A DNA stretch of 64,000 nucleotides, from positions 32,001 through 96,000 of the IMG/VR virus record IMGVR_UViG_3300042261_001309; one strand, 5' to 3'. This document shows positions 1 to 64,000 of the stretch, piece by piece. This DNA comes from a virus. The notes beneath the pieces were generated by a model, which was not told the DNA's origin, ran no database searches, and worked only from the letters and a program-made list of their open reading frames with translations. The position numbers and the translations under genes are program-made. Positions within the stretch are counted from its first letter, which is position 1, and the number at the start of each line of letters is the position of its first letter.

Positions 1-3000
1 GGTGCCTTAAATTTCCGACACATAACCTACAATACCGCCACAGTAGCCTCTGTAGAATGTAGGAGAACAGTTGATGACGCAGTCGGGCAATTAGTATTTA
101 CAACCGCGCCAGGCTCAGCATCCCCAGCTGTTGATAGAATGATTATTACGGCTGACGGCAAAATAGGTATAGGTACCGTCATACCGACTGCAAATTTGCA
201 TGTTTATTCAGGCTCCAATTATGGTTCACCTTCATTGTCAGCTGATACTTACAATTTATTTAAAATTGGAACCGCATTAAGTCCAGAATTAGCATTTGGT
301 AGCTACAGCGCTTCGCCATATGCAATGTGGCTACAAACTAAAACAACTGCCAATAATGGAACATATTGGCCGCTGGCGATTAATCCATTGGGAGGCAACG
401 TTGGGATTGGTACTTCTGCACCATCGGCTCTTTTGCACGTAAACGGGAATACGTATGTCAGCGGTACGTTAACTTTAAGTAATTTAACTGGCCATTTATA
501 CGCAACCAACGGTAGCGTTGGAGTTACTTCAGTTTGGACCGGTAATGCACCTACACCCGCTGCGCACAATATATTAGATTCTACTGTTCATGGCGATACA
601 TTAACAACCGCTGTTGCACGAGGATCTATTATAATTGGCAATAGCACGCCAAAATGGACAGCGCTAGGAATAGGTACTACAGCAGGATACGTATTAAAAA
701 CCAGTGGAACAGATCCATATTGGGCTTTGTTAGATACTAATCATCATTCTCTTCAGGGATTAGGTGACGACGATCATACACAATACGCTTTATTAGCCGG
801 ACGAACAGGTGGGCAAACGCTATACGGTGGCACAGCTGCGGCAGATAAACTAATCCTTCATGGATCCACTGCGGGTACTGGCGCCATATATATTAATCCT
901 GGAAATGCTGGAGTAGTTATCGGTGGTACTGGCTCTGATTCCACCGTAGCTCGTCTATACGTTGTAGCCGACAGTAAAAGCGCTCTCCGCACCGATGCCA
1001 GCTATACGGCAGCACTTGGTGAAACCGTTACCACCACATGTACAGCGTTTGCGAATTATCAAGATATCGTTAATAGCGGTACGATGACAAATTATGTATA
1101 TAATAATTACTCCAGCTTAACGTTAGGTGGAACCGGTAGTTTTGCAAATGCTGTAAATATTTTTGCTTATACAAAATTAACTGGTGGCACAGCTAAAACG
1201 GTTACAGCCTTAACGCAATATTTAAGTCGTATTTATGCAGATGCAACTCCAAATGCGGGAACTATCACTTCGGCTTATCATTTTAAAGCCGACGACGCAA
1301 CCGACAATTTAACAATAACCACCCAATACGGGCTGTACATATCCGCATTAACTAAAGCTTCAACTAATTGGGCAATTTATACTGCGGGCACAACGCCAAG
1401 TTATTTTGGTGGTGCCGTGACCATTGGTGGCGCAATTAGTTCAGGCTCACTTTCCGTTGGTTCGTTGACTGGCGTATTAAAAGCAAGTGCCGGAACAGTA
1501 ACTGCAGGCAGCGTAGCTCTAGGCTCTGAAGTAACTGGAACACTACCTATAACTAATGGTGGCACAGGCCTAGCTACTGTTGCAATTGGTTCTATTTTAG
1601 CCGCTAATTCTGCCGATGCGCTAAGCGCAGTCACTTCTGCTAGTGGAACTAAAATACTTAAGAACGTAAATGGTGCCATTTCTTGGGATACTGTCTCGGG
1701 TATTAGCGGTGTAAGCGGCACAGGTACTACTGGCTATATGGCTCGTTGGACAAATTCAACAACCATTGCTGCTTCATCTGTATTATATGACGATGGTACT
1801 AATGTTGGAATTGGTACGACTTCACCAGTAGAGACACTGACGATTTATAAACCAGCAGGATCAAATTCTAGTCTATCCCTAGGCGATGGTGATGTTGCTC
1901 ACGGCGTTACTTCCCTAGCCAAAACAAACGTATGGCTGCTTGCAAATGAACATACTACCGATAAAGGTGGTGCGCAATTAACAGGCTTTTCAGATGCCCC
2001 AGATAATCCAGCCTTCGAAATAAAAGGCGTAAATACCACCGATCCAGATACAAATATACCGGCTATTACGCTAGATGGTTATAGCGCAAACGGTACCGGC
2101 GTTAAAGCCTTGGCCGCCACAAAAACTGTTTTACAAATTCAAAACAGCGGCTCAGCTTTAATGAGCATTTTAGGTAATGGTAATGTCGGAGTTGGAATAA
2201 CTAATCCAGAAACTAGCTTAGTGGTGGCCGGCCCCACCGTGTATTCCAACCCTACATTTACACACTATCAAAATTTAGCCTATTACAGCTACAGTGGTGC
2301 GCCAACTGAAACAGGTACAAAGATAATTACGCTACCTCAAGGTTGGACCAGCACCATGATGTCGATAACTGTTAAGGGTTACGATTACAGCGGTAATGGC
2401 GGCTGGGAAGCGATCGTAAGTGGCTATAATTATGCTCCTAGCCCAACTTGGATTAATACTTCTGCAGAAATACGAGGAAAAGCACCGTTCACATCCGTAC
2501 GCTTAGGTTATAACACAACTAGCAGTAAAATGGTTCTAATGCTTGGAACCTCTACCACCGTTTGGAATTATCCTAAATTATCTGTCAGTGACTTTTATGC
2601 TGGGCACAGTAACGTAACAGGTTGGGGTACAGGTTGGTCAATTATCAACGATCCCACTGAAACAGGTATTGGATCGGCGTACACTGTTAACGTAACAGCA
2701 CCAATATGGATTGATTCTAACGGGGCCGTAGGTATCGGTACAAGCATTCCGACTAGTCACGCACCAAACCGTAAATCAGTAATTATTTCTGATACGGCTA
2801 ATGACGCGTTACTTGAGATTTGGGGACAAAGTGGGCAAAAATCAATCGTCCAATCCGCCGGTGGAAATACTTACATGGGGGTATTAGCTGGCCCGGGTAA
2901 CTTAAATCTTACCTACGGCCCCAGTGGTAATGTCGGGTTAATCATGCAAAATACCACGGGTAATATAGGTATAAATACTACCGACTTTACCGGGTATAGG

Positions 3001-6000
3001 TTAAACGTAAACGGTAATACAAATATCACTGGTACGCTAACAGCCAGTAGTTTGCTAAGCGCCAGCGCACAGATAGTCTATCCTTACGCTAAAACTGATA
3101 CGACTTTAAGGACGGGCATATCCATTTATAGTAACGATAGCACAAATCAATTTAACGTAGCTATTGCAATGCTTGGCGGTGCGTCTCAATCGGCTAGAAC
3201 CGCAGTAATTCAAACCTCGGAAGCTGGTGTATCTAACACAGGAAACATAGCACTACAAGTCTACGGTGGAAATGTTGGAATTGGAACAGCCGCTCCAACA
3301 GCAAAATTAACAATCGTCGGAAATTCTTTAACTGGGGCAGAGGCTACTTACGGTGGTTACATTAAAATCATTGGCGGAGGAGGAGCCTTAACGTCTACTG
3401 GAGGTATTGAATTTTGCGCAGCTACTAGTGGCGCAGGTTATGGTTTTCGTATAGCCAATCCTGATTTGGGTACCGGAGAATGCCCGTTGTATATAATGAG
3501 CCGTTGCGTAAGTGCTTCTTGGACACTAGCGATGTCTATTCTTGGTTCAAATGGGTTTGTGGGTATTGGCAGTGCCACCCCTACACAAAAATTAGATGTA
3601 GCTGGAAATATTGTGGCTTCCGGTTCTGTTGGTGCTACAACCGTATATCCAATTGCGGATAATTCCTATACTTCAGGCTCAAGCTATGCACGCTGGTCAA
3701 CGGTTTATGGTGTAAATGCAGACTTCAGTGGCAGCTTAACGGTTAAAGGCCTTTATAATACCTCAGATTATACTGAACGAGTATTTCAAAGCGCGGCAGC
3801 ATTTGTGAATGGCGAAGCCGACAAGGCTGTAGATATACGGCTATCAAATTCAATCTGGGGATGGATTGAGCTGGAAGTGACAGGCTCATATTATATCGAT
3901 AATACAACTGGTAAATTAACAAAGATATTTGCTTTTGGTGGTAACGACGGAGCACTGTATTTACAGAATACGCGTGTTAGTGATGCAATGGGGTATATCT
4001 CCAGCCATATAACAATAGGTGACATTGTTTGGGATGGTGCAGTAAGTAAATGGAAAATAACCGTATATCACACTTCTACTTACGGCAATACTTACACATT
4101 CAAATTAAGGTCATTTAGTCATGGCGGTGCTGCGTCATTATTATCCGGTGCGGCAGTTTCTGCGATATACACGGCTGCGTCACCACTAACAAGGCAATAT
4201 ACCTATTATAACGATCGTTTAGGCGTCGGTACCTCAACCCCAGCTGAAGTATTAGACGTAAACGGAAATATCGCGTTACCTGGAGCTACCAATTATTTAA
4301 CTTTTGGTGGCGGGGCCGGAGGCAGTAGAAGATTGAAGCTATATGAAACTTCGGTTATTCATGCTGGATTAGGAATCGACTTAGCTGGTGGCCCATACGA
4401 ATTAAGTATATACGGCATGGCCGGTGATGCAGGGCAAGGAAGGATAAGTTTTGGTTTTGCAGCAAATGCCAATCCCGGAACATACAGCGAAAAAGTAAGT
4501 TTCTTGAATAGTGGTAATGTTGGGATCGGTATAACTAATCCAACCGGTAAATTGCAGGTATCAATGCCAGGTATGGCTGCGTCATTAACCTATACGCAAC
4601 CAGGGTTATTGCAATTAACTGATACTACAGGCCCAACGGAACTAGTATTTACTGTCGACGGTGTTGGACCTTACGCCGCAGCATTACAACACAGGCACGC
4701 CACATTGTCCGGTTACAGTTATCCAATAACAATTAATCCATTAGGCGGCAATGTTGGTATTGGTACTATAGCACCTTCTGAATTATTGCACGTAAACGGC
4801 AATATCTTAGCAACACGAATTAACTTCAGCGCTGGCGGAGCTATAGCGGGCACAGCTAACGGCCCAGCCATTTATTCTCAAGACGGCTCACTCGCAGGTA
4901 GGTTTTATAACGGTAACAATTATTTAAATGGCGCTCTCGTTATCCGTAGTGATGCTGATGTGCAAAACATGATTGTTACAGACACAGGCTACGTAGGCAT
5001 AGGTACGGCGTCACCGACAACAAAACTTGAGTCTAGCGCCGTATACGGCGATCCGGCGACTTCTGGCTCGAGTCCAAACGGTATGCTGGCACTGACAACG
5101 GCAAGTGCGTATCGGGGCATATATTTAGGAATATCGAGTAACGCCACCGCGAATTATCCTGGTTGGCTACAAGTATCAGATTGGAATGATTTATCTCAAA
5201 CTAGAAATTTCATTTTAAATCCTCGCGGTGGATACGTAGGTATTGGAACCGTAGATCCAACCGCAAAATTACATGTATATGGCGGCGGTGTTAATGTAGG
5301 CGGTTCCGTAACAAGCACAGGAGCCTCAATTAACGGGCTAACCGTCAGTCAAATTGTTCGTCCTGCAAGCGACAACACTTATACATTAGGCACCATCGGT
5401 TATCGTTGGAGTACTATTTACGGGGTAGATTGCGCGTTATCTGACGAGTTATCCGTTCAAGGGCGTATTTGGGGTACTGATTGTACATTTAGCGGAACCG
5501 TAACCAGCGCTAACTTAATCGGTGTAGCTAATGAAAATGTAGATTCTTCTTCCTATTGTTTAGGTGACATATCTTCTACCGAATGGACGTACGAGTATAA
5601 AGCTTTAGGTTATGGTGCAGATGTACAATCCAACTACACCGTTGATCCTACCTACGGAAAAGTAAATTGGCTTAACTATAATGGAGCGGCCGGGAATTAC
5701 GGGGTACTGTCTTATCGCATTTGCACTCCTGCGGCGGTAAGTAGTATTACATTTTCAGTTCCTGCAAAATTGGCACTGGGTGTATCTACAGCTATCGCAG
5801 TTGCCATTTATAATAGTGCGGCAAATACTGTGTTAGCTTCCACGGCCTATACGCTTACCAGTAATTGGCAAAATTGCACAGTTACCTATAACAGCCCCAG
5901 TGCAAATACAGAATATATTGTAGTTATTAACTGCAATAACGTAAGTGGCGCCAGTGTACAAGCTCAAGCGTTAGTTGGAAAAGCTACGTGCACAATGGCA

Positions 6001-8283
6001 GGTACTAACAACGGCATAACAGAAAGCAGTTACACTCGGCTTACAGTTACCAATGACGCATTGGAAGATGACCTTTGGAATATCCAATCCACTAGAGTAA
6101 ATATCGCTTCACCGTTCTCAAGATACGTCATCGATACCGACGCCACTACGTTAATGGTTGAAATGGTATCAACCATGCGTGCGGCAATTTCGAGTCTGGC
6201 ACATATTGCGTATAAGGTAAACGGAGAAGCTGCAGGCGTAATAGCAGCGACCACTAACGGCTTAGTAGAACAGCATGTAATTACGTTACCGGCTGGGCAT
6301 AAACGAGTAGAATTTATTAATGGTCCAACTTCAAAGCCCAGTGCAACTATTTTAGGTACTTGGCTACGCGCAATATTTGTACCCGGCACGGCCAGAGTGG
6401 CTACTGTAAAAAGTAAGGTAAACGATTGCAGAATAGCAATCTATGGTGACAGTATTTGCGTTGGTAATAGTGATACAAGTGCCGCACTTCAAGCTTGGCC
6501 GGTTCAACTACGTGAACGTAACGTAGGCAGCGTAGCTGTAGATGCTTACGGATGGCGTAATCTATGGGATGACAAAAACGATTCCGCCGGTTGGTATGTA
6601 CCACTAGCTAGATCAATTAATCGCTTTAAACCTACTCATATTTGGTTAGCTATCGGAACAAACGACTATGGGCTGTATAAACAAAATGCTGCAAGTTTCC
6701 GTAAAACTTACGATGCCTTGCTTGATTTATTACACGCTCAAAATCCTCAAGCAAAAATATTCTGTCAGTCGCCGATAACTCGAACAGATTCTCCTTCTCC
6801 TACGTACGAAGTAATCGCAAACTATAGAACAGCCGTATCGGCAAGCGCTACAGCCCGACCGGATTTTGCGCATTTCGTGGACGGTACCGCAATTATTGCA
6901 TCTGGAGATTTAGCAGACGGCGTGCATCCAACCACAGCGGGTGATTATAAATTTGCACAGTACGTAGAAAACTTTATTCGTACTTATCGGGATAATAACA
7001 CCTTTAATACAGTTCAAACCCTTAGCGCACTTATACCTACGCAGGTAGGCCAGACTATTTATGGCGCACCCAGCCAAACGGCAGATTTATTCCAAGTTGG
7101 CAATAACGCATCAGACAGTACGCTAAGCATTTATTCTGTATTCGATAGTGCGGGTAAACTCGGTGTTGGTTGCAATACGCCAAAACAAAAATTGCAAATC
7201 GGCAATAACTGGACCGGCAGCTACGATTCAAGTAGAAGCGTATTAGTAAATCCAGCTGGGACACAAAATGTAATACCCAGCGTTAATATTTCTGACATTG
7301 CCAGTACGAATACCACGGCTTATATCAAAGCAATCGGGTTAAATATCCATAACGACGATATTACCACTACCGGTACCCGTGTTCCTGCCCTAGCTTTTTC
7401 AAGAAGGGCTAATGCAACGTATACTGATGTATTAGGAGCTATTGATGCAATAGATATCGGTTCAGGCCAAGATGCCAATTGGAGAGCTGGTGCGCTAACA
7501 TTTCATACAGCTGAGGAAGCAGGCACCGGCATAATCGAAAGAATGCGAATAAATGGAACAGGCCTAGGTATCGGTACAACTACACCTGGCGCCAAATTGG
7601 ACGTGGTTGGCAGCATACAAGCAACTGGTATCGTACATGCAGGTTCAACTTCAGGATTTGCTAATTCAACCTATGCTGTAAATTCCAGAAATCCGATTTG
7701 GAGATTTGCTAACGCGTCAACTTACGGCTTAAGTTATTTCCAAGGCTCAGCTGGATTAGATGGCGCAAACGATACGATTGGTATTCATTTTGGAACAGCT
7801 ACAGCGGCTGGCTCACAATACCAATTTAATTTATCCGGTGCGTTTACGTTAGGCGGTAAAATAGGTATTGGCGTAACTAATCCATCCAGTAAATTATCGT
7901 TTGGTAATGCCTCAGCCAGTGCCTTGCAACGTATAGCCTTATACGAAACTTCAACCAGTACGTATTTTTATGGTATTGGTATGGCTAATCCGGCCACCGA
8001 TATTTATGGATTAGGCTTATGGTCTAGTACCGATACTGCAGTGGTATCCGACACCAACATGCAGGTGTTTATAAAAAATAATGGCAACATCGGTATTGGT
8101 ACATATTCAGCTGATGCAAAATTACATATTCGTGGAACCGCTTCAACAAACGCATTTAAATTCGATACCTTGGCAACAGCCACTGGTACAAAGACGTTGC
8201 AGGGTTATATCACCGTAAGTTTGGTTGGGTCTGGAAATTCGAATTTAGCTAACGGAACTTATTATATTCCATTGTATCAATAA
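1..8283 (+). CDS. Giant modular tail fibre/tail spike-like protein with internal SGNH/GDSL esterase domain (5' truncated)
   Basis: Frame is open from base 1 (GALNFRHITY...), so the gene starts before the window. Gly/Thr/Ser-rich with many GNVGIGT-type repeats. SGNH blocks GDS (6445-6453), GTND (6655-6666) and DGVHP (6916-6930). Confidence 0.8.
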   Translation, partial: GALNFRHITYNTATVASVECRRTVDDAVGQLVFTTAPGSASPAVDRMIITADGKIGIGTVIPTANLHVYSGSNYGSPSLSADTYNLFKIGTALSPELAFGSYSASPYAMWLQTKTTANNGTYWPLAINPLGGNVGIGTSAPSALLHVNGNTYVSGTLTLSNLTGHLYATNGSVGVTSVWTGNAPTPAAHNILDSTVHGDTLTTAVARGSIIIGNSTPKWTALGIGTTAGYVLKTSGTDPYWALLDTNHHSLQGLGDDDHTQYALLAGRTGGQTLYGGTAAADKLILHGSTAGTGAIYINPGNAGVVIGGTGSDSTVARLYVVADSKSALRTDASYTAALGETVTTTCTAFANYQDIVNSGTMTNYVYNNYSSLTLGGTGSFANAVNIFAYTKLTGGTAKTVTALTQYLSRIYADATPNAGTITSAYHFKADDATDNLTITTQYGLYISALTKASTNWAIYTAGTTPSYFGGAVTIGGAISSGSLSVGSLTGVLKASAGTVTAGSVALGSEVTGTLPITNGGTGLATVAIGSILAANSADALSAVTSASGTKILKNVNGAISWDTVSGISGVSGTGTTGYMARWTNSTTIAASSVLYDDGTNVGIGTTSPVETLTIYKPAGSNSSLSLGDGDVAHGVTSLAKTNVWLLANEHTTDKGGAQLTGFSDAPDNPAFEIKGVNTTDPDTNIPAITLDGYSANGTGVKALAATKTVLQIQNSGSALMSILGNGNVGVGITNPETSLVVAGPTVYSNPTFTHYQNLAYYSYSGAPTETGTKIITLPQGWTSTMMSITVKGYDYSGNGGWEAIVSGYNYAPSPTWINTSAEIRGKAPFTSVRLGYNTTSSKMVLMLGTSTTVWNYPKLSVSDFYAGHSNVTGWGTGWSIINDPTETGIGSAYTVNVTAPIWIDSNGAVGIGTSIPTSHAPNRKSVIISDTANDALLEIWGQSGQKSIVQSAGGNTYMGVLAGPGNLNLTYGPSGNVGLIMQNTTGNIGINTTDFTGYRLNVNGNTNITGTLTASSLLSASAQIVYPYAKTDTTLRTGISIYSNDSTNQFNVAIAMLGGASQSARTAVIQTSEAGVSNTGNIALQVYGGNVGIGTAAPTAKLTIVGNSLTGAEATYGGYIKIIGGGGALTSTGGIEFCAATSGAGYGFRIANPDLGTGECPLYIMSRCVSASWTLAMSILGSNGFVGIGSATPTQKLDVAGNIVASGSVGATTVYPIADNSYTSGSSYARWSTVYGVNADFSGSLTVKGLYNTSDYTERVFQSAAAFVNGEADKAVDIRLSNSIWGWIELEVTGSYYIDNTTGKLTKIFAFGGNDGALYLQNTRVSDAMGYISSHITIGDIVWDGAVSKWKITVYHTSTYGNTYTFKLRSFSHGGAASLLSGAAVSAIYTAASPLTRQYTYYNDRLGVGTSTPAEVLDVNGNIALPGATNYLTFGGGAGGSRRLKLYETSVIHAGLGIDLAGGPYELSIYGMAGDAGQGRISFGFAANANPGTYSEKVSFLNSGNVGIGITNPTGKLQVSMPGMAASLTYTQPGLLQLTDTTGPTELVFTVDGVGPYAAALQHRHATLSGYSYPITINPLGGNVGIGTIAPSELLHVNGNILATRINFSAGGAIAGTANGPAIYSQDGSLAGRFYNGNNYLNGALVIRSDADVQNMIVTDTGYVGIGTASPTTKLESSAVYGDPATSGSSPNGMLALTTASAYRGIYLGISSNATANYPGWLQVSDWNDLSQTRNFILNPRGGYVGIGTVDPTAKLHVYGGGVNVGGSVTSTGASINGLTVSQIVRPASDNTYTLGTIGYRWSTIYGVDCALSDELSVQGRIWGTDCTFSGTVTSANLIGVANENVDSSSYCLGDISSTEWTYEYKALGYGADVQSNYTVDPTYGKVNWLNYNGAAGNYGVLSYRICTPAAVSSITFSVPAKLALGVSTAIAVAIYNSAANTVLASTAYTLTSNWQNCTVTYNSPSANTEYIVVINCNNVSGASVQAQALVGKATCTMAGTNNGITESSYTRLTVTNDALEDDLWNIQSTRVNIASPFSRYVIDTDATTLMVEMVSTMRAAISSLAHIAYKVNGEAAGVIAATTNGLVEQHVITLPAGHKRVEFINGPTSKPSATILGTWLRAIFVPGTARVATVKSKVNDCRIAIYGDSICVGNSDTSAALQAWPVQLRERNVGSVAVDAYGWRNLWDDKNDSAGWYVPLARSINRFKPTHIWLAIGTNDYGLYKQNAASFRKTYDALLDLLHAQNPQAKIFCQSPITRTDSPSPTYEVIANYRTAVSASATARPDFAHFVDGTAIIASGDLADGVHPTTAGDYKFAQYVENFIRTYRDNNTFNTVQTLSALIPTQVGQTIYGAPSQTADLFQVGNNASDSTLSIYSVFDSAGKLGVGCNTPKQKLQIGNNWTGSYDSSRSVLVNPAGTQNVIPSVNISDIASTNTTAYIKAIGLNIHNDDITTTGTRVPALAFSRRANATYTDVLGAIDAIDIGSGQDANWRAGALTFHTAEEAGTGIIERMRINGTGLGIGTTTPGAKLDVVGSIQATGIVHAGSTSGFANSTYAVNSRNPIWRFANASTYGLSYFQGSAGLDGANDTIGIHFGTATAAGSQYQFNLSGAFTLGGKIGIGVTNPSSKLSFGNASASALQRIALYETSTSTYFYGIGMANPATDIYGLGLWSSTDTAVVSDTNMQVFIKNNGNIGIGTYSADAKLHIRGTASTNAFKFDTLATATGTKTLQGYITVSLVGSGNSNLANGTYYIPLYQ

Positions 8284-8298
8284 ATTAAAATAGCCTAC

Positions 8299-8327
8299 TT
8301 GACACGCTAAGGCGTATCGAATATATT
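8299..8327 (+). promoter_or_regulatory. Sigma70-type promoter
   Basis: TTGACA (8299-8304), 17-nt spacer, TATATT (8322-8327), with ATG at 8338. Confidence 0.7.
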
Positions 8328-8337
8328 GAACGGACAT

Positions 8338-8751
8338 ATGAGCAAAATACAATTAACACCAAATCAAGTACTGGCCACTATCAACGCGATCGTCAAGCTG
8401 GAAGGTGCACCTTCTGGCGATCCTAAAGAGGCGCCAGTCTCTAAATACAACTTCAAGGCCAAGGTCCTATATGGCTTGGCTAAGAATTATAATACGCTGA
8501 AGCGCTTGGTAGAAGATATTGAATCTACCCGGCAGAAGACACTGAAGAAATATCAAACTGAAGGGGAAGCTAATCTCGGAGAAGCCCAGGCGGCTAAATT
8601 CTCTGCTGATTTTTCTGACTTCCTTAATACGCCGCTGGATGTCGATCTGCACCAAGTGGACATCAACGAAATTGATTTGGACCTGAACCAAATTCCAATT
8701 TCAGTATTGGCCGACTTGGCCGGTCGAGTATTTACCGGTGATCTGAAGTAA
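8338..8751 (+). CDS. Hypothetical phage protein (helical)
   Basis: ORF-track ORF 8326..8751; ATG at 8338 is preferred because the TTG start overlaps the -10 box. Confidence 0.7.
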   Translation: MSKIQLTPNQVLATINAIVKLEGAPSGDPKEAPVSKYNFKAKVLYGLAKNYNTLKRLVEDIESTRQKTLKKYQTEGEANLGEAQAAKFSADFSDFLNTPLDVDLHQVDINEIDLDLNQIPISVLADLAGRVFTGDLK

Positions 8752-8756
8752 GCTAA

Positions 8757-9026
8757 TTAATCGTCATCATCGTCACACGAGGAAGAATCCGTATCTTCCT
8801 CGTTGTCGTTTAGATCTAGCACATCTTCTTCCCTTAACGATTGCTGCATCTGGCCACTGACAATATCCGCAAAATTAACCAAGCCCATATAATCAGCAAC
8901 ACCATCTGTCTTATGATAAACTTCAAACTCTCGTTTATCGTTGATTACGATAAGCAAAAACCCGTTAGTAAACTCGTTAAGCTGACTCAAAAGAGACTCA
9001 GGTATCTGAAACGATTTTTTAGCCAT
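8757..9026 (-). CDS. Hypothetical protein with acidic C-terminal tail
   Basis: 89-aa ATG ORF, convergent with the previous gene. Confidence 0.7.
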   Translation of the reverse strand: MAKKSFQIPESLLSQLNEFTNGFLLIVINDKREFEVYHKTDGVADYMGLVNFADIVSGQMQQSLREEDVLDLNDNEEDTDSSSCDDDDD

Positions 9027-9060
9027 ATCATCAGTGTAACACTTATCATTCCTAATAGCT

Positions 9061-9085
9061 AAAAAAAAGGGGCCAAGACCCCTTT
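9061..9085 (-). terminator. Intrinsic terminator
   Basis: Minus strand GGGG-tcttgg-CCCC followed by T8, directly after the stop of ORF 9093..9224. Confidence 0.6.
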
Positions 9086-9092
9086 AATTTTT

Positions 9093-9224
9093 TCACTCTT
9101 TTTTATCTGCCGAGATAATTGACACGGCAGCCATACCAGCCACCACCACTAACACGACTGGCAGATTTTCGATCACCACACACACAGCGACCACACCAGC
9201 GACTAACGAGAGAACATCAGACAT
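9093..9224 (-). CDS. Small hydrophobic membrane peptide, 43 aa (not in ORF track)
   Basis: MSDVLSLVAGVVAVCVVIENLPVVLVVVAGMAAVSIISADKKE; GAAAGG upstream and a terminator immediately downstream. Confidence 0.55.
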   Translation of the reverse strand: MSDVLSLVAGVVAVCVVIENLPVVLVVVAGMAAVSIISADKKE

Positions 9225-9605
9225 ATGCGTACAAACCTTTCTTTTTTACTGGGTATTATGTATACCAAGTTTCATCCGACTGAACGAAGCAAAGGTATAC
9301 GAATTTATTTTCAAGCAACAGAAACACCGTTGCTTGATCTTTTTTTAAAACGCTTTGGAGGTATTGCGTACAAGCATAAGACTTATACGCTATACGAAAT
9401 ACTCTCCGAGAAAGATCTACGCCACTTTCGCAGTATCGTGATTAAATCACGAATTCCTATGCTGCAACCGTGGCGTGTGTTTTTAGATTACTACGCACCG
9501 TTACCAAAACGATTGCGAGGTAAAAATCGGCGAATTCTTAAGTTGTACAAAGAAGAACGCGCAATATACAACTTAACTACAAATTACTGTCATTCTTCCA
9601 ACTGA
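9225..9605 (+). CDS. Hypothetical basic protein, possibly a degenerate LAGLIDADG-fold DNA-binding protein
   Basis: LSFLLGI..., LLDLFLKRFGG and YxYEIxSxKDL resemble single-motif LAGLIDADG proteins, but the acidic catalytic residue is missing. Confidence 0.4.
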   Translation: MRTNLSFLLGIMYTKFHPTERSKGIRIYFQATETPLLDLFLKRFGGIAYKHKTYTLYEILSEKDLRHFRSIVIKSRIPMLQPWRVFLDYYAPLPKRLRGKNRRILKLYKEERAIYNLTTNYCHSSN

Positions 9606-10300
9606 TCGGCAATTTCGTTGCCGGTGCAGTTTAAGACATCGATACGCTCCAATGTGGGCGTGAAGTGCAACGAAGGTCCCACGCACCAGCCGAAAAACTC
9701 TGTTTTACCTTCAGCGATCTCCAAGATGAAGGTCAATTCGTTTGTTCTCGGTAGGACGTCCGAGCTGCACATAATTGGTAAACCGTCAACCACGGTTACT
9801 TTAATAGATTCCAACCGCCGAGAAATAACGTCCGGAATTCCTTTGCAGGCGTTTGCCCACCAAGCGTTCCAACTTATACTTCCTGCATAACCACACCACT
9901 CTCTAGGGATGGCCATGGAATACAGCCGAAATGTCAGTGCGCCTACTTTATGATGTGCCACCCCGTAACAATAATTCAATTTTAGCAAAAAGTTTAAAAA
10001 CTCTTTCGCTTCTGAAAACCCATTAGTATGCAGAGGTTTTCCGGAATTCCCTGCAGGACACAATATCCCCGACATGGGGATTTCTATTCCTGCCTTGTCT
10101 TCCTTCAGCGAGGCGGCGAGAACCACCTCGTTAAAAGGATACTTAATATGCGCCGGCGCCGCTTGCCGCCGATTACGATTAATTGTAACTTGCTTGTTTG
10201 AAACAATTTTAGGATCACCTTCTGGTGATCCGTCCGGCTTGACAATCGCACTGCTCTGCATCATTGTATTTTTCATATTTTTTTTTAGGTATTTCACCAA
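9590..10300 (-). CDS. Hypothetical protein
   Basis: 236-aa ORF; true start may be a downstream ATG. Confidence 0.6.
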   Translation of the reverse strand: MVKYLKKNMKNTMMQSSAIVKPDGSPEGDPKIVSNKQVTINRNRRQAAPAHIKYPFNEVVLAASLKEDKAGIEIPMSGILCPAGNSGKPLHTNGFSEAKEFLNFLLKLNYCYGVAHHKVGALTFRLYSMAIPREWCGYAGSISWNAWWANACKGIPDVISRRLESIKVTVVDGLPIMCSSDVLPRTNELTFILEIAEGKTEFFGWCVGPSLHFTPTLERIDVLNCTGNEIADQLEE

Positions 10301-10371
10301 CTATTTATCTATTGGCTAAAAAAATGAGGTAGCGATCCTCATTTCGAAGTAGGTAATTTCTACTTCATATA

Positions 10372-10380
10372 ATTATACCA
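10372..10380 (-). promoter_or_regulatory. Extended -10 promoter
   Basis: TGGTATAAT on the minus strand in an intergenic gap. Confidence 0.5.
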
Positions 10381-10406
10381 GCAAAGCAGGCTAAATAAGT
10401 AACCGG

Positions 10407-10865
10407 CTAGTCGGGGCAGTGAAAAGAAAAGAAGTTTTTAAATGGCTCCAAGATATGCCCTGTATAAAGGTGCAATCCACCAAATCCCCTATAGACCGAA
10501 TTAGTATGCGTGAATACCCAACAATAACCTTTAATATACACACAGCATAAATACTTACCACTGTTAACATGGTTAGGTTCAACGTATTCCCACATTTTCA
10601 CGTAGCTCGTAAATACCTCTGTGTTCTCGACCTTATCTGGATTGAGTAAATCCAAGATATTTATTTTGCCTTGCTGCTCCAAGCAGTAATAAACATAGTC
10701 GTAAGAAAATAGATCTGCTAAGGCTGGAATTCTAAATAGCGGTAAATTCTCTTCAGTATCTGGATGCTTCAAATACCGCTTTTGCAGCATCTTATACGGC
10801 GTTTTAAAATATGACGCTAACTTTTTAAGTACTTGGTGTTCTGCTTGTTGAGATTGAACAATCAT
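10407..10865 (-). CDS. Hypothetical protein
   Basis: 152-aa ORF with a 4-nt overlap to the upstream gene. Confidence 0.7.
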   Translation of the reverse strand: MIVQSQQAEHQVLKKLASYFKTPYKMLQKRYLKHPDTEENLPLFRIPALADLFSYDYVYYCLEQQGKINILDLLNPDKVENTEVFTSYVKMWEYVEPNHVNSGKYLCCVYIKGYCWVFTHTNSVYRGFGGLHLYTGHILEPFKNFFSFHCPD

Positions 10866-11356
10866 AATTGTTTTTTGCGGGCATATTCACCAATCAATAA
10901 ATAGTCCGCATCTTTGGAAAGTTTTAAATCTGGAAATAGTTTTTTACCGAGGGCCAGACTGGCTTCCTTTAACCCGTCTGACCCTTTAATCTGAGGAAGC
11001 AATACACTCTGCCATTCCTTGGAGTCTAAAAAGCGATATGGAATATTTAAACTTTCCAATACCACTAAGGTAGCTTCCAAACAACGTACAGCCGATAATG
11101 ACGCATTAAAGCGCATAGCATTTACCATGGGCCGTTCCATGACTGCCAAGATCTCAACTCCTTTAAGTGTATGTGCACTTATAAGCTCCGTTAGCTTTGA
11201 AGCGTCGATACGCGTGATATTCTTTTTTACGGTCTTCTGGTAATTTTCACACGATTTAGTGGGCAGCTTAAATGCTCGATAACTCCCGTCAGGAAAAAAT
11301 ATGGAAAATCCCCGGGCAGTTACTCCATTATCAAAGGAAATGTATTGCTTGCTCAT
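10862..11356 (-). CDS. RuvC-like Holliday junction resolvase
   Basis: RNase H-fold acidic motifs ISFDNG, VMERP, EWQ and KDADYLLIG; next to recA. Confidence 0.75.
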   Translation of the reverse strand: MSKQYISFDNGVTARGFSIFFPDGSYRAFKLPTKSCENYQKTVKKNITRIDASKLTELISAHTLKGVEILAVMERPMVNAMRFNASLSAVRCLEATLVVLESLNIPYRFLDSKEWQSVLLPQIKGSDGLKEASLALGKKLFPDLKLSKDADYLLIGEYARKKQL

Positions 11357-11372
11357 GTGGTCGAATTATCAG

Positions 11373-11582
11373 CTACTTACAGGCTGAATTCAACACTTTC
11401 TTCAAAGAACGGATTTGTGCCCCATTTAACAGCACTTCTTGTCCGTCTATCTCGAAGAATAATTGACTGCGCTTATGTGAGCCTTTTTTAGCTTTGGCAT
11501 ATTCGCAATAAATTTTGCTGTTCTTAATCGCCGACAATTTATGTGTACGATTAAATACTACAGTTAAACGATTATTTCTCAT
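11373..11582 (-). CDS. Hypothetical protein
   Basis: 69-aa ORF with an ATGA overlap to recA. Confidence 0.6.
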   Translation of the reverse strand: MRNNRLTVVFNRTHKLSAIKNSKIYCEYAKAKKGSHKRSQLFFEIDGQEVLLNGAQIRSLKKVLNSACK

Positions 11583-12781
11583 GACGTTATATCTATTGTT
11601 TTTTCTGTTTGTTGTTCATTGGTTGTACTCTTTTTACGGCGAGTCTTCCGGGTATTTTCAACTTGCTGAATTTCTTCTATTGGTGGTAAGTCTGGAATAC
11701 CAAAGGCTTTACGAATGTGTTCTTTAGCCTCATTGCTTCTTGCAATCTGTAAGGCTAATTCAGTACATCGATACTGTTCATCAGAATTAATTAATACCGG
11801 TTCATTATTTTCCAGCTTCAATGTAAGACTAGGAGGGCCAACCCAACGAAAATACCCGCTGCCGTTATCAGCTACCAGATCGGTATAGCTTTCACCAAGC
11901 TTACGAACCAGCGGACCCCACCAATCCATACCGCCATTAATATAAAGGTCTACTTCTACTTCTTGCCCTTTACCTTCACGACCTAACTTATTTCGCTTAC
12001 ATTGAATTTTATGCCTAGAACCTGTTTTACGCGGCGCACCATGTTCATCGTTGTCTTCAAACTCTTTGGTACGCGCAAACTTAAAATGATATGTAGAATA
12101 AAAGAATTGCGATTCACCGCCAAGCAAGGCGTCTTGTGAGTCATCTGAAAACCCAAAAGCGCCAATTTTACTTCTCAGCTGGTTAATCAACAAAATGTTG
12201 CATTTTTCATTCGCTAGCAATCTGTCTGTTTCACGGAAGAAACGACTAAGTCTACGAGCGTGCACGCCAGGTTGTGAATCTGTAAGTGTATGCTTGGCAT
12301 CCAATTCGTCTTCTGTGGCAATACCTGCAATTGAATCCAAACATAGTAATACAGGCGTGTCACCTTCAGGATACGCTTTAGGCATACTACGTAGATACAT
12401 CTCAATTAGCTCTAAACCCTGCTCAAACGATTCAGGATGCTGAATGGTTACTTTACTTAGGTCTACGCCTTGCTTAACTGCATAATCACGATCAATGGCG
12501 TTCTCAGTTTCAATCCAAACTACGTCACCACCATTCGCTTGGTATAATTTGGCCAGCTCGTAAAATGTGCTGGTTTTTCCGCTGCCTTTCCTTCCGTATG
12601 AAAGAATAAATCTACCATACGCAATAAAGCGCCGATCAAGAATAAATTCCAATAACGGATTATCGACTATCAAACCCGTAATTGGTTTTAAATCCTTCGC
12701 CAATACAAAGTCTACGTTTGAGTTTTTGTATTTCTTTTTAAACTGACTCGATGTTATGTCTATTAGATCTTTAAAAGCCAT
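11579..12781 (-). CDS. recA: RecA/UvsX-like recombinase
   Basis: Walker A GRKGSGKT, IETENAID, LCLDSIAG, INQLRSKIG and GGE motifs. Confidence 0.92.
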   Translation of the reverse strand: MAFKDLIDITSSQFKKKYKNSNVDFVLAKDLKPITGLIVDNPLLEFILDRRFIAYGRFILSYGRKGSGKTSTFYELAKLYQANGGDVVWIETENAIDRDYAVKQGVDLSKVTIQHPESFEQGLELIEMYLRSMPKAYPEGDTPVLLCLDSIAGIATEDELDAKHTLTDSQPGVHARRLSRFFRETDRLLANEKCNILLINQLRSKIGAFGFSDDSQDALLGGESQFFYSTYHFKFARTKEFEDNDEHGAPRKTGSRHKIQCKRNKLGREGKGQEVEVDLYINGGMDWWGPLVRKLGESYTDLVADNGSGYFRWVGPPSLTLKLENNEPVLINSDEQYRCTELALQIARSNEAKEHIRKAFGIPDLPPIEEIQQVENTRKTRRKKSTTNEQQTEKTIDITS

Positions 12782-12790
12782 ATGTGTAAT

Positions 12791-12820
12791 AAAAAAGGGG
12801 AGAGTTTTGTTACTCTCCCC
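12791..12820 (-). terminator. Intrinsic terminator-like hairpin
   Basis: GGGGAGAGT...ACTCTCCCC followed by T6 on the minus strand. Confidence 0.65.
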
Positions 12821-12842
12821 AATTACCGACTATTAATATAAC

Positions 12843-13931
12843 TTATCGCTTTTGATTCAGCAACAGCTGCCTTACAGCATCCGCTGTTAATGGCGCTGCA
12901 GCCGTGTTTACAGGCTGTGGAGGTGTTGGTGGGGCACCTACAGTAGCCCTAGGAAACGAAGGCTTAGGCATGCCCAAAGCGGCCATAGGATTGGATGCGT
13001 GTTCGGCTTGAATGCGCTCAACAGGCTCTGGCTCTGCTGGAGCTGATGGAATAGCTTGAACAACCGGTTGCTGCACTGGTTGTGGAATGGTCGGCATAAC
13101 CGGATTAATAGGTTGAATCTGCGATGGTGTTGGAATACTACGAGGCACAGCAACTGTAGTGTTGAAATACCCCGCCATGCATTTATCAAACACATCTGCG
13201 GCGTACATAGTCCGCAGCTGTTCTACCAACCATTCCTTTTCAGGATACAGAATAACGTCATCCAAGTTATACAGGTATTCCCAATCTGACAACTCAGTGG
13301 GAAGCTCATAAAACCGTTGTTCCGAAACAGACACAGTCCAAGGATTACTCTTTCCACCAGAACCAGGGGCCAGCTTAAACAGCACCGGCCACGCGGCTTT
13401 GGGATGATTAATCGGAGGATGATGCTGACCGTCAGCAAAACGACCGCGTTGCCACTCGTCGATTTTAGATCCACAGTTATGCACAGGCACGTCCAATACG
13501 TGTGCGCCTAATGTAAGATCACTGGTAAATGCGGCATTAAATAATACCCGTTTCTGAATACGACCAAAAAACGGATAACGCTTACGAGACTGCCCTGACA
13601 TAGGATCAGTTACGTCTTCAATCTTAGCTAGGTTAGGAAAATGCGCCTTAACCTGCGAGCTGAAATAGACTACCGGACAACCGACTTGTGATGATAATTT
13701 AATCTTGGAATCCATACCAAAATTATCTCGAATCTCGTAGGTTTTCCAAGAGACTGCGCGACCATTAGAATCCAGTTTATAAGGAGGCAAAATAAAGAAG
13801 TAAGTGCCTTCTGGATTCTTCTGACTTTTAAAGTCAACAACTCGTACGCCTTCTTTAATTGTTCGACCATAGGCGGAACTTGATGATAGATCTGAGCCTT
13901 CAAAATTTGATGTTGGTTCGTAAACTGCCAT
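12843..13931 (-). CDS. Putative single-stranded DNA-binding protein (gp32-like)
   Basis: FFILPP motif, aromatic-rich core and Pro/Gln-rich tail; directly upstream of recA. Confidence 0.5.
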   Translation of the reverse strand: MAVYEPTSNFEGSDLSSSSAYGRTIKEGVRVVDFKSQKNPEGTYFFILPPYKLDSNGRAVSWKTYEIRDNFGMDSKIKLSSQVGCPVVYFSSQVKAHFPNLAKIEDVTDPMSGQSRKRYPFFGRIQKRVLFNAAFTSDLTLGAHVLDVPVHNCGSKIDEWQRGRFADGQHHPPINHPKAAWPVLFKLAPGSGGKSNPWTVSVSEQRFYELPTELSDWEYLYNLDDVILYPEKEWLVEQLRTMYAADVFDKCMAGYFNTTVAVPRSIPTPSQIQPINPVMPTIPQPVQQPVVQAIPSAPAEPEPVERIQAEHASNPMAALGMPKPSFPRATVGAPPTPPQPVNTAAAPLTADAVRQLLLNQKR

Positions 13932-13957
13932 AATTTTTAATACTTTCTTTTAATTGT

Positions 13958-14551
13958 TTAGAGATGCATTACTACTGCTTGTTTTGTGTCTTCGGCACGG
14001 AGGTGGTTCAAAAATACCTGAACCATCATTGCCGCTACTATAATAGGTGTTGTGTGCGATTTTTGATTTTGTTTGTCGTAAGGTAATAGGCATCCATGGC
14101 GTTCTTGGCTTTTAAAATTGTAGTATCCTTCAATCTCTTGCTTAGCGCAACTAGAATTAAAAACCCCGAAACTGCGGGATGCGCAACGGCCGTCACATAC
14201 CCATAAATTATCCTGATGTTCATAGACGTAATCAAACAATTTCTTTCTGAAACTGCCTTCGTCTACGCATGAAAAAATATAGTTATAATTCCCAAAATCA
14301 TCTTCAGTCATGAAGCGATCAATAGGATTTACAACAAACTGATTTGATAGCACTACAGCTTTTTTCTTTCCAATGTCTTCGATGGAAAACCGCTGATGAA
14401 GTAGATTATCGATTTCTACTATATCGTTATCGTACAAGTCTATTTCAAAATTATCAGTATCCCATTGTTTACGGTTATAGCCGTAATCATGAAGAATACT
14501 GACCAAGTTTGATCCAAGTCCACCAGCGCCAGCGATACCGATTTTTATCAT
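13958..14551 (-). CDS. ThiF/MoeB/E1-like adenylyltransferase (ubiquitin-like protein activating enzyme)
   Basis: GAGGLGS nucleotide-binding loop, DNDIVEIDNLLHQ, GKKKA, SCVD..R and DGR motifs; candidate catalytic Cys in HGCLL. Confidence 0.9.
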   Translation of the reverse strand: MIKIGIAGAGGLGSNLVSILHDYGYNRKQWDTDNFEIDLYDNDIVEIDNLLHQRFSIEDIGKKKAVVLSNQFVVNPIDRFMTEDDFGNYNYIFSCVDEGSFRKKLFDYVYEHQDNLWVCDGRCASRSFGVFNSSCAKQEIEGYYNFKSQERHGCLLPYDKQNQKSHTTPIIVAAMMVQVFLNHLRAEDTKQAVVMHL

Positions 14552-14976
14552 ACTTTGAAAAAGCGTTTACCTATAAACGCATTTAATTGTTTATGCTTTT
14601 GTGAATAAATGAAGTTCATCCCGAAGCCGGGGAACAACCGATAAATATCTATGTCAGAAGGAAAAGCCTGAAATTGCGGATGAGTGTGTATGCTGGAATG
14701 GTTAAACCAACCGTCAAACAATATAGGTAGCACCTTGTCACCGTATTCCCAAGGATCCACTTCATACAACACACGAGCAATAACTGTTCCTGTATGCTTA
14801 TTTGCTAGGCGAATAAACTTAAATTCATCACCTTTAGATAAAATAACTCCGCCAGCTTCCTCAACCGGCGAAGTTAACTTATCTGGCATAGCTATTACGC
14901 ACTGCCGCAAAGCATCGGGTAGAACTAACCGGTTTTTAACTATATACGCACTGGCGAGTTCAGCCGAGGAATTCAT
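14548..14976 (-). CDS. JAB/MPN+ (JAMM) metallopeptidase
   Basis: E-AGG...HTHPxxxxxPSxxD complete JAMM motif; ATGA overlap with ThiF. Confidence 0.9.
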   Translation of the reverse strand: MNSSAELASAYIVKNRLVLPDALRQCVIAMPDKLTSPVEEAGGVILSKGDEFKFIRLANKHTGTVIARVLYEVDPWEYGDKVLPILFDGWFNHSSIHTHPQFQAFPSDIDIYRLFPGFGMNFIYSQKHKQLNAFIGKRFFKV

Positions 14977-14980
14977 AAGG

Positions 14981-17026
14981 CTAAGCTGCTTTTAACGTAG
15001 ATATGAATGAAACAGCATATTGATCATTAGCCAAGGCCAACAACCTGGAAACCAAGGCATCGTAGCCGACACCTTCATAGCTGTTACCATTTACAATGCA
15101 GATATACTTTCCAGTATCGTGATTCCAAACTTTAAACGGAGGTTCCTTAGATACAAAATAACTGCGTAACTTGCCTTTTACAAGATACCCTTTTTCACCG
15201 TGAGCTTCCGCTTCAGTACAGCCCAACTGCTCAACAATTTCAATTAGCAACTTCTCAGAACGCTGCTTAGCTTTAATGCGATCTGCACAAGCATAGCGAA
15301 TAATAGCCTCTTTTGTGGCGGGAGCGCCGGTTAAATCAGGACAAAATGCGCCTATACCTGCACAAAACTCGCGCTTTAAACGATCTGTTCTAGTAATACC
15401 ATCAGAACGTATACGCGTTTTACGATCGATAGTTTGCAGCCATTGCACACAGGAAGTGAATCGATTAACCTTAAAGTACTTAGGTTCTTCATTTTCAGGC
15501 TTATGAATCAAATACACCTGGTTATCCCGCATAATAAACTTAAGCTTAGGATGCCGAGGAGTCGCAGGACGTTTTAACTCATAACAATCATTATTTGTTC
15601 CTAACGTCTCGAACTTCATGAATACTCCATTAGTAAGAGCATTCCTAGCCAGCAGTGACATATTCTGAACATCCCGCAAAAACAAATTATATTGTTCTAT
15701 GCTGTGATAACATGTCGCATGGTTCAAGACAGCCTTTAACTCAGATTCATTAATACGATAACCGTTAATACGACGACGAGTATCTTTGGTTGAGATACTT
15801 AACGTAATAGGGATATCGTTGATTTTAAACGACACCTCTTTATCCTCTTTGAAGCCTAAGACATTTTTACAGTTAGACGTATCAAAACGGGATTCTGCAT
15901 CTTTATGCAACCGAGTTATATGCGTAGTAACTACATCAGTCACAATATTGTAAATAGTTAGAGGTACATTATCATTACTAGAATTACGATTAACCAACTG
16001 ATGCTTGAGCATTTCAGCTAACCATTCACACTCTACAGATACCGTTTCATAACTTACCTTGTTCTTAGCGATATCCATATCGTCAATTTTAAACGACGCT
16101 ATTTCCCCTGCCATTAACTTGGCGTATAAGGAATTCTTTGCATTGCACATCAATGTATAGGTGATACTTGCAGTAAATACAAAGTAATCCTTAAACATAC
16201 TCTGGACTGACCAAGACGTAGTTTCAGTTTTACCAACTACAGCTACGATTTTTTCCAGCTTCTGTATCTGTGTACGAATAAACTCGCGCTTATTACGTAC
16301 GTCCAGATAAGGAGTATCTTCCAATGGATTATTTTGCAGCTTAGTGCCCGCTAACCCAATCAGTATTAATAACTTATAAATATCGCAGTTTATTTCATCA
16401 AGCGCTAGGGGTATTAGCTTACCTCCGCGTCGATAAAATACCAAGAACCTTCCTTTATCCAAGTAATTATAAATAGGCGAAATATGCGTAGCTACAAACA
16501 CCCCCGGCACGAGTGGTTTGGTACTACCTGCAGGCACCCAAGTGGGATCCTTTACAGCTTCCGTCGATTGCGCTGTTGGTGAAGCCAATATACGGTAAGT
16601 AACTTGGTCTGCCACAACTTCAACCGGGTTATCCGTTATCTTGGTAACGAGCGGCTCGTAAGCAGATCGGGATAAATAATACGAAGAAGCCCAAGCTACG
16701 CTAATACTATCCGCAAATTCTTCTGTATAAACATTTAGCTTCTTAATTTGGGCTAGGGCTACCTTATCATTCCATTTTAACGACAAGCCCGTAAGCCACC
16801 CTATGCTTGTGGTAAATGGCGTTTCCAACCAATCTGAAGTTACATACCCTACCGTTTCGCAGGCGTCTGCAAGTTCTTTGAGTTTATTAATGGAGATCTT
16901 TTCAATTTTATAAGTGGCGAAAAAATCGTTGGAAGAAATTACAATCGATTCGCTAGGGGCCTGGTGAGCTTTTAAAAGCTCTTGGTACATTTGAGCTAAT
17001 TTAATAGAAGATATGGTGATAGACAT
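14981..17026 (-). CDS. Large uncharacterised protein of the Ubl operon with a C-terminal Cys-containing, possibly E2-like, domain
   Basis: 681-aa ORF between Ubl and JAB; C-terminal WNHDTGKYICIV...DALVSRLLAL. Confidence 0.6.
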   Translation of the reverse strand: MSITISSIKLAQMYQELLKAHQAPSESIVISSNDFFATYKIEKISINKLKELADACETVGYVTSDWLETPFTTSIGWLTGLSLKWNDKVALAQIKKLNVYTEEFADSISVAWASSYYLSRSAYEPLVTKITDNPVEVVADQVTYRILASPTAQSTEAVKDPTWVPAGSTKPLVPGVFVATHISPIYNYLDKGRFLVFYRRGGKLIPLALDEINCDIYKLLILIGLAGTKLQNNPLEDTPYLDVRNKREFIRTQIQKLEKIVAVVGKTETTSWSVQSMFKDYFVFTASITYTLMCNAKNSLYAKLMAGEIASFKIDDMDIAKNKVSYETVSVECEWLAEMLKHQLVNRNSSNDNVPLTIYNIVTDVVTTHITRLHKDAESRFDTSNCKNVLGFKEDKEVSFKINDIPITLSISTKDTRRRINGYRINESELKAVLNHATCYHSIEQYNLFLRDVQNMSLLARNALTNGVFMKFETLGTNNDCYELKRPATPRHPKLKFIMRDNQVYLIHKPENEEPKYFKVNRFTSCVQWLQTIDRKTRIRSDGITRTDRLKREFCAGIGAFCPDLTGAPATKEAIIRYACADRIKAKQRSEKLLIEIVEQLGCTEAEAHGEKGYLVKGKLRSYFVSKEPPFKVWNHDTGKYICIVNGNSYEGVGYDALVSRLLALANDQYAVSFISTLKAA

Positions 17027-17057
17027 AAAGATTGAGAATGAGAATAAGAGTTAGAAT

Positions 17058-17085
17058 AAAAAAGGGAGAGGCCGAAACCCCTCCC
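17058..17085 (-). terminator. Intrinsic terminator after the Ubl gene
   Basis: GGGAGGGGT-TTCG-GCCTCTCCC followed by T6. Confidence 0.75.
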
Positions 17086-17115
17086 ATTAACTGCCAGATT
17101 TTACAGCTTAACTAA

Positions 17116-17706
17116 TTACGCCACTTTAATAACCACTTCTTTGGGGTAGTCAGCGCCCAGCTCATTGATTTTACGAACATTCTGCAAATAGGTGCGCAGG
17201 CTTACTGTAAACTCAAGGAAGTCTACCGGGCAACTTAACGCATCCCGGCTGATAACAATTACGTTCTCACCATCCAGCATAAAGGCATTCTCAAAAGCCT
17301 CAAGCTGATTTAATACCACTTGGGTTTCGTCGTCGACTTCTTCGTCTTCTTCGACCACTTCAGCTTCCATGATGTTAGCCTTTTCCAATGCGGCTAAAAC
17401 GGAAGAAGAAATAATAGCCGCCAATTCTTGAGGATTAATATCTGCACCGCCGAGCAGTTCGGTGCCGAGCGTGACTGTAAGACCGTCAGGCATTTCCTCT
17501 AGCCGCGCACGCAGATCGGCCGTATCTTGATAGATAGCTGGATCTTTTTCGTTAGTGGCAGTGAACATGAACGGATCTTTGCCCAAATAGGGTCGGCACT
17601 TCTTGGTGAGGTATTCTTTAACAATTGCTTCTACGGCGGCGCCAATCTCCATGGCTACGGTATTATCGCCTTCGTGATTCAAGAAACGAACATTGATGTT
17701 TTTCAT
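17116..17706 (-). CDS. Putative ubiquitin-like (beta-grasp) protein precursor: ~87-aa Ubl ending LLGG plus ~109-aa acidic extension
   Basis: ATG at 17706 lies 8 nt after the upstream stop; strand-strand-helix start, terminal strand LTVTL, then GTELLGG (GG at 17446-17451); in operon context with JAB and ThiF. Confidence 0.6.
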   Translation of the reverse strand: MKNINVRFLNHEGDNTVAMEIGAAVEAIVKEYLTKKCRPYLGKDPFMFTATNEKDPAIYQDTADLRARLEEMPDGLTVTLGTELLGGADINPQELAAIISSSVLAALEKANIMEAEVVEEDEEVDDETQVVLNQLEAFENAFMLDGENVIVISRDALSCPVDFLEFTVSLRTYLQNVRKINELGADYPKEVVIKVA

Positions 17707-17713
17707 ATGTTTT

Positions 17714-18439
17714 TTAGTGTATGCGGAATTGAATGTTGCGGAGTTTGATTTTGTCGGAATAAGTAAGGCAAAGCTTGCATTGTGCACACGCACCAAGCTT
17801 AGGTTTATTTTTAACTTTTCCTGTTATTTCAGGACAAGCTATCCACCGCTTACTAATCGGCGGGTTGTTACCCATAAACGCAATGCCTACATTATTATAA
17901 TGACTATATTTGTCGCTTAATTTTTGCGCTTCCTGATAATTTACAGGATCCGCCGAAATGTACAACGCCAAGTTTTTGCATTCAGCCAAAATAGGCACGG
18001 CAAAGAACGACCGGGTGTAAACCCAGAATTTAACTTCAGAATACTTATTAATAACAGCTGCCCAAGCTTTCGCTTCGACTTCTGTCTTTATATCACCACT
18101 ATAACACAAACGGAAATACGGAGCACGACCCTTATCTTTTTTAATAAAACTGACAATCGTCGAATCGAAGATGGCAAACAGCTCGTCAAAGGATTTACCG
18201 GCCAGTAATTCTGTATTAAATAATAACCATTTGCCGACATCCTTGTATGCTTTTATAATGTTATCCATATAACAAGTGAGCTGTTTGCCCCCTACTTTTT
18301 TCAGTGCGAGGCACCCTCCTTTTTCTGAAGTTGCGCCTGGGCATGTTCCTCCGTTTTGCGGGAGACCTGGATTAAACCCTACTGTGTTACAATGCTCAGA
18401 GTAGAATTTAACTTTTGAATTATCTGTAAGGTGTAACAA
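17714..18439 (-). CDS. Gp88-family protein (Cys-rich, radical-SAM-like)
   Basis: NSK, TCPGA..C..CY, FRLCYSGD, FWVYTRS, ISAD and C-terminal CP..CxxCxxC. Confidence 0.7.
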   Translation of the reverse strand: MLHLTDNSKVKFYSEHCNTVGFNPGLPQNGGTCPGATSEKGGCLALKKVGGKQLTCYMDNIIKAYKDVGKWLLFNTELLAGKSFDELFAIFDSTIVSFIKKDKGRAPYFRLCYSGDIKTEVEAKAWAAVINKYSEVKFWVYTRSFFAVPILAECKNLALYISADPVNYQEAQKLSDKYSHYNNVGIAFMGNNPPISKRWIACPEITGKVKNKPKLGACAQCKLCLTYSDKIKLRNIQFRIH

Positions 18440-18549
18440 TGATTATTCATAGTAATATATTCGCGTAAAACCCTCAGCCTAGCCAAGGGAAAAGGCTTTC
18501 CTTTTTAGAGTTAGAGTTAAGGTAAGTAATGGACGAGAGGACAGGAAGC

Positions 18550-19308
18550 TTAAATAACAGGCTGAGTTTCAGTACCTAAACTACGTAGGCGGGAAAGACG
18601 AGCCTGCACTTTGCTTTTGAATACCAATGATTTATCTGCTGGTGTGGTTTTATTTGCTAATGCCGCCACAGTGAATTTATTAACCGCTAAATTCCAGCGA
18701 TTCTTTACATTTGAAATTTCACGCGCAATACCTTGTGGTGAATCACTAAAATCGATTGCTTGTCTTAATCGATAATCCAGATTGCCTATATATGCATCCA
18801 CATTAGAAGCTGTTCGGCTTAACTCACGTGGAATAGCTAATTCATTGTGTGCAAACCGAGGATTGTTATTCCAAGGGATGCTGTTTTCCACCATAAACAG
18901 ATTGATAGCTCTTAACGCTTCTGGATTCATGTGTGGAATAATCGCCAAATCTACCCGGCTTAATTTAACCAAATCATTTAACGTAGCTATTCCATAACGT
19001 TTTAATGCAGCAATAATACGGCCGTTACAATGCTTATTAACATCAAATACGAAGTTTGATATAGGCCTAGTTAAATCAGGTGTAACTCGTAATTCATCGT
19101 CGTTGGCCTTCATGTACTCCTGCATTTCTCTACAGGTATCTTTAATTTTACGTACATGCTTTAGCACGATTGATTTTTTAAACTCCGATAACTCATGCTT
19201 AGCTGCGTAATCTCTGGCCAACTGTAAGTCGATCTGACAATTAGTTAATTCCGCTGTAAGATCTGTAGCCATTGAAAACAATTCTAACTGGGTTGGTGTA
19301 TCACTCAT
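18550..19308 (-). CDS. Protein with RNA polymerase alpha-CTD-like HhH domain
   Basis: RIIAALKRYGIATLNDLVKLSRVDLAIIPHMNPEALRAI resembles the alpha-CTD pattern RxxNxLxxxxIxTxxDLxxxSxxxLxxxxNxGxxSxxEI. Confidence 0.6.
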   Translation of the reverse strand: MSDTPTQLELFSMATDLTAELTNCQIDLQLARDYAAKHELSEFKKSIVLKHVRKIKDTCREMQEYMKANDDELRVTPDLTRPISNFVFDVNKHCNGRIIAALKRYGIATLNDLVKLSRVDLAIIPHMNPEALRAINLFMVENSIPWNNNPRFAHNELAIPRELSRTASNVDAYIGNLDYRLRQAIDFSDSPQGIAREISNVKNRWNLAVNKFTVAALANKTTPADKSLVFKSKVQARLSRLRSLGTETQPVI

Positions 19309-19652
19309 AGGAGAGGTTTGGTTGTTATTTGATGATTAAGCTGTTTTTCTTTGTTAATTTTAGCTGTCGTAAGCTCAGCGTATTGAGGATGTAAACCTAA
19401 GGCTAATTCACTTATATGCATTAAACCAATATGCTGCTGTAGTTCTTTTGGATCCGCTGTACCTAAGCCTACGTTGTATTCATAAACAGTTTTACGAAAC
19501 TTTTCTACTTGAGCTTCAACCGCAGCAATTACGTTGTTTAAATGCGCTAAGTGAATTTCATCTATTTTAACGTATTTAGCTTTTGATTTACTGTAATAAT
19601 AACCGGGCTGATATTGTGTAAATGCCGGCAGAATGGGATATTTAATTTCCAT
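19305..19652 (-). CDS. Hypothetical protein
   Basis: 115-aa ORF in a tightly packed operon. Confidence 0.7.
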   Translation of the reverse strand: MEIKYPILPAFTQYQPGYYYSKSKAKYVKIDEIHLAHLNNVIAAVEAQVEKFRKTVYEYNVGLGTADPKELQQHIGLMHISELALGLHPQYAELTTAKINKEKQLNHQITTKPLL

Positions 19653-19654
19653 AT

Positions 19655-20059
19655 TTAAGGTTTGATAGGCAAAACTTCAAATTCGCCTTTTCTGTTTGTG
19701 TACCATATCGTATCGACTTGATAATGTTCCAGCATACGCTGGCAGCCCTCACAAGGCTTAGACATGGCTAGTTGCCCGTTATTGTCCACCCGGATAACCA
19801 CTAATTCATAACCTTTATACGATGCCTTATTGCCCTTTAAACAAGCCTTGAATTCAGCATGTGTGCCTTGCGCTTGGGGATACCTATAGGCGAATTTAAG
19901 ATTATCCGGGTGGGTCTTAGTATTGTTTATTCCAATAGCGACTATTTTATTTTTACGTAGTAGAAAGGCTTGGTGCTTGCACCTATGAGAAGCCTGGGTA
20001 TTTTTTGAAGCATAAGCCAACGAGATTTTAGCCAAGTTCGCCAATGTCTCTTTTTTCAT
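19655..20059 (-). CDS. Zinc-dependent cytidine/dCMP deaminase-family protein
   Basis: HAE and SKPCEGC motifs. Confidence 0.85.
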   Translation of the reverse strand: MKKETLANLAKISLAYASKNTQASHRCKHQAFLLRKNKIVAIGINNTKTHPDNLKFAYRYPQAQGTHAEFKACLKGNKASYKGYELVVIRVDNNGQLAMSKPCEGCQRMLEHYQVDTIWYTNRKGEFEVLPIKP

Positions 20060-20871
20060 TTAGATTTAGGCGGCACCGGCGTAATAACCGCTTTTTCTGG
20101 AGAACAACCACGTCGCAAACGCCCGCGAATAGTGTGCGTTGAAATGCCTGTTCGTTTACTCCAACCTGTAATAGACAACGTTACACCATCAACTGTGATA
20201 TTGCGGGCGTGCGGATCTGGGCTATTAGGCCGTCTAGTTACATTCGCGGGAGTAGCTAACGCTTCTTCTGGCGCCCAGCCGTTAGCTATTCTTCTAGCTA
20301 TTTGATTACTTGTAAGCCCTGTCCTTCTGGACCATTCGGCAATAATGCGTGTTTCTCCGTTAGCTGTGATATTTATATTGCGCCTAGTATTGGCAGTTTG
20401 AACACTTCGGTTAGCCCATCTGCAATTTTCTGGTGAATAATCCTTCTCGTTATCGACACGATCGAGAGTTAATCCCAAAACAAACGATGAAAACATATCC
20501 GTCACGAAATTTTCAAATCCTGACAGACCTTGCCATCTGGCACAAACAGTAATACCCCTGCCGCCGTAATGGTGATAATCTGTGTTATTTTTATCGAAAC
20601 ACCGCGATAACATGCTGTGATAAGCTCGATAAAACTTATATTTATGCTTATTTTTTTTAGACAAAAAGCCGTGTTTTCTGTTGGCTGTAAATCTTAGACA
20701 ACCGCAGGATTTTGTTGTTCCACGCAGCAAGTTGTGCCCATAGATTTCTTTTGTATTGCCACAATCACAAACACAGAGATATCTTGTATTTCTATTTATA
20801 TTGGCTGCGCGGTTGAGCACGATTAAACGCCCAAACCGTTGTCCTTCTAATTTATTTAAGCTTACTTCCAT
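20056..20871 (-). CDS. Free-standing HNH-type homing endonuclease
   Basis: CVCDCG, SCGC, YGGRGITVC.RW and TLDRVDN..DYSPENCRWA motifs; two C-terminal HTH-like repeats. Confidence 0.85.
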   Translation of the reverse strand: MEVSLNKLEGQRFGRLIVLNRAANINRNTRYLCVCDCGNTKEIYGHNLLRGTTKSCGCLRFTANRKHGFLSKKNKHKYKFYRAYHSMLSRCFDKNNTDYHHYGGRGITVCARWQGLSGFENFVTDMFSSFVLGLTLDRVDNEKDYSPENCRWANRSVQTANTRRNINITANGETRIIAEWSRRTGLTSNQIARRIANGWAPEEALATPANVTRRPNSPDPHARNITVDGVTLSITGWSKRTGISTHTIRGRLRRGCSPEKAVITPVPPKSK

Positions 20872-23621
20872 ATCCAGGAGGCGCTATCAAAGCACCACTT
20901 AGTTTCACCGGCGAAGATTTTTTCCTTACCTTTCCAACAGGTTGTGGCAATCATTTCCATGCCCAATGTAGTCCCCGTGGGAAGCTTACAATGTTCAGTA
21001 ATGAAATACTTAACCAAACTTGGAAAATAGTTATCTCTAAATAAGTCTTTGTTTACGCACCATTGTATGTCGTCATGAACCGTATTAAGTGCGAACACTT
21101 TGGTCATCCATAATTTTTGCTTCTGCAATTCTTTTTTAATACAAATGCATATATCCCAAAACAACTGAGCTAACACACTGGCGATACACCAAGCTAAGGC
21201 GGTATTATACTGTGCAGATTTAACCCCAATATTTGCGGATGGCTCAAAATAAAATCGAGTTCCGTAAATATTATCCACATACTTATTACGATCTACACTA
21301 TCCTTAACGCTCTTTCTGAAAGCCATATATTGCTTATAGTGCTCCCAAGTCGTTAAAGCGTAAGATATGTCTTCTAATGGAATTAAGAAACCTGACTCTG
21401 AAAATATCTCAGCTTGAATAGGCACTACTGCTGATTGTAACTCAGCAGTATAAGCTACTCTAAACGTAATACCTTTTGCTGAAACATAACGAGATGTGTC
21501 GTCTTTAGTTAATTTATTGTTCTTAAAATACGTCTGCATCTTTTTAAGGTGAAAATCTCCCAATAGCATATCCGTGATATAATCCTTATCCTGTGACACA
21601 TAAGCAGCAATCATTAAATCGCTACCGGCTAAGTCAACCGAGGTATAAGCATAATTAGGATCACCTGTGTAAAAAATATTACGTATGTTAGCCGGTATTT
21701 TATCGGCAAACTGTTTTTGCTGTTCTTTCGATAATGTCGTATAACCCGGCACAAATATGTTGGGAATATGTGCCAACACTTTGGAGGCTGGATTCTGGAT
21801 GTTCGGCCTAGAGCTGCTTCTAAAGTTATCTAAACACTCGTAGAAATCTGCGTGTATTCGATTATCTTTAGTTAAGGCAGCCCAATAACTTTGCTTAATA
21901 GGTTCATCCTCTTCATCTTCTTCCGTATCTTCATAATTTGCCGTCTCGAAAGGTGTGCCACGTTGATTTAGGAATTTATTAGCGAATACACCTACCCTGT
22001 TCATATCCAATAAGATAGAAACAATTTTTAGTGCATCTGCTTGCGCTTCGGTAGGCTCGGCAGATAATTGATACTTTAATGTGCTAAGCGACTTATTATT
22101 AGATGAAGGCGCGTAATTCATCGCTGAAGGCTTTTTAGGCTTCTTCATATTTTCGAAATACGCTTTAGACTTAATCTTGCCACCCTTAGTGTAATAAGGC
22201 GGAGTAAGCTTTAACTTATCATATAGCAATGCCCGCTTATCTAACGCTGACGCTGGATTAAAGGATTCCAGGTATTTTGGTACAACCAAGGCTTCCAGCT
22301 GTTGATGCAACTCGGCGTATTTACCTTGATATTTTTCAGTGAGATCCTTAAGCAACGGCATATCAATTGGCACTCCCGTATTCTCAAGGTCTATGAAGTA
22401 ATTGCTAAGAGGTAAAAACGTATCCTTATAAAATGATTGCACTTTAATTGGTAAACGTTTCATCTTCTCCCGCATCGTCACACAGGCCGCATAATGTGCC
22501 ACAGCATCACCAGCGCAGTATTCATAAAATACTTCCGGTTCCTTATACTTGAGCATACATAAATCGCACTTGGCAATTTTATGCTCAGCTAGCTTTAAAT
22601 AGAACGGAACGTAATACGGCCGATAATCTGTGAACAACCTAATACCTGTTTCCAGCCCTTTACTATACCTCGAATCAATAAACCCCATGGCTTTCATACC
22701 GTCAAAAGCCAAGGTATGTTCAGGTAGATTAAAGCCACGTCGAATAAGCCGTTTATCGTCGACTTTGATATTCCAGCCCATTCGTTGAGCGTTTGGATGC
22801 TCAAACAACGGCTTTAATGTATTTAATAATTCTAGGTTTTCAACATTACCGTTACCCACCAAGTCTAAAACAACGGCGTGATGTGGCTCACAACAATACT
22901 GCATTGTACAAAGAATTTCAGTATCATCGTAAAGCCTTCCATCAGTAAACCATTCCCCATCGTAACCGACAGTCAACAAGCCACGAGCAATATAAGAATC
23001 TACAAGCTCTTTGCTTCTGGCTGGATCAGTTACGACTTCCCATGTGTAATCTGTGTAATGTAGCTCATCTCGAATGTATCGCTTAGCTATCTCAAATATA
23101 TCTCTAAACAATGGCCGAACCGAAGGATCCTGATTAACCAGCATCCCAATGGAATAATTAGGTATTATTTTACCGTAAGGGCTATCAATAACCTCGCCTA
23201 AGTAATCCCCCATCTTGGCGTTCTTTTTTATTACCCGTTTAAACGCTTCAGATCCCAACGGCATTATCAGCTTAGGTTTTACCATTTCCACCTCAAAGTC
23301 GAAAAGTGGTGCACACTCTTCAATCATTTCTTTAGATGGTTTTGGTGATCGCCCAATACTATATTTAACCATCGAAGTGACAATCACATCATTTCTGGTT
23401 AATCCTGCTGACGCTAAGGCATTATCAAATTCATCAGCATAATCACCTTCTTCCAACAATTTGCCATTTTCCAAGTCTTCGTGACCGGGGTGCGATAGCA
23501 CAATCATTAATGGCGCCGATATATTTTTCCAACAACCCATCCAGCTACGCCCATTAACGTGCTTGGTGGTGAATAAGTCATCTACAGTACTAAGTATTAA
23601 CGGTAAGTCCATTTGCTGCAA
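20862..23621 (-). CDS. polA: Family A DNA polymerase with N-terminal UDG-like domain and 3'-5' exonuclease
   Basis: UDG4-like N-terminus (ECAP..EVEMVKPKLIMPLG); exonuclease motifs YDGE, WNIKVD and YCAGD; polymerase motifs PNIQN, A (DLAGSDL), B (AKGITF..AY) and C (VHDD). Confidence 0.9.
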   Translation of the reverse strand: MQQMDLPLILSTVDDLFTTKHVNGRSWMGCWKNISAPLMIVLSHPGHEDLENGKLLEEGDYADEFDNALASAGLTRNDVIVTSMVKYSIGRSPKPSKEMIEECAPLFDFEVEMVKPKLIMPLGSEAFKRVIKKNAKMGDYLGEVIDSPYGKIIPNYSIGMLVNQDPSVRPLFRDIFEIAKRYIRDELHYTDYTWEVVTDPARSKELVDSYIARGLLTVGYDGEWFTDGRLYDDTEILCTMQYCCEPHHAVVLDLVGNGNVENLELLNTLKPLFEHPNAQRMGWNIKVDDKRLIRRGFNLPEHTLAFDGMKAMGFIDSRYSKGLETGIRLFTDYRPYYVPFYLKLAEHKIAKCDLCMLKYKEPEVFYEYCAGDAVAHYAACVTMREKMKRLPIKVQSFYKDTFLPLSNYFIDLENTGVPIDMPLLKDLTEKYQGKYAELHQQLEALVVPKYLESFNPASALDKRALLYDKLKLTPPYYTKGGKIKSKAYFENMKKPKKPSAMNYAPSSNNKSLSTLKYQLSAEPTEAQADALKIVSILLDMNRVGVFANKFLNQRGTPFETANYEDTEEDEEDEPIKQSYWAALTKDNRIHADFYECLDNFRSSSRPNIQNPASKVLAHIPNIFVPGYTTLSKEQQKQFADKIPANIRNIFYTGDPNYAYTSVDLAGSDLMIAAYVSQDKDYITDMLLGDFHLKKMQTYFKNNKLTKDDTSRYVSAKGITFRVAYTAELQSAVVPIQAEIFSESGFLIPLEDISYALTTWEHYKQYMAFRKSVKDSVDRNKYVDNIYGTRFYFEPSANIGVKSAQYNTALAWCIASVLAQLFWDICICIKKELQKQKLWMTKVFALNTVHDDIQWCVNKDLFRDNYFPSLVKYFITEHCKLPTGTTLGMEMIATTCWKGKEKIFAGETKWCFDSASWIWK

Positions 23622-25140
23622 ACCTTTCAGTTACACCGTCAATCATAGCACTGACTGTTACCGGTGGTTTATATTGTGGAGGACCTGCAAGCTGATCTAC
23701 TTTTTTAGAAACAGCCAACACTCTACTAACATCAGCTGTATGTGGTTGCACAATAGTTGTTTCTTCCTTTGGCCTTCTCGCCTCTGATATAGGAGAAGTC
23801 ATTGTGTTATCCTGCGTAGCCCCGCCTAGCTGATCCGGTGGTTCGCTGATCGTCATGAATTCCAATTCAGCTTGAAACCTTAATTCGAAGTTTTTTGCAT
23901 GGCGACATTTTAACGAGAATATAACGCATTCGTCAGCTGTCAGTTTTTCCCTACCCAAACAAAAAACATTATCTGCTTTTTGAATAATCCCCTTATAGCC
24001 TTGTAAGTCCGACGCATTATATCTCGCTTTAGGACTGCCTTTTGCCTGATGCAATACCCATAACCCAAACCGCTTATCAGCCACCGTTTTATGCGACAAC
24101 TGATCCAGTTCTTCTGAAGTTATTCTATCCTTATCCCAAGCTGCATCTTTTGCATTGGCAATATTAGGTTGAACAAACTGAAACTGATCAACGATTACCA
24201 AGTCAGGTAAAAAACCATCTTTTTCATGGTGATCCACCAGCCGGGTATACAATTGATCACAGGTTAACATACCAATGCCAACCAAGCTATCTACGGCTAA
24301 GTTTTGTTTTAATGCTGAACTAGCTACTGGATCGAGGGTGTCCCACCTTTCAGTAAGTTCCATATTGGCGTTACCATTATGCAATAACGTATATTGAATT
24401 CGATATGCTCGCGCATAAAACCGATTTACGACATTGTGTACAGTATCCTCCATGGAAAAGTAAGTAACCTTCTTTCCAAGCAATACGGCGTTATAAGCCA
24501 AGTTCACAGCCAAAGCTGTTTTACCTGCACCAGAATGCCCGATTAATAAACCGTATTCTCCATAGCCTAAACCACCGCCTAAAATAGTATCCAGTGACGG
24601 ATAGCCTGTAGGCACCATAGTGTAAATAGGCTTTTCCAATAAACTGCGAAATGGATATACCCGTTCCGCAGGCTGAGACCAATCGTCTTTATTAACCTCG
24701 TTATTTACCTTTGAGACTTCAACAGCGAGCTGGTCTAGATCGTTTTCATACTTGTGCTTAACCCGCTGATGCCGTCGATGTTTTATAAACGGCTTAAACT
24801 CAGCCAAGAAAAACACCAAGTTTAACTCATCGAGTTTTGTATACAGCTCAACCACTAACGGTATGAGTTGTTCGATCAGTTGAATAAACGCTGGGCTATC
24901 GTCCATCTCCAAACGCAGATACTCGATCAATAAATTCTGCTGAATTGGAACAGAGCCTATTTTAAGTATGGTGTCTACCAACACCTTATACTTACGTAGA
25001 CCAAATACGTCATCCGTAATGAAGTCATCGCCGGTGACAGTTAAGTCACGCGCTCGTTTGAGCATTTCTGGACAATGAAGCAGATGTTTGATTAATCCAT
25101 CAATAAAAGCTGAACTGTCATAAATAGTGGCCATGCTCAA
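23590..25140 (-). CDS. dnaB: DnaB-like replicative helicase
   Basis: PTGY..LD, Walker A GHSGAGKT, FSME, VIVDQFQ, HQ, ADNV and KCRH motifs. Confidence 0.88.
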   Translation of the reverse strand: MSMATIYDSSAFIDGLIKHLLHCPEMLKRARDLTVTGDDFITDDVFGLRKYKVLVDTILKIGSVPIQQNLLIEYLRLEMDDSPAFIQLIEQLIPLVVELYTKLDELNLVFFLAEFKPFIKHRRHQRVKHKYENDLDQLAVEVSKVNNEVNKDDWSQPAERVYPFRSLLEKPIYTMVPTGYPSLDTILGGGLGYGEYGLLIGHSGAGKTALAVNLAYNAVLLGKKVTYFSMEDTVHNVVNRFYARAYRIQYTLLHNGNANMELTERWDTLDPVASSALKQNLAVDSLVGIGMLTCDQLYTRLVDHHEKDGFLPDLVIVDQFQFVQPNIANAKDAAWDKDRITSEELDQLSHKTVADKRFGLWVLHQAKGSPKARYNASDLQGYKGIIQKADNVFCLGREKLTADECVIFSLKCRHAKNFELRFQAELEFMTISEPPDQLGGATQDNTMTSPISEARRPKEETTIVQPHTADVSRVLAVSKKVDQLAGPPQYKPPVTVSAMIDGVTERFAANGLTVNT

Positions 25141-25664
25141 TGCGTTACGCGGGCTATATCAAACTGCTTTGCTTTAAAAAATGCAACAAATTTCGCAACT
25201 TGCATATAATCAGCCGCCGACTCTCCGTATTTTTCTATAACTGCCGGAATTGGATTATCGGATACAAATATCCGAAACCAGGGTTTGAAGTTATAGTGAT
25301 CATCGAGCAATACTTCCTCTACATTTCGACCTGTGTCCAAGACACACTGTAGATAGCTAATTTGAACTTTGTATTGCATCTCGAGATCGTTAAATTTACC
25401 GGCATTCCATTTTTCCAACCAAAAAGAGTACGCAGAAGCGGCAAGTGTGTTGGCAAAAAACTCAGGGGTGGTCCTATAAAGCCAACACATTTCCACGTAA
25501 TCTTCCGGAGCCATCTCCAGCTTAAGGCATCTTTCAGCCGCCAATTGAAAGAAATGCTCGTCAACTGCTCTTACTTTCGCAAAGGGCACCGTTTTCCTGC
25601 GCCGTCTAATATAAGCTTTTTTTAACCTGTCTACCACCTCCTCTTTTTCTGTTTGACCTTTCAT
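25137..25664 (-). CDS. Hypothetical protein upstream of the helicase
   Basis: ATG at 25664 preceded by GAAAGGA; ATGA overlap with the helicase. Confidence 0.65.
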   Translation of the reverse strand: MKGQTEKEEVVDRLKKAYIRRRRKTVPFAKVRAVDEHFFQLAAERCLKLEMAPEDYVEMCWLYRTTPEFFANTLAASAYSFWLEKWNAGKFNDLEMQYKVQISYLQCVLDTGRNVEEVLLDDHYNFKPWFRIFVSDNPIPAVIEKYGESAADYMQVAKFVAFFKAKQFDIARVTH

Positions 25665-25824
25665 ACTGTCCTTTCGATAGTCTAATGCAGTAACGTAAAA
25701 CCAACCGCAAACGTGAAGCAACCAACAGGTAATTGTACGTACGCAAATAAAACAGGTAGGCTTGTGCTTAAATACGCCAATTCAGATAAATCTTCAAATG
25801 CGTATCTAGATGTGAGCATAGCTG

Positions 25825-26379
25825 TTAAAACCTATAATATTTAACTCCGGCTATTTCAGCTTGAGTTAATTGTACGATTTGTTGTGTTTGCGGTTCATAG
25901 AATATAATCTTATAGCCTGTTTGGTCGTCCCACACCATGGCCACGTTAATTGCATGTACACCTCCTCTGGCTAGCGAAGCATACCAAATCTCACCTACCG
26001 CTAAGGCGGTTTTTTTATTTTTCTGTGGCGTATTGTGATGCAATATTTGCGCAAAAGCGAAAGCCAAGGTACTGAAGTTATCGCAGTCGTTTTCCGTTGC
26101 TACGTAAGTGGCGGATTTAAACGACGTTAAAAACCGATATAGTGATTCCGAATATTCATTAGCCAACCAATGCTCACTAGGCAAAGCGTATACGTCGTCA
26201 GCAAAAAATGAATTAGGTGTAGTAACACCTAAGCTTTCCAACATTGCGGCTATTTCTACCGCTTCAACCGTGTGCTTAATAGTAGGACTAGGCGCGTTTT
26301 TACTGCAACTAGTAACTAACCAGGCATGTGCCACTATCACAGCCAAATATACGGGCAACCATTTAATCCATTTTTTCAT
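25825..26379 (-). CDS. Lipoprotein with papain/transglutaminase-like Cys-His-Glu domain (MOA/agglutinin C-terminal type)
   Basis: Signal peptide with VTSC; DCDNF, HAIN and YEPQ motifs. Confidence 0.65.
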   Translation of the reverse strand: MKKWIKWLPVYLAVIVAHAWLVTSCSKNAPSPTIKHTVEAVEIAAMLESLGVTTPNSFFADDVYALPSEHWLANEYSESLYRFLTSFKSATYVATENDCDNFSTLAFAFAQILHHNTPQKNKKTALAVGEIWYASLARGGVHAINVAMVWDDQTGYKIIFYEPQTQQIVQLTQAEIAGVKYYRF

Positions 26380-26380
26380 G

Positions 26381-26491
26381 TTAATTTTGAGAATAGGTTA
26401 CAGCGGGTAAATTTACTGGAGTGCTTTTATTTGTGGAAGCACAACCAGTAAGGCCTAATAGCAATAATCCGAATAATAATGTTTTAATCAT
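26381..26491 (-). CDS. Small lipoprotein, 36 aa (not in ORF track)
   Basis: MIKTLLFGLLLLGLTGCASTNKSTPVNLPAVTYSQN with LTGC lipobox; fills the gap between two genes exactly. Confidence 0.6.
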   Translation of the reverse strand: MIKTLLFGLLLLGLTGCASTNKSTPVNLPAVTYSQN

Positions 26492-27401
26492 ATTTTAATG
26501 CCCATTCTTTTGAAATAATCTCCACCAGTTGTTCCGTAGTGGCTTCGTCTGGGGAGGGAAGGTTATACTTACGAAGATCCACATTAACACAGTTTCGATC
26601 GTTATGGCTAATCATTTTCGCCATGTACGCCGCTTCATCTTGTGTAGCGTCTTCAGCATCAAGCATTATCGCGATATTTTTCCATTCCTGTACAAGTTGA
26701 ATTTGAATGTCTGATAAGCCTTTTCCGAAGGTCGCTACCGCGTTATCCAATTTAAGCGCTTTCTTAACTCCTTCCACAACAACCACTAAATCGAATTTTT
26801 TAGCTTTGTCGTAGTTGTATAAACAGGCGCCCTTATTGAACAGATGATAATACTTTAAACAATCTGCGCGATCTCCGTAAACAGTGCCTGGCAAAGACCG
26901 CATTTGCCAACCAATGAACTCGCCTTTATAAATTACTGGGAATACTAAACGTTCTGCCGAAGAAACAAAAGGATCAGCTCTACGTAAAACTAATCCACCA
27001 TCACCGGGGCAGAACAGCATATGATAGTCGTTGTAATATTTATCCAAATCGAATAAATGATCTTTATGTAGAAACTTCACCGCTGGGTGATTAGTGGGTA
27101 ATTGGTTTATTGGAATAAATTTAGTACCCGGTAATTGCCTGGCTAATGGATTTTCTTTCTTTTCTTCTTTAATTAATGTATCCGTTTTGGTCGGTATCAG
27201 TAGTTCACCAAACAATGCCGCACTATCCAGCGGAGTTTCACAGATCCAACAATTAGAATAGTAAGTTGTTAGATTCATGAAACGTTTGCGTTTCTTACGG
27301 TTTTTTACAGTACAGCTAGGACAGTTGAAATAGACAAAGTTACCGTAAACCTTCGCCTTGCCGTACCTAGACTCGATTTTTTTAACTATGTCTTGTGTCA
27401 T
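26484..27401 (-). CDS. DNA primase (Zn ribbon + TOPRIM)
   Basis: CPSC..CWIC, RLVFP, GWQMR, LYNYD, VVEG and LDAED motifs; likely start MTQD at 27401. Confidence 0.85.
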   Translation of the reverse strand: MTQDIVKKIESRYGKAKVYGNFVYFNCPSCTVKNRKKRKRFMNLTTYYSNCWICETPLDSAALFGELLIPTKTDTLIKEEKKENPLARQLPGTKFIPINQLPTNHPAVKFLHKDHLFDLDKYYNDYHMLFCPGDGGLVLRRADPFVSSAERLVFPVIYKGEFIGWQMRSLPGTVYGDRADCLKYYHLFNKGACLYNYDKAKKFDLVVVVEGVKKALKLDNAVATFGKGLSDIQIQLVQEWKNIAIMLDAEDATQDEAAYMAKMISHNDRNCVNVDLRKYNLPSPDEATTEQLVEIISKEWALKYD

Positions 27402-27408
27402 TTTAATA

Positions 27409-27738
27409 TTATTCGCTACGAGTTGCCTCAATAGCGGCCGCAAGCTCCACTTCGAGCTGCGTTTTTTCATCTCGAAGCTTTGATACCTTTTCTTCTAATT
27501 CTTTAATTTCATCTTTGCACCCTGATAGGTCGCCCCGCAATAAGTCGATTTCCCATCGGGCATCCTCCAATCGTCTTTCAGTGTTTCGCAGTTGGTCTTG
27601 TACATCCTCTAACTCCGCCGCCTCTATCGCTGTATCTATTAAAGAGGAAGTGTCTATCAACTCTAAACCTAGACCTAACGGTTGCAACTGCTGCTCTAAA
27701 GCTTGCAAAGATCTTAATTCACTTAACGTGTAAGCCAT
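27409..27738 (-). CDS. Hypothetical coiled-coil protein
   Basis: Heptad-rich 109-aa ORF. Confidence 0.65.
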   Translation of the reverse strand: MAYTLSELRSLQALEQQLQPLGLGLELIDTSSLIDTAIEAAELEDVQDQLRNTERRLEDARWEIDLLRGDLSGCKDEIKELEEKVSKLRDEKTQLEVELAAAIEATRSE

Positions 27739-27739
27739 A

Positions 27740-27973
27740 TTAGCTCTCCGATAAGCGATAGTTTAACTCAGTTATCTGCCCAGTGGCATCTTCCCGAGCT
27801 GATTCCAAAAACGCCACTTTTTGCTCTAGGTCGGCCATTTCATCCATAGCGGATATGAGCTGGTCTACTAATAAGATAACCACAGACGTGCCTATAGGTG
27901 CGCGAGTAAATTCGTCTTTTTCAAGTACTCGCCGCATTGCTTTTAATTCGTCGTATGTTTTATTTAAGATCAT
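27740..27973 (-). CDS. Hypothetical coiled-coil protein
   Basis: 77-aa ORF in operon. Confidence 0.6.
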   Translation of the reverse strand: MILNKTYDELKAMRRVLEKDEFTRAPIGTSVVILLVDQLISAMDEMADLEQKVAFLESAREDATGQITELNYRLSES

Positions 27974-28556
27974 AGCATCCTTGTAAGTCCTTACTCCATT
28001 GTTGAGCCATTGCTTCGGCTATACCGGTATAGGTTAAACTTCGTATCTTCCATCTATTTGGGCCGGGTGGCAAGTAATGAATACGCATACGCTCTAGCTT
28101 ATTATCCGGCAACGTAACAATATTGGTTGGTTTTAATTTAGGTAAGTTCTTCAACCACAAACAAGTAGCCTTGGTTTCTGGATGGCCAAATTGCCAAGGT
28201 TGAATAATTTGTTCCGGTTTACGTATTTCCCTGCTTAATATACCTATAGGATTCTCAATAGCTATTCTTGGAATTGGGGCAGCCATTAACAATTTAACAA
28301 ACGCAATAGCCTGCTGCTGCTCTGTTTGTTTATACTTAAACCATCGGGCACCCGAAGATGCCAAATGCGTACACGGCGGATGAGCAATCATTAAATCCCA
28401 TCCACGATCCAGAATATCTCGTATATCGCACTGGTAATGATTTCCAGGCGCTTCAGTATCGAGCAAATCACAAGACCAAGCTTCAATACCTAATTTAGTA
28501 AACGCATCTCTTACTCGGCCACTGAATTCGCAACCGATTAATACTTTAACTGACAT
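27960..28556 (-). CDS. Short phage DNA cytosine-C5 methyltransferase-like protein
   Basis: VLIGCEFSGRVRDAF, WDLMIAHPPCT (motif IV PC), IENP (motif VI) and QFGH motifs. Confidence 0.7.
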   Translation of the reverse strand: MSVKVLIGCEFSGRVRDAFTKLGIEAWSCDLLDTEAPGNHYQCDIRDILDRGWDLMIAHPPCTHLASSGARWFKYKQTEQQQAIAFVKLLMAAPIPRIAIENPIGILSREIRKPEQIIQPWQFGHPETKATCLWLKNLPKLKPTNIVTLPDNKLERMRIHYLPPGPNRWKIRSLTYTGIAEAMAQQWSKDLQGCYDLK

Positions 28557-28570
28557 TAAATACTACTCCT

Positions 28571-30055
28571 TTACTTAGGGCACTCCGTCCAATTAATGGA
28601 TTTAATATCTTTTACGATTTGTACGTGCCAACCTTGTTCCCTGTATGCTGCCATTCGCTTATAACTCATACCTTCCAAAGCTTGATCATGCGAATCAAGA
28701 AAATCAATTAATACAAAATGCGTTTTCTCTGATACGCCCATTTCAGTTCTTACGGCTTCCGGCAATGTACGAGAGCAGCGATAGGCTTCTTGCAGTACTT
28801 CTACTTCTGAACTACCGCCAGCCGCTTGCACAATAACCCTAGCATTAAGTATGTTTACACCTGCCCGGCCGCAGTCACTCATTATTAAATGCTGAAAGCC
28901 GTTTCCTTTAAACTCTTCAATAACCTGCTTCTGTTGTTTACCTGTTAAAGCAAAGCCTTTATAATCTGCTTTGCTCGAACCTCTATGGAAGAATTTCGTA
29001 CCTACTGGCATTTCAGCATATAGCTTAGGTAAATGATCAGCAATATGATCGAGAAATACAATTGTTTGATAATCCCTAGGAATTGTACGGCATATTTCAC
29101 CGATTAACCAATTACGATATTTGCAGTTTTTTATGCCTTGGCTAATTTTACCTTCGATAGTCGAAGCGGTAACCAATAACTGGTCGCTAGGCATTTGAAC
29201 GAAATATACCGCGCCTGGTAATACCGCGCCTAATTCTTCAGCTTCCCGATAAGGCATGGTAACAATTACTTCACCAAACATGCCTTTGAGGAGTTTCTCG
29301 GCCTGATTAAACAAGTTCTTAATCGTAGCCGAAAAACCAAAAGCGCGAATCGGAAAAATGGAACAAAATATCTTACTAGTTTGATCACCAGTGGAAGATT
29401 GAATTTCATCCGCCAACAACAACTGGCATTTTTCAATGGCACAACTACGAATGGATTTATACGTAGTTATGGTTATATCGTTGGAGATATCGTGTATACC
29501 ATCACCAACTCGGCCAATATGTTTGTGCGGAAATAAACCTTTAAACTTGGTATATAGCTCGTTATACACCTCTTTTAACGGTACGGCCAAAATAGTATTT
29601 AACTGCTGATATGCCCCGTATAAGCAAGCAGCGTAAACTGACTTTCCAGTAGCACCGGTGGTGTTTATTATGCCGTTTTCCAACTGTGCCTTGTTGACCA
29701 TCTCTAAAACCGTATCAACTTGATAATCACGCAAACCTGTGGATCCAATGGCTTCCCAATTCATGTTTTTAATGTTTTCCCAATTAGGCGCCGGCATTGG
29801 TGTGCGATGGTCGTGTATAATCTTCAGATCGTTATGCTTGTCAATCAGCTTACATATCTTTGGAAAAAAGCCAGCTAGAGTGATAATTCCGCCGTCTTCG
29901 TCTTGGTCGTATAGTAACCTTTTTTGAAAATCATTAACTCGTTGATAATTCTGCATTGCAAAACCTCGACGAGAATACTGAAGGTAATCCAATAAATAGA
30001 GCGGAGCAGGATTTATTTTTACTGCTCCGTCTACGCGAATAAGTTCAATTTCCAT
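28571..30055 (-). CDS. Superfamily 2 DNA helicase (UvsW/XPB-like)
   Basis: LRDYQ, TGATGKS, DEIQ, GFSAT and Q..YRCSR motifs. Confidence 0.85.
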   Translation of the reverse strand: MEIELIRVDGAVKINPAPLYLLDYLQYSRRGFAMQNYQRVNDFQKRLLYDQDEDGGIITLAGFFPKICKLIDKHNDLKIIHDHRTPMPAPNWENIKNMNWEAIGSTGLRDYQVDTVLEMVNKAQLENGIINTTGATGKSVYAACLYGAYQQLNTILAVPLKEVYNELYTKFKGLFPHKHIGRVGDGIHDISNDITITTYKSIRSCAIEKCQLLLADEIQSSTGDQTSKIFCSIFPIRAFGFSATIKNLFNQAEKLLKGMFGEVIVTMPYREAEELGAVLPGAVYFVQMPSDQLLVTASTIEGKISQGIKNCKYRNWLIGEICRTIPRDYQTIVFLDHIADHLPKLYAEMPVGTKFFHRGSSKADYKGFALTGKQQKQVIEEFKGNGFQHLIMSDCGRAGVNILNARVIVQAAGGSSEVEVLQEAYRCSRTLPEAVRTEMGVSEKTHFVLIDFLDSHDQALEGMSYKRMAAYREQGWHVQIVKDIKSINWTECPK

Positions 30056-30091
30056 TTTTTAAAGTCCGGAAATTCTGCCTAGCTGGAATAG

Positions 30092-30529
30092 CTAAAGTGC
30101 GGCTTTATCTGTCTTAGTAAACATTTCCGTCCAAACAGCATCCAGCACCGCCATGTGCTTTTTACAATTTTCAATTGTTTCTTTATGCTTGGCTATTTTA
30201 GCCGCTACCTCTACTAGATCTTTTTCATATAGCTTAAGCATTATATCTTTTTTAATTTTATCTAAGTCTAACGCCCTTGGTAATTTTAGTATTTCTAAGT
30301 TTAATTTATTTAAATACTTTGTACGGTATTCCAACAACTTTGTTTCGGATTTAATAGTTAAGGTTGATTCGTCATATTCATATTGAATCCGTTCCTTTAC
30401 TTTTAAATCATTATAGTATTTCTTAAATTCACCCTTTTTAAAATCAATCAAATTTCGTAAATCGTTTGTTTGTCCAATTACATCATTACAAAAAACTAAC
30501 GCTAAAATCATAAAAAATACGTTTTTCAC
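30092..30529 (-). CDS. Hypothetical secreted coiled-coil protein
   Basis: N-terminal signal-like hydrophobic stretch. Confidence 0.55.
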   Translation of the reverse strand: MKNVFFMILALVFCNDVIGQTNDLRNLIDFKKGEFKKYYNDLKVKERIQYEYDESTLTIKSETKLLEYRTKYLNKLNLEILKLPRALDLDKIKKDIMLKLYEKDLVEVAAKIAKHKETIENCKKHMAVLDAVWTEMFTKTDKAAL

Positions 30530-30575
30530 ACGATCTCAGTTCACGTATCCATAAAAAGTTGTACTTTAATAAGTA

Positions 30576-30609
30576 AGCTGAGGCAGAGGTTATTTTCACT
30601 GCCTCAGCT
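30576..30609 (-). terminator. Strong hairpin, probable terminator
   Basis: 11-bp inverted repeat AGCTGAGGCAG/CTGCCTCAGCT with a weak U tail. Confidence 0.5.
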
Positions 30610-30629
30610 CTCCAATCAGGTTATTTCTA

Positions 30630-30815
30630 TTACTTGTCTTTAGTAGATACGTCCACCACGACGGCATTGGCATAACCTCCAGATTTAGAACCCCGTGATC
30701 GTGGTGTAGTTAGAGCCGTAAAAAACTCCTTGGCCTTATCCCTGAGTGACGTATCAAAAATGAGTTGAGACGTAACTCCCCCTAAACAAAATGTTAATAA
30801 ATAGGCAAATGTCAT
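30630..30815 (-). CDS. Small membrane-anchored hypothetical protein
   Basis: 61 aa, hydrophobic N-terminus, ATGA overlap with sbcC. Confidence 0.55.
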   Translation of the reverse strand: MTFAYLLTFCLGGVTSQLIFDTSLRDKAKEFFTALTTPRSRGSKSGGYANAVVVDVSTKDK

Positions 30816-32881
30816 ACTGTTAGATTAATTACATTGTCCACACAATCTATCAAGCCTTCGTCGTGGTCGATTAAGATTACTTGGCCAATTGTTTGTTGTT
30901 CTCGCAGATTTTTAATACACGAGAAATATTGTTCACGTTTTTTAACATCCAGATTAGTGGTTCCCTCGTCTATGACCAGCATTGGAAAAGCTTGAGCAAA
31001 CAAGCTATGCAACGCCAATCTAAGACACAACCCAGCAATCATCTTCTGTCCACCTGACAACGCTGGAATTACCCGTTCTTCTGGATTGAGCACGACGAAT
31101 TTAAACTCATCGTTAATGCGAATTAAGTAAGGCAAATCAAACCGCTGCAACTGCATACCTAATTCTTCTTCCAACGTACCTCTATAGGTTTGTATTAAGT
31201 TTCTAGGAAACCGAGTAATATGCAAGGTATCATAAGCCAACCGTAATTTACTGAGATACTTATCCCGTTGAGCATTCTTGGCTTTATTTTGCTGAGAAGT
31301 AGCTAACTGATTATCCAGCATAGTTAATTCAGCGTTAACCGTAGCTACGGCGTTTGATAACTCATTTACTTCTACGACACGGCGCTTATTAATATCCAGC
31401 GCTTCCTGCATAGCTCTTAACTCAGCTTCAGGTGAACCGTTACCCGCATAGCTCATTAATCCTTTTAGCTTTTCATTAGCTACGGCGATTTCACCGGTTA
31501 AACAAACTACAGTAAGATTAAGCTCATTAACCTGTTTAGTTAAATTAACCAATCTTCCAAGTTCATTATTTACTTGGCGGTCTTCAGTTTCGTCGTATTT
31601 TGACGCTTCTAATACTTGTAAGTCCTGTCGCAGTTTTTCACAGTTTTTAAAGTCCCACCGTTGCGCAAGCTTGGCGTTAAGCTTATCACTCTCCGCTCTA
31701 GCTGCTTGAATCAAGTTAGTCCTGACCGTGTTTCTTTCACTCAACGCAACTATTTCCTGCTGCACAGCATTTAGTCTTTCCTGTACATTCGCAATAGCTT
31801 GCCCACACGTAGGACAAGTAGGATTAACAGACAAAGTATGATAACCTTCAAATTCAACGGCTAATTGATCTAGGCGATTATCCGCGATTGCTTTATCACT
31901 GGTTAACGCCGCTATGGTTGTTTGCTGTTTATTGAACTCTGCGGACAGCTGGGTAAACTCTTCTTCTGATTTTACAGTTAATTTTGATTCAGCTGCCGTA
32001 ATGCGAGCGACCAATTCTGACTTTCGCTTATACCTATCCTTATCCAGCATTATTTGCTGAGCACGCAAACCCAGCTGGGTTAATTTATCCTGATCACATT
32101 CCTTGTTTATTTTTTCCAAGGTTGAGTTAGCCGCAGCCAATTTAGCCTTAAAGTCGGCCAAGCTAGCTTCAATGCGCGGTTTAAGCTGCGCGTCGGCAAT
32201 ACACCGCTTATAGTATTCTAGGCTATTTAAAATCCGCGAGATAACCCCTTCGTCTAATAATGACTCGGAAACTCGCTGTCTATGCTCAGTTAATTGGGCA
32301 AGCTTAGCTTGAGCATCGGTTACTCGGCTATTTAAAACTACTACATCTTCTTCGGGCAACGGCGGAGGCGCATTCTTAATATAGTTATCCCAAATCACAG
32401 CCCTAAGTCTTTCAGTGTTAGGAACCATGAATATTTTCTGAAATACCTTCTCCCTTACGGACGAGTCACCAGAAAATAACTCAGGTATCTGATTTTGTCG
32501 GCCGACAATTACATGCTTAAATATATGTCCGTCTATCTGCAGTAACTTGGCCCATAAGTCTTTTACCTCAGTCGCTTTATGGTAGGTTGCGCCATCATAG
32601 TTTAAATGCACTTTCGACGAATCTATATGACGTGTCAAAATGCCTTCTTTACCATTAAGTATAAACTTACCTTGCACATACGATTGCCCGTTTGTGCCGG
32701 TCAGCATTAAGTCTTTCTTGTCATCGTAACCTTCGCCAACAAACAAAAAAGTAAGCGCCTCAATTATGGAAGACTTACCAGATCCGTTTAGCCCTATGAT
32801 ACCGGTTACACCAGATTTAAATTCAAACGATGCCTCTGGGAAACATCGAAAGTTTTTTAGAGATAACTGGGTTATTTGCAT
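30812..32881 (-). CDS. sbcC: Rad50/SbcC/gp46-like SMC ATPase
   Basis: GLNGSGKSS Walker A, coiled coil with CPTCG zinc hook, LSGGQ signature, DEGTTNLD and IDHD motifs. Confidence 0.92.
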   Translation of the reverse strand: MQITQLSLKNFRCFPEASFEFKSGVTGIIGLNGSGKSSIIEALTFLFVGEGYDDKKDLMLTGTNGQSYVQGKFILNGKEGILTRHIDSSKVHLNYDGATYHKATEVKDLWAKLLQIDGHIFKHVIVGRQNQIPELFSGDSSVREKVFQKIFMVPNTERLRAVIWDNYIKNAPPPLPEEDVVVLNSRVTDAQAKLAQLTEHRQRVSESLLDEGVISRILNSLEYYKRCIADAQLKPRIEASLADFKAKLAAANSTLEKINKECDQDKLTQLGLRAQQIMLDKDRYKRKSELVARITAAESKLTVKSEEEFTQLSAEFNKQQTTIAALTSDKAIADNRLDQLAVEFEGYHTLSVNPTCPTCGQAIANVQERLNAVQQEIVALSERNTVRTNLIQAARAESDKLNAKLAQRWDFKNCEKLRQDLQVLEASKYDETEDRQVNNELGRLVNLTKQVNELNLTVVCLTGEIAVANEKLKGLMSYAGNGSPEAELRAMQEALDINKRRVVEVNELSNAVATVNAELTMLDNQLATSQQNKAKNAQRDKYLSKLRLAYDTLHITRFPRNLIQTYRGTLEEELGMQLQRFDLPYLIRINDEFKFVVLNPEERVIPALSGGQKMIAGLCLRLALHSLFAQAFPMLVIDEGTTNLDVKKREQYFSCIKNLREQQTIGQVILIDHDEGLIDCVDNVINLTV

Positions 32882-32893
32882 AACTTTTAAACC

Positions 32894-33088
32894 TTACAAC
32901 GGTGGGTTAGTTTTTCGCATCTTATACACCGTAATGCACACCAATATAAAAAAGGTGAGAATAAGAATCGATTTAAAGCACAGCCAAATGCACACCGGTA
33001 AAAATACGACCAACCAGCAACAGCCAAGCCAGTCGATTACTTTTACAACGATTAGCAATAATACAATGGCGGTTAACCACTCTAGCAT
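32894..33088 (-). CDS. Small membrane protein
   Basis: 64 aa, almost wholly hydrophobic, KVIDW..WLVVFLPV pattern. Confidence 0.6.
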   Translation of the reverse strand: MLEWLTAIVLLLIVVKVIDWLGCCWLVVFLPVCIWLCFKSILILTFFILVCITVYKMRKTNPPL

Positions 33089-34170
33089 AGCTGGGCCTTT
33101 ACAAATTTATCCAAAACCAACTTTGAATCCTCGGTGTTAATAAGTGAATATAGCAAATCCACGATATCGGGCTGCTCGCAACTAAGCTTCAATGCTTCGT
33201 ATACGCGATCCGTATTGTTTATTTCACTGCGAATACTGCATTCCACCTTGGCATGTTTTACATTAGCTGATACTTGAGCTAACCGCACATGGGCTACTCG
33301 ATATAGACTGGTAAGTAATTTTAGCTTATCTTGTGTACTGCGATTGTACTTAACAACCACTACTGGCATGGCGCCTTTTGCTTTTTCGTATCTTGAATAT
33401 AGATAGCCGATTTCGTGCTCTTTGAAATCAAGAGAAGTTAAATCGACTATATGATAACCTCGCTTTAACGTCAGTGGTATACGTTTTAAGGTCTTACCGT
33501 CGAAATGGATTACACTTTTAGCATCACCTATTTCACCAGAATTAATTACGCCCGGCGAACCACAATACATTACAGGTATTTCTTTAGTGCAATTTTTTAA
33601 CGTACCTTGTAAGGGTTTATGTATATCCCCTAAGATAATTCCTTTTAATTTTGGAAATACCTCAAATACAGGAAAAGTACTGAAATCGATTTTCTTCTTT
33701 TCCTCACAGAATGGGAATATACTTAAAAACTGGCCATGGAAAAACAGCCATTCAACCTTAGAAGCATAGGCACATGCTTTTAATCCATCCGGTATATAAT
33801 CTTTAACGTCGCTATAATCCAACCCAAATAAGTTAGGCGTAGCGTCTTCAGAAAAGGCTAGAAACTCAGAAGCATCCCTAAGCCAACATTTACCATTAAT
33901 TGGTTTACTGTGGTCACCTGCTAATCCAATTGGGGTAACACCGTTATTCTTAAGTAGTCTTACGCCGTCTTTTACAAAGCTTATTAATTCCGGAGTTGGT
34001 TTGTTAGTGTCGAACTCGTCGCCACAATTAATCAAATAATCTACCTTTAAGCTAATAGCTAAAGAACAGATATCCGTAAATGTGGTTTTAAGATCCTGGG
34101 CCAACTCCGGTTTATTAAACGGAGTCAGCCCAAGATGCAGGTCTGCAAAAGCTAGAAATGATTTACTCAT
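33082..34170 (-). CDS. sbcD: Mre11/SbcD/gp47-like metallophosphoesterase nuclease
   Basis: ADLHLG, GDEFD, GDH, HG, LGDIH and YCGS motifs; next to sbcC. Confidence 0.88.
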   Translation of the reverse strand: MSKSFLAFADLHLGLTPFNKPELAQDLKTTFTDICSLAISLKVDYLINCGDEFDTNKPTPELISFVKDGVRLLKNNGVTPIGLAGDHSKPINGKCWLRDASEFLAFSEDATPNLFGLDYSDVKDYIPDGLKACAYASKVEWLFFHGQFLSIFPFCEEKKKIDFSTFPVFEVFPKLKGIILGDIHKPLQGTLKNCTKEIPVMYCGSPGVINSGEIGDAKSVIHFDGKTLKRIPLTLKRGYHIVDLTSLDFKEHEIGYLYSRYEKAKGAMPVVVVKYNRSTQDKLKLLTSLYRVAHVRLAQVSANVKHAKVECSIRSEINNTDRVYEALKLSCEQPDIVDLLYSLINTEDSKLVLDKFVKAQLC

Positions 34171-34397
34171 AGGTCGGACTCGAAAATACGATGCTCTTCA
34201 GCGACCACCTTATCTCGATCTTTACCACGTGCCACTACTTGACCGTTACTTTTTCTAATCGCTACCCATTCTTGCGTAGTAGTATCCCATTCTACATCAC
34301 TTATACGAGGCTTTTCAGCCGGTCCTAATTTAAGTGCATCAATTGACTTATGATCAATAGCCGTAACTGTGCCGTCTTGAGATATTTTAATTCGCAT
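34167..34397 (-). CDS. Small conserved-type protein of the AAA/DUF1257/DUF2997 cluster
   Basis: IKISQDGTV...LG...RISDVEW...W pattern recalled from such clusters; 76 aa. Confidence 0.55.
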   Translation of the reverse strand: MRIKISQDGTVTAIDHKSIDALKLGPAEKPRISDVEWDTTTQEWVAIRKSNGQVVARGKDRDKVVAEEHRIFESDL

Positions 34398-34400
34398 AAT

Positions 34401-34441
34401 AAAAAGAAATAACCCCGCTCCATATTTCAGAAGCGGGGTTA
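34401..34441 (-). terminator. Intrinsic terminator after the OMP gene
   Basis: TAACCCCGCT/AGCGGGGTTA stem followed by TTTCTTTTT. Confidence 0.7.
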
Positions 34442-34468
34442 CAACCAGATAACAACCTACAACAACAA

Positions 34469-35080
34469 CTAGAACACAAACCGCAATGACGTACCAATCA
34501 CATGTGCGTCATCCCACTTTGCACCACCATCCTTAAAAGATTCGTAAAAATAGAATACACTTCCTTTAAGGTGTTTAGTGATTTTATAATCAAAACCACC
34601 AAAAGCTCGATTTTTGTCGAAGTCCATTCCTCGATCTGCATCAAGGAACATTTCATCGGCAATGAATGGATTAATCTCCAATTTGGTCCATTTCCAAGGT
34701 GTACTGTATTTAATCTTTTCGCTTAGCTCGTAAGTATTATCCAGGTTTTCAGGCGCCAGACCTACCTCGAACTGTGAACGCAGACTGAGCTGCCCCCAGC
34801 TGCTTTCGGGTGTTTTAAACGTGATACCCGGTAGGAACTTATTCCAATTGTCAAAGCCGGTACCCTTATCTTCAAACACTAGCCGGTAGCCACCAAACAG
34901 GTCGATCCACGGCGTAAGCGAATACGCCAATTTCAGATCAGTGTGGTTATAATAAAACCCACCGTCAGTTTTTACCCGGACTTCATCTTCCACAGTAAAT
35001 GTCAGATTAGTCGGCCAGGCGTTCGCGGCGCTAACTGCGGCCAGCATTACGATTCCAATTAACAGTTTCTTCATAATCAT
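34469..35080 (-). CDS. Outer-membrane beta-barrel protein (DUF2490-like)
   Basis: Sec signal ending ANA, alternating amphipathic strands, PFIADEMF...FDKNR motif, C-terminal Phe. Confidence 0.8.
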   Translation of the reverse strand: MIMKKLLIGIVMLAAVSAANAWPTNLTFTVEDEVRVKTDGGFYYNHTDLKLAYSLTPWIDLFGGYRLVFEDKGTGFDNWNKFLPGITFKTPESSWGQLSLRSQFEVGLAPENLDNTYELSEKIKYSTPWKWTKLEINPFIADEMFLDADRGMDFDKNRAFGGFDYKITKHLKGSVFYFYESFKDGGAKWDDAHVIGTSLRFVF

Positions 35081-35162
35081 ATTTAGTTCTTACTTCCGAG
35101 CTTCCTAACTCAGATTCTTACCTTTCAAAAACAGTTTACCAACCCTATTTTCAAAAGAAAAC

Positions 35163-35201
35163 AAAAAAGGAGGGTGAGAAAATAGAAAAAACTCACCCCC
35201 C
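35163..35201 (-). terminator. Intrinsic terminator after DUF2997
   Basis: GGGTGAG/CTCACCC stem followed by T6. Confidence 0.65.
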
Positions 35202-35213
35202 TCGACCTAATTG

Positions 35214-35423
35214 CTACAGCGACTGATCTACCGTAACATCGTTTTCTACTTTATAGAAATTGCCCGTAGTGTGCCGCGTATTTTCGTCGGCTTTACCCAA
35301 CACCTTCTCGAGGTCGTGTGTAAGAGCCTGGCAACCCTGGCCAACCCCAGCAACATCGACAATTTGTACAGCACCGTCAGCCTTGATCAAGATTTGTAAT
35401 TGCTTACCCATATTAATAACCAT
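35214..35423 (-). CDS. DUF2997-family protein
   Basis: IxIKADGxV...GVGQGCQALT..LEKVLG...T.NFY pattern. Confidence 0.75.
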   Translation of the reverse strand: MVINMGKQLQILIKADGAVQIVDVAGVGQGCQALTHDLEKVLGKADENTRHTTGNFYKVENDVTVDQSL

Positions 35424-35682
35424 TTACAATAGAAACGTATTGCATATCACGCAGCCCAGTGTCAGCGTGCCATTTAAACTTAAGTTTCACTGCGTGCGAC
35501 TTATTACCGCACCAGTTTATCGTGATATAAATCAGGGCGTTGTAATACTGCGGATCTTCCTCGTCTTTACACAGACTTTGGCGCACCACTGTAACCTTTT
35601 CGGGTGGTGGCACTTCCGAAGCATACATTGCCTGAATATCAGCGACAATTTGAGCGAATTGAATATCGCTAACGCTTTTCAT
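35413..35682 (-). CDS. Hypothetical protein
   Basis: 89-aa ORF within the cluster. Confidence 0.55.
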   Translation of the reverse strand: MKSVSDIQFAQIVADIQAMYASEVPPPEKVTVVRQSLCKDEEDPQYYNALIYITINWCGNKSHAVKLKFKWHADTGLRDMQYVSIVNGY

Positions 35683-35684
35683 TC

Positions 35685-36071
35685 TTAAAGGTTTACCGTC
35701 AGATACATGTCTTGGTTTTCGAGGATTTCCCGATTAATCACAGCACCATAGAAATGATTCTCAATTACGGCTGCTGCGAATTCCTGTTTCAATTTACCTA
35801 GGTCTTTACCCAGCGATTGTTCAATGGACCCGCCGTATAGGTCGGTGGTCAAATCAACCAGCTCGTTACCCAAGGTCATGCCGATGTCATGGATATGCAA
35901 CCCAGTAGTAGCTGGGTTAACGGCAACATACGGATACTGCTGGGTGCCGCCAGCATATGTGCGGCTGTTGGCGTTTTCTACTACCTGCCAGCCTAAACGA
36001 CTGAATGCGGTTTTCAGAGAATCAAAGTTCTCCACTTTGAATTGGGTTGCGATTTTTACTTGATGGCTCAT
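35685..36071 (-). CDS. DUF1257 (Ycf35-like) protein
   Basis: MSH...T.F....L..A...LG, DIG, D.YG and LKQEFA pattern. Confidence 0.75.
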   Translation of the reverse strand: MSHQVKIATQFKVENFDSLKTAFSRLGWQVVENANSRTYAGGTQQYPYVAVNPATTGLHIHDIGMTLGNELVDLTTDLYGGSIEQSLGKDLGKLKQEFAAAVIENHFYGAVINREILENQDMYLTVNL

Positions 36072-36075
36072 ACTA

Positions 36076-36429
36076 TTAACTTACTTCGTATTTTTTTAGG
36101 AACTCACTAACTACGGTCAAGATATTGTCTCCTTCAGGTTGAATCACAAAATCATCAACCGTACCGTAGGCTTTTATAAACTCGCTGACATTTTTAGTCA
36201 ACCATTGGTTTAAGAAAGTTCTAAACTTAGCGTGACTAAACGATACTTCTTCAAGCTCGTTGCTGTTATCCTCGGCTGGTACAGAGATTACCAATAAACC
36301 GTCCTCCAGCCTATCTTTATTTATCTTACCTTTAATAGCCAACTCACACAAGGGCATCCTAAGTACCCCTGTTGATTTGGATGTTTTTAAAAACAGGGTG
36401 TCTAACTTGAAGTCCTCGTCTTGGGTCAT
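36076..36429 (-). CDS. Hypothetical protein
   Basis: 117-aa ORF with an ATGA overlap. Confidence 0.6.
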   Translation of the reverse strand: MTQDEDFKLDTLFLKTSKSTGVLRMPLCELAIKGKINKDRLEDGLLVISVPAEDNSNELEEVSFSHAKFRTFLNQWLTKNVSEFIKAYGTVDDFVIQPEGDNILTVVSEFLKKYEVS

Positions 36430-37406
36430 ACCTGAATACGACGAACATATTCGCCGGTAACCGTGTCAATGTCACTAACTTTTTGTGCGGCATCCAAAAC
36501 CTGGCCAACCGCAAGCTGCAACGCTTCTTTGGCCTCTGTGTCATTCTTAAAATCTCTACCGGTAACCAACAAGGCTTGCACTGCTTGCAACTGGTCAGCC
36601 ACGGCTGAGTCATTTAAGAAATTCACATCTTTAAAGGATTCCACAACGTCACTCAACGAAGCAATGTTTCTGCTGGAGATAACCTTGCCTGTGCGCAACC
36701 GTTCCGCAACATTTGAAAAGGCGGAAATAATATTACCTCTAACGTGTGTTACTGCATCAGATAAGAACGAATTGAGCGTCCTGAAGTTTTCGTGGTATAC
36801 GGCCGCCAAGTCTTCCCGTTGCCGATCCAAAAGCTCCCGCTCAGCGGTTTGCTGCGCTTGAAGAGTTTGTAACGACACCTCGTCCATTTTTGTGGGGAAC
36901 GACACGGCAAACATACTAATCCCGAACTGAAACTTGCTACGAATTTGATCCGCAGCCGGGTAGTGTTTCTCCAATTTATCTCGATAGGCTTCATTGTCGC
37001 TAAGGTAACTTTCTACGGTTGCAGCATACTCTGTCACAAAACGATCTACTTCACCAAAGAACTGATCACGATACGCGTTAAGCCTGCTCAAAACCTCAGG
37101 CACTTTGGCAGTGGGAATAAAATGCGCCGCCCCAATAGGAAATGGGATAGCCATCTGTTTCAGATTAAGCACACCTCGCGCCCGACTTTCAATGGTATTG
37201 AAAATCTTCATTCTCGCCGCCGGGATTAATTGCTTGGTACCCAAATTAGCAAACTTGGGAACCTCCTCGTCAGTTAAACCCAAGTCATGGGCAGACAAGG
37301 ACGCCACGGCTGGCCATGCTGCAATGTGTACGGCTACTAACTTACCGTCCTGAAATAACTGCTGGGTTAACTGTGCAATGCGTTGTTCTACTGTTTGATT
37401 TTCCAT
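36426..37406 (-). CDS. DUF3150-like protein
   Basis: LGTKQLIP..F..IESRAR, HFIP and YP..QIRSKF motifs; adjacent to the AAA ATPase. Confidence 0.65.
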   Translation of the reverse strand: MENQTVEQRIAQLTQQLFQDGKLVAVHIAAWPAVASLSAHDLGLTDEEVPKFANLGTKQLIPAARMKIFNTIESRARGVLNLKQMAIPFPIGAAHFIPTAKVPEVLSRLNAYRDQFFGEVDRFVTEYAATVESYLSDNEAYRDKLEKHYPAADQIRSKFQFGISMFAVSFPTKMDEVSLQTLQAQQTAERELLDRQREDLAAVYHENFRTLNSFLSDAVTHVRGNIISAFSNVAERLRTGKVISSRNIASLSDVVESFKDVNFLNDSAVADQLQAVQALLVTGRDFKNDTEAKEALQLAVGQVLDAAQKVSDIDTVTGEYVRRIQV

Positions 37407-37412
37407 AAAAAT

Positions 37413-37445
37413 AAAAAGGGAGAGACACGGTTAAATGTCCCTCCC
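37413..37445 (-). terminator. Intrinsic terminator-like hairpin
   Basis: GGGAGGGACA...TGTCTCTCCC followed by TTTTTATTTTT. Confidence 0.6.
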
Positions 37446-37467
37446 TAATTGACTGATAGATATTATG

Positions 37468-37965
37468 TTATGTTATTTTACGCTCAGCTTCAGTAAGCAC
37501 CGAAGCCTCCCCATCGTCGTTAGCCATTAGCAACCTGCCTTGCGCCTGTGCTTTCATTTCGGCAAGCTCAGTGGCATTCGACGTCGACTGCGGAATGGTC
37601 GCTTGACACTCATCAAGCAACATGCGAGTTGTGAATTCTTTACCATTGTCGGCATATGCTTTAAACATAGTCGAAATGATAACCTGTTCAATTTCTGCGC
37701 CAGTAAATTTATCACTGGCGGCAGCGAGCTTATTTAGATCGAATTTTGCTGGATTGCGCTGCTTAAGCTTAAGCTGCACTTCCCAAATTTGCTTTCGATC
37801 TTGTTCATCCGGCAGATCAATCCACATAGCCGCATCAAAACGGCCTTTTCGTACTAGTTCCGGCGGAAGCAACGTAAAGTTGTTCGACGTACCTAGTACG
37901 AAAACTGGAGTTTTGCGATCGCTAAGCCAAGACAATAACGTGGCGAATAGCCTAGAACTTGTACC
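37468..37965 (-). CDS. Ycf46-like AAA+ ATPase, exon 2
   Basis: GTSSRLFATLLSWL, TSN, LPPELVRKGRFD (arginine finger) and FTGAEIEQ motifs. Confidence 0.9.
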   Translation of the reverse strand, partial: GTSSRLFATLLSWLSDRKTPVFVLGTSNNFTLLPPELVRKGRFDAAMWIDLPDEQDRKQIWEVQLKLKQRNPAKFDLNKLAAASDKFTGAEIEQVIISTMFKAYADNGKEFTTRMLLDECQATIPQSTSNATELAEMKAQAQGRLLMANDDGEASVLTEAERKIT

Positions 37966-38011
37966 CACTTATCTTATGAATATACCGTTTCCGTATATTC
38001 GCTGTGTATCA

Positions 38012-38563
38012 CTACACAGATGAGGTCATATTTTTATTCTTCTTTTGAAGTGCGCGTTGTTTTTTATAGCACCGGTTGCAACGGCCAAACCCATGATGCG
38101 GAACAGTAGTCGTACCACAAGAAACACAACTAAGGTATTTTGTAGACCACGTAGCAATATGCGGATGATGAACCCTGCTATGACAAATATTACATAATGT
38201 TTGTAGATTACTTAATTCATTGTTAGGGTTAGGTTTCCCTCTGCCGTTTCCATCGATATGGTGCACAGCTAGTTTTTTAGTAGATCCACAATGGCAACAT
38301 TTATAACCGTCGCGCTCAAGAGCATTTTTCCGATTATTACCAAATTTTCGAGTATACTGCATGTATTCCTCTTTATGTGTATGGTAATGCTTATGTGACT
38401 TAGCCTTTATATACTCTCGATTTTCCATGTAATATTCTCGCTTCCTCTGTTTAATAGCCTGATCCCGCATGTAGCATGAGTTACACAGTCCCCTAGCCCG
38501 ATGCGGAAGCTCACACGTTCCACACACAACACAAGCATCGTATTTTTTGGCCCACTTTTCCAT
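38012..38563 (-). CDS. Intron-encoded HNH homing endonuclease with flanking Zn-finger repeats
   Basis: RDGYKCCHCG...VHHIDG...N...NLQTLCNICH; ATG at 38563 preceded by GGAGG. Confidence 0.85.
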   Translation of the reverse strand: MEKWAKKYDACVVCGTCELPHRARGLCNSCYMRDQAIKQRKREYYMENREYIKAKSHKHYHTHKEEYMQYTRKFGNNRKNALERDGYKCCHCGSTKKLAVHHIDGNGRGKPNPNNELSNLQTLCNICHSRVHHPHIATWSTKYLSCVSCGTTTVPHHGFGRCNRCYKKQRALQKKNKNMTSSV

Positions 38564-38564
38564 T

Positions 38565-38771
38565 TTAACCCTTTGCCTCCTTTTTGCGTGAATACGACGC
38601 CCATTTTTGGGCTTTAAACCGTTCCTGTTTTTTGGGGTCTGGATTGGCATGATATTGTTTTAAATAACAATATATGCATAATCCTTTTGCCATGTGCCGT
38701 TTTTTATTTGTGCCGCACATAACGCACTTATCGTGTTTAATGGACCATTTAGTCATAACGGCATTATCCAC
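38565..38771 (-). CDS. Intron-encoded small Zn-finger protein
   Basis: WxxxxxxCxxCGTxxxxHxxxGxCxxCY repeat, also present twice in the downstream HNH ORF. Confidence 0.6.
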   Translation of the reverse strand: MDNAVMTKWSIKHDKCVMCGTNKKRHMAKGLCIYCYLKQYHANPDPKKQERFKAQKWASYSRKKEAKG

Positions 38772-39015
38772 GATTTTAGAAACTTCTCAAGAAGAATATT
38801 CGGTGTTTCGCGAACACTGTTCGCTACGAGCTTGCGCTCTGATCGTTGAACTCGCAACCTTAGTTAAAAGGCTGATCAGCTGCTGATTGACTCTTAGGTT
38901 TTTACCCACTCAGATATTTTCAAACATTCACGCTCGTCATTACTGACCACGTTGTAGTTATCCGAGCTTAAGTTATTCCAGCAATTAACCGAATTTATCG
39001 ACGGCAATACAACTC

Positions 39016-40107
39016 ACCGTCACTTCTACCGGCAGTCGCTGAAATAGAAAGTGATTTTTCTATTTCGTCTAACATGAGAATACAACTACCTACACCATCT
39101 AACGTCCGAATTACCGACCGCATATTCTGCTCACTGGCGCCTACGAGGCTGGAGAACAATCCACCAATATCCAATTGGAACAATGGCAAATTAAGTGCAT
39201 TAGATGTAGCCTTAGCCAGCAGTGTTTTTCCTACGCCAGGCGGTCCACAGACGAGTAGCCCCTTAGGATAGGGCAAACCGTATTTACGTGCTTCCGGCTC
39301 AAAAGCCTTGGTGCGTAATTGAATCCATTTTTTAACACCTTTCAATCCCCCTACTTGATCAAAGGTGACGTCAGGTTCAAGGTATTGCAACAACGCATTC
39401 TTCTTTACCTGCTGAACCTTTTCAGAGAATACCGATGCCACGAAACCATCATTAAATGCCCCGTTTTCAACCAAGGCCAATGTGAAGCTATCCTCAGCTT
39501 CAGGATAAGTTAATCCTTTAGCCGCCTCAATCGCCCGTTGACGAATTTTAGGTGCAATCGACTTATTCGGATTGTCGAAGCATCGGTATACGAAATCAAG
39601 TCGGTCACCTAACATTGCTTCGTCAGGCAACGTATAATCCAACGTTTGAACCGACTTTTCCAAGTCGATCGGAATAGTACCGACCGGTGTAACAAACATT
39701 AAACAAACGGCAGCCGCTTTGAATACAGGTACCAAGTTCCGAAAAGTTCGGAGTATTTTAGGGTTCTGGATATACGGATGGAAGTCCTTAAGAATAATAA
39801 TTACATTAGTTTCATTACTTTTCCCGTAGCCTTCCAGCCATTTCATCAATGGCCCAACCTCGGTTTTATCCGAGATTGCTGCTTTACCCAATTCCCCTGA
39901 AGGCAGCTTTGTGAACTTTGTAAGCCCACCCACTGCGTCCCATTCGTAAACAATACGGGCTGCTGCATTTCCGTTTTCACCTGCGTTAGGAGAGCCATAA
40001 AAAGCATCCCTAATGTCTCTACATACGCGGTCTTCTTCGTGCGTCACTACGAGCAGCATTGGGTATGCCGCCTTAATATAATTCCGTAACTTTTCTTGGA
40101 ACTTCAT
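39016..40107 (-). CDS. Ycf46-like AAA+ ATPase, exon 1
   Basis: THEEDR and LKDFH (degenerate first AAA domain), VGGL, PKGLL, GPPGVGKT and DEIEK motifs; spliced product would be 529 aa. Confidence 0.9.
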
Positions 40108-40112
40108 GTGTG

Positions 40113-40793
40113 CTACTTACTTTCTTTAATTTCGAGCAGCTTTCCAGTCACCTCTTCCAAGAGGAACTTTATAGCCGCAGTCATGTCTGCATTTACTGAG
40201 TCTGGATAAGCATCCAAACATTCATGGGCAAAGATAAGCTGGTCTGTGTCCACATCCGCTAGAAATTTAATAAGTTGACTGTCGCGGTTGGCTCGTTTTC
40301 TGAACTCAGCCCATTCCGCTGGATACTTTTTAGGCGCACCTGCCTGAGTCATCGCATTGATGTCTTTGATTAACTCTTCATTCAATGCTTTTGGCTCGTT
40401 AGCTTTGGCTTGCATCGCTGCAGCTGTATTTGTCCAACTACCGGCTAACCCTGGCTTGGTTCCTGGCAAGCTGGTGATTTCTTTTGGCGTAACTTTCCTT
40501 ACTGGAATTTCCGCTGATATTGCGGCAGCTGGTGTTGCGGGTTGTTCCGTTTTAGGTGGCCTTCCACGCCGTTTAACCGGAGCTTCAACCCCGGCTTCTT
40601 GTTGCGTAGGTTGAACAACTGGTGCTTGCACTACAGCCGTAGCTGGTTGCGCTGTTTTAGGAGGACGACCTCTCCGTTTAATTGAAGCAACTACTCCCGT
40701 AACTAGTTGAACTACTTCAGGAGGAGGAGCTTCAACCATTGCTTGCACTTCCTCTGTTTTTGGTTTGTTTTTACTTCCCTTCGGTCTGCCCAT
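40113..40793 (-). CDS. AT-hook DNA-binding protein
   Basis: GRPKGSKNK plus two KRRGRPPKT repeats; ATG at 40793 preceded by AAGGAAA. Confidence 0.7.
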   Translation of the reverse strand: MGRPKGSKNKPKTEEVQAMVEAPPPEVVQLVTGVVASIKRRGRPPKTAQPATAVVQAPVVQPTQQEAGVEAPVKRRGRPPKTEQPATPAAAISAEIPVRKVTPKEITSLPGTKPGLAGSWTNTAAAMQAKANEPKALNEELIKDINAMTQAGAPKKYPAEWAEFRKRANRDSQLIKFLADVDTDQLIFAHECLDAYPDSVNADMTAAIKFLLEEVTGKLLEIKESK

Positions 40794-41052
40794 TGTTGTT
40801 TCCTTTCTTAGGTGGCTTAATGGCACCGGTTTTGGTTGATTTGGCGATTCCTGTTTGATGGACACCAACGTCGGTGTCCGCAGTAATTTCGCCATCTTTA
40901 GACTGGTATTTCTTCGTTGTCTTACCCATAATTAGCCTAACCGCATCTACTAAAGTTTTGCCGGACGTTACCGTATTGTTAATTGCTGAATGACTAAATT
41001 TAATACACTCTGCCAGAATTGTTGTTAAAACATCTGATGTGTTGTTGTTACA

Positions 41053-42756
41053 ATGACCCAAGACATAATCCAGAAAATAGACCGCATACTTAAGCACCCT
41101 AAAGCTTATTCTGCTGAAACACTTCTAGCAGCAAGACAGTGGCTAATTCTCCAAACTCCACTTTCGTCGGTGGTTGAGATGTACCTGCATGACAATGAGG
41201 GGAGAATCCAAAATCTCGCTAAGTTTAAGATGATGCGGGCTATCTACGACCAACTGCCCCAACGACTTCTTTTGAAGTGTAGTCGTAAAACACTCAAATC
41301 TACCCTGTTGAGCAACATCATTGCGTTAAACATGATCAGGTACAACCACTATAAAATGTTGTACGTTGCTCCCCAAGAAATAGCTACGAAATATTTTTCT
41401 ACCAACTATCTGAATGTGCGGCTGGATTCTCCTCCATTAAAGAAAATAATTTATAAAGGATTTGAAAAATGTGATGTATTTGAAAAAATACTGGAAGATA
41501 CTCACAGCGCCATTTTACTGCGTTATGCCAAAGACGATGCCACCCGTATTCGCGGACCAGCAGTGGATTCATGCATCTATGACGAAATCCAGGACATCGA
41601 CGACGATATTCTGCCTATCATAAAAGAAACGATGACTTTGTCTCAGTATAAACGGGAAATGTTTGCTGGCACCCCGTTGACCACCGACAATACAATTAAC
41701 GTATTGTGGAAAGCCTCAACCCAATTTGAATGGGTATTTAAATGTACCGCCTGCAATCATTGGAATAGTCTCACACTTGAAAACGATCCAATGAAGATGA
41801 TTCAAAAGAATGGGTTAAGTTGTTCCAAATGCCTTGGCTTAGTTAGTAGTGCAGACGGCGAATGGGTTTCTGCCAACCCCGGAGATCGAGAATTGGCAGG
41901 TTACCATATTGCCCAGCCTATATTACCGTTCTTTAATGAAGACGCCAAAGAATGGAAAGAGATCTACAACAAAATCCACGGAGTAAGTAAATACAGCGTT
42001 GGCAAAGTACATAACGAAGTATTTGGGCTAGCTTATGACACAGGTAAAAAACCAATCACTGAAGAGAAACTAAAATCTCTCTCCATACTTGGTTCACAAG
42101 ACTCAATCTTCCAGAAAAATCGCAGCAGATATATGTCTATTACCTGTGGCGTAGATTGGGGTGTTAATTTGGAAACATCTCGAACCTCCGTCTGTATTGG
42201 TGGCTTGCGTGATGATGGTGTATATGAAGTATTCTTTTTAAAAATATTTAAAGAATACGACTATATGTGGCAAATAAGAAATATCGCCCAGCACGTCATG
42301 TTGTATGGCGCCTTCTGCGCTTGTGACTCAGGACCTGATCCTATTAGAGGTGTATTATTAGCGCAACAAACCTCATTGGATAAAACTCAGCTGGTTCGCT
42401 ATACCGCAGATAAATTTATTCAACATTACGACAAATATGCAAACGCTATCGACGTAACCCAGAACCGTTGGTGCCTGCACCGTTCTGATACGTTAACCTT
42501 CACCTATAACCTACTTAACGACAGCAAAATATTGTTTCCCAGATGGGAAGAAAGTTCCGAATGTTTGTCGGACATATTAAATGTATATATAGAATTACGG
42601 GAAGGCACCTTGCGGAGAGAAATACTATATCGCCACAGCCCAGATAAACCAGACGACTTTATGCACGCTTTAAACTTTGCTGTCGTGCAAGCTCACACTG
42701 CCTGTGGCAATCCGCTACTCTTCCGCAGCTCCAGTAGTGACCCAATGGCTGAATGA
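41053..42756 (+). CDS. terL: Terminase large subunit (GpA-like)
   Basis: Variant Walker A SRKTLKST, RIRG, DEIQD, GTP, CxxC..CxxC, G.W, GVDWG and PDDFMHA nuclease motifs. Confidence 0.85.
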   Translation: MTQDIIQKIDRILKHPKAYSAETLLAARQWLILQTPLSSVVEMYLHDNEGRIQNLAKFKMMRAIYDQLPQRLLLKCSRKTLKSTLLSNIIALNMIRYNHYKMLYVAPQEIATKYFSTNYLNVRLDSPPLKKIIYKGFEKCDVFEKILEDTHSAILLRYAKDDATRIRGPAVDSCIYDEIQDIDDDILPIIKETMTLSQYKREMFAGTPLTTDNTINVLWKASTQFEWVFKCTACNHWNSLTLENDPMKMIQKNGLSCSKCLGLVSSADGEWVSANPGDRELAGYHIAQPILPFFNEDAKEWKEIYNKIHGVSKYSVGKVHNEVFGLAYDTGKKPITEEKLKSLSILGSQDSIFQKNRSRYMSITCGVDWGVNLETSRTSVCIGGLRDDGVYEVFFLKIFKEYDYMWQIRNIAQHVMLYGAFCACDSGPDPIRGVLLAQQTSLDKTQLVRYTADKFIQHYDKYANAIDVTQNRWCLHRSDTLTFTYNLLNDSKILFPRWEESSECLSDILNVYIELREGTLRREILYRHSPDKPDDFMHALNFAVVQAHTACGNPLLFRSSSSDPMAE

Positions 42757-43479
42757 GTCATACATATACGGTTCAATGGCGATTGTATCGATGCCTCGTG
42801 ATTTAAAAGTAGTTACGAAGTCATTTCGATGTTCCGTAGTTTCGAACAAATATAGCGCGTAACCACCATGACCTGAACCGCAATATTTCTTAGCACTTTC
42901 ACCGTAGCTATCCCTGAGGGGCTTCATACCTTCTTTTAACTGTAATTCGTACGCAGCCTTAACAATCTCGCAGATCGTAGGATACATCGATAACGGTGGT
43001 TGTCCTGTCGTATACGCATCGGATTGCGCTTTGGCCCTAACTAGTAGCCATGTATACGCTAGGTTGGACCGCCAAGCTAAATCCCGATAATCACGAGAAA
43101 TATTTTTTAAATCTTTAGTAACATGCGCGTTGCCTGTCCACATAAGCGCCATCTTCCCTTCCAAAAAAGCAGGATTAACCTTAAACGTTAATATAGGGAA
43201 CGGTCCACCGGACCAAACACATAAACCTGTTTCCAATATTACCGCTGGGTCTTGCCATCCTGCTGTTTTTGATTCTTCAATAAAAGGATTGTTATCTCTT
43301 AAAATTGCATTAGCAGCGCTACCTCCTAAACCACCACCAAATTGATACGGCCAGCTATCCAAACTCACTTTTGGCGTTATTGCACAATTAATGACATGCC
43401 CGACGACCTTGGTAAGCCCTGGGCAATCTAACCAACCACCTATAAAATCTACTCTTAATGGAACCTCTGTTATGGTCAT
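42715..43479 (-). CDS. GHMP-family sugar kinase (HddA/fucokinase-like)
   Basis: PLRVDFIGGWLD, GGGLGGSAA, GWQD and KYCGSGHGGY motifs. Confidence 0.8.
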   Translation of the reverse strand: MTITEVPLRVDFIGGWLDCPGLTKVVGHVINCAITPKVSLDSWPYQFGGGLGGSAANAILRDNNPFIEESKTAGWQDPAVILETGLCVWSGGPFPILTFKVNPAFLEGKMALMWTGNAHVTKDLKNISRDYRDLAWRSNLAYTWLLVRAKAQSDAYTTGQPPLSMYPTICEIVKAAYELQLKEGMKPLRDSYGESAKKYCGSGHGGYALYLFETTEHRNDFVTTFKSRGIDTIAIEPYMYDSFSHWVTTGAAEE

Positions 43480-43853
43480 AGTTGAAACGCTTGAGCTGTC
43501 TTATTTAGCTCTTGTTCAAACCTGGCATGGAAATCCTCCGCTAACGGCAAGCATAAATCATGCGCCCGCTGACAATACTGGAAATACGCAAAAAACTTTT
43601 GTAATTCCTGGTCATTATCAGGGAGGTCGAAGTCGAGCAACCGTTGCTGAAAAATTATCTGCAACGGCTGATTTTCCAATGCCTGAGAATATTTACTGTC
43701 AGGAATAAAAAGGCCCACTGGACATTTAGTTCCATTAGGCCCGCGATACAAACACCGATAATGATTTTCTTGTTTTACGAAAGCTGGATTATTTTTTTTA
43801 GTTATGAAGTAGTCTACAATCCTAGCGTGAATTTCTTTAAGTGTCATAGCCAA
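43476..43853 (-). CDS. Hypothetical phage protein
   Basis: CLYRGPNGTKCPVG...Q.AHD pattern. Confidence 0.7.
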   Translation of the reverse strand: MAMTLKEIHARIVDYFITKKNNPAFVKQENHYRCLYRGPNGTKCPVGLFIPDSKYSQALENQPLQIIFQQRLLDFDLPDNDQELQKFFAYFQYCQRAHDLCLPLAEDFHARFEQELNKTAQAFQL

Positions 43854-44439
43854 GCTTCGCGATATAATCCTCTATCTTCTTGGTATGCGCTTGAAATAAA
43901 TCTGACAATACGCTATTTTTTTCTTCCTGAATGGCTGGATCGCCGTCCGTCGAACTAGCCGGCATAATCGCGTTGTCAAAAATATCAGGAGCTTTGCTTA
44001 GACCGTATTGCCAAAACACTTGACCAACATAAGCTCTAACATCATCATGCCAAAGCTTAAGTCGATCATCATAAGCTTTTAAAATAAGCGTAGCGTGTGC
44101 CAACGATTCTGCCACTTCTTCAGCTTCCAACGGATGATGATCTTCTGCGTCAATCAGATCATTACAGAAGATATGGCTTACAAACTCAAAGGCACGCCAA
44201 TCTTGCTCATACAAATTAGTGGTGAGCACCGTAATAGCTGCTTGAAGCTTATCCGATTGTAATTCAGACAGAGTTACCCCGAAATCCAATCTGATTTCTT
44301 CTTTAAGTATTTCAGGCTCCCATTCGAAAAATGTACCCTGGCCTGTTGTATCTTCCTTTCCGTATTTAGCCAACGCAGTTAGTAACAACGCGAAAGCAGG
44401 AGCCTTTTCATCTTTAAATACTGCAACCGGTGTCACCAT
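43837..44439 (-). CDS. Hypothetical phage protein
   Basis: 200-aa ORF in operon. Confidence 0.7.
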   Translation of the reverse strand: MVTPVAVFKDEKAPAFALLLTALAKYGKEDTTGQGTFFEWEPEILKEEIRLDFGVTLSELQSDKLQAAITVLTTNLYEQDWRAFEFVSHIFCNDLIDAEDHHPLEAEEVAESLAHATLILKAYDDRLKLWHDDVRAYVGQVFWQYGLSKAPDIFDNAIMPASSTDGDPAIQEEKNSVLSDLFQAHTKKIEDYIAKLGYDT

Positions 44440-44645
44440 TCTTGCTCTCCTTGTTCTGAATCCTTCTTAGGACAGGCTACAAAGCCTTCTAATTGTAAGT
44501 AGCGTAGAACCATCTGCTGTTCACCTACTGACAGTATTTTTGTTTGATCACAACACACAAGTGCGCTGCGCCCATCTGCCATCGGTCGCCACGTCAACGG
44601 AATACCGGCGACCTGAACAATGCTTGGTCTGTTGTCTGTGGTCAT
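44433..44645 (-). CDS. Hypothetical protein
   Basis: Likely ATG at 44645, just below a hairpin. Confidence 0.55.
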   Translation of the reverse strand: MTTDNRPSIVQVAGIPLTWRPMADGRSALVCCDQTKILSVGEQQMVLRYLQLEGFVACPKKDSEQGEQEW

Positions 44646-44648
44646 AAT

Positions 44649-44678
44649 AAAAAAGCCTCTCACATTGCTGCAAGAGGC
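44649..44678 (-). terminator. Intrinsic terminator-like hairpin
   Basis: GCCTCT/AGAGGC stem followed by T6. Confidence 0.55.
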
Positions 44679-44715
44679 GGAGTTGATTGTCTTAGTTATA
44701 GAACCTCTCGCTTAC

Positions 44716-45768
44716 TTATGCTGAAGGTTTAATGCCAGTTAATTCCTTAAACAACGCTACGTCAGACCTAGGCATAGTAGGTAAAACGTCTCTTAACGCT
44801 GTTTTATCTGCTGGGTCAATTTCCAAACCGAACGCCGCTTTGTACTGATCCGCAGCGACTTTCTGCAAATCAGTTATGCTGAAACGCTCACCCGCCATTT
44901 CAACGGTATCCAGCATTTCTGCAATCTTAGAAACAGGCAATGTAAACAAAGAATCAACAATGTCTGGGAGTAGACCGGCTGTTGCTTCTTTATCATACAA
45001 ACCTTCCTCTTGCTCCATCTGGTGCATCTCGGCCGCTACTTTAAGATAATCAAGTTTATCGTTAAAGGAAGGAACATCTGCAATCATGCGGTTTACACGT
45101 TCCTTGTTTTCTTCACTGCTCATCTTTTCACGACGCCGAGCCAATTCCCGGACAACCTTAGGTTGATCAGGATAAAAGATCATGGCATATTTACACAACA
45201 AATCTGGCAATTCGTTAACCCCGTAAGTTGGAGCTTTAGTCATGAAATCACAAGCAATCTTAGACCGCCAAGTGAACGGGAATTTTTTAATGGAATTAGT
45301 GAAGGCTGATGCCGCTGCTGAAAACTCTTCAGCATTTTTAACTACCCACATTTCTACAGGTAAACCGTCAGCCTCAAATGCCACAACCGGTTGGGCTTCC
45401 TGCGCTTGCTTTTCAACTCGCGAATTTAAAAATTGCTGATAGCTATCAAGGTCGGCAGTAATACCAAATAGATTGGCAGCATCACCAATATTGGTCTGCA
45501 CTTCATCTATGTAACTCTGACCAAATTTAGCTTTTAACTCTGCTTTCTTCTCAGTGAAGAACACATTGCTAACATAAGCATTAGCAGGAGAATTAATTGG
45601 ATACCACTTGTGACGAGTATCAGCAAATGCTTCAGAGGCATTTTTAACAATCTCCTCACGGTCAGGTAGTTCCGCTTCCTTTACATAATCTGGAACAGGA
45701 ACACCACGCAACAGCGTGAATACTCCAAAGTTTGAAATATCAAATGTTTGATCGACAGGTACTTTCAT
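44716..45768 (-). CDS. Hypothetical protein, possibly virion/head-associated
   Basis: 350-aa ORF with recurrent KxA motifs. Confidence 0.65.
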   Translation of the reverse strand: MKVPVDQTFDISNFGVFTLLRGVPVPDYVKEAELPDREEIVKNASEAFADTRHKWYPINSPANAYVSNVFFTEKKAELKAKFGQSYIDEVQTNIGDAANLFGITADLDSYQQFLNSRVEKQAQEAQPVVAFEADGLPVEMWVVKNAEEFSAAASAFTNSIKKFPFTWRSKIACDFMTKAPTYGVNELPDLLCKYAMIFYPDQPKVVRELARRREKMSSEENKERVNRMIADVPSFNDKLDYLKVAAEMHQMEQEEGLYDKEATAGLLPDIVDSLFTLPVSKIAEMLDTVEMAGERFSITDLQKVAADQYKAAFGLEIDPADKTALRDVLPTMPRSDVALFKELTGIKPSA

Positions 45769-45801
45769 AGCGATTAATATATCCTAATTATAAAGCCTTA
45801 A

Positions 45802-47082
45802 ATGAACGTTAACAACTTCAATTCTAAATTAAACTTGCCGCACTTTTTAGAGTCCATCGGCAAGACTGGTTATCAATACGTAAAATTGCCTAACTTCGGT
45901 TGGTACGCTTACAACGCTGATTTAACCGATATACGCAATTGTTTCGACAACTTGTTTGATGATATCTCAAACGAAGTCGAAGTAACAGGTTTTATTTCTG
46001 ACCTGATTAAAAATAAAAAGCAACTATTCGATTTTCACATAACTTGGTCAGAAACCATGGTGTTACGTATTTATCATCATCTGCAGTTAATTGAAAAGCT
46101 TAAACAATTTCACGTAGCCTCCAAAGCGGAGTTAATTGAAGGCCAAGCCTATTTAAATGGAAAATATATCAATCTCGGCAAGCAATTGAAAGACCGAGGC
46201 TTGGAGGCCTTTATCGATTCAGGTATAGGGTTGGTTACTGACCGAATATTATCCACGTTTTCAAGATATATAGGATTTCCAGCAGGTATTAAAAACCATC
46301 TAATCTTACCTTCTTATTGCACACCTAACCATGTAGCGTCCTATGAAATACTCGGTATCAAAGACAGCGTAAATAAACGAATGAGCTTATATACCAACGG
46401 TGAAAAAGGTTGGTATGGTAATTTCCAAAATACCTTAATTGTCAGTGACCTGCAAAAGCTAGTAACAACTCCAGGTTTAACTTGGGATTATAAATTAGAC
46501 TATTGGGCGAACCGACAATTAATCCTAGACCCGGCCTTATCCGTATCTGACTGTGTGAGCATCTGGACACAAGCCAGAAAAGCACAATTTAATACTTCGC
46601 CTTTAGATATCATTGAGCAATCAGGTGCAGTAGATACGCTCAAAAATTATCTCAAAGAATTAAATATCACCCAACTAACAGAGCTAGAACAGCGTTTCCA
46701 AATAAAGCTATTCGAGAGTTGGAAAGCGCAAAAAAGTGAAGAAGTCGATATTGGTAATCTACGGTTTATCAAGAAAGACAACCAATACTGGATACTGACT
46801 AAAAAAGGGAAATTAGACGAGTTTACAAACTTTGCAGTAGATATCACCCGCATCTTTAAACGCGAGGATAAATTCTACCGTAGCGGAACCTTATTTTTTG
46901 GTCGTCAGGAAATACCATTTGAATTACCTAACGAAACATTTATGCAGCCTAAAGTGTTTATAAGTGCCATCCACAATATCTGCTTAAATAGTGGTGTAGG
47001 CTTGCCACTGGTATTAACCAACTATGTCAGCTATCTAATGGATGTTATCAACCGCCTAAACCGCAATGCCCCTATAGGCTAA
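45802..47082 (+). CDS. Hypothetical protein
   Basis: 426-aa ORF, divergent from 44716..45768. Confidence 0.75.
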   Translation: MNVNNFNSKLNLPHFLESIGKTGYQYVKLPNFGWYAYNADLTDIRNCFDNLFDDISNEVEVTGFISDLIKNKKQLFDFHITWSETMVLRIYHHLQLIEKLKQFHVASKAELIEGQAYLNGKYINLGKQLKDRGLEAFIDSGIGLVTDRILSTFSRYIGFPAGIKNHLILPSYCTPNHVASYEILGIKDSVNKRMSLYTNGEKGWYGNFQNTLIVSDLQKLVTTPGLTWDYKLDYWANRQLILDPALSVSDCVSIWTQARKAQFNTSPLDIIEQSGAVDTLKNYLKELNITQLTELEQRFQIKLFESWKAQKSEEVDIGNLRFIKKDNQYWILTKKGKLDEFTNFAVDITRIFKREDKFYRSGTLFFGRQEIPFELPNETFMQPKVFISAIHNICLNSGVGLPLVLTNYVSYLMDVINRLNRNAPIG

Positions 47083-47262
47083 AAAAAGTAAATTAATATA
47101 AGGGGTTTTTTTTGTTTTGATTTGCCTATATATGAAAGGCTTAATTGCTGCTCAATTAATTATACCATAATTTAACCGCCATATAGGCTAGGGTTAAAAA
47201 AGGCAATTTTGATCCTTGATCACTCAATTATACCGCCATTTAAGCAAATTAACCAATACCGG

Positions 47263-47868
47263 TTAGGGTATAGGTAATTGCTTTGGTAGTGTCTGTTCTA
47301 CCCCACTAACCTGATAGGTCCTGGTGCGATCATGGTCTATGCTAATAAGCTGTGCTTGAACTGACTGCCCACCCATCTTCGGATTAGGAGAAGTGGTAGA
47401 TAACAATAGTTGAAAATCAGTCTGCATAACTACCAGCTGTTTTTCAGCTCTATCAACCGTACCGGCTTTTTCTTCAACTACCACATCCATATAAAATGTG
47501 CCTGGAAGCCAATTCGCATTCACCGATCGAGGAATAAGAATACTGAAAAAACCACTGTCCTTCTGCTCTTCTCGTAAACCTACATTAACAAAAGTATCAC
47601 CCTGCCACAGTACAGTATTGGCATATATCGACTTCTTAACCACAGCATAAACGTCGTATTTACTCAAAGTTACCGGTTGACCTTCTACGTTTAAATAAAA
47701 AGACAATTCAATGTCTGCACCTTGAAAGAATTTAGGAGATTCTTGTTTTGGCGAATTATACTGCGTTGTGCCGTCGAGTATCTTCTTAGTGTAATAACTG
47801 TCAGGTATTCGTTGCATTATTTGCACCTTTTTTCCAATTGTCCTTTGGAATTCTTTACATACCAGCAA
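47263..47868 (-). CDS. Putative baseplate upper (BppU-like) Ig-fold structural protein
   Basis: FFQGAD..F.L..G.PV.L...A.VKK and PGTFYMDV patterns; last gene of the structural operon. Confidence 0.5.
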   Translation of the reverse strand: MLVCKEFQRTIGKKVQIMQRIPDSYYTKKILDGTTQYNSPKQESPKFFQGADIELSFYLNVEGQPVTLSKYDVYAVVKKSIYANTVLWQGDTFVNVGLREEQKDSGFFSILIPRSVNANWLPGTFYMDVVVEEKAGTVDRAEKQLVVMQTDFQLLLSTTSPNPKMGGQSVQAQLISIDHDRTRTYQVSGVEQTLPKQLPIP

Positions 47869-48110
47869 ATTTGGTCCACACCCATGGCTTGCTTTATTTG
47901 ACTGGCTGAATTCTCATCTAATCCAATTATAGCGTTTTCAAAGCTTTTACGATACTGCTGCATCAAGTTGTTTTTAGCGCAGCAGCCTGGTTTATTAAGC
48001 GCATCCAGATATGGCTTTAAATTATTGAAGAACGGAACATTCTTTAACTTCGGATTATTCTGTACCGCTTGAGCAACAGATTCCACAGAACTAAGTACAA
48101 GTGATTTCAT
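47817..48110 (-). CDS. Hypothetical protein
   Basis: 97-aa ORF in the structural operon. Confidence 0.65.
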   Translation of the reverse strand: MKSLVLSSVESVAQAVQNNPKLKNVPFFNNLKPYLDALNKPGCCAKNNLMQQYRKSFENAIIGLDENSASQIKQAMGVDQICWYVKNSKGQLEKRCK

Positions 48111-49153
48111 GTTATATTTGGATTTGGTAATGCTGCCCTAGGTTTACATATATCGGCGGCTTTAAAGCTTAACCCTAAAAATATACGATTATGCTCCTTG
48201 TCTGGAAAGATTGCTACGTTGTCTCCAGCGGTTAATTTAAAATCACCAAAATTTGTAGCCGGCCGTACACCGTTAATAGACGAAATCAGTTCTGAACAAG
48301 GTGCGGTAGCAATATCTGAAAAGAATGAATCGCAAGGCAAAGGATCACCGTAATTACTGCGAGCACCTAAAAACACTGAATTATCCGCTTCGCTTACTTC
48401 TGTCTTAAATTGGTAACCATCAGTAAAATCAATATCTCCGCCTAATGGAGTACCATTAAATCCTAAACTGGTCACTCCTGCCCACTTACCATAAAAATAA
48501 TGACATACGGAATTTTCAAAAAAGATATTTTCAAAAACCAAGTTACGTTTAATCAATTTTAACGATTCACCAAAAACAAGCAAGCTGCCGTCGGCATTAC
48601 GGCAATAATATGGATAAGTAGCGCTCAAGTAAGCAGGCACGGTAAACGTCTGAATTGCTTCGTTATTATGAGCAACCGTAATTACTGCGTCGGTACCTAG
48701 TGTAATGGAATAAAGCTGAATCTCACCTGTTAGCTTAGTCAAAAATACGAGATTGGCATCCAGTATTGTGGACTGTAATGAAGCATTACTTAAATCTGTT
48801 GCGTTATCCTTATTTTCATCTACGCCAGCTAACAACCCTTGAGCTTTAATTATTCTAAACGCACGACTAGATAACGTGGATGCTGGCGCGGGATCTACCG
48901 TAAAGTGCGAACCAGCTAAATTAATCGCAGTAACAGTATACTGCGTAGCGCTATCTAGAAACTGAACAACATCACCTACAGCTATAAGTTCTCGAAAATT
49001 ATTAAACTTAGCAAAACCTGTAGTTTGAATATTTAACCCATTATCGTCGGTTGATGACGGAATCATACTTACGGCGTTATCCACTGTTTGTTTTAATGGA
49101 TACCAACGCAGGCTATTTTCATCCAGCCAATCAAGAACCTGTAAATTAAGCAT
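48107..49153 (-). CDS. Putative baseplate/tail structural protein (paralog 1 of 5)
   Basis: WLDENSLRWYPL and SINGVRP motifs. Confidence 0.65.
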   Translation of the reverse strand: MLNLQVLDWLDENSLRWYPLKQTVDNAVSMIPSSTDDNGLNIQTTGFAKFNNFRELIAVGDVVQFLDSATQYTVTAINLAGSHFTVDPAPASTLSSRAFRIIKAQGLLAGVDENKDNATDLSNASLQSTILDANLVFLTKLTGEIQLYSITLGTDAVITVAHNNEAIQTFTVPAYLSATYPYYCRNADGSLLVFGESLKLIKRNLVFENIFFENSVCHYFYGKWAGVTSLGFNGTPLGGDIDFTDGYQFKTEVSEADNSVFLGARSNYGDPLPCDSFFSDIATAPCSELISSINGVRPATNFGDFKLTAGDNVAIFPDKEHNRIFLGLSFKAADICKPRAALPNPNIT

Positions 49154-49853
49154 AATCGGTTGTTGGTAAAATCTTCACGTTGGCTAACGAAGTCGCTAAT
49201 TTAACCGATAGCCCACCACCATCTGGTATGAACCGTAATACTGGGTTATCCTTTATCTGTATGTTATTCTCAATCGGCGCCTTATGATTTAAGGTCTTTA
49301 ACGCAGTTCCTGCTTCCAGCGGAGGTACTGTGACGGCGTTCCATTCTACCTGCTGATCAGTAATATGATGAAAAATATGCTTAACCCCATTGTCAGCCGT
49401 ATTAAAATTTACTGCACCATAAACACCAGCTATAGAATAAACACCAGCAGAGCCAGATAAATAATTTACGCAAATAGGTAAAAACGGAATATTGATTGTA
49501 TGCACGGTATTAACAAAACGGTCAAACAATTGATATAAGCCCACACCAAAGGATAACGAGCCTAAATAATTATCTGTATTGTCATAAATCTTTACTGAAG
49601 TTAGTGACGCATAGGTGTCCGTGCTAGGTTTGGTTAACGTAATAGCGTAATCCACAGCCGCTATAGTTAACGTTAACGTAGCTACAGTATAAGTAACGGC
49701 TAATGACTTAAATACAGGTAGGCTTCCTTCAAATTGAACAAAGTTTGCGTCTACCAATAAATCGGCAATAAACAACGGTGAGGATAACGGATACGCATTA
49801 TTACTGTGTTCGTTACGCCATTCTAATACCCCGTATAAATTTTCCATGCTCAT
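49146..49853 (-). CDS. Putative baseplate/tail structural protein (paralog 2 of 5)
   Basis: WRNEHSNNAYPL and TLNHKAP motifs. Confidence 0.65.
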   Translation of the reverse strand: MSMENLYGVLEWRNEHSNNAYPLSSPLFIADLLVDANFVQFEGSLPVFKSLAVTYTVATLTLTIAAVDYAITLTKPSTDTYASLTSVKIYDNTDNYLGSLSFGVGLYQLFDRFVNTVHTINIPFLPICVNYLSGSAGVYSIAGVYGAVNFNTADNGVKHIFHHITDQQVEWNAVTVPPLEAGTALKTLNHKAPIENNIQIKDNPVLRFIPDGGGLSVKLATSLANVKILPTTDYA

Positions 49854-50758
49854 GGATTGCTAAACCTGCTAGACCATTGTGGCCAACTCTTCCATTCCTC
49901 TACAGCCAAGGCTAAGTTAGCCATTTCCAAATTCAAGTAATAAATGTTAGTGATGTTCTTAGGTGGAACGTTTTTGTAATTCTCACTACACAGATCTTCA
50001 AATTTAATATCTGCTACTTCAACTTTAATGCCACTCGCCGCATCATTGGCAATTGAAAGAACCGAGACTACTACTGGTTTAATACCGAAGATATCAATAT
50101 TGCCGTTTGCGTCTGGTGGCACATCGTTAATACTACCAATAACCGGTGTAGTACAATTACCAAAAGAAAAACTTTTATCACCTCTAGAATACAACGAAGG
50201 CTTATTAATTACGTTAAGTAAAATTTCACCAATAACAGTCGTGTCTAAATTTTTAATATTATCCAGCACTAATGAAATATTTCCGGTGACTGTATTTCCT
50301 CTACAACTAATAGACGTAACCACTGGGGTAGGCACTACCGTAATTAATGACTCCTCTATTTGCGTAGTGGCTGTATCGTAAGTGTCGGCCGTAAAATCAA
50401 AGTTCCCTTGTAAGGGTTCCAGTACCGCCAGTTCACCAAATACAATTTGCCCTGATACGCCATAACCAATACCAGTTAAATTAACTAACTGATAATCATC
50501 CGTAAGCGCGGTATTAAATACACCCAAACTTAACGTAGCCTCAGAAATTAATTTACAAGATACTGTTACACTTATAGCTGTACCTTCAACGACTACTCGC
50601 TCTACAAATATACGTCGATACAAATAAGGTACCGACATCTTTAAGCTGGCTATTAAATTATCCGGTAAACTCTGCCCGGCTACACCGATACACGTGACCC
50701 CTTGTTTAAACGGGTATTTACGTAATAGATTCTTATTTAAAAATGGAACACGCAGCAT
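49850..50758 (-). CDS. Putative baseplate/tail structural protein (paralog 3 of 5)
   Basis: FLNKNLLRKYPF and SINDVPPDANGNI motifs. Confidence 0.65.
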   Translation of the reverse strand: MLRVPFLNKNLLRKYPFKQGVTCIGVAGQSLPDNLIASLKMSVPYLYRRIFVERVVVEGTAISVTVSCKLISEATLSLGVFNTALTDDYQLVNLTGIGYGVSGQIVFGELAVLEPLQGNFDFTADTYDTATTQIEESLITVVPTPVVTSISCRGNTVTGNISLVLDNIKNLDTTVIGEILLNVINKPSLYSRGDKSFSFGNCTTPVIGSINDVPPDANGNIDIFGIKPVVVSVLSIANDAASGIKVEVADIKFEDLCSENYKNVPPKNITNIYYLNLEMANLALAVEEWKSWPQWSSRFSNP

Positions 50759-50759
50759 A

Positions 50760-52628
50760 TTAATCTACGGTAAAAGTAAGCCTAGTTGCACCGGTAGGCC
50801 CTGGATAATAATATGTGGTGCCTCCATTTGTTAAAGCCATATTAGCTGTAATAGCCAACGATACATCTGCAGTTAAACCTGTTTCTGACTTGGCTTCAAA
50901 TTGAATTACTTGCCGATCTGGAAAGGTAAGTTGTGCTGCATTTAATACCAACCGAGCGGGATTAATGCCTGACTTCATCGACGGAATTAATGCCGTAGAT
51001 ACTCCGTTGGATATACGATAAGCTGTGCCAGCAATAAAATTAAATGGAAGCGCCAAATCAACAACCAATGACGTGGGCTTATTTTCCAAAATAGGATTCG
51101 CTAAGGTAGTCAAACAAGTGAACAATTCAAAAGTCACCTGATACCGAAAATAAGGGGCCTCAGCTTCCTCGTCATATATCCGCCGGCTTTTAACATTGAA
51201 ATATATGTCATTCGGTAAGATTACACAGCGCTTATAAGCTGTGCTAGGCATTGTCGAACCTTCTTGCCTTAATCTCCACTCTATAGATGATGCAGTATTA
51301 TTTGTAGTAGGTAATGTAAATCCAGAAGACAGAGTTACCACGTCTCGGCAATCAATAGACCGATTAGTAAAATATTGTACACCACTCGCTACGGTAGGAT
51401 CAGTAACTAATGAAGGTGACAGGCTATAATCCGCCATCTTCTCTTTTACTGTAGTTTTACCGTATAACTGCGTCCAACCGGTCCAACTCGATGGATTAAT
51501 ATCGGGATATAAAGATTTGTCTACTTGCTGTATGCGAGCGCCAACGATTGGTGAACCGCTAGTATTGGTAGCTGTAGGTAAAGCAGTTAAAGTAAGATTT
51601 AACTTAGACCGATTAGGATCGTAAATACCTACCACAAACGACAAAGTGCTCTTACCTGCGCTCGTATAAGCCGCGTAATCTGCTTCGATATACGGAGCGT
51701 GCATAGCCGCCTTGGCTTCCTGTGCGGCCTTATACGCATTAAACTGCGTAGTAAAATCAGCCACCACAGCTTTAATGTACGTATTTAAATCCTGCATACC
51801 GTGACGTAAGCGATTAATGTAATACGCGAGATTTTGTACTTCCTGGGCATCACAAATAATATCCCGACACGGGAAATCGACGAATATCTTATGATCGGTT
51901 ACGCGATTGGTTATGTAATGACAACTATCTGCTGAAAGCAGTAAATTGCCTAGGCTGTCAGCTGTTGAATCATTAATCCGAAGAATTTCGCCATCGTAAG
52001 CTGCACAAGCGTTATATAAACCCGAACCGCTGTCTTTTAATACATCCAGATAAAACGAACTGTCATTTATCTGCGTGCCAGTAATGTTAGCCTGTGCTTT
52101 TAAATTAACAATATCCGCTATACCAAACGAGTAAATTTCAGCACCATCGTAATTCTTAAAAGTAGTAGAAATTACCTGGGCGACCGGATTAATAATTGTA
52201 GATGAACAAAACTCAGCCGTACAAACTGAGTCGAAATCAGAAGGCAAGGCATAAGCCGTACCATGTAACATAGCCGGTATGCTGTCACCTGTGATAAATC
52301 TAAAAAAGGCACCATCGCTGGTTACGGTACTTACTTGTTGGGCTGCTGTAGGAAACGGTACAACGAAACTAAAAGTATGCCTAGAACCATCGGCGTACAA
52401 ACCGACAATGTCCAGCATTATTACTGGGTCAACCTCAGATCTAAAAGCAATTAACTTCTTTAATACCGCCCTATTGATTGGCTGATCGTAAGCGACCAAT
52501 TGAAAATCTAAAAACGCGTCAATCGGCAAAGGCGCACGAGTGCTAATTACTTGAGCCAAAGTACAGCTATCTTTAAACGGATAATTGACCCGGCTATTCG
52601 TAGTTAAATATTCAAGTATATCTGACAT
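50760..52628 (-). CDS. Putative baseplate/tail structural protein (paralog 4 of 5)
   Basis: YLTTNSRVNYPF and RINDSTADSLGNL motifs. Confidence 0.65.
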   Translation of the reverse strand: MSDILEYLTTNSRVNYPFKDSCTLAQVISTRAPLPIDAFLDFQLVAYDQPINRAVLKKLIAFRSEVDPVIMLDIVGLYADGSRHTFSFVVPFPTAAQQVSTVTSDGAFFRFITGDSIPAMLHGTAYALPSDFDSVCTAEFCSSTIINPVAQVISTTFKNYDGAEIYSFGIADIVNLKAQANITGTQINDSSFYLDVLKDSGSGLYNACAAYDGEILRINDSTADSLGNLLLSADSCHYITNRVTDHKIFVDFPCRDIICDAQEVQNLAYYINRLRHGMQDLNTYIKAVVADFTTQFNAYKAAQEAKAAMHAPYIEADYAAYTSAGKSTLSFVVGIYDPNRSKLNLTLTALPTATNTSGSPIVGARIQQVDKSLYPDINPSSWTGWTQLYGKTTVKEKMADYSLSPSLVTDPTVASGVQYFTNRSIDCRDVVTLSSGFTLPTTNNTASSIEWRLRQEGSTMPSTAYKRCVILPNDIYFNVKSRRIYDEEAEAPYFRYQVTFELFTCLTTLANPILENKPTSLVVDLALPFNFIAGTAYRISNGVSTALIPSMKSGINPARLVLNAAQLTFPDRQVIQFEAKSETGLTADVSLAITANMALTNGGTTYYYPGPTGATRLTFTVD

Positions 52629-53525
52629 TTAGGAGCAGGTGCATTGCACGCCAACCAATGTTCCAAACTGCGTTACTAGATTAGTCATTTGCATATAATG
52701 CTCACGCAGCTTTAGCATATCGGTCTCAATCGTCATTGCGCGTTCAGTGAGATCGTTAATTTCTTCACAACCCAAACACGGCTTACAACAAGTATTGGTA
52801 ATATTTAGCGTATTACTGGCGGCTCCAGTTATCTGAATACAGCCATCGTTAGACAAGATACTGATTTTACCGTTAGCGTCAGGCCCAACGTTATTAATAA
52901 ACCGAATCGGCGGCGCGACCGTAGTACAAGGTGCGTTTAAGCCTAGTCCGTCGCCTGCGTCAATATTTACAACGTTACCGTCAGATAGCCTAAACTTAAC
53001 ATTTGCCCTAGCTACAAAAGTTACATTACCAGTTAATGAAAAGTTTGTTCCATCTGCATTAATAAAATGGAATCTGGAAATGCTGCCTTGGTACGGCACG
53101 ATAGTACGCATTTCTACTTCTGTTGAAGTAATAGCAAATGTAAACGTGCCGGTTAACGTACTTTGAAGCCCCGTCAGGGTACCTACGGTTAATTTACCGG
53201 TAGCGCCAACATAACCCGCTGATGGGATAAGGTAATAATCCTTATATAATGTGTGTGCGCTTACTGGAATAACAAATGAACCTAACGCTACACTGGAATC
53301 ATCCATAAGCGTAAGCGTTACTTGATCCGTATGGTTTATCAATTCGCTAATGTAAAACCGCTTTGTTGGATCTGCACTAGCAGCCAATGATAAATCAACT
53401 AGGAAGTCATTTGGAATTACAAACGCCACCCCACTGGTGGTACTTGTTCTATCCACCCCTTCCTTTAACGGAAAATTCCGCAACGTGTTAAGGTTGAGGA
53501 AATCCAGATTTTCAACGTAAGGCAT
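52629..53525 (-). CDS. Putative baseplate/tail structural protein (paralog 5 of 5)
   Basis: FLNLNTLRNFPL, FINNVGPDANGKI and CCKPCLGC followed by a coiled coil. Confidence 0.65.
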   Translation of the reverse strand: MPYVENLDFLNLNTLRNFPLKEGVDRTSTTSGVAFVIPNDFLVDLSLAASADPTKRFYISELINHTDQVTLTLMDDSSVALGSFVIPVSAHTLYKDYYLIPSAGYVGATGKLTVGTLTGLQSTLTGTFTFAITSTEVEMRTIVPYQGSISRFHFINADGTNFSLTGNVTFVARANVKFRLSDGNVVNIDAGDGLGLNAPCTTVAPPIRFINNVGPDANGKISILSNDGCIQITGAASNTLNITNTCCKPCLGCEEINDLTERAMTIETDMLKLREHYMQMTNLVTQFGTLVGVQCTCS

Positions 53526-53529
53526 AATC

Positions 53530-55842
53530 TTAGCTGATTGTCCAATAGGTGCCTAATACACAGAAAGGACCAGTGAAACCGGTTTTTAGCCGATGAATTC
53601 TGAAATTAACAAAGGCATGTCCGGCTAATTCAGAAACAGGAATTTTAAACTCGGGCACAGAAATCAAATAAAACGCATCTTTAGCTTTACCGGTAAGCGA
53701 ATAAGTAATAGGCGATACCGACGTTATACCGCTTTGAATAAGCGCGGTTGACTTCGTTATGGCATAGTCAAATTTAAAGCTCAAAGCCGAAGAAGGAGCG
53801 GTCTTAAAAAAGCCATAAAGCTGCAGCCTTAAAAATGCATCCGATCCTACAGATGGCAATACTTCAGGTAATAAGAACTTACCCACATAACCACAGGGCG
53901 CCATATTGTAATCCAATGTGAGGTATGAATGTAAACCAGTGTATTCCAACCGCGACCCTTCCGGCTCCACAGATAGAACTAAGTTTGAAAAAGCAGAATC
54001 AAAGCTAATCGCACATTCGCCAGTAATATCATTAGTTAATGCCTGAATACCTCCATAGCCGATAATACGCGTAACCGCTGGACCAACCTCAACATCCATT
54101 TTGGCTGTAGTATTATTCCAAGCCAATTTTTTAACCGCTTGAGCGGTATATGGAACTAATGCAGAATAACCCGTTGGAACTGTAACCGCTGTATCTGCAA
54201 CCTGTAACTCAGTATTGAACGGTAGGTCGAATTGTACCGTTAAATCGCCGTGAGTTGCTTCAGTTGCTGTAGTGGTATCTAAGAAGGTTAACACTCCGGT
54301 AGCTTTTTTAACCGCACCATCTTCTGGTTGTAAAGACGTAACTACAATATCCTTTAAATCTGGTGCAGCCTTAGTAAACTGCAGTACCATAGTTGGCCGG
54401 CTTTCCTTCCAACCTCTGGCGCTTATGTTTATGGAATTATCAGCCCAGCTCTTAGGCGTATGCTGCAAATAAATCGTACCTGTCCCAGCAGATGTAAAAT
54501 CAACCGCATGTTCATCTTCAGTTTTTAAAGTAATCAACGCTCCATTAACTGTGCGAACATAATAAGTAGTGTACTCCGTCAAGGATCCATTAACGCTGTT
54601 AATAGTAACATTCGGCATCGTTGTATCACTGGCGCCATCGTCAAGCGCAGCTAAACCTTTAATAAATCTCACAGGATCATCCGCAGCTAAACCATGCGCA
54701 GTATAACTGCCACCACCTTTTTTATACGTAAGCGTAATCTCGTCACTAGTTGTATTTACCGTAGCAACAATTGTACGATTAAGGTTGCTATCCCAAGGCT
54801 GAGTTCCGTCGCTGGCTAATCCACTTGCATCCCCATACCACCAAATACCGGCGTTGTTTAAACACCATTGTCCACCATCTGTAGCTGACCGACGATATGG
54901 GAGCGCAACACCGTTAACAAACAGCGAAGCATGGATACCCGGCATGAACGGCCCTAAAGCCCTATTTGCTACTTTGGCTTCTGCTTTTTCTAATGCCGTA
55001 AGCCCTGCATCGGCATCGATTGTAGAATCTGAAGTTGGTAACCAATAATAAAATAATGCTGTACCTATACCTGCACTAGGCGCAAGTGATTGGATAGCTG
55101 AGGGTAGTTGATCACACGGAATCCAACCAACACGTTTTTGAATATCGACTGCAGAATCGGTAACTCCAGTATCTCGCGCCCAAACACCAGCCGTTAATTT
55201 AGGTGTAAACGCGGGACGATCTAATAACGTAAAGCGGTAATTATAATATAGCGTGTTTAAACCATCCGGGCTGGGATTCAAAAAGATATTGTGCAGGTCT
55301 AACGCAAATCCGGCATAAACCATTAATCCTGCAGGAGAAAACGTTAATTTACCGGCTTCGAAATTAGACAAAAACAACGGACCAGAATTTTTAACGGGTA
55401 CGCCGGACGTAAAATTATCGCTATCCAATACGGCCGATAAAATATACTTTTCAGAAATTAAGCCAAACGTATATACGTCTTTTTCGGTAGCACTATCCGG
55501 CTCGATGGCGGTAATGCCCAACATATAGGCGCTGTCGCCAGGCCGGATGTTCTGCTGAGAATTATCGAGTGTAGCCGTAATAAAGGCTGGTTTAAGCCCA
55601 TCATCAGTCGGATCATAATATACTGCCATGTTAGAAACTACGCCGGCACCAGCTACTACCGGCTGAGAATATAGCCTCAATAATGACTTACTGGAAACAC
55701 CAGCAAACTGCTCGTACAAAAATTGCGTGCGATCAGCTAAAGCATCAATGATAGGATTCATTGTGCTAGCGCTAACCGGGCTACCATCAACAGTGGCAGT
55801 TTGATCTACGATTCTATCAATATTCGAAACCCAGGTGCTCAT
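53530..55842 (-). CDS. Putative baseplate/tail-fibre attachment structural protein
   Basis: N-terminal DG.PV.A...N.PI..LADRT.FL motif typical of fibre/baseplate anchors; beta-rich. Confidence 0.6.
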   Translation of the reverse strand: MSTWVSNIDRIVDQTATVDGSPVSASTMNPIIDALADRTQFLYEQFAGVSSKSLLRLYSQPVVAGAGVVSNMAVYYDPTDDGLKPAFITATLDNSQQNIRPGDSAYMLGITAIEPDSATEKDVYTFGLISEKYILSAVLDSDNFTSGVPVKNSGPLFLSNFEAGKLTFSPAGLMVYAGFALDLHNIFLNPSPDGLNTLYYNYRFTLLDRPAFTPKLTAGVWARDTGVTDSAVDIQKRVGWIPCDQLPSAIQSLAPSAGIGTALFYYWLPTSDSTIDADAGLTALEKAEAKVANRALGPFMPGIHASLFVNGVALPYRRSATDGGQWCLNNAGIWWYGDASGLASDGTQPWDSNLNRTIVATVNTTSDEITLTYKKGGGSYTAHGLAADDPVRFIKGLAALDDGASDTTMPNVTINSVNGSLTEYTTYYVRTVNGALITLKTEDEHAVDFTSAGTGTIYLQHTPKSWADNSINISARGWKESRPTMVLQFTKAAPDLKDIVVTSLQPEDGAVKKATGVLTFLDTTTATEATHGDLTVQFDLPFNTELQVADTAVTVPTGYSALVPYTAQAVKKLAWNNTTAKMDVEVGPAVTRIIGYGGIQALTNDITGECAISFDSAFSNLVLSVEPEGSRLEYTGLHSYLTLDYNMAPCGYVGKFLLPEVLPSVGSDAFLRLQLYGFFKTAPSSALSFKFDYAITKSTALIQSGITSVSPITYSLTGKAKDAFYLISVPEFKIPVSELAGHAFVNFRIHRLKTGFTGPFCVLGTYWTIS

Positions 55843-55855
55843 GATTTTATATTAT

Positions 55856-56434
55856 TTAGGACGTAATTTTAACACCCCAGCTAACCGCCAAATTATCGGC
55901 TGACGTATAAGTGAAAGCATCAAAGACTAATTTAGAAAACAATTGGTCTGAGGGATGATTTAATATGTTCTCAGTTGCGTTTCCGCAAGCAGCCAAACCT
56001 GCGCCATAAAATTGACTCTCTCCACTTGATAATGCTGCATAAGCAGGGCACCGATAGGCCTCTGCGTTATTTAATACAATTGAAAATACTACAATGTTAT
56101 TTGCGTATGTAGCCCCTGAGGCTGTGTAGCTGGCCGGTAACGTTAGAGGTACGCGTAAATAATTATGCTCTGCGCCGGTTGTAAATGTAGTATCCGCCTT
56201 AGCAGGACTAGTTACCACGGCGCTGTTATTCCTGAAAGCCAAGTACAAATGTGAAATTTTAGAATTAGCCGCGCCAGCCAAACAACGAGCCAATACATCT
56301 GCGCCACGGTATAACACCATATTGCGCTTATCAACCACCAATTGACGGTTACCTTTATCGTCAATTTTCCAAATCTTTACAAAACCAGCAATACCGTCAG
56401 GTAGGACAATATTTTCAAAATTTAAATCAGCCAT
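55856..56434 (-). CDS. Putative baseplate/tail-collar protein
   Basis: G.V.I, NMVLY.GA..LA and C-terminal LFSK...VSW pattern. Confidence 0.55.
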   Translation of the reverse strand: MADLNFENIVLPDGIAGFVKIWKIDDKGNRQLVVDKRNMVLYRGADVLARCLAGAANSKISHLYLAFRNNSAVVTSPAKADTTFTTGAEHNYLRVPLTLPASYTASGATYANNIVVFSIVLNNAEAYRCPAYAALSSGESQFYGAGLAACGNATENILNHPSDQLFSKLVFDAFTYTSADNLAVSWGVKITS

Positions 56435-56451
56435 ATGTCAATTCTAACGAG

Positions 56452-58725
56452 TTAAACTGTATAATCGAAGAACAAAATCCTAGAACAATGCTTACCAAAA
56501 TGTAACGTAGCTGTAGACGGACCAGCGGATACCTGTGAGGTTGTACCTGAGTCTTCATTACACTGCACCCAATCACGAGTATTATCGTTAATAACCATTG
56601 TAGTAATACCTGGAGATGGTACTACAAATTTATTATCGCTGTCCACTGTCGTTAAATCTAAACCTTTACCAATTGTAAGTAACCGTAAAGGATAACCACG
56701 CATAGCATGGGAAGTATCCAAATCGCTTGGCCAATTACCTGTAGCGGTAGAGCCATCTGGATTATTTAGTAGCACGTTACCTGCACCATAATTAGTTACT
56801 TTAACAATAAACGAAGAAGCAGAGTCAATTGATGCGGCATAGCCTGTGGTAGATAAATTAACTTCCAGCTGGCTCTCACGATGCCTTAACTTAAACGAAT
56901 TAGCGTTAACGTAAGACACTTCGTAAACGCGATTAGCTAAAATACCTTTTGGCAAATCGTTACCTACTAAAACCACAGTATCACCATCTACAAAACCATG
57001 ATCCGTAATATTAAACGTATTGGTGCTTAGGACTACACTGTCGGTTTCATAAGCTACCCAAGACTCAGTATAAGCCCAAACTTCAGTTTGCCCATCTAGG
57101 TTATCTACTGTTTCATTTGGCAACGCAAAATCCGCATAAAACATGAAATATACATAGCTTGGTAAAACCTCTCTAAGCAATGAAAATAAGCCAAGACCCG
57201 CAGATGCCTCAGCTTGTGACTTAAAATTCAACTTAACCAACGCTGAGTTTGATTTAAAAAAGTTATCAAAAACAAAATCCAACGGATAAATACCTACCGC
57301 TTTATTTGTATAATCCCCGGCATCGTTATACATGCCTAAGGCTTGCGCAACTTGTTCTTGTCGAGTAACGCCTTCCAAGTTCTTTCCAGCCTCAGATACG
57401 TCATTTATATAATCATGAAAAATCTGCACATCGGCAACTGAACCATAAACTGGGAAATTAATAGTATAATCGGTACCATTCCAAGTTTTAGTGGCCAACT
57501 CAAAATCATTCTTAAAAGTTAAGCCATATTGATAGTTGCCTAAGAATAGATATGGTGGCAGTGTAATTTCAAAATTATCTGCATAGCCGTCCACTAGGTT
57601 TCCAAGCGAATCATAAGCCAGCCTTGGAAATAACTGATAAGTCCACCAACGTTTGGACCGTACATAATCAAAGTACTGCACAGCATCAACCAATACATCT
57701 CCAGCATAAACTTTAGTTCCTATTACTACCGATGGCAATACATTGTAGTACGCATCGTACTTATATACGTTAACATCAGTAATTACCACAGTGGAATTAT
57801 CTGTTAATCTAAAAATATCCTGAACCTGCTCTTCTCGGCTTTTTACGGCCGGAACACCTAATAGTGCGGCAGCTAAAACCTGAACAGCCTGAATGGTTGG
57901 ACCGTTGGAATAAAACTTAACCAACGCGTTTAACAGATCCTTAAACAATTGGGTGCTATCAGCTTTAACATCAAACAAATAACCAAAGTTCTGCCATAAC
58001 AATTGCTGGTCTATATCCGCCTGATAAGCCCAAAGAATAATTTCCTGTTCGACCTGCTTTACACCTGATTCATCAGTATAATAAACCCAATCACCGGCGG
58101 CTGCATCAAATACGTCGTATTTAATATTCTCGTCATCTGAAAATAAATCGGCGCCAAATATCAAACGAGTATCCCGTATTTGTACGTCTGCACCAGTATT
58201 ATAAATACGCGTAGGTGCAATTATCTTATTGGTTAACAACCGAAAATTCTTTAAATCCCGTAGCTCGCTTTCTTTGGCTACCGCATATTTAGACGAGCTT
58301 GGATCTCTTGAACTGCCAAATGCATATACAACACCCGCGTAAGCTGTCGTGTATTTCTGTTCACCAAAAGTTAAAACAGTATCCAATGTTTCGGATTCAA
58401 AATATATCTTTTCATGTTTGAATTTAGATTTTCTTATACGTACTGGAAACCATTTCTCACGATGAAAAACTGGAATATCTTCAGACGAGTAAGAATTAAT
58501 CAATTCAACTAAATTTAAATAATGCTGAACCAGTTCCTCCGATTGCCCGATAGAATAACCTCTAATTGTTCCGCGCTCAGCAAAAAACGAAGTCCAAAAA
58601 GTACCCAACGTGGCATAAAGTACGTCTGGATTGGCAAACGTAGATGTACCGGAATAATTTAAAATTGGGTAATTTTCAAACATACTAATAAGTGATGTTA
58701 ATTGCGTCGGTTGAAGAATCAACAC
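56452..58725 (-). CDS. Putative baseplate wedge protein
   Basis: NFGYL...Y.NGPT pattern, located directly after the baseplate J-like gene. Confidence 0.55.
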   Translation of the reverse strand: MLILQPTQLTSLISMFENYPILNYSGTSTFANPDVLYATLGTFWTSFFAERGTIRGYSIGQSEELVQHYLNLVELINSYSSEDIPVFHREKWFPVRIRKSKFKHEKIYFESETLDTVLTFGEQKYTTAYAGVVYAFGSSRDPSSSKYAVAKESELRDLKNFRLLTNKIIAPTRIYNTGADVQIRDTRLIFGADLFSDDENIKYDVFDAAAGDWVYYTDESGVKQVEQEIILWAYQADIDQQLLWQNFGYLFDVKADSTQLFKDLLNALVKFYSNGPTIQAVQVLAAALLGVPAVKSREEQVQDIFRLTDNSTVVITDVNVYKYDAYYNVLPSVVIGTKVYAGDVLVDAVQYFDYVRSKRWWTYQLFPRLAYDSLGNLVDGYADNFEITLPPYLFLGNYQYGLTFKNDFELATKTWNGTDYTINFPVYGSVADVQIFHDYINDVSEAGKNLEGVTRQEQVAQALGMYNDAGDYTNKAVGIYPLDFVFDNFFKSNSALVKLNFKSQAEASAGLGLFSLLREVLPSYVYFMFYADFALPNETVDNLDGQTEVWAYTESWVAYETDSVVLSTNTFNITDHGFVDGDTVVLVGNDLPKGILANRVYEVSYVNANSFKLRHRESQLEVNLSTTGYAASIDSASSFIVKVTNYGAGNVLLNNPDGSTATGNWPSDLDTSHAMRGYPLRLLTIGKGLDLTTVDSDNKFVVPSPGITTMVINDNTRDWVQCNEDSGTTSQVSAGPSTATLHFGKHCSRILFFDYTV

Positions 58726-60391
58726 TACTTGAACCTACATTGGTAAAAAACATTGCAGTCTTTTTAGATACTCCTGCAATTTTACTAACCGTGGTATCAG
58801 GAATAGCTAAAATATCAGTTCCATAAATAGACCGCACGTCGGTGGCTGTTAACGAGCGGCTGGCTACTGGTAAAATAATGTCACCTTTAAGCCTAACCGG
58901 CAATACCACCTTTTTAACTTGGTTATAATTGTGACAGATATCTACAATGCGTGAGGCAACCAAGTCTTCGCCAAATGGTATGGAATTAATGTAGTTAAAT
59001 ATATCTAACTTTATATTTTGCGCAATCTCAGCTGTAATTGGATTAGCCAAGCTGCCGGTTAACGTTAAACTTACTGTAACCAAACACGGTACTACAGCCT
59101 TAACTAAGAAATCAGCGCAGATATTACGATTAGCGTCATCCAGTACGTAATCTTGAATGGTAGGAATAGTTGGAGCGTAATTAAATAAAATACTCACCAA
59201 GCGATCTGCCTTTGCGCCATTCATATTCGCAAGGCTAAACCGAATAGCCGCTACTTGATATTTTGAAAACCTCGCTTGAGTGGCAGAATATACTGCACAG
59301 CTATTTGGCGCCACATCGTCATAACTAAAGGTAATACTCATTGTAGATAACCCAATGTTCTCTCCACTTGAAGTATCTGTAATACGGCTAATAGAATAAA
59401 ATGGCACGACCTCCAATATACTGGCAATTTCAGTAGCCGTATAACCCAATGTGCCTAACGCAGTTGCATCTTGATGCAGCACTACTTCATAATATACATT
59501 GGTAGTATTTAAAACGGCTCTACAAACTACTTCTTTACTAGCCACCGATACACTCGGCCGAACATAAATGTCCGCAGTACCTAACGTGGAAATACCGAAG
59601 ATATTCTCCTTGGCTCGTTGCATTTCGTAATCGTTTGCTCCCACTACTGAAACAGCCTTAATATCTGGAAACTGTTCGATTAACTTACCTTTAATGGCTA
59701 CCGGGCTAACCAAGCTCTTAATTGATAATCCTTCCTTAAACCGATGGATTAACTCTTGGTCTGACTCTACGTTTACACCTTTGGAAAAGTTACCATAAGC
59801 GTGGGCTTCAATAAATTCAGGAAAATTGTAATTAATGTCTAATGTAAAAGCAGTATTATTCTGTACGGCCCTTATCTCATTGCCGTTTTCTTCGCCAACT
59901 GCTTCCGCTTCTACCGGTACGATAAAATAATATGAAGTGGTGTTTGTAGCGCTAACAGGGAAAAGCTGAGCTTGATTACTCTCAGTAGGTGTTGTTAGAA
60001 CTACATCCCAAGACTGTGTTGTAAGATATACAAATTTCAACGAAGGTTGAATGAGCTTAAATCCAGTAGGTATGTAATACCGCTGATTTTTAGTAACGAA
60101 AATTTTAACAAAACCGGTGGCATTTGCACCAGTATTTCTGGCCACGTTATAATTAGAAGCGATTTTATCGATTACTGGGCTATACGTATTAACGGTTGAA
60201 TCAAAAACCTGTGAAACTGCGCTAGCTTGAGAAATACTGTATAAATCGTTGGAAATTAATTCAGTATGTACTTCTGCGCATACTTTAAGCAACAGCTCAT
60301 TCAATACGGAACCTGGTGATACATCAGCCGCAGGATTAACTCCTTGAATAAAGGACTGCAATCTTTGAAGGGTTATTTCTAAAGGAGTCAT
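58685..60391 (-). CDS. Baseplate J/gp6-like wedge protein
   Basis: PGSV..ELL, D.IASNY.V.R..G..ATG.V, VEAEAVG and G...ESD.EL..R motifs. Confidence 0.8.
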   Translation of the reverse strand: MTPLEITLQRLQSFIQGVNPAADVSPGSVLNELLLKVCAEVHTELISNDLYSISQASAVSQVFDSTVNTYSPVIDKIASNYNVARNTGANATGFVKIFVTKNQRYYIPTGFKLIQPSLKFVYLTTQSWDVVLTTPTESNQAQLFPVSATNTTSYYFIVPVEAEAVGEENGNEIRAVQNNTAFTLDINYNFPEFIEAHAYGNFSKGVNVESDQELIHRFKEGLSIKSLVSPVAIKGKLIEQFPDIKAVSVVGANDYEMQRAKENIFGISTLGTADIYVRPSVSVASKEVVCRAVLNTTNVYYEVVLHQDATALGTLGYTATEIASILEVVPFYSISRITDTSSGENIGLSTMSITFSYDDVAPNSCAVYSATQARFSKYQVAAIRFSLANMNGAKADRLVSILFNYAPTIPTIQDYVLDDANRNICADFLVKAVVPCLVTVSLTLTGSLANPITAEIAQNIKLDIFNYINSIPFGEDLVASRIVDICHNYNQVKKVVLPVRLKGDIILPVASRSLTATDVRSIYGTDILAIPDTTVSKIAGVSKKTAMFFTNVGSSSVDSSTDAINITY

Positions 60392-60903
60392 ATGGTTTTC
60401 TGAATTGGAATCGGTAATATGTAATCTACGTTTTCACCTGTGTTGGAATATATACGTACATTAAAAACTGCTGAGTTTGAGGCGCTGTCGTAAGCCAACG
60501 AATTTAACACCGCCGTATTTAACTGTTCATCATCTGGAATATTTGGCGTATTGGCCTGATATTCACGAAAAGTCTCAATAACCTGCATATTGGCAAAGTT
60601 AAACTCATGGATTGCGTCTTCATATGTAACCATGTTCTTGCTTTTAATCGCTGCCATGAAGTCCGTACCAAACGATGGAAAAATAGGCTGACTGCCTTTT
60701 TGTGTAAGCAATAAAATAATATACCGCTGCACCAGCTTTTGGATACCTGCGATATATGAAGAAATACGGCCAAAAGCAAAAGTAACCGGTTGCTTCTCAG
60801 GTGAAGTTACATTTAAACCTCCACCAGCACCAGCTCCTTGGCAAATGTTTACATCCTTTAATGGATGCTCACTGTAATCGTATATGGTACTTTTAACCGC
60901 CAT
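60388..60903 (-). CDS. gp25/GPW-like baseplate wedge protein
   Basis: GIQKLVQR..ILLLTQKGS....PSFGT motif; immediately upstream of baseplate J. Confidence 0.7.
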   Translation of the reverse strand: MAVKSTIYDYSEHPLKDVNICQGAGAGGGLNVTSPEKQPVTFAFGRISSYIAGIQKLVQRYIILLLTQKGSQPIFPSFGTDFMAAIKSKNMVTYEDAIHEFNFANMQVIETFREYQANTPNIPDDEQLNTAVLNSLAYDSASNSAVFNVRIYSNTGENVDYILPIPIQKTI

Positions 60904-60958
60904 TAAATCATCTTACCAAACGGTTGTTTAAAACTCGAGATTTGAATTCCAATTTATG

Positions 60959-61450
60959 TTAAGCACGTTCAACGTCGGGTAATCCGTCAAATGACGTTGA
61001 AGTGTTTTCATTGGAACTCGTAGGCGTAGCAGCTTGAACAGCCGCAGGTGGATTATCCAAAACAGATGTCTCCATAACATAATGGTTATACGCTTGATCG
61101 AGTGCCCTACGAATATGATAGCGCTTTTGAGCAAAGTCATCTCGATACACCTGCAGCCTTGTTTTATGCCTAGCTACCATGGACTTATGAAAGCCATGTA
61201 TTAATTGAATCTCGGCCTGAATAAATGTATGCGGAACCTTAGCTTGCTGTGACTCCGCATTAAATGCCGACTTATACTGATCGTTTAATTCTTCACGATC
61301 AAAATAAGCCTTAAACTCCTTCTCAGATATCCGCGCATTAAACCCAAGCAAGCACCATGGCCGGTTGTTAAAATTATCACAAGCCTCAACCAGCCAATCC
61401 TGGTAACGAATAAATAACTCGTTAAATGTCACAGATGCCCACCTTTCCAT
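60959..61450 (-). CDS. Hypothetical protein
   Basis: 163-aa ORF. Confidence 0.6.
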   Translation of the reverse strand: MERWASVTFNELFIRYQDWLVEACDNFNNRPWCLLGFNARISEKEFKAYFDREELNDQYKSAFNAESQQAKVPHTFIQAEIQLIHGFHKSMVARHKTRLQVYRDDFAQKRYHIRRALDQAYNHYVMETSVLDNPPAAVQAATPTSSNENTSTSFDGLPDVERA

Positions 61451-62073
61451 CCCTCAGCTAGCTTAGCCGTAATCATGTTCAATCGGTTAATCACCGTGGA
61501 AGGGGACATTTTTAACTGCTTGGCTAATTCATCTGTTGATAGGATTTTCTTACCACCAAACCCAGTTTTTCGCTCCATTATGATCTTATCTATGTTACTT
61601 AAGTCATGATATACATAATGAATCCAATCGTCATTCTGATCGGTAACAAAAGTCGGTGTCTGCGCTGCGTTAGCAAATGTAACTTCTTTTTTACGGGTAG
61701 AATAAAGATTGGTTACTTCTTTTAATCCTGTTTTGGTCCTGTTGGCGATTTCGGCCAACGAAGGTTCTCGCCCCAGCTCGCCTCTTAATTCCTCCTCGGC
61801 TACATTCATCTTCTGAATCTTAAATTGCTTATTTTCAGGAATACGTACAATACCGCCATACTGGGTGGATAACCGGCTTAACTTCTTAAGCGAATTGACT
61901 AGAAAAGTGGAAAATTTAATACCGCTACGCTCATCGTAATTATCTATTGCTTTATCTGCCAGCTTATATGCTTCTGCCATCACAATAGCCAATGGTACGT
62001 AACCGGCATATTTGGCTGCTTCAAACTCAACTAACTTCCGATGGTCATCTAATAACTTTTTACGGTCCTTCAT
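61429..62073 (-). CDS. Phage sigma70-family sigma factor (FliA/SigB-like)
   Basis: Region 2 AIDNYDERSGIKFSTF, VRIP, region 3 ELGREPSLAEIA and region 4 HTH ELAKQLKMSPSTV. Confidence 0.85.
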   Translation of the reverse strand: MKDRKKLLDDHRKLVEFEAAKYAGYVPLAIVMAEAYKLADKAIDNYDERSGIKFSTFLVNSLKKLSRLSTQYGGIVRIPENKQFKIQKMNVAEEELRGELGREPSLAEIANRTKTGLKEVTNLYSTRKKEVTFANAAQTPTFVTDQNDDWIHYVYHDLSNIDKIIMERKTGFGGKKILSTDELAKQLKMSPSTVINRLNMITAKLAEGWKGGHL

Positions 62074-62075
62074 AG

Positions 62076-63674
62076 TTAAATACTTGAAACATCATTTACG
62101 AACCTTCGGGCGTAATCCAAAGAGGTTGCAGCCGAGTAATTAAAATAAGATATGGTATTAACCCCAGTAGCTAACGCGTTTGCGCCTATTCTTCCAGAAT
62201 TAAAAGATACCGTGGTTATTGCTTCACCTTGGGCCTCTGGTGCCAACCGCAAAGAATGCGTAACACCGGTAACAAAGAAATCGATATAAGTGCCGGGATG
62301 CCGTGTATATAACTGGCCTACAGCGCCAGGTGCGAAATTAGGATTAAACAATGTCGTAAAATTACCTACCCGATCAGAATACTTGGCTTGATAATACTTT
62401 ATCTGCGCCCACTCATTGCAGTACTTCAACAAGCTATCTCTTACCAGCTTATCCTGATTAATCTTTAACTTCTCCTGAGCGTTACGTTTGGCCTCACGTT
62501 CTGTCGCCGATTCTTCCTTACTAGGCGCCGCTGCTGTTCCGGCTCCTGTATTCGTTGCCGCAGCCGAAACACTGCGTTTAACCTGTGATTGAAAAGAAGA
62601 ATGCAATACTGAGCCACCAATAGCTACAAACTCAGGGACGTCTTGCACTAACATGCCACCGTAAGCGTAGGGATCGATATAATACCCTATCTCAGCATTA
62701 CTGAAGGTGTTAACAATTGGCAATGTTTGTGGTGAGCGCAAAACCATTGCACGAATATCCATATACCCGCTGTCATTAAATGAAAAAGAATTATATTGGG
62801 CAGGGTAAACGACATTCGGCGTAGAAGATAGCTGACGCAAACCTACATTAGCGTGGGTCATTCTTAAAAAGCCAATCTTAGGAACGATATAGGCGTATTC
62901 ATTTCCGATTACCAGTGTACACTCAAACAAGTCTAACAACTTAAGCAACAAGTCAAACATACTCCCACGTGACTGTGCAATTGTTGCAAGTAAACCGCTT
63001 AAAGGAAGGTAATGCCCCAAAGTTACACGTGTATTTTCAGCAAATACCGTAACGATTTTGTTCATCTTTTCCAATGCCAAGTTAATATGCGTTACTTTTA
63101 GTGCTTCGGCTACGCGCACCAAGGCATACTTAAAGTTTGGCTCAGAAACTAATGTTTTAACATCTTGGTAAGCGTATAAAAATACTTTAACCAATTCCAC
63201 CATGCCTTTAATAACCGGTATATCAAAACCGACTTCTTTTAACTTAGAAAAACGGAAAGTACCATTAACAATCTCAGCCCCAGATTGACTATTTAAATTA
63301 ATTAATGAAGTCTGTTTAAATATATCGTCTGAATTTGAGCTATAACCTGGTATGCGGGAATCGATTTCTTTTAATACCTGCCAAGTGCTTTTAATCACCA
63401 GCTGAATACTCATTCCGCCCACACTTTGCGACATCGATAGGCCGTCGATTAAACCATCAAAATGTATGCAGCCATTGATAGTTCTAACCAATAGCGATAC
63501 TCTAGTCCGACGATACTTTTCAAAATCACAAAATAAATCCAACGACGAAGGAGCTAATTCAAGTACAGCTGTAGGGATATCCCCGATAGGATAAGTAATC
63601 TGTACACCAGTTGGGGAAATGGTTGGAAATGCCCCAGTAGCTGAAGTTAAAAGTATTTCTACGGCTTTGTTCAT
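62076..63674 (-). CDS. Putative baseplate hub/tail protein
   Basis: IPTA.L, FDGLI.G and C-terminal FNP..APG...VTGVTH patterns; position in the baseplate module. Confidence 0.5.
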   Translation of the reverse strand: MNKAVEILLTSATGAFPTISPTGVQITYPIGDIPTAVLELAPSSLDLFCDFEKYRRTRVSLLVRTINGCIHFDGLIDGLSMSQSVGGMSIQLVIKSTWQVLKEIDSRIPGYSSNSDDIFKQTSLINLNSQSGAEIVNGTFRFSKLKEVGFDIPVIKGMVELVKVFLYAYQDVKTLVSEPNFKYALVRVAEALKVTHINLALEKMNKIVTVFAENTRVTLGHYLPLSGLLATIAQSRGSMFDLLLKLLDLFECTLVIGNEYAYIVPKIGFLRMTHANVGLRQLSSTPNVVYPAQYNSFSFNDSGYMDIRAMVLRSPQTLPIVNTFSNAEIGYYIDPYAYGGMLVQDVPEFVAIGGSVLHSSFQSQVKRSVSAAATNTGAGTAAAPSKEESATEREAKRNAQEKLKINQDKLVRDSLLKYCNEWAQIKYYQAKYSDRVGNFTTLFNPNFAPGAVGQLYTRHPGTYIDFFVTGVTHSLRLAPEAQGEAITTVSFNSGRIGANALATGVNTISYFNYSAATSLDYARRFVNDVSSI

Positions 63675-64000
63675 GATTCTAGATACGACTGCACACGATA
63701 GAAATACCCAAGCAATAAACCAGCAAACTGATATACCTTGTTATGATGCTGCACCCACATGGTATCGAACGTGAACGGAGAATACTTACTTTTATACCCC
63801 AGCATAGCTGATACTTGCGGCACATACTTTGTTTTTAGCATATCCGCCAAGGTAAGCATATTAAAGTCTGACTTCGCATTAACGGTTATTTTCCATGACT
63901 TATTGGAAGTCGTAGTAAAGTCGACAGCAGAAGAAAAAACCAAAGTCAGATTATAAAAAGGAATATATAGAATTTGGCTAACGCCGGCATTAGTTCCCGC
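63671..64000 (-). CDS. Hypothetical structural-module protein (5' truncated)
   Basis: Frame stays open from 63943 to the window end. Confidence 0.55.
   Translation of the reverse strand, partial: AGTNAGVSQILYIPFYNLTLVFSSAVDFTTTSNKSWKITVNAKSDFNMLTLADMLKTKYVPQVSAMLGYKSKYSPFTFDTMWVQHHNKVYQFAGLLLGYFYRVQSYLES

Follow-up and report, generated by a model that had tools for sequence, protein, structure and literature searches.

The window is a 64,000-nucleotide stretch of viral DNA, positions 32,001 to 96,000 of the IMG/VR record IMGVR_UViG_3300042261_001309. Four adjacent ORFs, all on its minus strand, were apparent in the ORF listing, in keeping with the co-oriented gene set described in the initial annotation. 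They encode a candidate ubiquitin-like (Ubl) precursor of 196 aa (17116-17706), a 681-aa protein belonging to an unnamed, essentially viral family (14981-17026), a JAMM/JAB (MPN+) metallopeptidase of 142 aa (14548-14976) and a minimal ThiF-type E1 adenylation domain of 197 aa (13958-14551). Four nucleotides separate the end of the 681-aa gene from the ATG of the JAB gene, and the JAB stop and the E1 start overlap as ATGA, in line with the translational coupling proposed for this pair. A terminator-like hairpin (17064-17085, minus strand) with a 9-bp stem, 6 G-C pairs and a T-run lies in the gap that separates the Ubl gene from the 681-aa gene; it comes from a consensus scan alone, which gave 10 such sites in the region versus 7.0 expected.

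The cassette had been placed next to RecA, and a RecA/UvsX gene was indeed recognized at 11579-12781 (PF00154, E = 1.8e-28; phrog_97, E = 3.4e-37). The accompanying label of "putative SSB", given to a 362-aa protein, found no such backing: this protein had no match in Pfam, NCBIfam, PHROGs or a PDB-sequence profile search.

The predicted modifier precursor, the JAB peptidase and the E1

The longest ORF of the Ubl gene covers 17116-17796, with a TTG start. Initiation at the ATG at 17706 gives the 196-aa protein, whose MKNINV beginning is common to the Ubl protein and all three relatives compared. The internal LLGG reported after about 87 aa is present at residues 84-87. It closes the predicted modifier, residues 1-87 (17446-17706), and is followed by residues 88-196 (17119-17445), predicted to be a removable extension. 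Because shuffled sequences often yield GG, the motif is significant solely by comparison: among 20000 shuffles of the precursor, GG was found anywhere in 6406, and within residues 70-100 in 1091. Comparison with homologues, in turn, showed conservation. The GG was aligned in 21 of 21 sequences (alignment A8), and it was present in ten out of ten further metagenomic homologues. The number of residues after it ranges from 0 to 109 across homologues, and from 0 to 87 in the ten metagenomic ones, so that the Gly-Gly is either exposed or placed before an extension, with an E1 gene adjacent. The sequence link from the window Ubl to the GG-ended family is weak, and passes via L031. Pfam and PDB sequence searches returned zero matches for either Ubl family, and a look-up of the 196-aa protein in the ESM Atlas gave no usable match. 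Its structure model was poor (pLDDT 64.6), without beta-grasp topology, and the structural matches were helical only.

The JAB translation contains E39/E40, H97-x-H99, S107 and D110, which together make up the whole ExnHxHx7SxxD motif, and the identification as a JAMM peptidase, made earlier from these residues, stands: the JAMM/MPN+ zinc site (Glu ... HxHx7SxxD) is there in full. The Pfam Prok-JAB match falls under the cut-off (E = 2.7e-4, 21.2 versus 25 bits), and an HMM made from the JABs of relatives matches the window JAB at E = 2.7e-6. Ten of the 12 metagenomic homologues have the exact motif, and the position of the gene beside E1 is conserved. The enzyme is predicted to cut the precursor after G87, and perhaps to deconjugate as well.

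The assignment of the last gene to ThiF/E1 was confirmed by PF00899, for which it scores above cut-off (E = 2.5e-12, 46.9 versus 28.1 bits), with the expected GAGGLG at residues 8-13. In an alignment of 18 sequences, GxGGxGS, DxD and single N, K, D and R positions are invariant, and the protein has the Rossmann-type ATP loop and the adenylation motifs of the E1/ThiF superfamily. Cys154 (14090-14092) is also invariant. The whole E1 consists of a single 197-aa adenylation domain that contains its cysteine.

The 681-aa protein and its candidate E2 domain

In a structure model of the 681-aa protein, the C-terminal domain (about residues 585-681, encoded at 14984-15274) is loosely E2/UEV/RWD-shaped. 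Cys643 (15098-15100) is invariant (34 of 35 sequences); the model places it after strand 633-635 and before helix 656-666. The suggestion that this protein may be the E2 of the set thereby gains a weak structural resemblance and an invariant cysteine. UBC folds consist of a helix, a meander of four strands and further helices, and an active E2 has its catalytic cysteine downstream of the meander, preceded by an HPN motif; no conserved HPN-like motif was seen in the alignments of the family.

The family counts 497 representatives. Foldseek with the 681-aa model gave nothing in the PDB at E≤0.001, and in BFVD three unnamed viral proteins and nothing else. Sequence-profile searches of the PDB and Pfam with the C-terminal domain brought up no E2 family, and the ESM Atlas look-up of the 681-aa protein gave no usable match. 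One candidate family for the domain, Pfam DUF7737 (PF24879), was rejected: nothing in the window genome matches it at E≤1, hits under the 27-bit cut-off came from five of 16 relatives (best E = 2.9e-4), one of 43 gave 19.9 bits, and a profile search for longer proteins pursuing this lead retrieved just the 681-aa family. The protein may represent an E2 family lying outside the four profile libraries searched (Pfam, NCBIfam, PHROGs and PADLOC).

Conservation of the cassette and its possible role

Co-occurrence of the four genes, anticipated for related phages, was seen in related viral DNA: E1, JAB, Ubl and the 681-aa family are kept together in every sufficiently long locus. These matches in viral contigs came from profile searches with small alignments; viral contigs searched with a single protein, then with a 3-sequence alignment, gave zero matches, as did deposited phages searched with the cassette DNA, the 681-aa protein, a far-clade member or the window E1. 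Seven loci have ORFs of 226-273 aa between Ubl and JAB, which we left out of the core because they are variable and insertion-like. In the far clade, a protein of ~140 aa encoded upstream of the large gene has no homologue in the window genome.

Among cultured phages, the nearest relative of the E1 is the ThiF of the FpV4 group of Flavobacterium psychrophilum phages (E1-family HMM, E = 3.7e-16). There, a JAB-ThiF pair, annotated "thiamine biosynthesis protein ThiF", also sits in the replication and recombination region, and the ThiF is preceded by a protein weakly matching Prok-JAB (E = 0.0076). However, tblastn identity is just 24-27%, and the HMMs of the large-protein and GG-Ubl families match nothing at that locus.

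We lean slightly towards the view that the four genes form a phage-encoded ubiquitin-like conjugation cassette, acting in four steps. JAB would cleave the 196-aa precursor after Gly87, exposing the Gly-Gly end. With ATP, the 197-aa E1 would adenylate this end and load the tag on Cys154. The tag would then be handed to Cys643 of the 681-aa protein, in its small, E2-like C-terminal domain; the ~580 N-terminal residues of this protein may select a target, either a host or a phage protein. JAB may later remove the mark.

The same genes could instead make up a sulfur carrier system. In that case E1 would adenylate the GG end, its cysteine would aid thiocarboxylate formation, and the 681-aa protein would be the enzyme that uses the sulfur, perhaps by thiolating a nucleotide or nucleic acid within the replication module; ThiS/ThiF, MoaD/MoeB, CysO/MoeZ with Mec+ and TtuB/TtuC offer parallels. 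In NCBIfam the E1 is matched best by a ThiS adenylyltransferase model (E = 2.3e-11), its invariant cysteine is compatible with a ThiF-type relay, and the cassette sits amid DNA-metabolism genes. Bacterial sets of Ubl, JAB and E1 with sulfur-assimilation genes are described in PMC1779556, and in viromics pipelines, viral thiF, moeB and mec are tallied as auxiliary metabolic genes of the "sulfur relay" (PMC11041744). However, the E1 scores far under the equivalog cut-offs of ThiF (NF006395, 43.7 versus 159 bits) and MoeB (TIGR02356, 20.9 versus 275 bits). As the initial annotation had stated for the neighbourhood, thiamine, molybdopterin, cysteine-synthesis and rhodanese families are absent from the 55 window ORFs (9 + 46) scanned with Pfam; cysteine desulfurase, ThiG/MoaE-like and PP-loop proteins were not found in these ORFs either, although host enzymes could supply the sulfur. 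Moreover, it is hard to see what a sulfur carrier would do with an always-linked protein that has an E2-like domain and an invariant cysteine. Sulfur transfer appears unlikely to us, and we infer conjugation as the function of the cassette; the "sulfur relay" label is probably wrong for the window E1 family.

We give still less credit to the idea that the 681-aa protein is a substrate and not a carrier, with tagging, including of itself, switching its activity in the manner of Cap2 and the CD-NTase in type II CBASS. Its family strictly co-occurs with E1, JAB and Ubl, the E2 assignment is weak, and the N-terminal 580 residues are conserved, with no fold assigned. On the other hand, the cysteine at the E2-like position is invariant, and the ends of the proteins vary: the 150 family members finish in TL, TLK, TLR or long tails, and the window protein and two relatives in KAA or RHG. 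Because no Gly or Ala is conserved at the C-terminus, we rejected the 681-aa protein as a CD-NTase-style E1 substrate. Such tagging would in any case be compatible with a conjugation cassette, because E2s commonly auto-modify.

Finally, bacteria use Ubl systems against phages (10.1101/2023.09.04.556158; PMC10097602; PMC11601596) and JAB peptidases are described as undoing Ubl conjugates (PMC11601596), but it is very improbable that the main role of the cassette is to counter host Ubl immunity such as Bil or type II CBASS, for instance with JAB as a deconjugase or the tag as a decoy, instead of tagging its own targets, since a lone deconjugase would not need a GG precursor, an E2-like protein and an E1 whose adenylation motifs are intact, all three are retained together in every long-enough locus, and the data hold no pointer to a host system.

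Relation to known Ubl systems

Type I Bub operons, as presented in PMC11601596, encode a BubAB Ubl-E2 fusion, a BubCD JAB-E1 fusion and BubE, and use Tyr and Ser oxyesters without catalytic cysteines. In the phage cassette, by contrast, both cysteines are invariant, and JAB and E1 are separate genes. A DUF6527 protease, a Bub feature, was not found by Pfam among the 55 window ORFs, and the cassette falls outside the Bub (6E/DUF6527) group. Like the plasmid-borne PRTRC (ParB-related, ThiF-related) cassettes, which comprise ParB and PRTRC proteins A-F, it encodes a small E1 of ThiF type and belongs to a mobile element, and TIGR03736 matches the phage E1 weakly (E = 9.1e-9). The score, however, is 35 bits for a cut-off of 144.75, which places it outside this family; the other PRTRC models of NCBIfam gave zero matches among the 9 proteins scanned, and Pfam found no ParB family among the 55 window ORFs.

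In type II CBASS, Cap2 is an E2-E1 fusion and Cap3 a JAB. CBASS has no free Ubl, the substrate being the C-terminus of the CD-NTase, whereas the phage loci always have a dedicated GG protein; among the 55 window ORFs, Pfam found no CD-NTase.

The Bil system of bacterial anti-phage defence (BilABCD) has the same four roles, Ubl, E2, JAB and E1, and the Gly end of its Ubl may need trimming, according to PMC11601596, where the Bil E2 is also described as recognising its targets itself, with no E3 involved. Unlike Bil, the phage cassette has an E1 made of one 197-aa domain with the cysteine inside, which sets it apart from Bil proper, and its E2-like domain forms the end of the 681-aa protein, whose family has no name. 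Moreover, it is virus-encoded among replication genes, whereas Bil is host-encoded.

In the literature searched, prokaryotic Ubl conjugation is on the host side, either in defence (Bil, type II CBASS) or in operons whose role is not known (Bub, PRTRC). If viruses encode a conserved version of it in the replication module, this would mean that phages write such marks too. We tentatively propose, and hold it as somewhat less assured than the conjugation scheme, that several uncultured lytic phage lineages own a complete Ubl pathway that may tag host or phage proteins during genome replication; its components would be a tag made as a precursor, a JAB to trim it, a minimal E1 with a cysteine and a large E2-type protein of a new family. 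For biochemistry, it would offer an E1 as small as 197 aa along with a new family of E2-like proteins. If true, bacterial Bil and CBASS would have an offensive equivalent on the virus side, built on a new E2 family.

Gene layout of the window

The IMG/VR virus record containing the window is 127,116 bp long and rated 61% complete. Judged by its gene families, the source is clearly a tailed phage: Pfam recognises a gpA-type terminase, baseplate J, SbcC/Rad50, a DnaB-type helicase and a sigma-70 region 3 protein, along with a family-A DNA polymerase (20862-23621) whose N-terminal part (residues 34-145) is a fused UDG-superfamily domain. A DUF3150 protein gene lies at 36426-37406. On the minus strand, an AAA+ ATPase is apparently split (37468-40107): a 370-aa ORF (38995-40107) covers PF00004 profile positions 1-73, a 166-aa ORF (37468-37968) covers positions 80-130 and the lid domain, and the 212-aa ORF between them (38012-38650), of no family, suggests an inserted mobile gene or intron. 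On the plus strand, a 2714-aa ORF (139-8283), open at the window start, contains a GDSL lipase/acylhydrolase domain (residues 2102-2268) and could be a very large virion or tail-fibre protein.

The four adjacent, co-oriented genes reported by the initial annotation are present on the minus strand, at 13958-17706. The first starts with the ATG at 17706 and encodes the 196-aa putative Ubl precursor, with LLGG at residues 84-87. A terminator-like hairpin (17085-17064) separates it from the gene for the 681-aa protein, which is followed after 4 nt only by the JAB gene; the stop codon of JAB shares an ATGA with the start codon of E1. The JAB (142 aa) has a complete Glu...HxHx7SxxD motif and scores under the 25-bit cut-off of Pfam Prok-JAB (E 2.7e-4, 21.2 bits), and the E1 (197 aa) belongs to the ThiF family PF00899 (E 2.5e-12). 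Downstream, the RecA claimed earlier was recovered by both Pfam and PHROGs as a RecA/UvsX match; the label 'SSB' for the 362-aa protein is not confirmed, as it had no match in Pfam, NCBIfam, PHROGs or a PDB-sequence profile search.

Upstream of the Ubl gene lies a cysteine-rich GP88-family gene (17714-18439; PF17338, E 1.8e-20). It is placed likewise in the window's clade, that is, in a closer viral relative (L031:6001-6732) and in metagenomic loci L034, L038-L043 and L045, either adjoining the Ubl gene or one ORF (about 210-265 aa) away from it. In the far clade of viral loci (L002-L030), this position has no GP88-family gene.

The large-protein family and its linked genes

A word-indexed search with the 681-aa protein gave only two relatives. 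The profile built from these three sequences matched 497 representatives at E<=0.001, and 331 at 1e-10, in a library of 1.84 billion proteins. Members, labelled 'hypothetical protein' in the source database, are mostly 600-790 aa long and best conserved over the final ~100 residues. No family was found by Pfam among 43 members, apart from one sub-threshold match to DUF7737, nor by PHROGs among 25; DUF7737 failed as an identity for the window's protein. On the sequences surveyed, the family is essentially viral, because one genome from each of 185,579 prokaryotic species yielded a single locus, on a 9.9-kb MAG contig with the same phage-like cassette.

The 29 far-clade viral loci carry 19 distinct large proteins. 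In all of them, an E1 homologue (E-values 1.6e-12 to 2.4e-20) is found on the same strand 0.3-1.7 kb downstream of the large gene, directly preceded by an ORF with a JAMM-type motif, judged by eye; phmmer with the window JAB picks up just 11 of these 29 JABs (E<=0.01). Immediately after the large gene, again in 29/29 loci, comes a 74-88-aa protein, which ends exactly in GG in 27 cases; the remaining two end in GGN or GGNAN. Closer relatives have the window's gene order, which in L031 reads GP88, a 161-aa protein with an internal GG, large protein, JAB, E1, a homologue of the 362-aa protein, RecA. Of 13 metagenomic loci, 10 extend far enough to include the region immediately upstream of the large gene, and in every one of these an HMM built from GG-ended Ubls detects a Ubl there. 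JAB is present in 12 of the 13 and E1 in 11, the JAB and E1 misses being contig ends. The initially annotated gene set co-occurs in related viral DNA.

Several loci contain additional ORFs. Directly upstream of the large gene, most far-clade loci encode a conserved protein of 121-144 aa that belongs to no known family (e.g. L005:7549-7977); it may be a target or an additional component, and it has no homologue in the window's genome; the ORFs at this place (17 distinct, in 28/29 loci) include one, in L015/L016, that looks unrelated by eye. In one subclade (L038-L043), JAB is separated from the large gene by an inserted ORF of 195-231 aa; the N-terminus of this ORF looks by eye like a DEDD-type exonuclease motif. 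In L041 (6794-8568), a 323-aa ORF (7173-8144), likely a mobile insertion, lies between two pieces of the E1 gene (6794-6940 and 8095-8568).

Candidate tag, E1 and E2-like domain

The window alone does not set the GG above chance, since 6406 of 20000 shuffled versions of the 196-aa protein contain a GG; the case for it is comparative. As the initial annotation would predict, GG is kept in homologues, and any number of residues may follow it: 0, 1, 2, 2, 2, 3, 4, 15, 78 and 87 in 10 metagenomic loci, 75 in L031, 109 in the window. Such a pattern, beside JAB and E1, has the look of a trimmed Ubl precursor; JAB-dependent trimming of such a precursor is shown for BubAB (PMC11601596).

The N-terminal 87 residues of the window tag are very diverged. 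Aligned by hhalign with the GG-ended family, they match over a 20-residue tail only (probability 13%). The Ubl HMM scores L031 at E 1.1e-12 and the window protein at just 0.014, and the window-family HMM matches L031 colinearly, with GGs aligned, at E 0.0034 (all single-target E-values). Because this match is weak, the probable orthology of the tag rests mainly on position, length and GG. Pfam and PDB sequences offer no match to either Ubl family, and the low-confidence AlphaFold model of the 196-aa protein, from 4 sequences (pLDDT 64.6), has no beta-grasp topology, its structural matches being helical hairpins.

In the E1, an alignment of 18 sequences keeps the glycine loop, the DxD and Asn nucleotide/magnesium motifs, Lys, Asp97, Arg102 and Cys154. 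Of 33 distinct E1s, 30 have the equivalent of Cys154, the remaining three being truncated pieces. Asp97 and Cys154 are 57 residues apart, probably the same distance that separates the magnesium-binding Asp from the loop cysteine in E. coli ThiF and MoeB. The best PDB match of the E1-family profile is the ThiF-type protein 9egc (2.1e-7), followed by MccB, Cap2, UBA3, TcdA, ThiF and MoeB; against the ThiF, MoeB equivalog and PRTRC models, the window E1 comes near no cut-off.

The AlphaFold model of the 681-aa protein, from 60 family members, is usable (pLDDT 81.1, pTM 0.72). Searched with Foldseek, it has no PDB match at E<=0.001, and its BFVD matches are three viral proteins without a name (E 4e-9 to 8e-8). 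In the model, Cys643 of the candidate E2-like C-terminal domain stands after the last strand, ahead of a long helix, presumably the position of an E2 catalytic cysteine. It is kept in 34 of 35 distinct domains. The exception, with Ser, is a stand-alone 123-aa paralogue, an extra copy of the domain between the large gene and JAB (L037:3441-3812). No HPN-like motif is conserved in the large-protein alignments, and the remaining 580 residues have no convincing structural match.

Proposed mechanism and known systems

From the observed parts list, linkage and conserved residues, we infer the chemistry of a phage Ubl conjugation cassette, and we lean slightly towards this mechanism in full. JAB would trim the precursor after G87; E1 would adenylate the tag, then carry it on Cys154 and hand it on to Cys643 of the E2-like domain, the large N-terminal part of the 681-aa protein picking the target. 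A sulfur-carrier system would be compatible with the invariant E1 cysteine, but it leaves the E2-like protein unexplained, and no sulfur genes turn up nearby in a Pfam scan of 55 ORFs of the window; we hold it unlikely. That the large protein is substrate rather than carrier seems quite improbable, and a mainly counter-defence role more improbable still.

If conjugation is the function, the cassette resembles Bil in its predicted mode, with Ubl, E2, JAB, E1 and no E3, but differs from it in E1 architecture. It has predicted precursor trimming in common with type I Bub, from which the cassette is set apart by its cysteines and the absence of DUF6527 from the Pfam scans. Unlike type II CBASS, it has a free Ubl, unfused E1 and E2, and no CD-NTase in those scans. 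Its E1 falls outside PRTRC (35 versus 144.75 bits) and outside the ThiF/MoeB equivalogs. The cassette is not described in the papers that full-text searches for phage-encoded Ubl/E1/JAB systems brought up, which deal with host systems, with Ubl-JAB pairs of phage tail assembly (PMC1779556) and with viral 'sulfur relay' genes (PMC11041744); an earlier account, for instance in a subscription journal, may exist. The nearest counterpart in cultured phages, a JAB-like gene paired with a ThiF gene, belongs to the replication region of FpV4-group phages of Flavobacterium psychrophilum; no homologue of the large protein or the GG-Ubl is detectable there. The ThiF-type gene of this group carries a thiamine biosynthesis annotation, which is doubtful for FpV4 (L046, NC_041872.1 59040-69504): there, the 'thiamine biosynthesis protein' is an E1-family homologue (E 3.7e-16) and comes after a protein of 423 aa that matches JAB weakly.

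What the first reader, a model, noticed from the sequence alone, without database searches (positions are those of the whole stretch)
17116..17706. Ubiquitin-like protein made as a fusion precursor that needs JAB processing
From ATG 17706 the sequence reads strand (NINVRFL), turn, strand (NTVAME), helix (GAAVEAIVKEYL), further segments, then a last strand (LTVTL) and GTELLGG at residues 81-87. A further ~109-aa acidic domain follows. A buried GG explains why a JAB peptidase is encoded alongside. Cleavage would release a second protein, as with eukaryotic ubiquitin-ribosomal protein fusions. A strong UUCG-loop terminator right after this gene would plausibly give more modifier than enzymes.
Basis: partly seen in the sequence, partly recalled or inferred. 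Interest (0 to 1): 0.75.

Follow-up and report, generated by a model that had tools for sequence, protein, structure and literature searches.

The report
Phage ubiquitin-like tag precursor gene
A large uncultured freshwater phage makes a small ubiquitin-like tag as the front half of a longer protein whose back half is a decayed second copy of the tag, so the tag very probably has to be cut free by the protease encoded next to it before it can be used.

Summary
ORF 17116-17706(-) encodes 196 aa with LLGG at 84-87. The gene is followed by a 9-bp UUCG-loop hairpin plus T-run.

Residues 1-87 model as a beta-grasp domain (pLDDT 79). About 40 of the 50 best VIA-align rows are ubiquitin, SUMO, ISG15, FAT10, PB1, MoaD or similar, but Z is at most 5.3. 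The diglycine is invariant in 17 of 17 family members.

Four relatives are head-to-tail di-Ubl proteins in which each unit ends in GG, with 1-3 residues after the last GG. One sits in a fully syntenic cassette in another phage: GP88-like, Ubl, 663-aa protein, JAB, E1.

The 109-aa acidic tail is not an unrelated second protein. By transitive profile comparison it is a decayed second Ubl repeat that lacks the first hairpin and the GG.

Best reading: a polyubiquitin-like precursor, cut after G87 by the neighbouring JAB, then activated by the minimal ThiF-type E1. Cleavage, conjugation and the target are inferred.

No E2 or rhodanese was found. The JAB-Ubl complex prediction gave only weak support.

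Earlier AI notes of this scan describe phage Ubl cassettes on other DNA. I did not show that they are related to this one.

The parts
17116..17706 (-). Ubl precursor gene (196 aa plus stop), protein P0001
   Evidence: Start ATG 17706 is fixed by the conserved MKNINVR N-terminus in 4 of 4 close homologues.
17446..17706 (-). N-terminal beta-grasp Ubl domain, residues 1-87, ending LLGG (GG codons 17446-17451)
   Evidence: AF2 models. Fold searches. GG invariant in 17 of 17 members.
17119..17445 (-). C-terminal 109-aa acidic part: decayed second Ubl repeat without the beta1-beta2 hairpin and without GG; proposed removable cap
   Evidence: Alignment with second repeats. HMM and hhalign chain. Net charge -16.
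17058..17085 (-). Intrinsic-terminator-like hairpin (9 bp, UUCG loop) with T-run, between the Ubl gene and the 681-aa gene
14981..17026 (-). 681-aa conserved partner protein of unknown fold, with invariant C439 and C643; candidate carrier, ligase or target
   Evidence: No family hit. Syntenic 663-aa homologue at 27% identity. Alignment A6.
14548..14976 (-). JAB/JAMM peptidase, 142 aa, with E39/E40, H97-x-H99, S107 and D110 conserved
   Evidence: Pfam Prok-JAB E 2.7e-4, 21.2 bits, below the cut-off of 25. Two homologues carry precomputed PF14464. Alignment A5.
13958..14551 (-). Minimal ThiF-type E1-like adenylating enzyme, 197 aa, overlapping the JAB stop by 4 nt
   Evidence: Pfam ThiF E 2.5e-12. 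NCBIfam ThiF and PRTRC ThiF. PADLOC E1-E2. Alignment A7.
17714..18439 (-). GP88-family (PF17338) Cys-rich protein directly upstream; conserved neighbour, role unknown

Best explanation
P0001 is the precursor of a phage-encoded ubiquitin-like modifier.

- Residues 1-87 form a beta-grasp domain whose flexible tail ends in LLGG.
- Residues 88-196 are the remnant of a second Ubl repeat. It has lost its first hairpin and its own GG, and now acts as a C-terminal cap that blocks G87.
- The JAB metallopeptidase encoded two genes downstream cuts after G87. In relatives with two intact repeats it would cut after each GG, as deubiquitinases do with polyubiquitin.
- The minimal ThiF-type E1 then adenylates the freed G87 carboxylate.
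- The activated Ubl is passed to protein targets. This happens either directly from the E1, as in E2-less archaeal sampylation, or through the conserved 681-aa protein with its two invariant cysteines.

The hairpin terminator after the Ubl gene would let the modifier be made in excess over the enzymes.

Shown here: gene, motif, fold class, family architectures, conserved synteny, intact JAB and E1 motifs.
Inferred: cleavage, adenylation, conjugation, targets, and any role of the cap beyond blocking.
For: 1. GG is invariant in 17 of 17 family members while the rest of the protein diverges to 30-46% identity.

2. Architectures:
- Four members (P0006, P0007, P0018, P0019; the last two differ at 2 residues) are tandem di-Ubls. 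Each unit ends in GG, with only 1-3 residues after the last GG.
- Eleven have a GG followed by 70-282 variable residues.
- In those eleven, the GG that is kept is the internal one, not one at the C-terminus.

3. The extension is a decayed repeat.
- An HMM of the N-domains hits 4 of 4 intact second repeats (E 3.5e-25 to 3.3e-24).
- It hits 5 of 6 short extensions at E below 0.01 (1.8e-7 to 9.2e-3), over HMM positions about 16-84.
- hhalign, short extensions against full repeats: probability 97.6, E 2.6e-12.
- hhalign, window-clade extension against short extensions: probability 93.7, E 1.9e-7 over 31 columns.

4. Fold.
- The N-domain model has pLDDT 79.4 and pTM 0.66.
- About 40 of the 50 top VIA-align rows are Ub/Ubl/PB1/MoaD-type beta-grasp chains. 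Examples: PB1 Z 5.3 (rmsd 3.1, 71 aligned); ISG15 C-domain Z 5.0 (3.1, 66 aligned, model 1-87 onto chain 81-156); bacterial E1-E2-Ubl complex chain 8tyz_B Z 4.6 (2.7, 68 aligned); MOCS2A Z 4.5.
- Foldseek's best rows are PB1, SUMO, UBX and NEDD8 at E 0.047-0.16.

5. Synteny. Another phage (L002; PolA 53% identical) keeps GP88-like (51%), Ubl, 663-aa protein (27%), JAB (41%), E1 (43%), 361-aa protein (41%) and RecA-like (60%) in the same order.

6. Enzyme motifs.
- JAB: E, HxH, S and D are invariant in 5 of 5 sequences.
- E1: GAGGxG and the CVD..FR block are conserved.

7. Complex prediction, JAB with Ubl 1-110.
- ipSAE 0.81/0.42/0.51, median 0.51; best of 3 controls 0.01. The tool's verdict is 'weak support'.
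- The runs agree in at least 29% of contacts; partner pLDDT is at least 75.
- The mark was reached by 58 of 80 solved complexes and 2 of 110 mismatched pairs. At 0.60 or under it was reached by only 7 of the 80, and by both mismatches that passed.
- JAB-ubiquitin complexes are solved, so the score may reflect likeness.

8. Precedent. BilC (a JAB) cuts a BilA-GFP fusion after the reactive Gly (PMC10557695, passages read). Iyer et al. 2006 predicted JAB release of the Ubl from lambda TAPI and noted 2-3 tandem Ubl repeats in E1/E2/JAB operons (PMC1779556, passages read).
Against: - No experiment and no RNA or protein data. No RNA run holds the stretch.
- Fold matches are modest: best Z 5.3 and best Foldseek E 0.035-0.047, under the tool's stated noise level of Z 8.
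- No sequence-family hit for the Ubl in Pfam, PHROGs, NCBIfam, PADLOC or PDB.
- The window clade's own extension does not match the Ubl repeat profile directly. HMM E is 0.6-1.2 for 0 of 4 hits, and hhalign against all repeats gives E 0.092 and probability 0.6. The link is transitive only.
- The only single-domain forms sit on very short contigs and may be contig-end cuts: P0014 (GG+1) on 530 bp and P0017 (GG+19) on 769 bp.
- The JAB scores below Pfam's cut-off: 21.2 bits against 25.
- No E2 was found, so the conjugation route is open.
- The E1 reads NLLHQ where I recall NLxRQ in ThiF/MoeB (recalled motif).
- The complex verdict was only 'weak'.
- The terminator's T-run is not conserved in L002.
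Confidence: 0.62

Rival explanations
1. Sulfur-carrier system. The Ubl is a ThiS/MoaD/QbsE-type carrier. JAB trims it to GG, the ThiF-like enzyme adenylates it, and it is thiocarboxylated. The sulfur is then delivered to a phage-specific small molecule, nucleotide or DNA/RNA modification, perhaps made by the Cys-rich GP88-family protein upstream.
For: - The E1's best named matches are ThiF adenylyltransferases (NCBIfam NF006395 E 2.3e-11; Pfam ThiF 2.5e-12).
- No E2 was found.
- MoaD (MOCS2A) is among the fold matches at Z 4.5-5.0, level with ubiquitin.
- A Cys-rich GP88-family gene is a conserved upstream neighbour.
- JAB trimming of sulfur carriers with C-terminal extensions is known (recalled: QbsD/QbsE, Mec+/CysO). 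Iyer 2006 discusses ThiS/MoaD-JAB-E1 clusters.
Against: - No rhodanese domain in the E1 or anywhere in the 127-kb record, which is 61% complete.
- No ThiS/MoaD Pfam hit for the Ubl.
- Tandem repeats each ending in GG are a feature of modifiers. I know of no tandem sulfur carrier (recalled).
- The GP88 family (phrog_1392) is annotated 'unknown function', and I could not link it to sulfur chemistry.
- The cassette sits among replication and recombination genes, with no cofactor or sulfur-assimilation genes nearby.
Confidence: 0.13
2. Uncleaved two-domain protein. The GG is only a hinge between a Ubl-like domain and a helical acidic domain. The protein works non-covalently, for example as an adaptor or a DNA mimic in the replication module. 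JAB and E1 act on something else.
For: - The close clade conserves the C-terminal part in length and at 45-49% identity, so it has a function of its own.
- It is strongly acidic, net charge -16.
- The complex prediction is only weak.
- Many Ubl domains are integral, never-cleaved parts of larger proteins (general knowledge).
Against: - The GG is invariant in 17 of 17 members although the sequence after it varies from 1 to 282 residues.
- In the tandem forms the same motif recurs 1-3 residues from the true C-terminus.
- No other candidate Ubl substrate for the conserved JAB-E1 pair was seen in the cassette.
Confidence: 0.15
3. Decaying relic. The ancestral di-Ubl gene is degenerating in this phage lineage, and the present protein is a partly disabled leftover without a specific function for its C-terminal half.
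For: - The second repeat has lost its hairpin and GG.
- It no longer matches the repeat profile directly.
Against: - The ORF is intact.
- The same truncated architecture occurs in 4 of 4 close homologues at 53-60% overall identity, and in 6 more distant members.
- JAB, E1 and the 681-aa partner are intact.
Confidence: 0.05

Closest known systems
Eukaryotic polyubiquitin and ubiquitin-fusion precursors (general knowledge, recalled)
   Same: - The modifier is encoded as a head-to-tail fusion and needs a deubiquitinase to expose the C-terminal GG.
- Relatives P0006, P0007, P0018 and P0019 have two repeats, each ending in GG, plus a 1-3-residue cap, like the extra residue on the last unit of polyubiquitin.
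   Different: - No detectable sequence similarity to ubiquitin.
- The likely processing enzyme is a JAB metalloprotease.
- In the window the second unit is a truncated pseudo-repeat without GG, not a ribosomal protein or a live Ubl.
BilABCD (bacterial ISG15-like anti-phage system; PMC10557695, passages read)
   Same: - Ubl, JAB and E1 in one operon.
- The JAB (BilC) pre-processes the Ubl by cutting after the reactive Gly, and also cuts a Ubl-GFP fusion.
- The BilA-complex chain 8tyz_B is among the fold matches (Z 4.6, rmsd 2.7, 68 aligned).
   Different: - Bil is a bacterial defence; this cassette lies in a phage replication module.
- Bil has an E2 (BilB). None was found here; a 681-aa unknown protein occupies that slot.
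- The Bil pro-peptide is one residue, not a 109-aa domain.
- In multi-beta-grasp bacterial Ubls only the last domain is described as reactive (PMC11601603, abstract read). Here the first domain keeps the GG.
Lambda/T1 tail assembly protein I (TAPI) with the TAPK JAB domain (Iyer et al. 2006, PMC1779556, passages read)
   Same: - A phage-encoded Ubl domain with a conserved C-terminal Gly, fused through a linker to a small C-terminal domain.
- It lies next to a JAB peptidase that was predicted to release the Ubl.
   Different: - TAPI lies in the tail module with no E1. Here the setting is replication and recombination, with an E1.
- No Pfam or PHROG hit joins P0001 to any tail assembly family.
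E2-less prokaryotic Ubl systems: archaeal SAMP/UbaA/HvJAMM1 (PMC4443979, abstract seen) and Thermus TtuB/TtuC (recalled)
   Same: A beta-grasp Ubl ending in GG, a single ThiF-type E1 and a JAMM protease, with no E2.
   Different: - Those Ubls belong to the ThiS/MoaD sequence families and double as sulfur carriers.
- They are not made as long fusion precursors or tandem repeats.
- The E1 here is much shorter (197 aa) and has no CxxC pairs.

Membership tests
Beta-grasp ubiquitin-like modifier (superfamily level) | Beta-grasp fold (beta-beta-alpha-beta-beta-helix-beta) | tested here: met
   - AF2 N-domain model: pLDDT 79.4, pTM 0.66; E3-10, E13-20, H21-35, E38-41, H57-71, E77-81.
- About 40 of 50 top VIA-align rows are Ub/Ubl/PB1/MoaD chains, best Z 5.3.
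- Foldseek top rows are PB1/SUMO/UBX at E 0.047 or weaker.
- The scores are modest; the homogeneity of the list carries the call.
Beta-grasp ubiquitin-like modifier (superfamily level) | Flexible tail ending in a conserved Gly or Gly-Gly directly after the last strand | tested here: met
   - LLGG at 84-87.
- GG invariant in 17 of 17 members.
- pLDDT below 50 for residues 84-90.
Beta-grasp ubiquitin-like modifier (superfamily level) | Activation of the C-terminal Gly by a cognate E1 | not testable with these tools
   A ThiF-domain gene is a conserved neighbour. Adenylation was not assayed.
Named Ubl sequence families (Pfam ubiquitin, ThiS, MoaD, prokaryotic Ub families) | Significant match to the family profile | tested here: not met
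   - 0 Pfam families at E up to 0.1.
- 0 in PHROGs, NCBIfam and PADLOC.
- The PDB profile search found no Ubl chain at E up to 10.
Polyubiquitin-type precursor | Head-to-tail repeats, each ending in GG, with a short C-terminal cap | tested here: inconclusive
   - Met in 4 relatives: P0006, P0007, P0018, P0019.
- In the window only the first unit is intact. The second is a truncated remnant, supported only transitively.
Polyubiquitin-type precursor | Endoproteolytic release after GG by a deubiquitinase | not testable with these tools
   Only a complex prediction with the tool's verdict 'weak support': median ipSAE 0.51, best control 0.01.
BilABCD system | E2 (BilB-like UBC fold) in the operon | tested here: inconclusive
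   - UQ_con: one 14.3-bit match with 2 stops inside, below the cut-off.
- Prok-E2_B: none in the 127-kb record, which is 61% complete.
- The 681-aa protein could hide a divergent E2-like domain. Its fold was not predicted here, and the Atlas model has pLDDT 0.41.
- Other Prok-E2 families were not searched.
BilABCD system | JAB deubiquitinase with an intact JAMM motif | tested here: met
   - E39/E40, H97, H99, S107 and D110 are invariant in 5 of 5 sequences.
- Pfam Prok-JAB E 2.7e-4 but below the cut-off.
- The JAMM motif definition is recalled.
ThiS/MoaD-type sulfur carrier system | Sulfur-transfer partner (rhodanese domain on or near the E1) and a sulfur-accepting biosynthetic enzyme | tested here: not met
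   - No rhodanese match at E up to 0.1 in the record; the control rang in 13 of 14 genomes.
- The E1 is 197 aa with only the ThiF domain.
- The record is incomplete, and a host enzyme could serve.
Lambda TAPI-type tail assembly Ubl | Location in the tail module beside TAPK/TAPJ; sequence membership | tested here: not met
   - Neighbours are helicase, PolA, RecA-like, JAB and E1.
- No PHROG or Pfam tail-assembly hit.

The most novel reading that the evidence does not exclude
A lineage of large uncultured freshwater phages runs its own E2-less ubiquitin-like tagging system inside the replication and recombination module.

- The tag is encoded polyubiquitin-style, as head-to-tail units each ending in GG.
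- In some phages the last unit has decayed into a dedicated acidic cap. The cap keeps the tag inert until the phage JAB is made, which gives a timing switch.
- The conserved 681-aa protein with two invariant cysteines is a new kind of carrier or ligase. It would pass the tag to replication or recombination proteins, or to host defence proteins.
Probability: 0.3. Interest if true: 0.8.

Novelty: new variant of a known kind. Interest (0 to 1): 0.6.

Why it matters
Ubiquitin-like conjugation in the prokaryotic world has so far been studied as a bacterial defence against phages (Bil, type II CBASS) or as archaeal sampylation. My five literature searches returned no paper describing a phage-run Ubl-E1-JAB cassette in a replication module. 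They also returned no prokaryotic or viral Ubl gene built like polyubiquitin with a GG after each unit. These searches cover open-access text only, and supplements were closed.

If the reading is right, phages use protein tagging offensively or for their own replication. The family also shows in one series how a polyubiquitin-type gene turns into a Ubl-plus-cap precursor: intact tandem, then truncated second unit, then strongly diverged acidic cap.

It also offers a small system of three or four proteins for testing E2-independent conjugation, and for finding what the 681-aa partner does.

Tried and rejected
- GenBank phages. No hit for the cassette DNA (blastn) or, by tblastn, for the Ubl, E1, the 681-aa protein or PolA at E 1e-10. 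No annotated relative could be read.
- The search for related loci on viral contigs. Queries A1, P0006 and P0005 found nothing. A3 found two nearly identical loci, L002 and L003.
- Metagenome scan. It found only one 1.8-kb locus, L004, which I did not study further.
- Two hits dropped. One search listed P0011 (877 aa, 9 stretches) and P0012 (3332 aa, 14 stretches), matching only query residues 60-136 and 78-156. I left them out of all alignments as probable acidic low-complexity matches and did not inspect their sequences.
- ESM Atlas. Uninformative for both the 681-aa protein and P0001; its own models have pLDDT 0.41 and 0.52.
- PDB sequence searches. Nothing for E1 or GP88. JAB and the 681-aa protein each gave one chance-level row, E 0.35 and 0.85.
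- C-terminal part of the whole-protein model. Its VIA-align matches (residues 123-186, Z up to 6.0) are generic helical hairpins, and I read nothing into them.
- Literature. The PF17338 search found 0 papers. The jumbo-phage survey PMC7824862 has no passage on JAB, E1 or Ubl. The Bil preprint 10.1101/2023.09.04.556158 has no passage on phage-encoded homologues.
- RNA runs. No RNA holder was listed for the stretch, so read laying was not used and the 3'-end question stays open.
- Not done. I did not search other Prok-E2 families or cysteine desulfurase.
- Context of distant family members. That P0003, P0022 and P0024 share a contig is only inferred from the equal longest-contig length of 24,206 bp.
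- Earlier scan notes. A sequence look-up with P0018 and P0009 found nothing.
Full report
**Setting**

The window is bases 32001-96000 of a 127-kb IMG/VR virus record estimated 61% complete. The DNA occurs in lake and freshwater metagenome runs.

The finding lies in a minus-strand block of replication and recombination genes:
- DnaB-like helicase
- 919-aa PolA
- GP88-family protein (PF17338, E 1.8e-20)
- the finding's ORF
- a 681-aa protein with no family hit
- a 142-aa JAB
- a 197-aa ThiF-domain protein (E 2.5e-12)
- a 362-aa unknown protein
- a RecA/UvsX-like protein (E 1.8e-28)

**Observation**

ATG 17706 to stop 17116-17118 gives 196 residues, with GTELLGG at 81-87. The longer TTG-started frame runs into the upstream gene. 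The conserved N-terminus MKNINVR in all close homologues fixes ATG 17706 as the start.

The 109 residues after GG have net charge -16. The hairpin 17085-17064 has a 9-bp stem, a UUCG loop and a following U6 run. MFE is -21.7 kcal/mol and z is -2.90.

**Family**

The word-indexed search found 4 proteins at E up to 0.01 among 348 candidates, including the query itself. The other three are 53-60% identical and full length.

The exhaustive search of 1.84 billion cluster representatives found 14 proteins at E up to 0.001, the query included. I dropped two long ones, P0011 and P0012, as acidic low-complexity matches without inspecting them.

With two translated phage copies, P0018 and P0019, the family has 17 members. 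GG is invariant in 17 of 17. So are R7, G13, A24, F46, F48, D55, D61, L65 and L69, although mean column identity is only 22%.

No member has a hit in Pfam, PHROGs, NCBIfam, PADLOC or PDB sequences. This is a rare, unnamed sequence family.

**Architectures**

- Four members are tandem di-Ubls: P0006, P0007, and P0018/P0019, which differ at 2 residues. The second unit is a full copy and ends GG plus R, TRR, SAR or SAH.
- Eleven have one intact unit followed by 70-282 further residues.
- P0014 ends GG+C and P0017 ends GG+19. They come from contigs of 530 and 769 bp, so their ends may be artefacts. I give them no weight.

**What the C-terminal part is**

MAFFT placed the extensions under the second repeat of the tandem forms. 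An HMM built from the 17 N-domains gave these results against the parts after the first GG:
- The 4 intact second repeats: E 3.5e-25 to 3.3e-24.
- The 6 short extensions: 5 hit at E below 0.01 (P0010 1.8e-7, P0009 1.2e-4, P0015 5e-4, P0005 9e-4, P0013 9.2e-3); P0016 scored 0.025.
- These alignments cover HMM positions about 16-84, from the first helix to the last strand. They lack the beta1-beta2 hairpin and the GG.
- P0008 (E 0.55) and the four window-clade extensions (E 0.6-1.2) are not hit directly.

Profile-profile comparison closes the chain:

| Comparison | Probability | E-value | Columns |
|---|---|---|---|
| Short extensions vs full repeats | 97.6 | 2.6e-12 | 61 |
| Window-clade extension vs short extensions | 93.7 | 1.9e-7 | 31 |
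| Window-clade extension vs intact second repeats | 25 | 7.5e-4 | 35, same register |
| Window-clade extension vs all repeats | 0.6 | 0.092 | 29 |

So the acidic domain is best read as a strongly diverged, N- and C-terminally truncated second Ubl unit with a clade-specific extra helix. The AF2 model shows H92-110, a disordered acidic stretch 109-122, H126-142, E149-152, H160-182 and E192-195. This link is transitive and is the least secure structural statement in this report.

**Fold**

The whole-protein model has pLDDT 78.4 and pTM 0.42, with residues 84-90 below 50. The N-domain model (93 residues) has pLDDT 79.4 and pTM 0.66.

Foldseek against PDB gave no row at E up to 0.001. The best rows were:
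- SUMO fusions, PB1, UBX, NEDD8, ISG15 and Caldiarchaeum ubiquitin at E 0.035-0.18.

VIA-align against 48,161 representative chains gave 2 chains at Z of 5 or more for the N-domain model. By their titles, about 40 of the 50 listed rows are ubiquitin, Ubl modifiers, Ubl/PB1/CAD domains, SUMO tags or the MoaD-type subunit. Examples:

| Chain | Z | rmsd | Aligned |
|---|---|---|---|
| PB1 (4mjs_A) | 5.3 | 3.1 | 71 |
| ISG15 C-domain (model 1-87 on chain 81-156) | 5.0 | 3.1 | 66 |
| FUBI | 4.9 | 2.8 | 62 |
| Bacterial E1-E2-Ubl complex, 8tyz_B | 4.6 | 2.7 | 68 |
| MOCS2A | 4.5 | 3.4 | 69 |

The tool warns that Z under 8 can be a common arrangement. I rest the beta-grasp call on the uniformity of the list and on the topology. 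The fold cannot separate ubiquitin-type from ThiS/MoaD-type.

**Conserved cassette**

L002 and L003 are near-identical loci from contigs of 183 and 103 kb. They carry the same gene order:

| Gene | Identity to window |
|---|---|
| Helicase | 35% |
| PolA | 53% |
| GP88-like | 51% |
| Ubl (tandem form there) | n/a |
| 663-aa protein | 27% over about 700 columns |
| JAB | 41% |
| E1 | 43% |
| 361-aa protein | 41% |
| RecA-like | 60% |

- JAB. In 5 of 5 sequences the Glu pair, HxH, Ser and Asp of the JAMM motif are invariant (the motif definition is recalled).
- E1. It keeps GAGGxG and the CVD..FR block and has three conserved cysteines, C95, C123 and C154. It has no CxxC pairs. It reads NLLHQ where I recall NLxRQ.
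- 681-aa family. Four sequences have invariant C439 and C643.
- Not found. Neither UQ_con above its cut-off, nor Prok-E2_B, nor rhodanese occurs in the 127-kb record. The record is incomplete.

**Mechanism**

The conserved internal GG, the tandem forms with GG after each unit, the conserved JAB and E1, and the experimental precedent all point one way. The precedent is that BilC cuts BilA, and a BilA-GFP fusion, after the reactive Gly (PMC10557695, passages). The Ubl is made as a blocked precursor, freed by JAB cleavage after G87, and then adenylated by the E1.

The JAB with Ubl(1-110) complex prediction gave ipSAE 0.81, 0.42 and 0.51, median 0.51, against 0.01 for the best of three controls. 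The tool's verdict is 'weak support'. The mark was reached by 58 of 80 solved complexes and 2 of 110 mismatched pairs. At 0.60 or under it was reached by only 7 of the 80 and by both mismatches that passed. Runs agree in at least 29% of contacts, and partner pLDDT is at least 75. A pass may come from memory of solved JAB-ubiquitin complexes.

What follows activation is inferred. I favour protein conjugation, either E2-less as in sampylation or through the cysteine-bearing 681-aa protein. The sulfur-carrier rival stays open because the E1 is ThiF-like, no E2 was found, and a Cys-rich GP88-family protein is a conserved neighbour.

**Terminator**

The hairpin plus U-run after the Ubl gene fits attenuation between modifier and enzymes. 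L002 has an equally stable hairpin at the same place (MFE -22.8, z -2.87) but no T-run. A conserved RNA structure is likely. Intrinsic termination is supported only for the window's phage and is untested.

**Comparison with the known, and novelty**

The principle of a Ubl precursor trimmed by a JAB next to an E1 is known:
- Bil systems.
- The Caldiarchaeum system (cited in PMC10557695).
- Predictions for lambda TAPI and for ThiS/MoaD fusions in Iyer et al. 2006.
- Tandem Ubl repeats in prokaryotic E1/E2/JAB operons were noted there too.

Different here:
- a phage replication-module setting
- an unnamed Ubl sequence family
- a 197-aa E1 without a recognised E2
- a conserved 681-aa partner
- the series from polyubiquitin-like tandem genes to a Ubl capped by a dead repeat, in which the first domain, not the last, keeps the GG

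I therefore class it as a new variant of a known kind. Five literature searches returned no description of such a phage cassette. They cover open-access full text only, and supplements were closed.

Earlier AI notes of this scan describe phage Ubl cassettes on other genomes. One of them also lies among replication genes, with a masked diglycine and a large unknown partner. Sequence look-ups with P0018 and P0009 showed no link, so I treat these notes as leads only.

Noticed in passing
window 20862-23621 (-): The 919-aa PolA has no tblastn match at E up to 1e-10 in 50,697 GenBank phage records. The E1 and the 681-aa protein also have none at 1e-3. The phage seems to belong to a lineage without a sequenced cultured relative.
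   Followed up: partly
window 14981-17026 (-): The 681-aa protein family (4 sequences, A6) has invariant Cys439 and Cys643 and a strongly conserved block around residues 402-440. There is no hit in any family library or in PDB. It is a candidate carrier, ligase or target of the Ubl.
   Followed up: partly
window 13958-14551 (-): The E1-like protein is only 197 aa, has no CxxC zinc motifs, and reads NLLHQ where ThiF/MoeB enzymes, as I recall, read NLxRQ. Its second-best NCBIfam match is the PRTRC-system ThiF (E 9.1e-9), below the cut-off.
   Followed up: no
L002 8566-8594 (+): A stable hairpin (MFE -22.8, z -2.87) follows the Ubl gene in the syntenic phage too, but without a T-run. This looks like a position-conserved RNA structure of unclear role.
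   Followed up: partly
window 17714-18439 (-): A GP88-family (PF17338, phrog_1392) Cys-rich protein ends 7 nt before the Ubl start and is conserved in the same place in L002 (51% identity). No paper mentions PF17338, and it has no PDB relative by sequence.
   Followed up: partly
window 12843-13931 (-): A 362-aa protein with a Pro/Gln-rich C-terminal half and no family hit is conserved (41% identity) between the E1 and the RecA-like gene in both phages.
   Followed up: no
proteins P0008 and P0010 (family members): P0008 carries a 282-residue extension after GG, with an Asp/Asn-rich stretch and a further globular part. P0010 has a Cys-rich stretch directly after GG and a long Glu/Ala run. The cap region is very plastic.
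   Followed up: no
window 18550-19308 (-): A 252-aa protein has a weak RNA polymerase alpha-CTD-like match (Pfam E 0.0018, 18.4 bits, below the cut-off of 23.8). A weakly similar 378-aa protein (25% identity) sits at the same place in L002.
   Followed up: no
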